From NCBI GenBank assembly GCA_046754125.1, contig JBHHVC010000002.1, positions 1 through 35,594 on the forward strand: DNA of 35,594 bases, given 5' to 3'. Made by a program: the position numbers and the translations under genes. Under the pieces are notes generated by a model, which was not told the origin of the DNA, searched no databases, and saw nothing but the letters and a program-made list of their open reading frames with translations. The DNA comes from Candidatus Zixiibacteriota bacterium. Lineage in GTDB: Bacteria; Zixibacteria; MSB-5A5; GN15; FEB-12. Positions 1 through 35,594 of the stretch are shown here, one piece after another (the first letter of the stretch is position 1; the number at the start of each line of letters is the position of its first letter).

Positions 1-197
1 ACTCCTCCACTGTCAAAGACTGACTGCAACGCCATCTACGACGCAACACGAGCAAACGCAGTTATTGCATAACCGCGCCAAAACAGAGGGTTGTCCTCTC
101 GCTTTTACTCAAGATCAAGAATGCCAATTCTCACGCCAAAAGTCAAGCACGACTGCTGCACTCGCGTGAGAGTACAGATCGTTCCGTGGCAGTTGGC

Positions 198-231
198 AAA
201 AAAGAAGGAGCCTTCCGAAGAAGGCCCCTCC
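198..231 (-). terminator. Rho-independent terminator of the 257..1183 gene
   Basis: Minus strand reads GGAGGGGCCTTC-TTCG-GAAGGCTCCTTC-TTTTTT: 12-bp stem with G-U pairs, cUUCGg tetraloop and U6 tail, 25 nt after the stop. Confidence 0.9.
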
Positions 232-256
232 AAGCCTGTCAATTTGGACCAGTCAA

Positions 257-1183
257 TTACCGCAACCAGGCGGCCGGTGAGCTTGCCTGACCGCTGTTGC
301 ATGTGTCCGTAACTGTCCATGTAGTTGTACTGTTATTGAAGGTCGTGGTTATGGTGCCGTTGTCGAAGGTGGCTGTTACATGCCAGGTGTCGTTGACGTT
401 CAGCGAGAAGGTACCCCCGCCATCGCCTTGCCCTGCGCAGGAAACGTTGACGGTAGTAATTGCGCTCATAGAACCGCTACTGGGGCACTCGTCGCTATCC
501 AGCACGATCACAACATTGTCTACACTTACCGAATTGTCCAGATTCATATCGCATGAGCCTGCACTGTCGGCAAAAGACAAATCTGCGGTCTCGCTCGTAG
601 TGCCGTTCAGTATGACTGGAACTGTGCTGTCGGGGGTCATGTTAGTGATGTCGAACTGTTGAACACCGGCAAGTACCGCGCTGCCGCCGCGAGCACTGAT
701 ATCCATGTTGGCACGAATCTTCATTGCATCGACGGTCGAATCAAACTCCGCCAGGGGACTTCCTGCATCCAGAATCTGAACGGAATCCGTGCCGGATATA
801 TCGGTGGTATCCAATGTACTGAGGTCAACTACATAGCCATCGAATGTGAAAACATGCCAGCCGTTGGTATAGGTGTATGATACCGAGTCAAAAACTGCGT
901 CGCCTTCCTGGAGGGCAAGGCTCGACACATGAAACTTGCCCGGAGCGCCAAGAGCGGGAACAGAGTCGATAAGGTCGAAACTCAAATCCATTCCCAGCCC
1001 AAAGGATTTCATGAATCCCTCATTGAAGACTGAGTCCTGAACGAACTGGAACTCGACAGCAGTCGTGTCTCCCTGCAATAGCTGGTCTGCACCGGTTGTT
1101 GCCTTGTCATCGCTACATCCGAATCCAATGGCCATCGCCAGTGCAATGACCGGGGCGATTGCAATTCTGGACCGTCGAATCAT
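257..1183 (-). CDS. Hypothetical acidic, beta-rich lipoprotein (308 aa)
   Basis: AGGAGGAG RBS before ATG; basic N-terminus, hydrophobic stretch and lipobox FGC-SDD; Asp/Thr/Ser-rich; terminator downstream. Confidence 0.85.
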   Translation of the reverse strand: MIRRSRIAIAPVIALAMAIGFGCSDDKATTGADQLLQGDTTAVEFQFVQDSVFNEGFMKSFGLGMDLSFDLIDSVPALGAPGKFHVSSLALQEGDAVFDSVSYTYTNGWHVFTFDGYVVDLSTLDTTDISGTDSVQILDAGSPLAEFDSTVDAMKIRANMDISARGGSAVLAGVQQFDITNMTPDSTVPVILNGTTSETADLSFADSAGSCDMNLDNSVSVDNVVIVLDSDECPSSGSMSAITTVNVSCAGQGDGGGTFSLNVNDTWHVTATFDNGTITTTFNNSTTTWTVTDTCNSGQASSPAAWLR

Positions 1184-1237
1184 ACTCTCCTCCTTTGCTC
1201 AGGGGCCAACTAGATTTCGGTATATTTCTTAGGCACT

Positions 1238-1265
1238 AGATCGGCCGACAGAGGGGTGATATTTA
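1238..1265 (-). promoter_or_regulatory. Sigma28/FliA-like promoter candidate
   Basis: TAAA-N16-GCCGATCT upstream of the lipoprotein; the same architecture recurs at 24830..24857. Confidence 0.45.
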
Positions 1266-1434
1266 GGACGAATTGCCTTATCAAACCAATCCTGCCTGAT
1301 AAGGTGTATGAACTGCTTCCGGGCACCATTCCTGCTCTCGGGCCAGACTGGCTGACCGTCGCCGACAGTATCAAGGGAGGGTGTTAGCTCTCTAAAGTGA
1401 TTCTGCTTTTCGAGTCCTTAACCGTATTATTAAC

Positions 1435-1465
1435 AAAAAAAGCGCCCCAAGAAATGGAGCGCTTT
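1435..1465 (-). terminator. Rho-independent terminator of the 1497..2400 gene
   Basis: Minus strand AAAGCGCTCCA-TTTCT-TGGGGCGCTTT followed by further Ts. Confidence 0.8.
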
Positions 1466-1496
1466 GGAGAATCCGGTCAAAATGTGGCTACGAGAT

Positions 1497-2400
1497 CTAC
1501 TCCGAACAGTCGTCGGTTGTTTCCTGCCAGAAAGTAGTGCCGTCGTCGTAGGTAACAGTGATGGATCCGTTGCCATTTGCCACTGCTTTGACATTCCATG
1601 TCCCGTGAATTGACAGCGAATCAGTGCCGATACCACCTTCGCGAGAGCAGGAGAAGTCAAAACTGGCTGTTCCCGTCAATGAACCGGAATTGGGGCAGGC
1701 GTTGCTGTCAGCCGGAAACACCAGTTCGACCAACGTCACATGCTCATCGACTGTAAACTCGCAGCCTACCAGTCCATCGGCAGAGTCTGTCATGTGAGCA
1801 GTGACCTCTTCATCGCCGGTTCCGTCCACTTGCACGAGTGTGTCGATATCGACAATCAAGCGGGTGAAATCGATTCTGTGACGTCCGATAATCTGTGCCG
1901 AGTCAGCTCCCGAATTGAACCGAAAGTCAGCGTGGAGTCGAGTCTTGACCGCCTCGAGGCTGTCCTCAGCCGGGAGATAATTGACTGGCACGCCAAGAAC
2001 GATCAGTTGCACCGAGTCAGTTCCCGTCAGGTTTACCGTATCACCTGCTGTTGGGTCGGTCAGGCGGGCTTTGAAATCGAAGATATGCCAGCCATCCAAA
2101 TAGTCGTAGCTAGTGACGGTGTCAATCGTGACCGAATCTCCCGCGCCCAGAGCGGCCGTCCAGTTCGGCCCTTTACCAGCGGCGCCGATTGGGCCAAACT
2201 GCGTCTCCAGAAGCGAAAAAGAGACCTCAAACGCCTGATCACCGCCTTCAAACAGATCGTCTCCAACCTGACCACTGACAAACTGAAAATCGGGGGAATT
2301 GGTATCTCCCGGTACTAGATTGGTGGTGACGCTGTTGTCATCATCGCGACAGCAACAACACAGCCACGCCCAGTGCGGTTATCAAACCTGCTTTCTTCAT
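1497..2400 (-). pseudogene. Lipoprotein paralogue of 257..1183, frameshifted in the signal peptide (pseudogene or sequencing error)
   Basis: AGGAGG RBS + ATG at 2400 gives MKKAGLITALGVAVLLLSR* (TGA 2343-2341). Another frame is open from ~2378 to 1497 and reads CRDDDNSVTTNLVPGDTNSPDFQFV...DGWHIFDF...GTDSVQ...CPNSGS...W, aligning with the neighbour (CSDDK..GDT...FQFV..GWHVFTF..GTDSVQ..CPSSGS). Confidence 0.8.
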
Positions 2401-2506
2401 AATACCTCCTGCCACTTTTCGGCGGTTTGAATAATGATATACCTATTAGACTGGTAAGTACACAAATAGGTTTCAGGTATCTAAAAACTGATTTGTTCCT
2501 GGCGGC

Positions 2507-3730
2507 TCAACGATTGCCGCTGCTCTGGCCCCATGCTTGTGGTCCACCATAGATGCCAAGGTGCGACACAGAGCCATCGGGATTATAGATTGCGCTGTCC
2601 CCGGCATTTACTGCCGGTGAATCCTTCTGTAATCGATAGTTGCCTTCACCAACGAAAAGCGGATCTATATCCTGGTTTCCATTCAGGCCGGATTGATCCC
2701 AGATGTCCTCATAGTTTCCTGCTTTGTTGTTCCAGACAATGTTATGTGCAAACTCCCACTTAGCCCAGTCGCCATAGTTCCAGACCCCGACACAGGGGCA
2801 GACCCATTTGTCGCGCCACCCGTTTTCGGTAATAATGTTATTGACTATACGGCCGCGCGATTCGGTCGACCAGGGAGCTACCCCGCAATTACCGTTATGG
2901 TGAACCACGTTGTTTGCGATGTCCATATACGACTTTCCAGTGGCGACGATTCCCCAGCCCAGGTTGTCGTGGACAAGATTGTTGTGGGCAATCACCCAGG
3001 CCGTCCCGAATGCGCCTATACCCTTCCAGTAACCTGAAATCTTATTTCGATAGGCCATAACGCAGGCATCCCATGTAACGCCGATGCCCGCGCCGCGACC
3101 GTCCTTGATCAGGCAATCAGAGATATTTGCCGAGGCGCCACGATACAATGCAATACCATCCCAACCGTTGTTCATGATACTACAGCCCGAAATCGTCAAT
3201 TCAGCTCCTTCACGTCCGAAAATTCCACCTATACCCACTATTACTGTCGTGTCATCCGAGCGGTTGTCGTTGTCGAGAATCCTGACATTCTCTATTGTCA
3301 CACGAGAACGCCGCACGACGATTGCGGCGTCGGTGGCATTCCCATCACTGTCTCGTCGACCGCCGGTGATGGTCAGATTCTTAACCACCGATCCGTTCGA
3401 GTTTTCAAAATAGAGGCCATAGCCGGCATTCGTAATGAGTCGACTACGTTTGTTGCCAATTAGAACCAGTGCTTTGCCCTTCACAACGAACCCGTAGCTG
3501 GCTTTCACCTCGGTACTCGGATCGAGACAGTTGCCGCACAATGGATCGACAAACTCGGTCGCTTTCGCCTGGAAATCCTTGTTGCCAATAATGAGTGTAT
3601 CACCATCGGCAGCGTAGTTTATGGCAGCCTGAAGATCGGAGCCCCGATCAACGGTGTAGACAGCGGCGATGACGTGCGGACCGAGAAAAAGAACAACTGC
3701 AAGTAATAGAACCAACTTTGGATATCTCAT
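2507..3730 (-). CDS. Secreted right-handed parallel beta-helix (pectin-lyase-like) protein (407 aa)
   Basis: Signal peptide, LQAAIN.A..GDT.II start motif, repeated I.NN/GI rungs, C-terminal DPLFV..NYRLQ.DSPAVNAG motif. Confidence 0.85.
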   Translation of the reverse strand: MRYPKLVLLLAVVLFLGPHVIAAVYTVDRGSDLQAAINYAADGDTLIIGNKDFQAKATEFVDPLCGNCLDPSTEVKASYGFVVKGKALVLIGNKRSRLITNAGYGLYFENSNGSVVKNLTITGGRRDSDGNATDAAIVVRRSRVTIENVRILDNDNRSDDTTVIVGIGGIFGREGAELTISGCSIMNNGWDGIALYRGASANISDCLIKDGRGAGIGVTWDACVMAYRNKISGYWKGIGAFGTAWVIAHNNLVHDNLGWGIVATGKSYMDIANNVVHHNGNCGVAPWSTESRGRIVNNIITENGWRDKWVCPCVGVWNYGDWAKWEFAHNIVWNNKAGNYEDIWDQSGLNGNQDIDPLFVGEGNYRLQKDSPAVNAGDSAIYNPDGSVSHLGIYGGPQAWGQSSGNR

Positions 3731-3736
3731 GCGGCT

Positions 3737-3765
3737 ACACTATCGAATTTGCCTGCACCGTGCAA
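3737..3765 (-). promoter_or_regulatory. Sigma70-type promoter, leaderless configuration
   Basis: TTGCAC-N17-TAGTGT-N6-ATG(3730); no Shine-Dalgarno. Confidence 0.5.
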
Positions 3766-3847
3766 GGAAAATCGACGCCTTCGAGTTACTTACCAGGGCG
3801 TTTTTTTTCTTGCCAACAGCAGCGCTAGCGGTTACGTACCATTGTAA

Positions 3848-3861
3848 TTACCTTAGGGTAA
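3848..3861. promoter_or_regulatory. Putative MntR/DtxR operator
   Basis: Inverted repeat TTACC-TTAG-GGTAA 21 nt before the regulator ATG, nested in a wider TTACGTAC...GTACGTAA palindrome (3832-3869). Confidence 0.55.
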
Positions 3862-3882
3862 GTACGTAATACGGAAAGCGTA

Positions 3883-4368
3883 ATGCTGACAGCAACACAA
3901 CAGGATTACATAGAAGTGATTTACCAGTTAATCACACAACATCCCCCGGGGGGGGTGCGTGTCAGCGATATCGCCGGACGGTTGGGAACACGTATGCCCA
4001 CAGTCACGCGTACTGTCCGCAAACTGACTCAACTCGGATTTCTGGTTCACCAGCCACGCCGATCAGTTGAACTTACGGCCAAAGGGACAAAGGTAGCGCG
4101 GGCCATCCGGCATCGCCACGAAGACCTGGTTACTTTTTTTACGGAAATCCTCAACTTGCCTTTGTCCCGTTCTGAGGCGGACGCCTGCCAGATTGAGCAT
4201 GGACTCTCGGTACAAAGCTCGCAGCGGCTGCATGAATTTCTGAACTACGTCGGGGAGCTCAGTGACGAGCAGCGACAGATCATTATGGCCTTTCGCAGCA
4301 GAAAAAGACGCGGAAGCAATGAATTTCGCCACCTGCCAAAGCAGAAAGTGGACGGATGGAGGGGGTAG
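3883..4368 (+). CDS. mntR: DtxR/MntR-family metal-dependent repressor
   Basis: QDYIEVIY, winged HTH (VSDIA.RLG...PTVT), LT..G...A, RH, ACQIEH; first gene of a metal ABC operon. Confidence 0.9.
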   Translation: MLTATQQDYIEVIYQLITQHPPGGVRVSDIAGRLGTRMPTVTRTVRKLTQLGFLVHQPRRSVELTAKGTKVARAIRHRHEDLVTFFTEILNLPLSRSEADACQIEHGLSVQSSQRLHEFLNYVGELSDEQRQIIMAFRSRKRRGSNEFRHLPKQKVDGWRG

Positions 4369-5297
4369 TGCGCTATAAATCACTAGCGGCCGTTTTCTTG
4401 ATATTGATGTCAGTTGCCATCAGCCTGTGCGGTTGTAACAAAACAACCCGCAAGCGCGGTAGTATGCTCAATATCGTGGCCACCACCAGTATGATCGCCG
4501 ATGCAGTGCGAACCATTGCCGGGGACAAGGTACATTTGGTAGCCCTGATGGGTCCGGGTGTCGATCCGCATTCGTACAAACCTACTAAAGGCGACATGGA
4601 CCGTTTGGGCGAGGCAGATATAGTCTTTTTCAACGGTCTGTTCTTGGAGGCTAAGATGGCCGAGATGCTCAAGAAGATGGGGCGATCGAGAGCCACGGTC
4701 GCGGCCGGTGAGGCAATTCCCGACTCGCTGCGTTGCTACCCGTCGGAGTTTGAAGGCCATCCCGATCCGCATGTATGGTTCGACATGTCTCTCTGGCAGC
4801 GGGTAGTCGACACCATAGGAACCGTTCTGGAATTGCGCGACAAAACTAACGCAGAGTGGTACCGTGCCAACCGCTCTGCATTCATCGACAGTCTGAACGA
4901 GTTACACAACTGGGTAGGAAGCCAAGTTGGCCTGATCGATTCTGCGCACCGTGTGCTTGTAACAGCGCACGACGCCTTCGGGTATTTTGGACGCGCCTAT
5001 GACATAGAGGTAGAAGGACTCCAGGGTATTTCAACGGTGACGGAGGCGGGGCTCTATGATGTAACAAAGATGGTTGACATGATTGTGAGCCGCAGGATCA
5101 AGGCTGTCTTTGTTGAGTCGTCGGTACCGCGCAAATCGATCGAGGCTGTTGTCGAGGGTTGCAGATCGCAGGGCCACGACGTGGTCATCGGCGGAGAGCT
5201 GTATTCCGACGCGATGGGCGAGCCGGGAACAGAAGAAGGAACATATTTTGGGATGGTCAGACACAACGTGCGCACGATAGTCGAGGCACTTAGATGA
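4356..5297 (+). CDS. troA: Mn/Zn/Fe ABC transporter substrate-binding lipoprotein (TroA/MntA family); start may be GTG 4368
   Basis: Lipobox LCGC; GVDPH.Y, DPHVW, HDAF.YF, LYSDAMG motifs of cluster A-I binding proteins. Confidence 0.93.
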   Translation: MEGVVRYKSLAAVFLILMSVAISLCGCNKTTRKRGSMLNIVATTSMIADAVRTIAGDKVHLVALMGPGVDPHSYKPTKGDMDRLGEADIVFFNGLFLEAKMAEMLKKMGRSRATVAAGEAIPDSLRCYPSEFEGHPDPHVWFDMSLWQRVVDTIGTVLELRDKTNAEWYRANRSAFIDSLNELHNWVGSQVGLIDSAHRVLVTAHDAFGYFGRAYDIEVEGLQGISTVTEAGLYDVTKMVDMIVSRRIKAVFVESSVPRKSIEAVVEGCRSQGHDVVIGGELYSDAMGEPGTEEGTYFGMVRHNVRTIVEALR

Positions 5298-6082
5298 CGG
5301 AGAAGACGATCGACAAACAAGGCGGAGAGATTGCTCCAATTGAAGTGCACGATCTGACCGTTGCTTACAGGAAGCGGCCCGTATTATGGGATATAGATTT
5401 CTCGTTACCCAACGGGAAACTGATCGGTCTGGTGGGGCCGAACGGTGCCGGTAAATCGACACTGATCAAAGCGATAATGGGACTCATGCCACTGTTGTCC
5501 GGCTTCGTCAAGATATACGGAGAAACTCTCGACCGTCACAGGCAAAGGGTGGCTTACGTGCCGCAGCGAGAATCTGTCGACTGGGACTTTCCTACTAACG
5601 CGCTGGATGTTGTGACAATGGGGCGTTACGGTCGCCTGACACTGTTTGGGCGACCGTCTGGCAGCGATCGGAAGGCTGCTTTGGAAGCGCTCGAAAAGGT
5701 CGGGATGAGCGATCTGGCTCATCGGCAGATCAGTCAGCTTTCAGGTGGTCAACAGCAGCGAGTGTTTCTTGCACGCGCACTGGTGCAGGGTGCGGATGTC
5801 TACCTGATGGACGAGCCGTTTGCCGGAGTCGATGCCGCAACCGAAAAGGCGATCGTCGAATTGCTCAAAGACCTCAAGGCGCGGTCGAAGACAGTGCTGG
5901 TAGTGCATCATGATTTGCATACGGTTCCGGAATACTTCGATTGGGTGATGTTTCTCAATATGCGGTTAGTGAAGTTTGGAAGGACAAAGGACGTATTCAC
6001 TGATGATAATCTACGCCTGACCTATGGAGGACAGTTGAATATCCTCAGTGAAGTGGCCGAAAAGGTGGGGCGTCGACGGTAA
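5294..6082 (+). CDS. troB: Metal ABC transporter ATP-binding protein
   Basis: Walker A GPNGAGKST, LSGGQQQR, Walker B LMDEP, HHD; ATGA overlap with troA. Confidence 0.95.
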   Translation: MTEKTIDKQGGEIAPIEVHDLTVAYRKRPVLWDIDFSLPNGKLIGLVGPNGAGKSTLIKAIMGLMPLLSGFVKIYGETLDRHRQRVAYVPQRESVDWDFPTNALDVVTMGRYGRLTLFGRPSGSDRKAALEALEKVGMSDLAHRQISQLSGGQQQRVFLARALVQGADVYLMDEPFAGVDAATEKAIVELLKDLKARSKTVLVVHHDLHTVPEYFDWVMFLNMRLVKFGRTKDVFTDDNLRLTYGGQLNILSEVAEKVGRRR

Positions 6083-6093
6083 AAAGGACGTGC

Positions 6094-7413
6094 GTGGTGG
6101 ATTTCTGGGACCTTACAATTCGGTTTTTTTCGCTGACCGATGCCAACGTTCGTCACGTTCTGGCCGGATCAGTACTTCTCGGCGGCGCTGCCGGGGGGCT
6201 AGGTTGCTTTGCTTACCTTCAAAAGCGATCGCTGATTGGCGATGCTCTAGCTCATGCCGCGCTGCCGGGAGTAGCCCTTGCGTTCATTGTGGTCGGGCAG
6301 AAAGAGCTGCTATGGCTGTTGCTCGGCGCCGCAGCAACCGGCTGGTTGGGCGCAATCAGTGTCAATCTGATAGCGCGTTACAGTAGAATCAAGCCGGACG
6401 CCGCTCTTGGTATTGTGTTGTCTGTGTTCTTTGGTCTCGGCATAGTTCTGCTGACATCCATTCAAAAATCCGGATCCGGCTCGCTGGCCGGTTTAGACAA
6501 GTTCCTCTTCGGCCAGGCCTCGGCTATGGCTGCTGAGGATGTCCGAATTCTTGCTGTAGTCGGCCTGTCGATGCTGGGGGCTGTCTTTGTTTTCTTCCCG
6601 CGATTGAAACTCGTCGCCTTCGATCCGGAGGCAGCACGAGTTCTTGGAATAAGAGTTGGCTGGTGGGAGTTCTTTATTACAACCATGATTGTCTTTTCTG
6701 TTACAATCGGTCTGCAGGCTGTCGGCGTGGTCCTGATGGCTGCATTGTTGATCACGCCGGCCGCGTCCGCGCGGCAATGGACCGACCGCCTTCCGACAAT
6801 GATTATATTTGCCTCAGTATTCGGGATGATTGCCGGGCTGGTTGGGGCCTATGTCTCGTTTCTGGCTCCGCGCTTTCCTACCGGCCCATGGATCGTTGTG
6901 GCGGTTTCAGTCATCTTCGGTATCTCGCTGCTCTTTGCACCGGGGCGGGGAGTCGTCAGTCGGATGAGGCAACTCTGGATGAGCCGTGGCAAAATGACGA
7001 GAGAACACATTCTTAAAGTACTTTTTCGTTCGGGCCAGACGGCAGGCGAGTACCAGGTCAGATACTCAATGAAGCAGATCGGCCGCATGTGGTCGTTCGA
7101 TGCGAGAGGTCTTCGGAGGGGACTTGCACAACTCGTACGCAGCGGCGCGTTGGACAAAGAAGTTGACGGATTCACACTAACAGAAAGTGGCATGATCGAA
7201 GGTGCGAGAGTGCTACGATTGCACCGACTTTGGGAAGTTTACCTGACACGCTTTCTTGACCTGCCGCAGGACCATGTCCATCGCGACGCAGAAGAGATGG
7301 AACATATAATTACTCCCGAAATCGAGGCGCAACTCGAAGGGCTGCTCGACCAACCGGAGTTCGATCCCCACCGCCAGGAGATTCCCTACATCGGTCGGAA
7401 GGACACGACATGA
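6094..7413 (+). CDS. troC: Metal ABC permease (ABC-3 family) fused to a C-terminal DtxR-like domain
   Basis: GDALAHAALPG, FLFGQ, AFDPE.A, AVGVVLM permease motifs; C-terminal ~140 aa with LTESG...G..V.RLHRLWEVYL...VHRDAEEMEH...P.FDPH...IP. Confidence 0.9.
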   Translation: MVDFWDLTIRFFSLTDANVRHVLAGSVLLGGAAGGLGCFAYLQKRSLIGDALAHAALPGVALAFIVVGQKELLWLLLGAAATGWLGAISVNLIARYSRIKPDAALGIVLSVFFGLGIVLLTSIQKSGSGSLAGLDKFLFGQASAMAAEDVRILAVVGLSMLGAVFVFFPRLKLVAFDPEAARVLGIRVGWWEFFITTMIVFSVTIGLQAVGVVLMAALLITPAASARQWTDRLPTMIIFASVFGMIAGLVGAYVSFLAPRFPTGPWIVVAVSVIFGISLLFAPGRGVVSRMRQLWMSRGKMTREHILKVLFRSGQTAGEYQVRYSMKQIGRMWSFDARGLRRGLAQLVRSGALDKEVDGFTLTESGMIEGARVLRLHRLWEVYLTRFLDLPQDHVHRDAEEMEHIITPEIEAQLEGLLDQPEFDPHRQEIPYIGRKDTT

Positions 7414-8300
7414 CAGCTGACGCGTGGGTTATCCTGACAGCCGTGTTAGCGGCCACCGCCTGCGGCCTGATAGGCAGTTTCTTAGTGCTGCGACAGAATG
7501 CAATGCTTGGCGATGCTATCTCTCATGCCGTGCTCCCCGGGCTGGTTTTGGCCTTCCTGATTACATCGAGCCGACATGTCGTGCCGATGCTGATCGGTGC
7601 CGGCGTGATGGGACTGGTAACTGCCTATCTCACCGAGCTCCTTGCGAGGAGCAATCGACTGTACAAGGATGCTGCACTTGGCGTAGTTTTCACGTTCCTG
7701 TTTTCGGTCGGCGTCATCCTGATTGCGAGGTACGCCGGGTCGGTCGATCTTGATCAGGAATGTGTACTTTATGGTGAAATAGCATACACGCCATACGACA
7801 CATTTGTTGTCGGCGGCACTGACTTCGGCCCGAGGGCGACGTGGATCCTTGGCGGAGTGCTGCTGGCCAACATTCTTTTCATAGGGCTGTTTTACAAACA
7901 GCTCAAGATCACATCATTCGACCCCACTACTGCTGATGCCATTGGAATATCGTCGCGCCTGTGGCATTACCTGCTTATGACTATGGTATCAATGACGGTT
8001 GTGGCAGCGTTCGAGTCGGTGGGAGCCATCCTGGTTGTGGCAATGCTAATAATCCCGGGAGCCACCGCATATCTCTTGTCCAACAGACTTATATTTGTCC
8101 TGCTTCTATCGGTACTGGTTGGAAGTGCCTGTGCAGTCCTTGGATTTATTGGCGCCACCTATTTCGATACTTCAATTGCGGGGTTTATGGCTGTGTCGGG
8201 TGGCTTGTTGTTCGTGCTGACACTTACCGGCGTATCAGTAGCTCGCCTGTATGTACGCAAGCACATGTCACCGGACCCAACAATCAGCCAGACAGTCTAA
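7410..8300 (+). CDS. troD: Metal ABC permease (ABC-3 family)
   Basis: GDAISHAVLPG, VLYGEI, SFDP, AFESVGAILV; ATGA overlap with troC. Confidence 0.92.
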   Translation: MTADAWVILTAVLAATACGLIGSFLVLRQNAMLGDAISHAVLPGLVLAFLITSSRHVVPMLIGAGVMGLVTAYLTELLARSNRLYKDAALGVVFTFLFSVGVILIARYAGSVDLDQECVLYGEIAYTPYDTFVVGGTDFGPRATWILGGVLLANILFIGLFYKQLKITSFDPTTADAIGISSRLWHYLLMTMVSMTVVAAFESVGAILVVAMLIIPGATAYLLSNRLIFVLLLSVLVGSACAVLGFIGATYFDTSIAGFMAVSGGLLFVLTLTGVSVARLYVRKHMSPDPTISQTV

Positions 8301-8305
8301 GCAAT

Positions 8306-9412
8306 GTGAGACGCAGAGCAGCTATCCTTCTCTCGCGCCAGCCGCTCCGCCCGTGTAATAAGGACGAATGGGTTCAACAGTCGCTGGCGGCCATTCAATA
8401 CCTGGCAGACAGAGATCATGAACTTGTGTCGTCGGTCGGGATGTCTACGTGGGAACTACTCACAGCCTTTGGTTCGATCAACCAGCTTCCGATCACAGTC
8501 GTACTTCCAGCAGCAGATCGATCAGACTTCGACCTGCTTCAGCACAGTACACGTGACCAATTTAACCTGCGCTCTGATTTGACCTCGTTCGTTCCGGTTG
8601 ATCCGGATGTTCTGGGCCAGTGTGAAGGCGATCTGCGAGCAGCTCGCGATGCCTCAGTAGTACGAACAGCCGATCTACTACTACCGGTATCCGTCCGCGA
8701 TTCAGGCAACATGAACGAGTTGCTAACGATGGCTGGTGATTCTGGCAAGGAGGTTGTTACATCATTTCGCGCCGAGCATTGTGCACGTTCCCGCCCGCTC
8801 GGGTACCACCTCACACCAGACATTTTCGGTGAGCAGTTGCGTACATTGGGCGGCCGTTACCTGATTCATTGGACCCGCACGACCAACCGGCCCTGGCCGA
8901 CTGAGAAAAAGGTAGATTTTTACCGCGACATTGCCTCATCCAACACCTATCCTCGGCACGCGCTGCATACACTCGGAAATATCGTTATGCACGGTCGTAT
9001 AGTGGCATCATCTCGACACATGCCGGATCGGGTCGCCACTGTGTCATTTTCGGCCCTGGCTCCAGTCGAGGCTGCCTCTTTGATGCGCTGGCGCGCACGA
9101 TACAGCCAGATGTCATTCGAGCCGTACGGCATCGGCATTGAGCGTAATGCCGCCATCAGCGCAGGCATTTCACCAGTGCAATACTTGTCGCGCGACGATT
9201 GCAATTCCGTTCCCAAAGAACAACGCTGGCAGACTCAATCATTCGGAATTTCCGGCGACTGGGTCGCAGAAAAAGAGTATCGATTCAAAGGCGACTTCGA
9301 CCTCTCTGCAATCGACAAGAAGCACGTCTTGTTGTTTTGTCATTTCTCAGAAGAAGCTACCCGTCTGAGCAGCACAACAGGCTATAGAGCCATACCGTTT
9401 GTGCAGACTTGA
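8306..9412 (+). CDS. Hypothetical two-domain protein: DprA/SLOG-like N-terminus plus AbiGi/DUF2971-like (ADP-ribosyltransferase-like) C-terminus, ~368 aa
   Basis: The ORF-track start at 7961 overlaps troD; GTG 8306 lies 5 nt after the troD stop. Motifs AILLSR / LVSSVG / RD..VV..AD.L..V.V...SG / GKEV, then YLIHWTR / L.NI...G.I.AS / VSFS / FEPYGIGI / W..EKEYR. Confidence 0.75.
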   Translation: MRRRAAILLSRQPLRPCNKDEWVQQSLAAIQYLADRDHELVSSVGMSTWELLTAFGSINQLPITVVLPAADRSDFDLLQHSTRDQFNLRSDLTSFVPVDPDVLGQCEGDLRAARDASVVRTADLLLPVSVRDSGNMNELLTMAGDSGKEVVTSFRAEHCARSRPLGYHLTPDIFGEQLRTLGGRYLIHWTRTTNRPWPTEKKVDFYRDIASSNTYPRHALHTLGNIVMHGRIVASSRHMPDRVATVSFSALAPVEAASLMRWRARYSQMSFEPYGIGIERNAAISAGISPVQYLSRDDCNSVPKEQRWQTQSFGISGDWVAEKEYRFKGDFDLSAIDKKHVLLFCHFSEEATRLSSTTGYRAIPFVQT

Positions 9413-9432
9413 TCGCCCACGGGAGAGTTTTC

Positions 9433-12372
9433 CTACGGGCAGGAAACCAGTGGTGGCGGAAGGCCGAATAGGTAGTCGACAATAAACGTCAGATCGACAA
9501 TGTCAGGCAAGCCGCCCGAAGCGCTATCGCCGTTGATATCCGCTTCTTCGGGACAGATGATATCCGGAGGGATACCAAAAAGATAATCAACAATGGCAGT
9601 CAGATCGACAATGTCCGGTACTGACAAACCGTCAAAGTCGACATCACCGCGCGTGCCGACGCAGCAAGCCAATATGCTGTTTTCATACTGCTGCAATGCG
9701 TTGAGTTTTGCGGTCATCAAGTTTGTCAATGTACTCCCGGCCACTAGCGCGACGGTTACCGTGTCGACAGCATTCGGGGCCAGCGACAAGGGACCAACTG
9801 CCACAATCTGAATCAGGTCAGTACGGGATGTCTTGTAGATATCGGAATTTGCGTTTCCACCAATCATCGATGCATACTTCTCCGCTTCTGTAAGGCCTTC
9901 GGGAAAGTAGGCAATGTTCCCCAAATGCGTGGCTGCCGATGAAAAACTGCCGTCGAGAGCGGTGACTCCGCGATATGACCGTGTTTGGAGACCGTCGTTG
10001 TACGCTGTCCATGCAATCTCGGTCGCCGACTCGTAGCCGCCGGCATTGCTGTTAAACACCTGAATATCCCAGTCCAGGTACATCCCGAAAAAGAGTGAAC
10101 TCAGACTGCCGCCGGTGTTGTTTTCAATAATGAACTGCATAATGATATAGTCGTCATCGGGGGCGCTGGCAAAAGCAAATGTTCGCTGGGTTATGTCAAC
10201 ACCTATCGGGTTTTCTGACCGAGCGTCTGTGAAGCGTGAGTCAGTTTCCTCGGTCGCTTTGGCACCGGGTGTGACCAAAACTATGTTACCGCCGGGTGCC
10301 ACCGCAAAATCACCGTCCGGTTCTCCTATCGAGTTGCGGATACCGTCAGAAACGTGCGTCTGATCGGTTGCCACCAGCAATCAACACTCATACAGATCGT
10401 TTGCGCCGCCGTCAAACTGAAAACCGAGCCCTCCAGCAGGAAAGAAAGAGTTGGTACCAAGGCCGTAGGTACCGAAACTGGAAACTGTCGTACTGATACG
10501 GTTGGCCTGATGCGATACAAAAGAACGTACCGATCGCGGCTCCACCAGAAAGAGTAGTTTGGCCGTTGCTGAATAGGCAGGCGATCCGGTTATGGCAAAA
10601 TCGAGTGATAGAATCGAACCATCGGTAACAGTGTCAGAGACAATAACACTGACAATATCGTTCGAGCGCAGCGTGTCCCCCTCGGCCATATTGCCAAAAA
10701 AGGCCGAGCCATTCAGCACCGTCAACGACGGATCAGATGAGCTGATCGTCCCAGACACCGACGATACTGCGGCTCCACGATTTTGCAAAACAACCGTTCC
10801 TTGCACCGTGTCACCGGCAGCGATGACGGCATGATCAAAACCGTACACTCGTACATTAGGTTGGGCATTGACGGCGGAAAGGGCATTGAGCGCAGCCATA
10901 CAGTCGATGACTCCGTAGCCGTAATTGTTGTCCGGCAATGTCAGGCCATATGTCTGGGTCGAGTTAAGAATAGCCGTTTTGACTTCATCAACCGTTGCGT
11001 TCGGGTTCTTCTGCCGAAGCAGGGCCACCAATCCCGAAACGTGGGGGGACGACATCGATGTACCGCTCATAAACCCGTAACCGTTTCCCGGGATGCTCGA
11101 ACGAATCGATGTCCCGGGCGCGGTCACGTTTGGCTTTATCGCACCGTTGCAATCAGAGGGGCCACGAGAGGAATTCGAACTAAGCGGAGGAGGAGTCGAG
11201 GAGGAGTTGACATTTCCGACGGCAAAACAGTCGATGTTCGTATTGGCCCGATTGGAGGGGTTACGAATCGTCGATGCTGCCGGTCCCTCATTGCCCGATG
11301 CAAACACGTTGACAATTCCCAGCGCCTCGATGTTGTCTATCAGATCGTAGAAAGCGTTGGAACATCCGATATCGCGAACACCCCAGCTATGGTTGATTAC
11401 ATCGGGCAAATCGTCAACACTGTTGGGGTCTCCGTCCGGGTCGGCGACCCACTCGAAGGCGTCAATGATCGATGATCCCTGAATATCAATAACTGCCGCC
11501 GATATCCACATGGCCCCGGGCGCTATTCCAACCGTGTCCCCGGTTGCAGTGTCGCGGCCTACCATCGTACCCATCACGTGCGTACCATGGTTGACTGACG
11601 GTCCGGACAACGTATGTGGAAATGTTTGCATCCCGACGGGATCGAACCAGGCTGCCGATGAATCACCGTCATTTCCCTTCCAACTGCCTGCCAGAGCCGG
11701 GTGTACACCATCGATACCGGTATCGAACGAACAAACCAAACGTCCTGCGCCTGTAAAACCGGCAGCCCATGCCTGATCGGCGTTGACAAATTGGAGATTG
11801 GCGCCAACCGATGTCGACAGAGAGGTGGAACCACGCTGGGCATCTGGAACGATAGTGGTAAGGACAGGCTGCTGGTATATGATATCAATATCACTTCGTG
11901 CCGCCAGAGTTGCCAACTCGCCGGCAAAAACACGCGCCTCGACGATATTAGCAATCCAGTGCTGCTTGATACCAAAGGCCCACCCGCGCTGTTGCAAATT
12001 ATTCAGTTCTTGCACAACAGCCCGTTGCGCCTGACTGTGCTGCGACTGCAATCGAGCAAGCGCCACACGATGTCTCTCGGAAGGAGACACCGAAGCTGCT
12101 GCAATTGACTGTTTCAACTTAAGGAGAGGTTCCGGTCTTGGCAGATGGATCCAAACAGCGATAGGCTCATTGGCCTGCTTTCCTGAAATCGTCCGAGTAA
12201 GTCCATTTGATAGATTACCTGACACAGCGCTGGATGCCACGAGCATTAGTATCAAAAGGGATACAACGCTCGCTCGTCCGACCACTGTCCTCAGATGAGC
12301 ATTCGTGCCAGTAAGACAAGCGTGGCGGATCGATGGTCCGTATTCTCTATGTCGAGCAACAGCTTTGTTCAC
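9433..12372 (-). CDS. Secreted S8 subtilase (bacillopeptidase F-like) with C-terminal dockerin-like domain, interrupted by one in-frame TGA at 10383-10381 (979 codons if read through)
   Basis: Triad FDTG, HGTHV, GTSMSSPHVSG and oxyanion GNEG; ORFs 10381..12372 and 9433..10380 are contiguous in one frame (NDLYEC*LLVATD); C-terminal CCVGTRGDVD..DIVDL..IVDYLFG x2. Confidence 0.85.
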
Positions 12373-12490
12373 GTAATCATCACCTGCCTAAAAGGCTTTC
12401 CCTTGTACTCATTCTCAGCGAGATCAGTCCGGCGCCCGATGCCGTCCATCTTACATCTGTCGACACAGGTCGCTCAATACTGAAACCTAT

Positions 12491-12520
12491 CGGCTATTCT
12501 GGTGAAGTACGGAATAGCCG
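12491..12520. terminator. Hairpin between ferritin and the subtilase (possible terminator)
   Basis: Perfect 9-bp inverted repeat CGGCTATTC-N12-GAATAGCCG, 75 nt past the ferritin stop; no clean U-tract. Confidence 0.4.
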
Positions 12521-12595
12521 GAAATCAAGCTATACGACCCAACCCCTCAAGAATAACACATTCTCCTCGGTTTGTAAACCGACAGACCGGTGGGG

Positions 12596-13117
12596 TCAGG
12601 CTGGCTGTGATGCTGTCTGTCGCTCAGAAACGATTCTGGACACGCGAGAATCTTCCAGCAAAAGTAGCTGGGCAGGGTTCTCCGCCATTTGCACAACGCC
12701 AAGCAGCTCATTCACCGAGTCAACCTCCTCGACCTGTTCAGTGACAAACCACTGAATGAACGATTCGGTGGCCGGATCGTTTCCTTCGCGCGCCTGCTTA
12801 CTGATTTCGTGGATACGGCGCGTGATCAGCTTCTCATGGTCAAGGGCAGCCTGAACGATTTCGAGCACTGAACCAAACTTGGCCGGCGGCTGATCGATCG
12901 CCTCAAGCCTGACTGGCGCCCCCTGCTCGATCAGGTAGCGGGCCATTTTCAGCGCGTGGGCGTTTTCTTCCTCAGCTTGAAGAGTAAACCATTGAGCAAA
13001 GACACGATAGTTCATTTGCTCGAGGGCATAAGACATAGAAAGGTACAGATAGGACGAGTAGTGCTCATGTTTGATCTGTTCGTTGAGGCTGGCAGCCATT
13101 GCGTCGGATATCATCAT
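12596..13117 (-). CDS. ftnA: Non-heme ferritin
   Basis: LNEQI..E.YS...YLSM, EE..HA, HE..IT..I, FIQWFV.EQVEE ferroxidase residues; GAGGAG RBS. Confidence 0.93.
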   Translation of the reverse strand: MMISDAMAASLNEQIKHEHYSSYLYLSMSYALEQMNYRVFAQWFTLQAEEENAHALKMARYLIEQGAPVRLEAIDQPPAKFGSVLEIVQAALDHEKLITRRIHEISKQAREGNDPATESFIQWFVTEQVEEVDSVNELLGVVQMAENPAQLLLLEDSRVSRIVSERQTASQPA

Positions 13118-13512
13118 TTTGTCTTCTCCTCACAAATTAATTCAATGTTCTTCATGCCCGCTCATGGAATAATTGTAAACCACGACAGCACTGAAAGTTC
13201 GTCAATAGCCGAAATAAAACAAGCAAATAGTCGCTAAATCTGGTGCAACTGAAATCGTCTTTCAATTCCATCTGGTTGAGCGGATGTAGCATATCTGATC
13301 CATGTCTCACTGCTCATGTGGATCGATGTGGATAAAGATGTTGCAATTAGCGCTGGTTGATCCTCAATTGGGTTTCGGCGGAAAAGCCCTCGGTTTTGTG
13401 ATTGAGGATTGCTTTTGCCTGTTCGATGAAATCGAATACTAGGGCCGATGAACAAGTATATCTGGCAGTGGCTTTTGTTGTCGTGTGTCACGACCTGATG
13501 GGAGAAGAAATA

Positions 13513-13928
13513 ATGGAGAAACATCTGACAATTCTCGGAATTCTCAACATCGTCATGGGCGCATTGGGGCTATTTGCGGCCTGTTTCGTCTTGATTCTTG
13601 TGGGTGGCGGGAGTCAGGTGGCCAGCGAAGCCTCAGGGGAGTCGGGATTGCTCGCACTTGGGGATTGGGGATTGCTGTTTTGATCGGTATATTAATCGCG
13701 GCTGTGTCGCTTCCGGCGCTAATCGCAGGCATTGGCTTGATGAGGTTGAGCTCGTGGGGACATACTATGGGGTTGGTGGCCAGCTTTCTAAACCTGCTTA
13801 ATGTTCCCTTTGGCACCGCTGTAGGGATCTATGGCATCTGGGTACTTTTTCAGGATGAGTCAAAACCACTATTCATCAGGCGGCAGGCGATTGCCCCATC
13901 GCCACCCGGGGCACCCCCAGGCCCGTAG
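13513..13928 (+). pseudogene. Small multi-TM membrane protein with a 1-nt frameshift (pseudogene or sequencing error), ~138 aa if repaired
   Basis: GGAG RBS, MEKHLTILGILNIV...LAL then stop at 13683; adding one G to the G4 run 13660-13663 joins it to ..GLGIAVLIGIL..LPALIAGIGL..W..LNLLNVPFGTAVGIYGIWVL. Confidence 0.8.
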
Positions 13929-15131
13929 CTACTGCTCGACAACCGGCAGGTCATGTTCGATCGGCTTATCCTTGCGAAAGCCAAGTGAATAGTCGGCCTG
14001 CATCAAAGTGTGGATTTCGCGAGTGCCTTCGTAAATAGACGCGCCCTTGCTGTTGCGATAAAACCGTTCCACCGGGTACTCATCGGAAAACCCGTAGGCA
14101 CCAAACACCTGCACAGCATCGGCCGCTGACGCTTCGGCTTCCTTGCACGCGATCCACTTGGCCAGCGATGTTTCCCGTGTTGAGCGCTTTCCTTGGTTCT
14201 TCAGCCATCCAGCCCGCTGCCAGAGCATAGTGGAATACTGATAGCCAGCCTCCATCTTTGCGATCATCTGCTTGACCAGTTGATGTTCGGCTATCGGATG
14301 CGTGAACGTTCTACGCTCTTGCGAGTACTTGATGCTGGCGTCGCGGCAGGCTCGAATCAGACCGCATGAACCCGCCGCAACGGTGTAGCGTCCCTGATCG
14401 AGGCAGAACATGGCAATCTTGAATCCCTGTCCTTCCTTGTATACGAGGTTCTCCGCCGGTACTTTCACATCTTGAAAGGAGATGAAGCCTGTGTTTCCAG
14501 CGCGAACGCCCAGTTTCCCGTGCAGCGATCCTGTGCTAAGACCTTCCATGTCACGCTCGACGATAAATGCGGAAATACCGCTGTGATCCCGAGCCTTTTT
14601 CTTTTCCAGATCTGTCCAGGCAAATACCAGAAAATAGTCGGCAACATCGGCAAGTGATATCCACATCTTCTCGCCGTTCATCAGATAATGATCGCCGTCC
14701 CTGACCGCCGTAGTCTGAATGCCGACAACATCTGAACCGGCTGCCGGTTCGGTAAGTCCGAATGTCCCGATCTTGTCTCCCTTGGCGGCGGGGGTCAGGT
14801 ACTTCTGCTTTTGAGCCTCACTTGCCCAAGTCAGTATGGGCAACGAGAACAGGCCGACATGGACCGACAGAATCACTCGCGCCGATGTGTCAGCATACTC
14901 CATCTCTTCGGAAGCCAGTCCAAGCGATATATAGTCCATCCCGAGACCACCATATTTTTCAGGAATACAGAACCCGAGCAGATTCGCACGGGCCATTGCC
15001 GGCAGCAGGTCCGGGTTGAGCTTTTGCTGGCGATCATAATCCTGAATAGTTGGCATGACGACTTTTTCGGCCACCTCACGAGCCATATCACGAACGGCGA
15101 GTTGATTCTCGGTATAGCTGAAATCTATCAT
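13929..15131 (-). CDS. Acyl-CoA dehydrogenase (short-chain / glutaryl-CoA non-decarboxylating-like)
   Basis: FGLTEP.AGSD, NGEKMWIS, GAYGFSDEYPVERFYR, IYEGT; GGAGGT RBS. Confidence 0.93.
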   Translation of the reverse strand: MIDFSYTENQLAVRDMAREVAEKVVMPTIQDYDRQQKLNPDLLPAMARANLLGFCIPEKYGGLGMDYISLGLASEEMEYADTSARVILSVHVGLFSLPILTWASEAQKQKYLTPAAKGDKIGTFGLTEPAAGSDVVGIQTTAVRDGDHYLMNGEKMWISLADVADYFLVFAWTDLEKKKARDHSGISAFIVERDMEGLSTGSLHGKLGVRAGNTGFISFQDVKVPAENLVYKEGQGFKIAMFCLDQGRYTVAAGSCGLIRACRDASIKYSQERRTFTHPIAEHQLVKQMIAKMEAGYQYSTMLWQRAGWLKNQGKRSTRETSLAKWIACKEAEASAADAVQVFGAYGFSDEYPVERFYRNSKGASIYEGTREIHTLMQADYSLGFRKDKPIEHDLPVVEQ

Positions 15132-15181
15132 TTATGCGACCTCCAAAAGGTATCTCAGTATCTTCGTTACAATCTGCTCGC

Positions 15182-15210
15182 TATATACAGGATGAGTCAA
15201 GCAATGTCAA
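15182..15210 (-). promoter_or_regulatory. Sigma70-type promoter of the acyl-CoA dehydrogenase
   Basis: TTGACA-N17-TATATA. Confidence 0.6.
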
Positions 15211-15357
15211 TTCGGATGCGGAGAGTGTTCCACGAGAGTTGCTGTGTCGGCAAGGATGATGTATTATTGGACCGACCGAAATGAAGATATTAATTGCATG
15301 CATCTTTCAGTCGCGACCAATTGTGCCGACTATCTCATGTGACTGGCGGGAGCCGAT

Positions 15358-15834
15358 ATGAGCGCCCAGATTTGGCCAAACGCAGACATTATCCCATACA
15401 ACGCCGACTACGCGCAAGCCGTTCGTTCATGGATCGACTCGAAGATGACACTCTACAATGTCAGCCGTGGAACTGATTTTCCTCCGGCTCAGGATGTGGT
15501 CGAATCCTGGCAGCGAACGGACGTGTCATCTTTTCTCCTGATATCCGCGGGGCTGCCTGTTGCCTATGCCGAATTGTGGCGCCGGCCGTTGGAGGTTGCA
15601 CTCGAAATTGCCCACTTGCTGGTCAGCCCCGAGCACCGCTTGTCCGGCTTTGGAACAACGATGCTAAAGTTGTTATGTGATAGAGCGTCCGGCAAGAGCC
15701 GCGTTGAGCGTGTCTTGGTAAACCTATATAACGAAAACGAAGCAGCTCTGGCCTGCTTCCTGAAGGCAGGGTTCGAGTTGACGGGCACATCGGCTCATGT
15801 TAAAGGTCTAAGAATGATGCGCGTACTCGGCTGA
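15358..15834 (+). CDS. GNAT-family N-acetyltransferase
   Basis: LLVSPEHRLSGFGT motif A, N.AA..CF.K.GF motif B. Confidence 0.85.
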   Translation: MSAQIWPNADIIPYNADYAQAVRSWIDSKMTLYNVSRGTDFPPAQDVVESWQRTDVSSFLLISAGLPVAYAELWRRPLEVALEIAHLLVSPEHRLSGFGTTMLKLLCDRASGKSRVERVLVNLYNENEAALACFLKAGFELTGTSAHVKGLRMMRVLG

Positions 15835-15924
15835 ATATCGGTCTCTGTCGCATCACAGTGGGAATACATGATACTTATTAGCTAAGATCAAGGAAGTAGC
15901 AATAGCTTGAGAAGGGATTGACCA

Positions 15925-16719
15925 ATGACTGAATACAAGAACGTACTGGTCGGCAAGGCGGGAGACAATGACAGTATTCTGGTTATCACCATCAACCGCG
16001 AACGATTCCTCAACGCCCTCAACTGCGAAACTGTTGCTGAACTTCAGCAAATCTTCAGTTTCTACTGGACCGACGATTCGCTGCGGTGCGTGATCCTGAC
16101 AGGTGCCGGGCAAAAAGCCTTTGCAGCCGGGGCCGATATTAATGAACTGGCCGACCTCGATGTCCGCTCTGGCAACGACCTGTCGGCTCGGGGACTTTAT
16201 CTTACAAAGACTATCCAGAACTTCCCTCGGCCGGTCCTGGCCGCAATTAACGGTTTTGCGCTCGGAGGAGGGTGCGAACTGGCTATGGCCTGTGATATTC
16301 GGGTAGCATCGGACACAGCTAAGCTGGGTCAGCCGGAAGTCAATCTTGGAATTATTCCCGGCTATGGTGGAACTCAGCGGCTGGCCCGACTGGTCGGCCG
16401 CGGCAAGGCGATGCAACTTATATTCACTGGTGAGATGGTCTCAGCTCAGGAGGCGCTTCGAATTGGTCTTGTGGAAGAAGTAGTGCCCGGCAACGACCTT
16501 ATGAAAAAGGTCATGGAACTAGGGGCAGTCATTTGCCGGAAGGCCCCGTTGGCTATCACTGCCGCCAAGGAATGTGTGAACCGCGGTTTGGATATCTCCC
16601 TGCCGCACGGGTGCGACTTGGAAAAAGCCAACTTTGGTCAAATGTGCGGCACTGGCGATAAGAACGAAGGGATGGAAGCATTTCTGGAGAAGCGACCGGC
16701 CTTGTTTTCCGGGCACTAG
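15925..16719 (+). CDS. crt: Enoyl-CoA hydratase (crotonase family)
   Basis: LNALN, AFAAGADI, GFALGGGCELAMACD, GQPEVNLGIIPGYGGTQRL with both catalytic Glu. Confidence 0.9.
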   Translation: MTEYKNVLVGKAGDNDSILVITINRERFLNALNCETVAELQQIFSFYWTDDSLRCVILTGAGQKAFAAGADINELADLDVRSGNDLSARGLYLTKTIQNFPRPVLAAINGFALGGGCELAMACDIRVASDTAKLGQPEVNLGIIPGYGGTQRLARLVGRGKAMQLIFTGEMVSAQEALRIGLVEEVVPGNDLMKKVMELGAVICRKAPLAITAAKECVNRGLDISLPHGCDLEKANFGQMCGTGDKNEGMEAFLEKRPALFSGH

Positions 16720-16932
16720 GTGCAGGGATTCAGGGAAGTCCGATCGACTAAGGGGCGCACCTGATACGGTCAACAACCGGACAATATCCTATTGTCCAGT
16801 CAGGTAAAAGACACAATATATTGCAAAAAACGGCTGACTGTGTAACATCGCTCCCCCTATCTGCCAATGTGGCAAGAGCTTAGCCAACCGTACCACAATC
16901 TCCAAAAAGCACATAAAAACCACAATTTTCCC

Positions 16933-16961
16933 TTGACAAAATCGCGTACCTGAGTTATTAT
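16933..16961 (+). promoter_or_regulatory. Near-consensus sigma70 promoter
   Basis: TTGACA-N17-TATTAT with A-rich upstream sequence. Confidence 0.8.
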
Positions 16962-16967
16962 TGTCAC

Positions 16968-17048
16968 GCAATCGGAAAGTGTTACTCTTTCTGTGGATTA
17001 CCTAATATCGTCCGCCCAGGCAGGCTCCAACCTGTCTGGGTTTTTTTT
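16968..17048 (+). ncRNA. Candidate ~80-nt small RNA or attenuated leader
   Basis: Bounded by a strong promoter and a strong terminator, with no ORF longer than 8 codons; 5' hairpin CGGAAAG/CTTTCTG. Confidence 0.55.
17015..17048 (+). terminator. Rho-independent terminator
   Basis: CCCAGGCAGG-CTCCAA-CCTGTCTGGG followed by T8. Confidence 0.88.
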
Positions 17049-17150
17049 GTGGGTGTTTATACGACTATTCTTCTCCACGATTCCCCATAGAGTCGGCTCG
17101 TTACAATAACAAAAAGAAGCACAAAAGAGACTGAACGGCGCAGAATCCTC

Positions 17151-17179
17151 TTGACAGCGTTTCCTTGGATGGCTACCAT
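17151..17179 (+). promoter_or_regulatory. Sigma70 promoter of 17255..17965
   Basis: TTGACA-N17-TACCAT. Confidence 0.75.
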
Positions 17180-17198
17180 CATCACCAACGATAGGTAA

Positions 17199-17221
17199 AT
17201 GAAAATGATAGTCATTTTCAT
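17199..17221. promoter_or_regulatory. Fur-family operator (Fur box)
   Basis: Perfect palindrome ATGAAAATGA-TAG-TCATTTTCAT; core GAAAATGATAGTCATTTTC matches the classical GATAATGATAATCATTATC at 16/19. Confidence 0.8.
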
Positions 17222-17254
17222 CGCACGAAACCGCTTAGCGAAAGAGGCGCCATT

Positions 17255-17965
17255 ATGAAACACATCCTGAACCTGCTGCTGTCCCTCCTGATCGTAGCCG
17301 GAGCGGTGTCAGCCGACGGGCGAAAATATGTCTGGACCTACCAATACGGCACGACCAGCCCGGACGAGACAGAATTAGGATTCTACCAGACGGCTCAACT
17401 GGCTGCAGTCGACAATTGGGAGTACCGAATCGAAATAGAGCGGGGTTTGAACAGCAGCTCGGACTTGGCCGTATACCAGATATTCTCGCAAACGGGGAAT
17501 GGGGCCTTGACGTGGGACGCATTCCAGGTTCGACTTCGGCACAAGCTCGCGGCTGAAGGTCACTGGTTGGTCGATCCTTTGCTTTACCTCGAATATAGAC
17601 GCAAGACAGATACCAAAGGGCTAAACAAGTTAGAGGGCAAACTCGTTCTCACCCGCGAGATTGGCCGCGTCGATATTTCCGTCAATCCGGTCTATGAATT
17701 CTTCTGGGAGCCGGGTGGTCGGATGCATGAGATAGGTGTCGATGCCGGGCTATCGTATGAACTGCTGCACCATTTGTCAGTCGGAATAGAATCATCCAAC
17801 AGGCACGCTCTCTCTGGCAGCACCTCAAGCCCAGATTCGTGGTATTTGGGGCCAACAGTATCGGTTACTGCTCGGTCGATCTACTACACCCTAGGCTATG
17901 CGGTCGGCATAACCAAAGATAGCGACGATGCTCGCGTTCGATTCTTGATCGGTATAGAACTCTAG
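17255..17965 (+). CDS. Putative outer-membrane beta-barrel protein (DUF6662-like), probably metal uptake
   Basis: Signal peptide ..AVSA, amphipathic beta strands, C-terminal VRFLIGIEL strand; Fur box upstream. Confidence 0.7.
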   Translation: MKHILNLLLSLLIVAGAVSADGRKYVWTYQYGTTSPDETELGFYQTAQLAAVDNWEYRIEIERGLNSSSDLAVYQIFSQTGNGALTWDAFQVRLRHKLAAEGHWLVDPLLYLEYRRKTDTKGLNKLEGKLVLTREIGRVDISVNPVYEFFWEPGGRMHEIGVDAGLSYELLHHLSVGIESSNRHALSGSTSSPDSWYLGPTVSVTARSIYYTLGYAVGITKDSDDARVRFLIGIEL

Positions 17966-18107
17966 GCATCGGTATTGCCAGCCATGCCGGGTGGCCTGCC
18001 ACGGGCCGTAGGACGTAGATCCATATGTCGATTCCGTCGATACTTGAAGTCCGGGCCTAGCTACTGGGGTCTGGTTGACATCGTCGTATTCCGTCTCGAA
18101 TATCCGA

Positions 18108-18136
18108 TTGACTCCCTCCGGAGCGTGACTTACTTT
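18108..18136 (+). promoter_or_regulatory. Sigma70 promoter of pgsA, leaderless or near-leaderless
   Basis: TTGACT-N17-TACTTT-N8-ATG; no SD. Confidence 0.6.
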
Positions 18137-18144
18137 GACAACCC

Positions 18145-18732
18145 ATGAACACGCCCAACAAGCTGACTCTGCTTCGTATTTTGATTGCTCCGGTGTTTGT
18201 CTATTTCTTTCTATTTGAGAGTTTTTCGATGCGCCTGATAGCTTTGGGGCTGTTCATTCTGGCCGCCCTGACTGATCTGGCCGACGGCTACTATGCTCGA
18301 AAATATGGCGTCATTACCGGCTTCGGCAAGTTCATGGACCCGCTGGCCGACAAGATATTAGTCTCGTCTGCCCTGGTCTCGTTTATTGCCTTGCGATATG
18401 TTTCCCCATTGCCGGTTATGTTGATAATCGGGCGCGAGTTCGGGATCACAGGACTGCGCCTGCTTGCGGCATATCAGGGAGTAGTCATCCCGCCCACATG
18501 GCTGTCCAGAGTGAAGACCTTTTTGCAGATGGCTGTGGTCGGGTTAGTGCTCGCCTATATCAATCTCGTCACGATTCTCACACATTACGACTCTCCAATG
18601 CTCCAGCATATGAGTTTCGACCACCGCTTCTGGTTCAACCTGCTACTTTGGGGGACTGCGGCGGTGACAGTCTGGACCGGAGTCGATTATGTTATGAAGT
18701 ACTCATACATGATCAAGGCGATTCTGAAATAG
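18145..18732 (+). CDS. pgsA: CDP-diacylglycerol--glycerol-3-phosphate 3-phosphatidyltransferase
   Basis: MNTPNKLTLLRI, D..DGYYARK..VIT.FGKFMDPLADK CDP-alcohol phosphotransferase motif, REF.ITGLR. Confidence 0.93.
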   Translation: MNTPNKLTLLRILIAPVFVYFFLFESFSMRLIALGLFILAALTDLADGYYARKYGVITGFGKFMDPLADKILVSSALVSFIALRYVSPLPVMLIIGREFGITGLRLLAAYQGVVIPPTWLSRVKTFLQMAVVGLVLAYINLVTILTHYDSPMLQHMSFDHRFWFNLLLWGTAAVTVWTGVDYVMKYSYMIKAILK

Positions 18733-18941
18733 GTGCCGTGCATAGTACACAAGTCGATACAATCTATGGAAAACAACAAGTTGGGCGTCGTTGCGGTGTT
18801 CCTAGGAAGGAGAGATTTGAGAACCGGTGAAATTGAATGAACTCATGAGGTCCTCTTGTGGACATAATAGCTAATACGACGAGTCCGCTTTGTGGGGCGA
18901 CACACTTGCCTGACATAAGATCACCGGACGTCATTGGGCCT

Positions 18942-19049
18942 TTACTTATTCTTCTTGTCCTTTTTCGCCTTCCGTTTTTCCTTTGGAGTACGCTGTGCCT
19001 TTTTCTGTTGTTCTCTTTTGCCTTTATCTTTACTTCCCTTGTCACCCAT
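18942..19049 (-). CDS. Unannotated 35-aa highly basic small protein MGDKGSKDKGKREQQKKAQRTPKEKRKAKKDKKNK
   Basis: GAGGAG RBS 8 nt before ATG, clean TAA, 14 Lys + 3 Arg; below the ORF-track cutoff. Confidence 0.75.
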   Translation of the reverse strand: MGDKGSKDKGKREQQKKAQRTPKEKRKAKKDKKNK

Positions 19050-19207
19050 GTCTGTTTCTCCTCGTTTAGTACTAACCTACACCGGCATATGGTGGGTTCC
19101 TTTTTGTTCTAATGCCTGACTAAAAGCCGCACTCCGATGATAGAATCGGACCTCGGTGTTTGTGATGGGCAAGTTAAAACCCCAGCGATCACCGGAGTAA
19201 ATATCAA

Positions 19208-19297
<90 letters not shown>

Positions 19298-19396
19298 ATA
19301 TCAACCACCACGCTTTGACCCAGTTAAAGGGGTCGATCGGTGTAATGTAGCCAACCGACAGAAGTTGTAAAGAATTAAGTGAGGGACAAAGAAATC

Positions 19397-19927
19397 CTAT
19401 CGGTCGCCAGCACCAGCTCGGCAGAACTCGTTTCTCTCCACCATCTTCAACTGGCGGCCAACCAACTTGCGAGCCATCCCGTGCCGTGGACGGACTATCT
19501 GGAAGACCACAAAGGAAAAAACGACTAGGAATGCGCCTTCGTTAAACCGGCCGGTCAGGAAGAAATACAGGTAGCCATATAGCGATATTCCGGCAATCAG
19601 CAAGAACACCGGACGCGACCGCGCCAAAAGAGCCGCGCTGATATCAGTCTCAAATGTCTCGGCGTGTCGGATCATAGGCTGTTTTAGCAGCCGATCCCGC
19701 CACCACACGGCGACACCTGTCTGGATCAATGACATTGCGCCAAGCACGTAATACAGGCCATTGGCAAAGTCCCCAACACGATTTGGTACGTACGAATTGT
19801 TGTGAGCCCAATAGCAGATGAATAGACCAAACATTGGCAAGAGTATGTTGCTAACGAGGCCAAAATAAAGAGACTTTGCGATGATCTGATGCAGATCGTA
19901 GTCGCTTTTTCTGTCGTCGTGGATCAT
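19397..19927 (-). CDS. Hypothetical ~4-TM membrane protein (176 aa)
   Basis: ATG 19927 overlaps the upstream TGA (ATGA); four hydrophobic segments. Confidence 0.8.
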   Translation of the reverse strand: MIHDDRKSDYDLHQIIAKSLYFGLVSNILLPMFGLFICYWAHNNSYVPNRVGDFANGLYYVLGAMSLIQTGVAVWWRDRLLKQPMIRHAETFETDISAALLARSRPVFLLIAGISLYGYLYFFLTGRFNEGAFLVVFSFVVFQIVRPRHGMARKLVGRQLKMVERNEFCRAGAGDR

Positions 19928-20385
19928 GGTGCATTCACCGCCTTCAGAAACTTGCTCATGTGAGAACGTCGCGGCCAATGGACAAGGGACCATGCAGCAC
20001 CAATAACATAGAAATACAGCATGTTAGAAATATCTCGTGTCAGCAGGTACATGATGATGCCAAAAACGTAGACGTTGCTCACGAATGAATAGCGAATGAG
20101 ACTAAGAGCCGTAAGGAACCTGCCATCCGTTACGGGTTCTCTTTTCCGTGTACGATGCGCGCTAATCTGCATTCTATGAATCAAGGGTATAACCGATGGC
20201 TCGGCGATGGCTACGAGTAGCAGCATATACAGGGCCATATTGTTTGGCGCTGGATTTGCAGAAGGAAGGTCAATGAGGTAATATGCGATTACCAGTAGGG
20301 CCGGTGGGAACATGCCTAACATAACCCAGCCGAAAATTCTGGACTTATTATACTCGTGTTCCACGTTATCGTCAAAATTAATCAA
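19924..20385 (-). CDS. Hypothetical ~4-TM membrane protein (153 aa)
   Basis: Start overlaps the tadA stop; four hydrophobic segments; similar layout to the downstream gene. Confidence 0.75.
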   Translation of the reverse strand: MINFDDNVEHEYNKSRIFGWVMLGMFPPALLVIAYYLIDLPSANPAPNNMALYMLLLVAIAEPSVIPLIHRMQISAHRTRKREPVTDGRFLTALSLIRYSFVSNVYVFGIIMYLLTRDISNMLYFYVIGAAWSLVHWPRRSHMSKFLKAVNAP

Positions 20386-20858
20386 TTTATCCGCTCCCGG
20401 CGGCTGCGTACCTGCCGAAAGAACGTTTTCATCATTTCGGCTATCTCATCCGCCATGATTCCCCCGATGACCTGCAGGGAGTGATTGAACCTCTTCTGGC
20501 CGGGAATGTCGATGATCGACCCACACCCGCCGAATTTCGGATCCGGCGCGCCATACACGATCATATCAAGCCTGGACAGCAAAGCCGCACCGGCGCACAT
20601 CGGACAGGGTTCGAGTGTCGAGAATAGTATGCAGTTCTCAAGTCGCCAGTCGCCAAAATGGTTGTAGGCCGCCGACAGGGCGATCATCTCGGCATGGGCG
20701 GTGGCATCGTGGAGTGCTTCCGTCTGGTTGCAGCCGCGTCCGATGATTCGATTCTCAAACACTACTAAGGAACCAACCGGCACTTCGCCCAATTCAAACG
20801 CATGCTGCGCTTGCTCAAGTGCTGCACCCATGAAATCGTTATACTGGTCTGAGTCCAT
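20382..20858 (-). CDS. tadA: tRNA-specific adenosine-34 deaminase
   Basis: GEVPVG, DATAHAE, WRL, TLEPCPMCAGA, YGA.DPK.G, NH, FF..R. Confidence 0.92.
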   Translation of the reverse strand: MDSDQYNDFMGAALEQAQHAFELGEVPVGSLVVFENRIIGRGCNQTEALHDATAHAEMIALSAAYNHFGDWRLENCILFSTLEPCPMCAGAALLSRLDMIVYGAPDPKFGGCGSIIDIPGQKRFNHSLQVIGGIMADEIAEMMKTFFRQVRSRRERIN

Positions 20859-20864
20859 GCCGTC

Positions 20865-20893
20865 AATATAGTCCCTGTAATCGGGTACAACAA
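20865..20893 (-). promoter_or_regulatory. Sigma70-type promoter of tadA, leaderless
   Basis: TTGTTG-N17-TATATT-N6-ATG; no SD. Confidence 0.5.
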
Positions 20894-20894
20894 T

Positions 20895-22898
20895 TCATTT
20901 CCGAGTACGCCACCCTGAAGTATGTGCTGTGTCAAGCGGGCGCTGCATATTCATATATGCAGAGTACATGATGGCGTATGCCTCTCGAGCGTAGGATGCT
21001 GCTGCAATGCCAGAGGTATCAACTTGATCCCGCGCCAGGTCCGACAAGTCATAGAGCGATGGAGCGGAGTTGATTCGACTGATAGTATACGATGAATCCC
21101 GAACATACCCAATAGAATACAGCTCAGAAAAGTGCGCGAATGGTGTTGCTTGCGCTGCGCTACCGAGCAAGTCCCGCCCAAAAGTATAATTGTCATAATT
21201 GAGCCGAAGGCGACCCATGATAGTTGCCAATATGTCCAATTGGGAGGCCACGCTCTCGAGTTGAACACTTGCATTATTAGTATCACCGATTCTGTAGAGT
21301 AGTAGAGGAATAGTGAACTGTGTCAAGTCAAGGTCACTGCGGCTACCGTGCATCAGTCCGTTATCTGCTGTCACTACTACCAGTGTGTTGGCAAACGAAG
21401 GGTCCGACTCGAGCTGCCGAATGAATCGGCCAAGTGCCCAGTCGGAATACTTGAAGGCGTTAAGCTGCGCGGCATCGGGATGGTCGCTACTCACACGAGC
21501 GAAGTCCACATCCGGCACTAACCAGGGGCCATGATTGGACGCTGTCAGCAATGTCGCAAAGAATCGATCAGGCACAAGACGCTTTAGCTCCGCAAGCGCA
21601 CGATCGAACATGACGTGATCCGGGACACCCAATGTGCTGAGTTTCTCGCTCGCAGAATAGTCATCGAGGGCGATAACGCGATCGATACCGTTGGCCATCA
21701 CAAAACCTTGCATATTGTCAAAGTGCGGATCGTGTGTCACAAAAAACAACGTCTTGTAGTCGTAATCTCGGAGTATCGAGGGAAGGGAGTGATGGTAGAA
21801 TCGTCCGGTCACGCCCTTCATCAACGACTTGCCAATCAAGTGAGGCATGCCGCACAACGACGAGAACACGCCGCAGTATGTGTGCATACCCGCAGAATAA
21901 CAATTCGTAAACAGAACGCCACCCCTCGAAAGAGAATCAAAGCAGGGGGAAAGGTCCAGCGCATACCGGCTATCCAATACACCAATCCGGGTTGCACCGA
22001 ATGATTCCATAATGATGAGAATGACATTGGGAGGATTGTCGTTGGGCGTCTCGAATCGTATATGACGGACCAAGCGACCGTTGGATGTCCGCTCAACGGC
22101 AGGTCCGAGCAGCGAAGTAACAACGCTGTCGGCATCTTCAGAGGCTATCGCTGTCATTGCGAAGTCAAGCCGCTCATGGTCACCAGACCAGTAAACAGCA
22201 TCATATAGAAAGGTGTAGGTCGGGTTCAATGCCAGTTGGTTGGCATAAGTATACTCGCTGAAATAGGCAACTCCCCAGCGAAGCGGCGATTTCTCCTCAA
22301 TTCTACCACGAGCACCCAGCGCAAACAGCGCCACCAACACAACGACTGATACCAGTTCAATCCATAGCGGCGTACTGGTCACAGACGAGATTGTCCACCG
22401 ATAAACCCCAATGAGCAGCATTACAAAGATTGATACAATGACAGCATAGAGTAAAAGATATTGCACTACCGGGTACATCTGCCAGAGCATGGACGCCATG
22501 AACCCTGGTGAATCGCTCCAATTGAGCGCGACACCGTTCAATCGCGCGTTAAAGAAACGGAAGAACTCTATATCTACTAGCTGAGCCAAAAATGACATGA
22601 CGGCGACGATAATGATTATGCCAACGCTGATAATCCGGGGCGCTCTCCATCGCCAGAGAGTTGCAAACAGGCATACCGGGAGCATAATGAACGAGGTCAC
22701 GGCCAGATCAAAACGCAATCCTACAACAAACGACCGAACAAGAAACAAGATTGGTACGCCTTCGGCCAGATCATACGTTGCGATCAGGAGAACAAGTCGC
22801 CAAAGCTCGAAGAACGATATCAAGAGTATTGCCGACAGGACCACATAAAGTGCCGCCGGGGGGAAATAGGTTTGCTTTGTTGTGCGTGAGTCGTTCAT
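20895..22898 (-). CDS. LTA synthase / phosphoglycerol transferase (MdoB/LtaS-like) membrane sulfatase-fold protein
   Basis: ~5 N-terminal TMs with GLRFD; PNVILIIMES, catalytic Thr candidate in MHTY, SNHGPW, YSD.ALG.F, TADNG, SQLDI..TI. Confidence 0.85.
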   Translation of the reverse strand: MNDSRTTKQTYFPPAALYVVLSAILLISFFELWRLVLLIATYDLAEGVPILFLVRSFVVGLRFDLAVTSFIMLPVCLFATLWRWRAPRIISVGIIIIVAVMSFLAQLVDIEFFRFFNARLNGVALNWSDSPGFMASMLWQMYPVVQYLLLYAVIVSIFVMLLIGVYRWTISSVTSTPLWIELVSVVVLVALFALGARGRIEEKSPLRWGVAYFSEYTYANQLALNPTYTFLYDAVYWSGDHERLDFAMTAIASEDADSVVTSLLGPAVERTSNGRLVRHIRFETPNDNPPNVILIIMESFGATRIGVLDSRYALDLSPCFDSLSRGGVLFTNCYSAGMHTYCGVFSSLCGMPHLIGKSLMKGVTGRFYHHSLPSILRDYDYKTLFFVTHDPHFDNMQGFVMANGIDRVIALDDYSASEKLSTLGVPDHVMFDRALAELKRLVPDRFFATLLTASNHGPWLVPDVDFARVSSDHPDAAQLNAFKYSDWALGRFIRQLESDPSFANTLVVVTADNGLMHGSRSDLDLTQFTIPLLLYRIGDTNNASVQLESVASQLDILATIMGRLRLNYDNYTFGRDLLGSAAQATPFAHFSELYSIGYVRDSSYTISRINSAPSLYDLSDLARDQVDTSGIAAASYAREAYAIMYSAYMNMQRPLDTAHTSGWRTRK

Positions 22899-22950
22899 CC
22901 ATCTGCCACCGGCAGATGATTGATAACGAATAAACCAAGACAGGGAAAGT

Positions 22951-24090
22951 TTATTTCAGCAGTCGCCGCGTGATTTCGTCTGCGAGGTTTATTCCTTCTT
23001 CAGAAAGACGCAGATTGCCGCGATCTGGAATCAGGTGCCCGGATTCGACCAGCAGATTGTACTGTGTTCGGTTTAGTTGCTTGTCCAACGGTTGACCAAA
23101 CTGAGCGGCAAATCGCCTCCGGTTGATCCCATCGTTCAGACGCAGGCCGAGCATAATCGCCTCGGTAATTCGCTCCTGCATTCCCGACTGATCGTGCACC
23201 AATGGACGACGGCCGCATTCCAACGACTCCACATATAACGACAGATCGGCCTCGTTGGCATACCGTCGCCCTTCAATGAATGAATGCGCCGAAGGCCCAA
23301 GCCCCAGATAGTCGCGCCCCTGCCAGTAGCCCAGATTGTGGCGGCATTCATGGCCGGGCCGGGCAAATGACAGGATTTCATATCGATGGTAGCCGGCATC
23401 ATTTAGTGTGGAGCTGCCAAGACTGTACAATTCGGCAGTCCGTTCCGGCGAGGGCATGATGACCTTCTTGTCGACGACTTGCGACCATAGCGGCGTATCC
23501 GGTTCGACCGTTAGTTGATACATTGAAACATGCGGCGGATCGAGGTCAATTATCTGGCCCAAGTCTGCTTCGAACATTCGCACATTCTGGCCCGGCAGGC
23601 CGTACATGATGTCGACACCAATGCTGTCGAACTCAAAAACATTGGCCAGATATATCGCGCGCTGGCTATCATGCGGTTTGTGTATCCGTCCGATCTGCTT
23701 TAGAAGTTTGCTGTCGAACGATTGAATACCAAAGGTGGGACGAGTGACTCCAAGCTGCTTGAACGCGATTAGGGTGTCTGAGTCGGCTGATTCCGGATTG
23801 CATTCGACACTGAACTCAATATCACCCATGAACTCAAACAATTCTCTCGCCCGGTCAAGCCATGCAGCAAACAGGTCGAAGTCGGTAAGCGATGGCGTCC
23901 CTCCTCCTACGAACAACGAAGAAATCCGCCGGTCATTATCTGGCCACTCTGCGGCAACCAGTTCGGTTTCGCGAATCAGCGCGCGATAGTATCGTTTCTC
24001 TCTCTCGCGGTCAAACGGCAGTTTGAAGAAGTTGCAATACCCGCAACAGTTAGTACAAAAAGGATAATGGAGATAGAGTCCGACCGGCAT
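22951..24090 (-). CDS. hemW: Radical SAM heme chaperone HemW (HemN-like)
   Basis: LYLHYPFCxxxCxYC, GGGTPS, GIQSF, YEI.SFA, HNLGYW, GLGPSAHS, GLRL. Confidence 0.9.
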   Translation of the reverse strand: MPVGLYLHYPFCTNCCGYCNFFKLPFDREREKRYYRALIRETELVAAEWPDNDRRISSLFVGGGTPSLTDFDLFAAWLDRARELFEFMGDIEFSVECNPESADSDTLIAFKQLGVTRPTFGIQSFDSKLLKQIGRIHKPHDSQRAIYLANVFEFDSIGVDIMYGLPGQNVRMFEADLGQIIDLDPPHVSMYQLTVEPDTPLWSQVVDKKVIMPSPERTAELYSLGSSTLNDAGYHRYEILSFARPGHECRHNLGYWQGRDYLGLGPSAHSFIEGRRYANEADLSLYVESLECGRRPLVHDQSGMQERITEAIMLGLRLNDGINRRRFAAQFGQPLDKQLNRTQYNLLVESGHLIPDRGNLRLSEEGINLADEITRRLLK

Positions 24091-24093
24091 CGG

Positions 24094-24819
24094 TCAGACA
24101 GGTTGGATCAGTCGATCCCAGCGGATACGCGAAGGGAAATTGTATATCGCATGTCCGACCCACTGGATCGCATTGATCACGTATGGAAACTCCCAGGCGG
24201 GAGCATCAGGGTCCGGTTCCCACGACCAGTAGATAAAGACCGTCTTGCCGAGGATGTTCTCATCTGGAACCGCCCCCCAAAACCGGCTGTCGCGGCTGTC
24301 GTCGCGATTATCACCCATTACAAAATAGGCGTCCGGTGGCACAGCGTATTCATCCAGATTGTCGCGAAAGGACAGATCGCCTGGGATGATCCGTTTGTCT
24401 ATATGTTTCGACTCTGTGGGAATCGAGGCAACCTGCCCGTCGACATACACAATCTTGTCGGCAATCTGCACGGTCTCACCGGGTAGCGCGACAATCCGCT
24501 TGATGAAATGCTTGGTCGGATTGTTGGGATACTTGAAAACGATCACGTCACCAACCTGCGGAGTCGAGCCGTACTTGTAGGCCAGCTTGTTGACAAAAAT
24601 ATAATCCCCCTCGTAAAGCGCACCTTCCATCGATGACGAACTGACGCGATAGGCCGAAACCACAAACAGGCGCAACAGGATAGCTGCGGCAAGAGCAATA
24701 GCCGCAGTTTCAAGGTATTCGCGCCAGAGCGGTTTGTGCTCAATACGACGGGTGATCTTGCCAACACGCTCATTGGTCTCGCGCTGTTTGATCTCCTGGA
24801 TGAGATAGTCCTGATCCAT
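24094..24819 (-). CDS. lepB: Signal peptidase I
   Basis: TM followed by S.SM, GD.I.VNK, FIKRIV.LPGE, MGDNRD.S.DSRFWG. Confidence 0.93.
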   Translation of the reverse strand: MDQDYLIQEIKQRETNERVGKITRRIEHKPLWREYLETAAIALAAAILLRLFVVSAYRVSSSSMEGALYEGDYIFVNKLAYKYGSTPQVGDVIVFKYPNNPTKHFIKRIVALPGETVQIADKIVYVDGQVASIPTESKHIDKRIIPGDLSFRDNLDEYAVPPDAYFVMGDNRDDSRDSRFWGAVPDENILGKTVFIYWSWEPDPDAPAWEFPYVINAIQWVGHAIYNFPSRIRWDRLIQPV

Positions 24820-24829
24820 ACTCTAAAAG

Positions 24830-24857
24830 TTATCGGTTTGTCCCCACAGTACCTTTA
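24830..24857 (-). promoter_or_regulatory. Sigma28/FliA-like promoter candidate of lepB-hemW
   Basis: TAAA-N16-ACCGATAA, then 10 nt to the ATG. Confidence 0.5.
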
Positions 24858-24919
24858 GGCCGCTGGGGGCATCTTTCGGCTAAATATATGCAGTAGCGAC
24901 AGATAAGCAAGAAGCGGCG

Positions 24920-24946
24920 GTAGGTCAGGAGTCCTGCACTCCTGAC
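24920..24946 (+). repeat. REP-like palindrome with GTAG foot
   Basis: GTAG-GTCAGGAGT-CCTGC-ACTCCTGAC: perfect 9-bp stem preceded by GTAG; single copy in this window. Confidence 0.5.
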
Positions 24947-24979
24947 GTGTGGGAATGCCGGGGCCGCAGGGGTTTGGAC

Positions 24980-25690
24980 CTACTCTATCTGTTGGTCTAA
25001 CCCGGTTCTCTTGGAATTGAATAATCTACTACCAATTCCTCTTACCAATTTATCAATATACAGAAAATACTGGGGAGCCTCATTTTGTGCCATAGTTGCT
25101 TGAATCAACCCTTGGCCTATCATGAAATCAGCTATTCTAGGCTCATCTTCTTCATCTGGTACTATTGTATCATGATTAAATCTCATGCCAGTAACTGGTA
25201 CTGTACTTTCGCCAAAAATCTTCTTTTTATCTGAATGTCCATAAGCATTTCTAAACCTTTTCCTGAATTCATGCAGTTGTTTTTTTTCATCTTTAGTGTG
25301 TTTCCCTTTTTTACACGCACAGTTGATTGTTGTATCAAGATTGGCATCATTGTACTTTTCTTGTCCTTTCGAATACTTTTCCACAAAAGAACTGACAGAT
25401 GTTCCACTTCGTTCTTCGTCCGTCTGTTTCACCTCGTTACCATCGGAAATAATCAACGCGTATTTTATCAAGCTCTCCATGAGATGATTAGTGAGAGCAA
25501 TTGCAGCTTGACATAAACCAAACGTTATGCAAAGACAGATTTCATCACGTAAGGGATCGAGTTCAGGCCACTCATAGTTGTTTTGATAAGAATCTCTGAT
25601 GGTCAAATAATGACGGTCAATAAATTCATTTCTCGAGTCACCAATTTCATCTATTTCTTCGGCGAGCTTCTTGATATCTTTTGCATTCAT
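24980..25690 (-). CDS. AT-rich hypothetical protein, HEPN-like (Rx4H)
   Basis: Helical protein with N-terminal ..AAIAL..HLMESLIK and FRNAYGH motif; visibly lower GC than the flanks; own TTGCGT-N18-TATCAT promoter candidate at 25703-25732. Confidence 0.7.
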   Translation of the reverse strand: MNAKDIKKLAEEIDEIGDSRNEFIDRHYLTIRDSYQNNYEWPELDPLRDEICLCITFGLCQAAIALTNHLMESLIKYALIISDGNEVKQTDEERSGTSVSSFVEKYSKGQEKYNDANLDTTINCACKKGKHTKDEKKQLHEFRKRFRNAYGHSDKKKIFGESTVPVTGMRFNHDTIVPDEEDEPRIADFMIGQGLIQATMAQNEAPQYFLYIDKLVRGIGSRLFNSKRTGLDQQIE

Positions 25691-25856
25691 AGCTCATACA
25701 GTATGATATTCGGTTAGCACGAAGATACGCAATTCAAATCTGCTACGCAAATTCAATTATTAACTTCGGCTGGTGGCCCACAGCTTGCTATGGGTTGACA
25801 GTCGGCCCACGCAAATGTCCTAACCCCAGAGGTGCATACCAACTACTATAGCTGAA

Positions 25857-27119
<1,263 letters not shown>

Positions 27120-28283
27120 TCATGCATCCTTCGCCAGTGATTTGGCTTTATCCGTTTTTTCCCAGGTAAATTCTTTTTCGGTTCGCCCAAAATGTCCATA
27201 GGCGGACGTCCGGCCATAAATTGGCCGGCGCAGATTGAGCGATTTGATAATTCCCCTCGGCGTAAGATTGAAGTGTTTGCGAATGAGCGACTCGATCCGC
27301 TCTTCCGAAACACGAGCAGTCCCCTCAGTGAATACTGTCAACGATACCGGTTCGGAGATTCCGATGGCATAGGCCAGTTGGATCGTACAACGATCGGCGA
27401 GCCTGGCTGCCACCACGTTTTTCGCGATATACCGCGCCATATAACAGGCCGAGCGATCGACCTTGGTCGGGTCCTTGCCGGAGAAAGCGCCGCCGCCGTG
27501 CGAGGCAGTCCCACCATAGGTATCGACAATGATCTTGCGACCGGTCATTCCTGTATCGGATTGCGGGCCACCTACAACGAACTTACCGGTCGGATTGACA
27601 TAGTATTTCGTTTTCTTGTCAATCATCGAGGCTGGAAGGATCGGCATTGCGACGTTCTGTAGTATCTCGTTGGTTGCACGTTTGGTAATGTGTTTGCCGC
27701 TTCGATCGAGAATAGATTCGCTGTGTTGTGTTGATATTACAACCGTGTCGATCCGGGCGGGCTTGCCGCCTTGGTACTCGACTGTAACCTGCGACTTACC
27801 GTCCGGGCCGAGATAATCCAGTATTTCTTTCTTGCGCACTTTGGCCAGTTGCCGGCAGAGCTTGTGCGCCATCATTATCGGCAAAGGCATCAATTCTTTG
27901 GTCTCGCGGCAGGCGTAGCCTGTCATTAGTCCCTGGTCGCCCGCCCCGCCGGTGTCAACTCCCTGAGCAATGTCGGGTGACTGCGCCCCGATGGCGTTAA
28001 GAATAGCGCATGAATCGTATGTGAAACCATAGCGACTGTTGTCGTATCCGATATCCCGAACAATTGAACGAACCAGATCGGGAATATCCACATAGGCATC
28101 GGTTGTTATCTCGCCGCCGACAATTACCAGTCCGACCGTGACAAACGTTTCGCAGGCAACACGCCCTGTCTTGTCCTGCCGGAGCACTTCGTCAAGAACA
28201 CCATCGGAAATGCGGTCGCAAACTTTGTCCGGATGCCCCTCGGTCACTGATTCGGAAGTAAAGAGGTAGTCCCCTTTAGCCAT
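27120..28283 (-). CDS. metK: S-adenosylmethionine synthetase (start corrected to ATG 28283)
   Basis: AGGAG RBS; [54 protein letters not shown]. Confidence 0.97.
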
Positions 28284-28355
28284 GATGTATCTCCTGCATT
28301 TGTAACTTGCCCTTCCCTTATCCATTGAATATCGGATAGCGGTCGTTCCGATTGA

Positions 28356-29324
28356 TCATCCGATCTCGGAACATTCGCCGATGTTAACTTTTGTACATTT
28401 CCCGATCAGGCGGACATTCGGGCCTACCAGGGAATCAGATAATACCGAATCCTGCACAACCGCACCCTGCCCGATTATGGAATCCTTTATGATGCTGTCG
28501 GTAATCCTTGAGCCACTGGCAATTGATACGTTGGGACCGAGCACGCATTGCCTGATATCCACATCAGGAGCGATGAAAGAGGGCGGGATTATTGTTGAGC
28601 CCTCAATTGGGTCCGGCGCGGGCAGTAATGACAGCAAGTGTCTGTTGGTAGCCAGCAGAGTTTCTTTCTTGCCGCAGTCGTACCAGGCAGCTACCTCAAA
28701 GGGAGTAAACTTAGCTCCCGACTGGATCATCGCTTGCAAGGCATCGGTAAGCTGTATCTCACCGCTGGTTGTCCTGCCGGCGGCAATATTCTCCTCGAGC
28801 TTAGTCCTGAGCAGATCGGACTGCGAAAGATAATACAAGCCGATCAGGGCGAGATTTGTCTTTGGGTTCTGCGGCTTTTCCTCCACCCTGAAGATCGAGT
28901 TAGCTTCTACCTCTGCGATTCCAAACCGCTGGGGATCGTCGACCTGTCTCAGGCCCAAAACGTTGGACCCGGCCGAGATAAAGCGGTCAAAATCGCAACC
29001 GACGATTGTATCCCCCAACAGAATCAGTACCGGTTCATTGTCAACACGCTGCAAGGCCAGATTGACGGCGTAGCCCAGTCCGAGCAGTTTCTCCTGTCGG
29101 ATAAAAGTCGCCTTAATAGAGTAGTTCTGTCGGATATATTCCTCGACTTCATCGGCCATGTAGCCTATGACCAGGATGAGTTCTTCCGGCTCCAGTTTGA
29201 CCAGCGGATCCAGAATGTGGGCAATAATCGGCTTGTCCGCAACCGTAAGGAGCGGTTTTGGTTGAGAGAAAGTGTGTGGCTGGAGCCGCTTTCCGAAGCC
29301 TGCTGCTGGAATGATAACCTTCAT
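28356..29324 (-). CDS. Sugar-phosphate nucleotidyltransferase (long-form glucose-1-phosphate thymidylyltransferase-like, with C-terminal left-handed beta-helix)
   Basis: IPAAG.G.RL.P.T...PKPL, LGD, RFG, EEKP, GEIQLTD, W.DCG; hexapeptide repeats. Confidence 0.9.
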   Translation of the reverse strand: MKVIIPAAGFGKRLQPHTFSQPKPLLTVADKPIIAHILDPLVKLEPEELILVIGYMADEVEEYIRQNYSIKATFIRQEKLLGLGYAVNLALQRVDNEPVLILLGDTIVGCDFDRFISAGSNVLGLRQVDDPQRFGIAEVEANSIFRVEEKPQNPKTNLALIGLYYLSQSDLLRTKLEENIAAGRTTSGEIQLTDALQAMIQSGAKFTPFEVAAWYDCGKKETLLATNRHLLSLLPAPDPIEGSTIIPPSFIAPDVDIRQCVLGPNVSIASGSRITDSIIKDSIIGQGAVVQDSVLSDSLVGPNVRLIGKCTKVNIGECSEIG

Positions 29325-29355
29325 ATAACCTTAGTCTCTTATTCGATGCAGGCGT

Positions 29356-29384
29356 ATTGTAGGTACTCGGCAGGGAGTTGACAA
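29356..29384 (-). promoter_or_regulatory. Sigma70 promoter of the nucleotidyltransferase-metK-ahcY unit
   Basis: TTGTCA-N17-TACAAT. Confidence 0.7.
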
Positions 29385-29421
29385 GAAATATCTGGGATGA
29401 AGGGCTGAACTGGCGCCGTAC

Positions 29422-30057
29422 CTAGAATATATGAGAAAAAGTACCTACCCAGTCACCCGCCAGAAACTGAACGCGGCCTATCAGGAGCGATACCCGCCCC
29501 ATCACCGTGTAACCGAAATGTGCTCCGAAGGAGATCATAATAAACCAGATTCCAACCCGCGCCGTAACCCCGAGAACACCGGTGTGCTCATGAGAGAAGT
29601 AGAAATAGATCAAGGTCGAAATAACGCCAACGATAACTACTAGCGACAAAAACCACTGGGAGAATCCATCGCTTGCAGCCAGCGACAACATGGTTGCCTG
29701 CATCTGCGGCAGCACCAGCCCATGCAACTGCGTGGTAAGAAAAACTCCCGATGTTATGCCCATAACAGCAGCCAGAGGGATACGCGACAACCAGGAATAC
29801 TTCGCGAAAAAGCGAGAAAACATTAGAACTCCAAGTATCCCCGGAATGAGTATCCACCAGTCGCCGCCCGCCAATGGGTCCAATAGCTTCTGTACAATGA
29901 TCGTCTCCCAGATCAGTCCGACCTGGTATCCGGCAGTCAGCCCCGCAAAAATGTGCTCGGCCAGCCTGTAGACCGGGTTGTCCTTGTACAGAAAGGAGAA
30001 CAAGGCGAGAGTAAAAAAAGCAGTCAGCCAGATTTCAAAAATCTCAAAACCGCTCAC
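29422..30057 (-). CDS. Uncharacterised ~6-TM integral membrane protein (gene 4 of operon)
   Basis: GTGA overlap with the upstream stop; SFLYKDNP.YR.AEH, GAHFGYTVMGR. Confidence 0.85.
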   Translation of the reverse strand: MSGFEIFEIWLTAFFTLALFSFLYKDNPVYRLAEHIFAGLTAGYQVGLIWETIIVQKLLDPLAGGDWWILIPGILGVLMFSRFFAKYSWLSRIPLAAVMGITSGVFLTTQLHGLVLPQMQATMLSLAASDGFSQWFLSLVVIVGVISTLIYFYFSHEHTGVLGVTARVGIWFIMISFGAHFGYTVMGRVSLLIGRVQFLAGDWVGTFSHIF

Positions 30058-30887
30058 GCCATCACCCTTTTCTTTTTTCCGCCAACAAAGAAGGCGATGT
30101 TACCCAACACCACCATCGCAATTATCAACAGGTGGACCAGCGACTGAATGTCCATACCCAGATAGGCTGTCCCCGGCTTGTCGAGCAGGATTTCGTACTC
30201 GGCTGCGCCCTTCATTCCTCCCAGCAATCCGACAACTTGTCCCGCGCCAACAAAGGCATAGTACTTTGGAGCCATTACTGCAGTGGCGCCGATTCCCATC
30301 GGGACTGAGTAGCCGGCATTGACAATAGATACCCAATAATCTGCGGTGGCATTGTCAGCCACTTCGAAGATGAACTCGATTTGTTCATAATTAACGACAG
30401 AATCCATAAGCGGTAGCTCCGCGAGCGGAGTGCCATAGTAGTCGGTTGGAAATATCGACTCGATCGAGATGCCCATTCCCTTAAGAACAGAAACGTACCC
30501 GTACTTGTAGCCGAGATTGACGTAATCGACTGCGTAAACCTTGTCGTACTCTGCGGCAATTCGATGAGTCACTTCATCGGCCATAGAGGGGCCGCCCAGA
30601 GGTATATTGCTGAGCGTGATAATTCGGCAGTCCTTTTGAAAAAAGTGGCGTGCGGCAGCAACAGCCATCGGTTCCGTCTCGGCTGCTGTGGAAGGGTAGT
30701 AGTCAAAAACCAGCATGACTGTAGAGGAATCGGGTAGATTGTCCACTGCCTCATAAAATGCCCGAACCTCGGGCGTGACCCTCACCGGGAAATGAGCCGG
30801 GAATATAAACGGGACAATAACGGCCACCGAAACCAACAGGTAGATCCAACGTCGGTCCATCTGTTCACACCATTCCCAGAACGTCAT
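30054..30887 (-). CDS. Uncharacterised membrane-anchored alpha/beta protein (gene 3; start corrected to ATG 30887)
   Basis: N- and C-terminal TMs around a soluble domain with FDY.P...AE..PM, YVNLGY, GLLGG.KGAAEYE. Confidence 0.85.
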   Translation of the reverse strand: MTFWEWCEQMDRRWIYLLVSVAVIVPFIFPAHFPVRVTPEVRAFYEAVDNLPDSSTVMLVFDYYPSTAAETEPMAVAAARHFFQKDCRIITLSNIPLGGPSMADEVTHRIAAEYDKVYAVDYVNLGYKYGYVSVLKGMGISIESIFPTDYYGTPLAELPLMDSVVNYEQIEFIFEVADNATADYWVSIVNAGYSVPMGIGATAVMAPKYYAFVGAGQVVGLLGGMKGAAEYEILLDKPGTAYLGMDIQSLVHLLIIAMVVLGNIAFFVGGKKKRVMA

Positions 30888-30891
30888 CGTA

Positions 30892-31554
30892 CTATCCCTT
30901 ACCCATATAGGTTCGTTCAATGCCGAGAATAATGCGCAACGACATCGCCGCCGCACCGAGTGCTGCTCCGATGATAATAGCCCGTTGAACGGCCAAATTG
31001 GCTCCGTTCATAATGTACGTATTCAGAAATGACGGGATATCGCCCGGAAACAGACTAAGGAATGCCTCGCCCATTGGTACGCGCCAGAGCATGACAGCGG
31101 TGGCAGTAATCAATAGTATGGTTGCCTCGGCGTTTCGAGCACGAAAGGCGCGATAGGCCGCCGATGCGATATAAAAGGCCAGCGTTGCGAACATTGTCGA
31201 CATCATTGGCATTTGTAACTGCACGAACAGCCAGTCATAAACTGATCCGCCGGTGGTACCAAACAGAGGGCTCCATGATTTTGGCAGAACAGACGGTATC
31301 GCCATGACAAGTACTGATATAATCGTCACGAGTTTGTAGCCCCAGTTTTCTTCGTGCCGACTGACCGCCCGCAAACTGACACGCATGATCGACACAACAC
31401 CCAGCAGGAGTGTAAAACCACCAATAATAATAAGCCAGTCAAGCAATTCGCTGGTAAGCCTGCCGACAAAAGTAGTCTGCTCGTTGAAAAAAAAGGAAAC
31501 GACCATAACCAGGCCTGAAAGAAGCGCGACTGCTACGGGAAGAGTGGTTCTCAT
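30892..31554 (-). CDS. Uncharacterised ~6-TM integral membrane protein (gene 2)
   Basis: Hydrophobic throughout; FYIASAAYRAFRARN.EA, RAIIIG, LRIILGIER. Confidence 0.85.
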   Translation of the reverse strand: MRTTLPVAVALLSGLVMVVSFFFNEQTTFVGRLTSELLDWLIIIGGFTLLLGVVSIMRVSLRAVSRHEENWGYKLVTIISVLVMAIPSVLPKSWSPLFGTTGGSVYDWLFVQLQMPMMSTMFATLAFYIASAAYRAFRARNAEATILLITATAVMLWRVPMGEAFLSLFPGDIPSFLNTYIMNGANLAVQRAIIIGAALGAAAMSLRIILGIERTYMGKG

Positions 31555-31571
31555 TCGGTATGATCCATTAC

Positions 31572-32444
31572 TTACACTGCCTTGAACCAGCTCATATAGG
31601 TTTCACCGGCACCAAACGATGCCAGTACCACACCCAAGAGTATCAGTACGACTATTATGACTTTCACCAGGTCCTGTCCCTTAAGTCCGCCCAGCATGAT
31701 CGGCTCGTGCGACAGGTAGGCCGAGGCGGCAAAGAGTTCTTCTCCCATGAGAGTATAGTCGCAGGCTGCAATAAAAAACGGCAACTGCTCCGGTTTGGCG
31801 GTACCGGCGATCTGGATAGAGCCTGCGGCGTTTCCTGTCTCGGCCAGCAGCAGGGATTCGGCGAAAAACGCACCCATATAGATATTTGTTGCGGGTCGTT
31901 CGCGCATCATATAGCCGTTGACAGTCGCGGTAAACGCGAATTGTTCGCCGGCAACGTATCGCACAGTATCTTTGTCGTACGACTCTCGTTTCCCCATTTC
32001 TACATATGCCTGCTCGACTACCTCCTGTCCCGCCGCCAATACAAGCGGGTAACGCACCGGAACATACAAAGGCGTTTCATACTGAGCCGTAATCCGAGCA
32101 ACCCTGCCAAGTATTGATATCCCAGCTATCGTATCGATGGCGTCGAGTTCATCGATTCCCGGAATATACAACACCGGCCGTCCCATCTCTGTGGCCCGAC
32201 CGACCGCCTCCTCAACAGCATCGAGGCCAGGTATCTTGCGCAGAAAAAGAGCCTTCCCCTGTTTTGCCCACATGGTGAAAACCAGGACGGCAATTGAAAA
32301 GACAACGATAAGGACAAGAGCGTTAATTCGATTGGTAAGAAACATCCCCTGGGAGTCTTGTGCCGACACGGCCGCAGCGCAAACAGTGATCAGCAAGAAC
32401 GGTCCTGCTATGTGTGCTGCCTTAATGTATCGACCGGGATTCAC
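31572..32444 (-). CDS. DUF6754-like membrane-anchored protein (gene 1; likely start GTG 32444)
   Basis: Signal-like ..AAVSA, TM, LRKIPGLDAVEEAVGRATEMGRPV, GAFFAESL..AE.G, Q.PFF..CDY.LMGEELFAASAYL, C-terminal TM; family name from recall. Confidence 0.8.
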   Translation of the reverse strand: MNPGRYIKAAHIAGPFLLITVCAAAVSAQDSQGMFLTNRINALVLIVVFSIAVLVFTMWAKQGKALFLRKIPGLDAVEEAVGRATEMGRPVLYIPGIDELDAIDTIAGISILGRVARITAQYETPLYVPVRYPLVLAAGQEVVEQAYVEMGKRESYDKDTVRYVAGEQFAFTATVNGYMMRERPATNIYMGAFFAESLLLAETGNAAGSIQIAGTAKPEQLPFFIAACDYTLMGEELFAASAYLSHEPIMLGGLKGQDLVKVIIVVLILLGVVLASFGAGETYMSWFKAV

Positions 32445-32451
32445 AGCAGAG

Positions 32452-32480
32452 AATATCAATACTCTGTCACCGATTGTCAA
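32452..32480 (-). promoter_or_regulatory. Sigma70-type promoter of the four-gene operon, leaderless
   Basis: TTGACA-N17-GATATT-N7-GTG(32444). Confidence 0.55.
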
Positions 32481-32555
32481 TGGCGAATACTGGTAACAAA
32501 ACAGGGCTGGTACTACAGGTGTCGATGACACTTATCATTCAACGTGCCGATGGAG

Positions 32556-35444
32556 CTATTTGATCAAGAGCATCTTGCGCGTCTGCACAAATTCGCCCGC
32601 AGTGATACGGTAAAAGTAGACACCGCTGGCAACAGCATCTCCGACGGCGTCAGTGCCGTCAAACTCCGCGCTGTATCGTCCCGCCGGTTGTTCGACATCG
32701 ACTATTGTACGGACCAGCTGCCCCAGACCATTGTATACCTGTATCCGAACATGGGAACGAAGAGCGAGCGAATAGTCTATTTGCGTAGACGGATTGAATG
32801 GATTCGGATAGTTCTGGGCTAGTGCAAATGTAAAGGGCAATGTTGTGCCCGGGGGGATATCAGTTGAAGTGCCACTGGGAAAGGCGCCTATATCGTTGCG
32901 TGAACCGTCCTGATCGTTGTACTGAGCATCAGGGTGGCCTGCGTCGATACAGGGAGAGCTATCCGACAAGTTGTAATTCTGGGCGTCGGCGTTGACAAAC
33001 TCGGGGTCGACATGAAGATCGTGCGGCCCCTGAACCGAACCCATATCGTAATCACGGTTATTATCCCATAAGTTGTTATAGTCCGATCCAGACTCGCTGC
33101 CAAACAACCCGCCAACCGATGAGTTGGTGATGATATTATTGAGCGCCAGAACATTGTCGGCGGCGAGAACCGCGATCCTATTATTGTCAAAAGTGTTGTT
33201 CACAAGCAAGACGTGTCCGAACTGAGCAACAACTACCACCAAGCTTTGATTGTTGGCAAACAGGTTGTGCTCTAACACCGCATCCGATTCAGTAATACTG
33301 ACTGTCCTCCCCCCGGATGAAAAGTGATCAATGAAGCGATTGTGTGAGATGACTATATCAGTCGTCTGATCAATGTCGAGCACCATCTGTGCATTCACGC
33401 CGGCAAAGGTAATTCCCCGTATTTCAAGCTGGGTTGCACCTCCTGTAAGATTGACCAGGCGGGTGTAGGAACTGTCTGTAGGGGGCTGGATTATCGTGGC
33501 CTCGGCTCCAGCGTCCCCGACCAGATTAACTCTCTGATCCTTGAAGTCGATCAGTTCACTATAGGTGCCGGGTGAGAGCAGCACCGTGTCGCCAAACTGG
33601 GCGACATCGATTGCCGCCTGAATTGTCAACTGTTCACCGGGAACTTCGATAGCTCTGCTCGAGCGCGTCACAAACGACACTGGCTGCGAATAGTCCGAGA
33701 ATTCGTAGCCGTCAAATACACGAACGCGCCACCAGTATTCGGCCCCGATCTCAAATCCAGAAAAAACCCGAGACTTAGTGCTGCCTGCCTGCTCGGCGAC
33801 TCCACTGTCCGTGCGAACAACATTGGATAGACCCGGATCGCTGTAAACCTCGAACTGGTATTGCAGAGGATCGCCCTCGGGATCGGACGCGTTGTTAACC
33901 TCCAACTCAACCCAGTCGGCCACAACCAGATTCTGCTCAATCGGCGTCAGTGGCTCAGGAGCGGTCGGTAAACTGTTCATCGTAAACCGTCCGACTCTCC
34001 AGCTGCCCCACTCAAACCCATTGTTTACACGAATGCGGAAGTAGTAGGTTGTGCCATCGGTCAAAACAGAGCTACCTGCATAGACAATTGAGGTGTCGCT
34101 CCCAAAGATCTGTCCACTGACCCACATTTCAGCTATGGACCAGTCGGCGTCACTGCCGACCTCAATATCGAAAGCTGCCTGAGCGCCAAGAGTGTCCATA
34201 AACGACCAGAAAAATGTAGGCGTATGATCAACGACATGAGAAGAGTTATCGTCCCCCAAATTTGGCCGAAAGGCCAACGGCAAATCGGCTGATTGTAAGA
34301 ACTTCAGGATGTATAACTCACCGCTCAGGTTCGAGGCATAGACATTCCCGGATGTCGTGTGTGGAAAAACCCCCCAACAACCATTGAACTGTGCAATGTC
34401 ACCATCGGGCCAGGTGTCAAAAAGTCCAATCTCGTGGACAAACGATGGCACAGTCAAGTCCACCGCCGACACGCCCGATTCATAGTGCGAAAGGAACAGG
34501 ATGTTATCCTGGATTTGTGCATTGTGGGCTAAATTCGACGGTCCCAGGTATTCCCCGACAAGGCTGATATTGTTCAAGTCGCCAATGTTCCATATTTTCA
34601 CGGTTTTTACTGCAGTTTCCTCGGTTGTGGCGACAAACTTGCCGTCGTTGGTCGGCCAGATGTTGTGAACGTAGCCGGCGTTAGGAATCTGGACTCGCTT
34701 GAGAAGGACTGGAGCAAGCTTGTTCGACATGTCCCAAATCGAAAATGAGGGATCAGACCCCTCGGCCATGTAGGCGGTGTCGTTGTGAGCAAACAAATCG
34801 TGGATACCGTTGATCGGTCCAAAACTGTTCACATATAACGGATTTTCCGGGTCGGCCAGATCGAATATGTGGACCGAGGGAGAATTGAATCCTTCAACAT
34901 AGGTAAAGCCTTTCACCGTGTCTATAGTCATGTTGTGCGAGGTGTAAGAGGCTATGCCGTTGACTGGAACGGATCGGATCAACTTCACCGAATCCGGCAG
35001 GTATTGCATGTCCATTACCATTAGTCCGGCGTTTGGGCCGCTGCACTCGCTGACAGCATAACAATAGTGGCCGAAGGTCTTGATGTCCCGCCAGAAGAAA
35101 GCGCAACTGCTGTTCGGACCGGGAACAGTATCGATAACGGCCAGATGAGTGACATCGACAAAAACGATCCCCTCATATATTCCCATGATGGCATATTCAT
35201 TTCCGTCCGGACCTTGCCAGCCCCAGCAGTCCGATCCGGCAAAGTTGCCGAACTTGAACACAGCCACCGAGTCAAAGCCGTAGCTGGTAGCCAGCGCCTG
35301 CGATCCGGGATTGTAGCTGTTCTTGCCCGAACCAGACGGGCTTTCGAACATTTCATAGTAGTCCTCTGGCAGATCCAGAGGAACAGCCATAGCGGTAGCA
35401 GCGACTAAGAATAGAACAGAGAGTAGAATCGTCAGGTTTTTCAT
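32556..35444 (-). CDS. Secreted multidomain protein: choice-of-anchor B/LVIVD propeller, two Fn3-like domains, beta-helix, FlgD-Ig/T9SS-like C-terminal tail (962 aa)
   Basis: Signal peptide; GSDCWGW...EYAIMG, WRDIK, SHN, HD, HN, SHY, G.WGVFP; YYFRIR and YWWRVR; TIQAAID; FALAQNYPNPFNPST...SGVYFYRI...KMLLIK. Confidence 0.88.
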   Translation of the reverse strand: MKNLTILLSVLFLVAATAMAVPLDLPEDYYEMFESPSGSGKNSYNPGSQALATSYGFDSVAVFKFGNFAGSDCWGWQGPDGNEYAIMGIYEGIVFVDVTHLAVIDTVPGPNSSCAFFWRDIKTFGHYCYAVSECSGPNAGLMVMDMQYLPDSVKLIRSVPVNGIASYTSHNMTIDTVKGFTYVEGFNSPSVHIFDLADPENPLYVNSFGPINGIHDLFAHNDTAYMAEGSDPSFSIWDMSNKLAPVLLKRVQIPNAGYVHNIWPTNDGKFVATTEETAVKTVKIWNIGDLNNISLVGEYLGPSNLAHNAQIQDNILFLSHYESGVSAVDLTVPSFVHEIGLFDTWPDGDIAQFNGCWGVFPHTTSGNVYASNLSGELYILKFLQSADLPLAFRPNLGDDNSSHVVDHTPTFFWSFMDTLGAQAAFDIEVGSDADWSIAEMWVSGQIFGSDTSIVYAGSSVLTDGTTYYFRIRVNNGFEWGSWRVGRFTMNSLPTAPEPLTPIEQNLVVADWVELEVNNASDPEGDPLQYQFEVYSDPGLSNVVRTDSGVAEQAGSTKSRVFSGFEIGAEYWWRVRVFDGYEFSDYSQPVSFVTRSSRAIEVPGEQLTIQAAIDVAQFGDTVLLSPGTYSELIDFKDQRVNLVGDAGAEATIIQPPTDSSYTRLVNLTGGATQLEIRGITFAGVNAQMVLDIDQTTDIVISHNRFIDHFSSGGRTVSITESDAVLEHNLFANNQSLVVVVAQFGHVLLVNNTFDNNRIAVLAADNVLALNNIITNSSVGGLFGSESGSDYNNLWDNNRDYDMGSVQGPHDLHVDPEFVNADAQNYNLSDSSPCIDAGHPDAQYNDQDGSRNDIGAFPSGTSTDIPPGTTLPFTFALAQNYPNPFNPSTQIDYSLALRSHVRIQVYNGLGQLVRTIVDVEQPAGRYSAEFDGTDAVGDAVASGVYFYRITAGEFVQTRKMLLIK

Positions 35445-35557
35445 CTATGTTGTTGTCTCACAGCAGTTGCTATTATTCATTACCAATAATATAACAGATT
35501 CTGGCGATTTTAGTTAAAAAAAGATATATGATTTTCCTGGGATTCAGGTAAAAGACC

Positions 35558-35586
35558 TTGACATCCAAGTTTCCTCCATTTAACAT
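35558..35586 (+). promoter_or_regulatory. Sigma70 promoter pointing out of the window
   Basis: TTGACA-N17-TAACAT. Confidence 0.7.
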
Positions 35587-35594
35587 TATCACGT

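Follow-up and report, generated by a model that had tools for sequence, protein, structure and literature searches.

The window, the whole 35,594-nucleotide stretch of DNA analysed here, carries a unit of four co-directional open reading frames on the minus strand at positions 29422-32444. Gene 1 (31572-32444) encodes subunit A, gene 2 (30892-31554) subunit B, gene 3 (30054-30887) subunit C and gene 4 (29422-30057) subunit D, all on the minus strand. Genes 1 and 2 are separated by 17 nt and genes 2 and 3 by 4 nt, and the GTG start of gene 4 overlaps the stop of gene 3 as GTGA; the four-gene operon layout described in an earlier, sequence-only reading of this DNA is confirmed in all three intervals. 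That reading also assigned the unit its own promoter and the following unit a separate one, which is borne out in part. A sigma-70-like match, TTGACA-17-GATATT, is found upstream of gene 1 (32452-32480, minus strand; a consensus match only), and a promoter-like match for the next gene lies at the downstream boundary of the unit (29356-29384, minus strand). Each has 10 of 12 matching positions, and these two best-scoring sites fall in the two intergenic gaps, but the total of such sites in the whole region (6, versus 3.6 ± 1.6 in shuffles) is not above chance.

The next gene (28356-29324) encodes an NTP transferase (PF00483) unrelated to the unit, and just upstream of the module is a gene for a secreted protein of the type-IX kind. 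Genes for PtsI, PGI, the NTP transferase, metK and ahcY were set aside as clues to function, their synteny being limited to close relatives, as was a Memo-like gene present 3′ of the module in one lineage only. A fusion of gene 4 with Memo at locus L096 is only apparent, the open reading frame being over-extended. Fusions of genes 3 and 4 (P0409, P0410 and P0426) are possible artefacts; they are single-member clusters, and P0426 is visibly frameshifted.

Gene 1 belongs to Pfam family DUF6754 (PF20539), as had been proposed; the match has an E value of 3.2e-116 and 387.4 bits versus a cut-off of 27, and spans profile positions 4-250 of 257. The protein displays a signal peptide, a first transmembrane (TM) helix, a cytoplasmic Rossmann-like DUF6754 domain and a second TM helix. 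Its AlphaFold2 model (pLDDT 92.2) places a (beta-alpha)6 domain between an initial TM helix and a long closing one. There are three start candidates, ATG 32345, GTG 32444 and TTG 32459. The start probably lies upstream of ATG 32345, at GTG 32444 or TTG 32459, because orthologues keep a signal-peptide-like segment ending in A-x-A-Q directly before the DUF6754 part. The −10-like hexamer occupies 32457-32452 and the probable GTG start is 8 nt past it; with only 8 nt between them, the promoter call and the upstream start conflict unless the mRNA is almost leaderless. Subunit A is the most conserved of the four, with a mean column identity of 58% versus 29-43% for B, C and D, and 33 columns are invariant among 92 sequences. 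The cytoplasmic domain is nearly invariant between copies of the module.

Gene 3 encodes a protein with an N-in first TM helix, a periplasm-facing Rossmann-like domain, a second TM helix and an inside C-terminal tail rich in K and R. In the AlphaFold2 model (pLDDT 93.6), too, a (beta-alpha)6 domain follows the first TM helix and precedes a long second one, and the two models agree with the common TM-alpha/beta-TM topology previously noted for genes 1 and 3. Invariant residues are R12, R13, H252 and N263, the histidine and asparagine being within TM2. All 3359 homologues of gene 3 are named hypothetical. The Rossmann-like domains of the two proteins face opposite sides of the membrane, and, given this common fold and opposite orientation, genes 1 and 3 may form an inverted arrangement. 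The pseudo-symmetry suggested earlier finds no support in profile comparison by hhalign, where gene 1 versus gene 3 gives a probability of 1.9% and gene 2 versus gene 4 one of 0.8%. Assignment of genes 1 and 3 to the KTN/RCK, sirtuin/DHS-like or transhydrogenase dIII type was taken to need a fold match clearly above the generic Rossmann background; the matches from Foldseek and VIA were of the generic Rossmann kind only.

Genes 2 and 4 encode polytopic proteins, for which about six TM segments each had been predicted. Family-averaged hydropathy displays six clear segments in gene 2 and about six, less clear, in gene 4. By loop charge bias, gene 2 is oriented N-in/C-in, with a conserved YRAFRAR motif in a cytoplasmic loop; its outside TM3-TM4 loop differs among family members. 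Gene 4 carries the conserved motifs YKDNPxYxxAEH and SxEH. The membrane motifs quoted in the sequence-only reading are real and conserved, the residues concerned being R135 (100%), R138 (97%) and R191 (96%) in gene 2 and Y30 (96%) and E34 (100%) in gene 4. Gene 4 is probably oriented N-out/C-out, judging from relatives in which a signal anchor with an ectodomain precedes the protein, the TM4-TM5 loop holds an HhH insert (P0413 and P0427 are HhH variants), or a further TM segment with a basic tail is added at the C-terminus. As that reading had stated, Walker A, CxxCH and Cys-cluster motifs are all absent; genes 2 and 4 were found to contain zero Cys residues. A four-chain prediction gave 0.77-0.78 for g1-g4 with gene 4 as partner, 0.00 and 0.00 in the partner-replaced controls and 0.72 in a control with gene 3 replaced; with that control so high, the scores count neither for nor against a complex, and the chain that gene 4 would contact is left undecided by them.

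As had been supposed, the four genes belong together as a conserved unit. Among DUF6754 genes of several phyla, genes 2, 3 and 4 follow gene 1 in this order in 89 of 92 testable cases, a case being testable when the DNA downstream extended for at least 2300 nt and genes 2-4 being counted within 4.2 kb. The window conforms to the operational definition of the module, with gene 1 followed by homologues of genes 2, 3 and 4 in order. Strong purifying selection acts on all four genes, with dN of 0.11-0.33 and saturated dS in comparison with four orthologous loci. One orthologous locus, L026, is exceptional in that gene 1 is present without genes 2-4. The genome to which the window belongs contains at least five DUF6754 loci, each followed by paralogues of genes 2-4 in the same order, and all 101 genomes sampled from the phylum contain PF20539, with 2-6 matches per genome. 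The module is also present in genomes labelled Eisenbacteria, WOR-3, Cloacimonadota, Riflebacteria, Planctomycetota and Nitrospirota; the carriers in the Planctomycetota-labelled sample include complete genomes, such as G350 and G325. Gene 2 has relatives in 1936 representative clusters at E ≤ 1e-3. The atlas clusters that look most like the module, which are unverified relatives, are commonest in Bacillota and Chloroflexota. Genes 2-4 have zero matches in Pfam, NCBIfam, PADLOC or PDB sequences, and PDB profile searches with all four proteins gave 0 hits at E ≤ 1. A full-text literature search on DUF6754, PF20539 and PF13941 found no paper.

Copies of the module differ in their outward-facing parts, where Fn3, PKD, propeller, TPR and HhH domains are found. 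Most paralogues of subunit A have an N-terminal ectodomain. Fn3 (PF00041) is given by precomputed annotation in 7 of the 120 listed long forms of gene 1, and a Pfam scan of six long forms detected none; of 23 long relatives of gene 2 that were scanned, 2 contain WD40 or TPR inserts. The window copy of subunit A has no ectodomain and those of B and D have no inserts, and for these reasons the window copy may lack the kind of external ligand-binding part found in its paralogues. This orthologue is nevertheless among the best conserved copies. Compared with the catalogued but unstudied DUF6754 four-gene cassettes, the window module has the same full-length gene 1, order and partners; it differs in the missing N-terminal ectodomain and in being solitary, not in a tandem array beside an ATPase pair.

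That pair bears on a further claim, that the unit is self-contained and ATP-independent. The same genome encodes, away from the window operon, a GlmL/MutL-like actin-fold ATPase (contig C121, 979-2844; Pfam MutL PF13941, E 1.3e-129, and 4.9e-129 in a second scan) and a barrel-sandwich protein, X (C121, 3634-4761), which is 55% identical to the X protein of locus L032. PF13941 is detected in 100 of 101 genomes of the phylum, mostly as one match, which often lies next to a tandem array of modules and is transcribed divergently from it; in one such genome (G029), MutL lies at C2:185412-186848 on the minus strand and DUF6754 genes at 187805 and 191300 on the plus strand. In a second phylum (151 genomes), all 18 DUF6754-positive genomes have a strong MutL match and 1 of 133 negative genomes has a match, a weak fragment. 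In a third (151 genomes), 40 genomes have both, 2 DUF6754 only, 4 MutL only and 105 neither. The proportions of DUF6754-positive genomes with the ATPase (100/101, 18/18 and 40/42) leave the notion of a self-contained unit unsupported, although these counts overstate the support because related genomes are not independent. PF13941 was also present in 5 of 5 DUF6754 genomes drawn from other phyla. At 8 of 8 fetched loci of another phylum, MutL, X and genes 1-4 form one operon in that order; with this six-gene operon and the near-perfect co-occurrence, ATP independence is unsupported. Module arrays are flanked by MutL at 15 of 80 loci and by X at 12 of 80. In one cluster of 876-aa proteins, MutL (98% of members) and an X-like fold are joined in a single chain.

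The MutL-like protein retains the phosphate-1 motif, as read from its sequence. Its match lies under the NCBIfam cut-offs of both GlmL (NF040745, 235.7 versus 475 bits) and the wider glmL_fam (171.6 versus 204), so ATP hydrolysis itself is presumptive; the ornithine GlmL-related family cut-off is likewise not reached (225.6 versus 600). The partner shares the PF13941 match with GlmL/MutL of glutamate mutase but is ~620 rather than ~460 aa long and is linked to membrane modules, not to a mutase. No GlmL-family protein is known to energise membrane work, and a literature search on GlmL with glutamate mutase found nothing relevant. The atlas clusters nearest to X carry RnfC_N, NQRA_N or Biotin_lipoyl domains in a minority of members (10-30%), and a profile search of the PDB with X gave chance-level rows only.

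For the four proteins, no ABC, ABC-2 or ABC_transp_aux match was obtained in Pfam or NCBIfam at E ≤ 1 (ABC-2/GldF-GldG included), nor any DctQ/DctM, TctA/TctB or EcfT/S match, and no characterised transporter family is matched; the earlier exclusion of ABC, TRAP, TTT and ECF systems holds at this level of comparison. None of the six proteins matched an anti-phage defence family of PADLOC at E ≤ 0.01. The Rnf/Nqr core (RnfA/RnfE) is similar in having two ~210-220-aa, ~six-TM proteins, apparently oppositely oriented, and X has neighbours with RnfC_N or NQRA_N domains in a minority of members. In contrast, genes 2 and 4 lack cysteine, including the membrane cysteines, do not match the Pfam Rnf-Nqr family at E ≤ 1, and are not linked to a flavin or Fe-S subunit.

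The window genes are thus a genuine and strongly conserved representative of a four-protein inner-membrane unit that is widespread. An actin-fold ATPase encoded elsewhere seems to act together with this unit, which probably belongs, for that reason, to a novel type of ATP-linked membrane machine. To a more specific reading we give about an even chance: subunits A-D would be an interchangeable module of a six-component ATP-driven machine handling external ligands, a function that is predicted. Subunit A has its nearly invariant Rossmann-like domain on the cytoplasmic side and subunit C its conserved one in the periplasm, with B and D apparently lying in opposite orientations in the membrane. 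The module would be served by the mostly single-copy cytoplasmic MutL-X pair encoded elsewhere, which would dock on the A domain of each of at least five paralogous modules. ATP turnover would be transmitted via B and D to the outer face, where the variable ectodomains of other copies (Fn3, PKD, propeller, TPR or HhH) would hold the ligand. Each module would move or act on its own external substrate, and if it transports, uptake is the likeliest direction. The window copy is the phylum-wide orthologue, with the signal peptide kept and the ectodomain lost. It may also act independently of the ATPase pair, because its operon is far from the pair and has its own promoter-like site.

In ECF-type and ABC importers, several membrane components can share one energising module. 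The predicted machine would work in a similar manner, with one cytoplasmic ATPase pair per genome for 2-6 modules and an invariant putative docking surface combined with variable ligand-facing parts. It differs in the actin (ASKHA) fold of its presumed motor and in that no EcfT or S-component match is present. An extended version, in which A-B and C-D are inverted halves of a heterotetramer that with the actin-fold ATPase and an NqrA-like adaptor makes a new primary active transporter importing polymers, the HhH (ComEA-type) variants of D handling DNA, is unlikely. If true, it would add a transporter class to the ABC, P-type and rotary families, separate from all three.

An envelope-working or export machine like FtsEX, LolCDE or MacB, in which ATP turnover moves periplasmic domains that handle surface material, is improbable. 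It would account for the periplasmic alpha/beta domain of subunit C between two TM helices with the ATPase in the cytoplasm, an arrangement that those systems share, and it gains from the genes that directly follow the MutL-X pair on C121, namely tolQ, tolR and tolB-like genes, and from the type-IX-kind secreted protein upstream of the module. Neighbours vary by lineage, however, and the abundance of the unverified look-alike clusters in Bacillota and Chloroflexota makes an outer-membrane-specific function unlikely. No HMM match to the FtsX or MacB families was found, and the ATPase fold and subunit make-up are different.

About as improbable is a secondary transporter or ion translocator made of the four proteins alone. 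An operon without an ATPase gene but with its own promoter-like site, the solitary window copy and the conserved polar residues in or near the membrane (H252 and N263 in gene 3, R191 in gene 2, T16 and S21 in gene 4) would fit such a system, but near-strict co-occurrence with MutL-X, the six-gene operon elsewhere and the lack of a transporter-family match argue against it, and the best conserved part is the cytoplasmic Rossmann-like domain, not a membrane segment. We place at the same low level a receptor array, in which sensor modules with variable ectodomains signal via the invariant cytoplasmic domain to one shared ASKHA-type kinase/ATPase: many modules per cytoplasmic partner, variable outside and invariant inside, and the propeller, Fn3 and TPR ectodomains that are frequent in sensors are consistent with it, but four membrane subunits with ~16 TM helices would be a lot for a sensor, the examined loci show no linked output domain or regulator, and the ectodomain-less orthologue is still among the best conserved copies.

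Several copies of the unit are present in every sampled Zixibacteria genome, and all four proteins belong to families without a studied member. Because the module is strictly paired with one ATPase gene, that gene offers a direct experimental handle on it. If the machine driven by an actin-fold ATPase exists as predicted, it would represent a new way of coupling ATP to membrane work and would give thousands of 'hypothetical' genes from uncultured lineages a role.

Four tightly packed open reading frames lie on the minus strand of the window, within 29422-32531, and encode subunits A to D of a membrane module. Gene 1 (A) ends with a stop at 31572. Gene 2 (B, 30892-31554) follows after a 17-nt gap and gene 3 (C, 30054-30887) after 4 nt, and gene 4 (D, 29422-30057) starts at a GTG that shares the bases GTGA with the TGA stop of gene 3. 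Gene 1 encodes a full-length DUF6754 protein (PF20539, E 3.2e-116), in line with the DUF6754-like label of the sequence-only reading. Genes 2-4 gave only chance-level rows against Pfam and NCBIfam at E<=1 and no matches in PADLOC, and their family profiles each had 0 matches at E<=1 to sequences of solved structures. A motif search of the four proteins found no Walker A, CxxCH or Cys-cluster motif, and the system matches no known kind. With the gene layout, the DUF6754 match and these negatives in agreement, the earlier description of the operon is accurate, with one correction, to the start of gene 1. Translation probably begins at GTG 32444 or TTG 32459, giving a cleavable signal peptide, because orthologues keep a hydrophobic segment ending A-x-A-Q immediately N-terminal to the DUF6754 part.

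The probable start is only 8 nt from a -10-like hexamer. The two top-scoring sigma-70-like matches of the region, 32480-32452 and 29384-29356 (both 10/12, minus strand), lie in the intergenic gaps flanking the operon on the gene 1 and gene 4 sides, respectively; the regional total of such sites, 6 against 3.6 +/- 1.6 in shuffles, is not above expectation. No terminator-like site was seen downstream of gene 4. Directly upstream of the operon, 32556-35444 (minus strand) encodes a secreted protein of 962 amino acids that combines a right-handed beta-helix with an Ig-like domain and has a sorting domain of the type-IX secretion kind at its C-terminus (FlgD_ig at 34.1 bits and Por_Secre_tail at 26.1 bits, the latter marginally short of its cut-off). 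Elsewhere, G+C drops to 0.407 at 25001-26000, compared with about 0.52 in the rest of the window, and a 236-amino-acid reading frame in this stretch (24980-25690, minus strand) matched no Pfam family.

The names carried by gene 3 homologues assign the source organism to the Zixibacteria. A scan of species-representative genomes yielded 80 loci (L006-L085), labelled Zixibacteria, Eisenbacteria, WOR-3, Stahlbacteria, Cloacimonadota, Edwardsbacteria and Rifleibacterium, together with a Singulisphaera-labelled MAG (Planctomycetota), a Deltaproteobacteria MAG and a Nitrospirota MAG. They hold 109 copies of gene 1, of which 92 have 2300 nt or more of sequence downstream. In 89 of these 92 testable copies genes 2, 3 and 4 follow in order within 4.2 kb, which bears out the proposal that the four genes form one unit. 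Among the three exceptions, L028 has the identical order across 4.8 kb, L078 contains 300 masked bases, and L026 departs genuinely from the pattern, with unrelated genes behind gene 1. At L026 (6911-9211), the sole clear cassette break among the 92 cases, an orthologous gene 1 with a signal peptide is retained, and in place of genes 2-4 stands a tandem pair of genes for a Cys-rich secreted protein (~205-224 amino acids). Between the window genes and four orthologous loci, dN is 0.11-0.33 with synonymous sites saturated, and dN/dS is <=0.14 wherever computable. On this comparative evidence, the four genes are judged real and belonging together.

The module is multicopy. Five DUF6754 loci are present in the 2.9-Mb genome that holds the window, each followed by paralogues of genes 2, 3 and 4 in the same order (5/5); two are in tandem on contig C159, and contig C207 starts with the tail of a further module. 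All 101 sampled genomes of the window's phylum have PF20539, with 2-6 matches each, mostly 5, although the number of matches need not equal the number of copies. The window copy is a member of the orthologue group that is best conserved (gene 1 identity 65-84% in L006-L028). In several close relatives the flanking genes are also shared: a PEP-utilising (PtsI-like) enzyme and a bifunctional PGI/SIS gene lie just upstream of the window-type module (L009 67-2923 and 11 other loci), and, just as in the window, the module is followed by NTP transferase, metK and ahcY. These genes were rejected as functional partners, the arrangement being synteny among kin.

Two other gene families recur in the flanks of the 80 loci: a MutL/GlmL-like actin-fold protein (PF13941, roughly 620-690 amino acids; 15 loci) and X, a barrel-sandwich protein of roughly 375 amino acids (12 loci). 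They lie upstream of, downstream of or divergent from the module arrays. Against NCBIfam the MutL-like protein does not reach the cut-offs of GlmL proper and, by this measure, is placed in a separate branch of the GlmL/MutL superfamily. In an atlas search X falls near clusters with RnfC_N, Biotin_lipoyl or NQRA_N in a minority of members, and in one cluster, of 876 amino acids, MutL (98% of members) is combined with an X-like fold. Full-text search found no paper on DUF6754, PF20539 or PF13941. The window's own genome has exactly one pair, on contig C121, where a small signal-anchored membrane protein (2784-3620) lies between MutL (979-2844) and X (3634-4761). On the same contig, 2-529 (minus strand) is a fragment resembling the ectodomain of a divergent gene 1 paralogue, and within 979-8226 a MotA/ExbB-family gene directly follows the pair, then reading frames that by eye look like ExbD, TonB and TolB.

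Module and MutL co-occur widely. Of the 101 genomes sampled in the window's phylum, 100 have PF13941, mostly as a single match, and it often adjoins a tandem module array (e.g., genomes G029, G099 and G011). In the phylum of genome G101, whose record is labelled Nitrospirota, DUF6754 is present in 18 and PF13941 in 19 of 151 genomes; every one of the 18 with DUF6754 has a MutL match at E<=1e-126, the additional PF13941 match is a weak contig-end fragment, and the order MutL-X-gene 1-gene 2-gene 3-gene 4 holds in 8/8 fetched loci. In the phylum of genome G102, whose record is labelled Singulisphaera and for which genome completeness is not given, 40 genomes have both, 2 only DUF6754, 4 only MutL and 105 neither. 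PF13941 is also present in 5/5 DUF6754 genomes from other phyla. As these counts come from related, non-independent genomes, they indicate association rather than proof; even so, they contradict the proposal of a self-contained, ATP-independent complex. Taken as a whole, the earlier interpretation is supported in part.

Two local observations concern these phyla. In that of G102, the DUF6754 and nearby MutL matches of genome G358 (C20, 254623-262435) contain in-frame stops (TGA, TAA), and this genome may be losing the entire system. In 5 of the 8 Nitrospirota-labelled loci, the gene after gene 4 is Memo-like and cytoplasmic (PF01875, E about 1e-38 to 1e-41; L092 6513-7760, L098 14321-15562, L095 13961-15238, L094 5461-6729, L096 5090-6976); the 628-amino-acid L096 reading frame, considered as a gene 4-Memo fusion, was rejected as over-extended.

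The sequence-only reading also proposed pseudo-symmetry. Confident AlphaFold2 models of subunits A and C (pLDDT 92.2 and 93.6) display a near-identical order of elements, a transmembrane helix, six beta-alpha units and a long transmembrane helix, and the similar ends noted earlier correspond to the final strand and helix of the two domains. Comparison of profiles detected no homology between A and C (probability 1.9%) or between B and D (0.8%). Orientations were inferred from charge bias and relatives. A is predicted to be N-out with a cytoplasmic domain, because of its signal peptide and the paralogue ectodomains before TM1, and C to be N-in with a periplasmic domain, because the Arg-Arg pair preceding TM1 is invariant and the C-terminal tail is basic. 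B is a clear six-TM protein, predicted to be N-in/C-in. D is probably N-out/C-out, since one relative (P0414) has an N-terminal signal anchor and ectodomain, and others have inserts at TM2-TM3 (P0418) or TM4-TM5, or an additional TM at the C-terminus with a basic tail after it. An apparent gene 3-gene 4 fusion, the single-member cluster P0410, would contradict this orientation of D but may be a frameshift artefact. Given these orientations, A-B and C-D may be mutually inverted, which with the shared element order would be compatible with the proposed pseudo-symmetry.

A is the most conserved subunit (mean column identity 58%, 33 invariant columns; B 29%, C 43%, D 31%), and the outward-facing parts differ between copies. 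Among long gene 1 forms, fn3, PKD and PQQ-type propeller domains occur; for most of the 120 listed no ectodomain family was recognised, nor was one in six scanned directly. Relatives of gene 2 have inserts in the outside TM3-TM4 loop (among 23 scanned, one WD40, one TPR, the rest unrecognised). ComEA-type helix-hairpin-helix domains occur in 14/40 longer gene 4 forms according to the precomputed Pfam column; the five of these that were scanned scored 29.6-45.8 bits (cut-off 27), one (P0413) has the domain at residues 132-162, in the TM4-TM5 loop, and some also have a CheB-like segment. The periplasmic domain of C has no comparable variation. In the window-type group a signal peptide alone precedes TM1 of gene 1, an Fn3-like segment persisting in the more distant member L028.

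Many modules beside a single ATPase pair, with a cytoplasmic side that is invariant and outer sides that vary, show the pattern expected where several substrate-specific membrane units share one energiser. Three rival readings are improbable: an envelope-working or export device, a receptor array, and the ATP-independent transporter of the sequence-only reading. The energised unit, given an even chance of being correct, would have the MutL-X pair dock on the A domain, with B and D relaying ATP turnover to the outer face, the outcome most likely being uptake, or other movement, of a putative external ligand. From the pattern of conserved and variable parts, the window operon is thus read as what may be one of several substrate-specific membrane units served by a shared energiser, and the window copy, which has none of the variable elements, may represent the 'basal' form.
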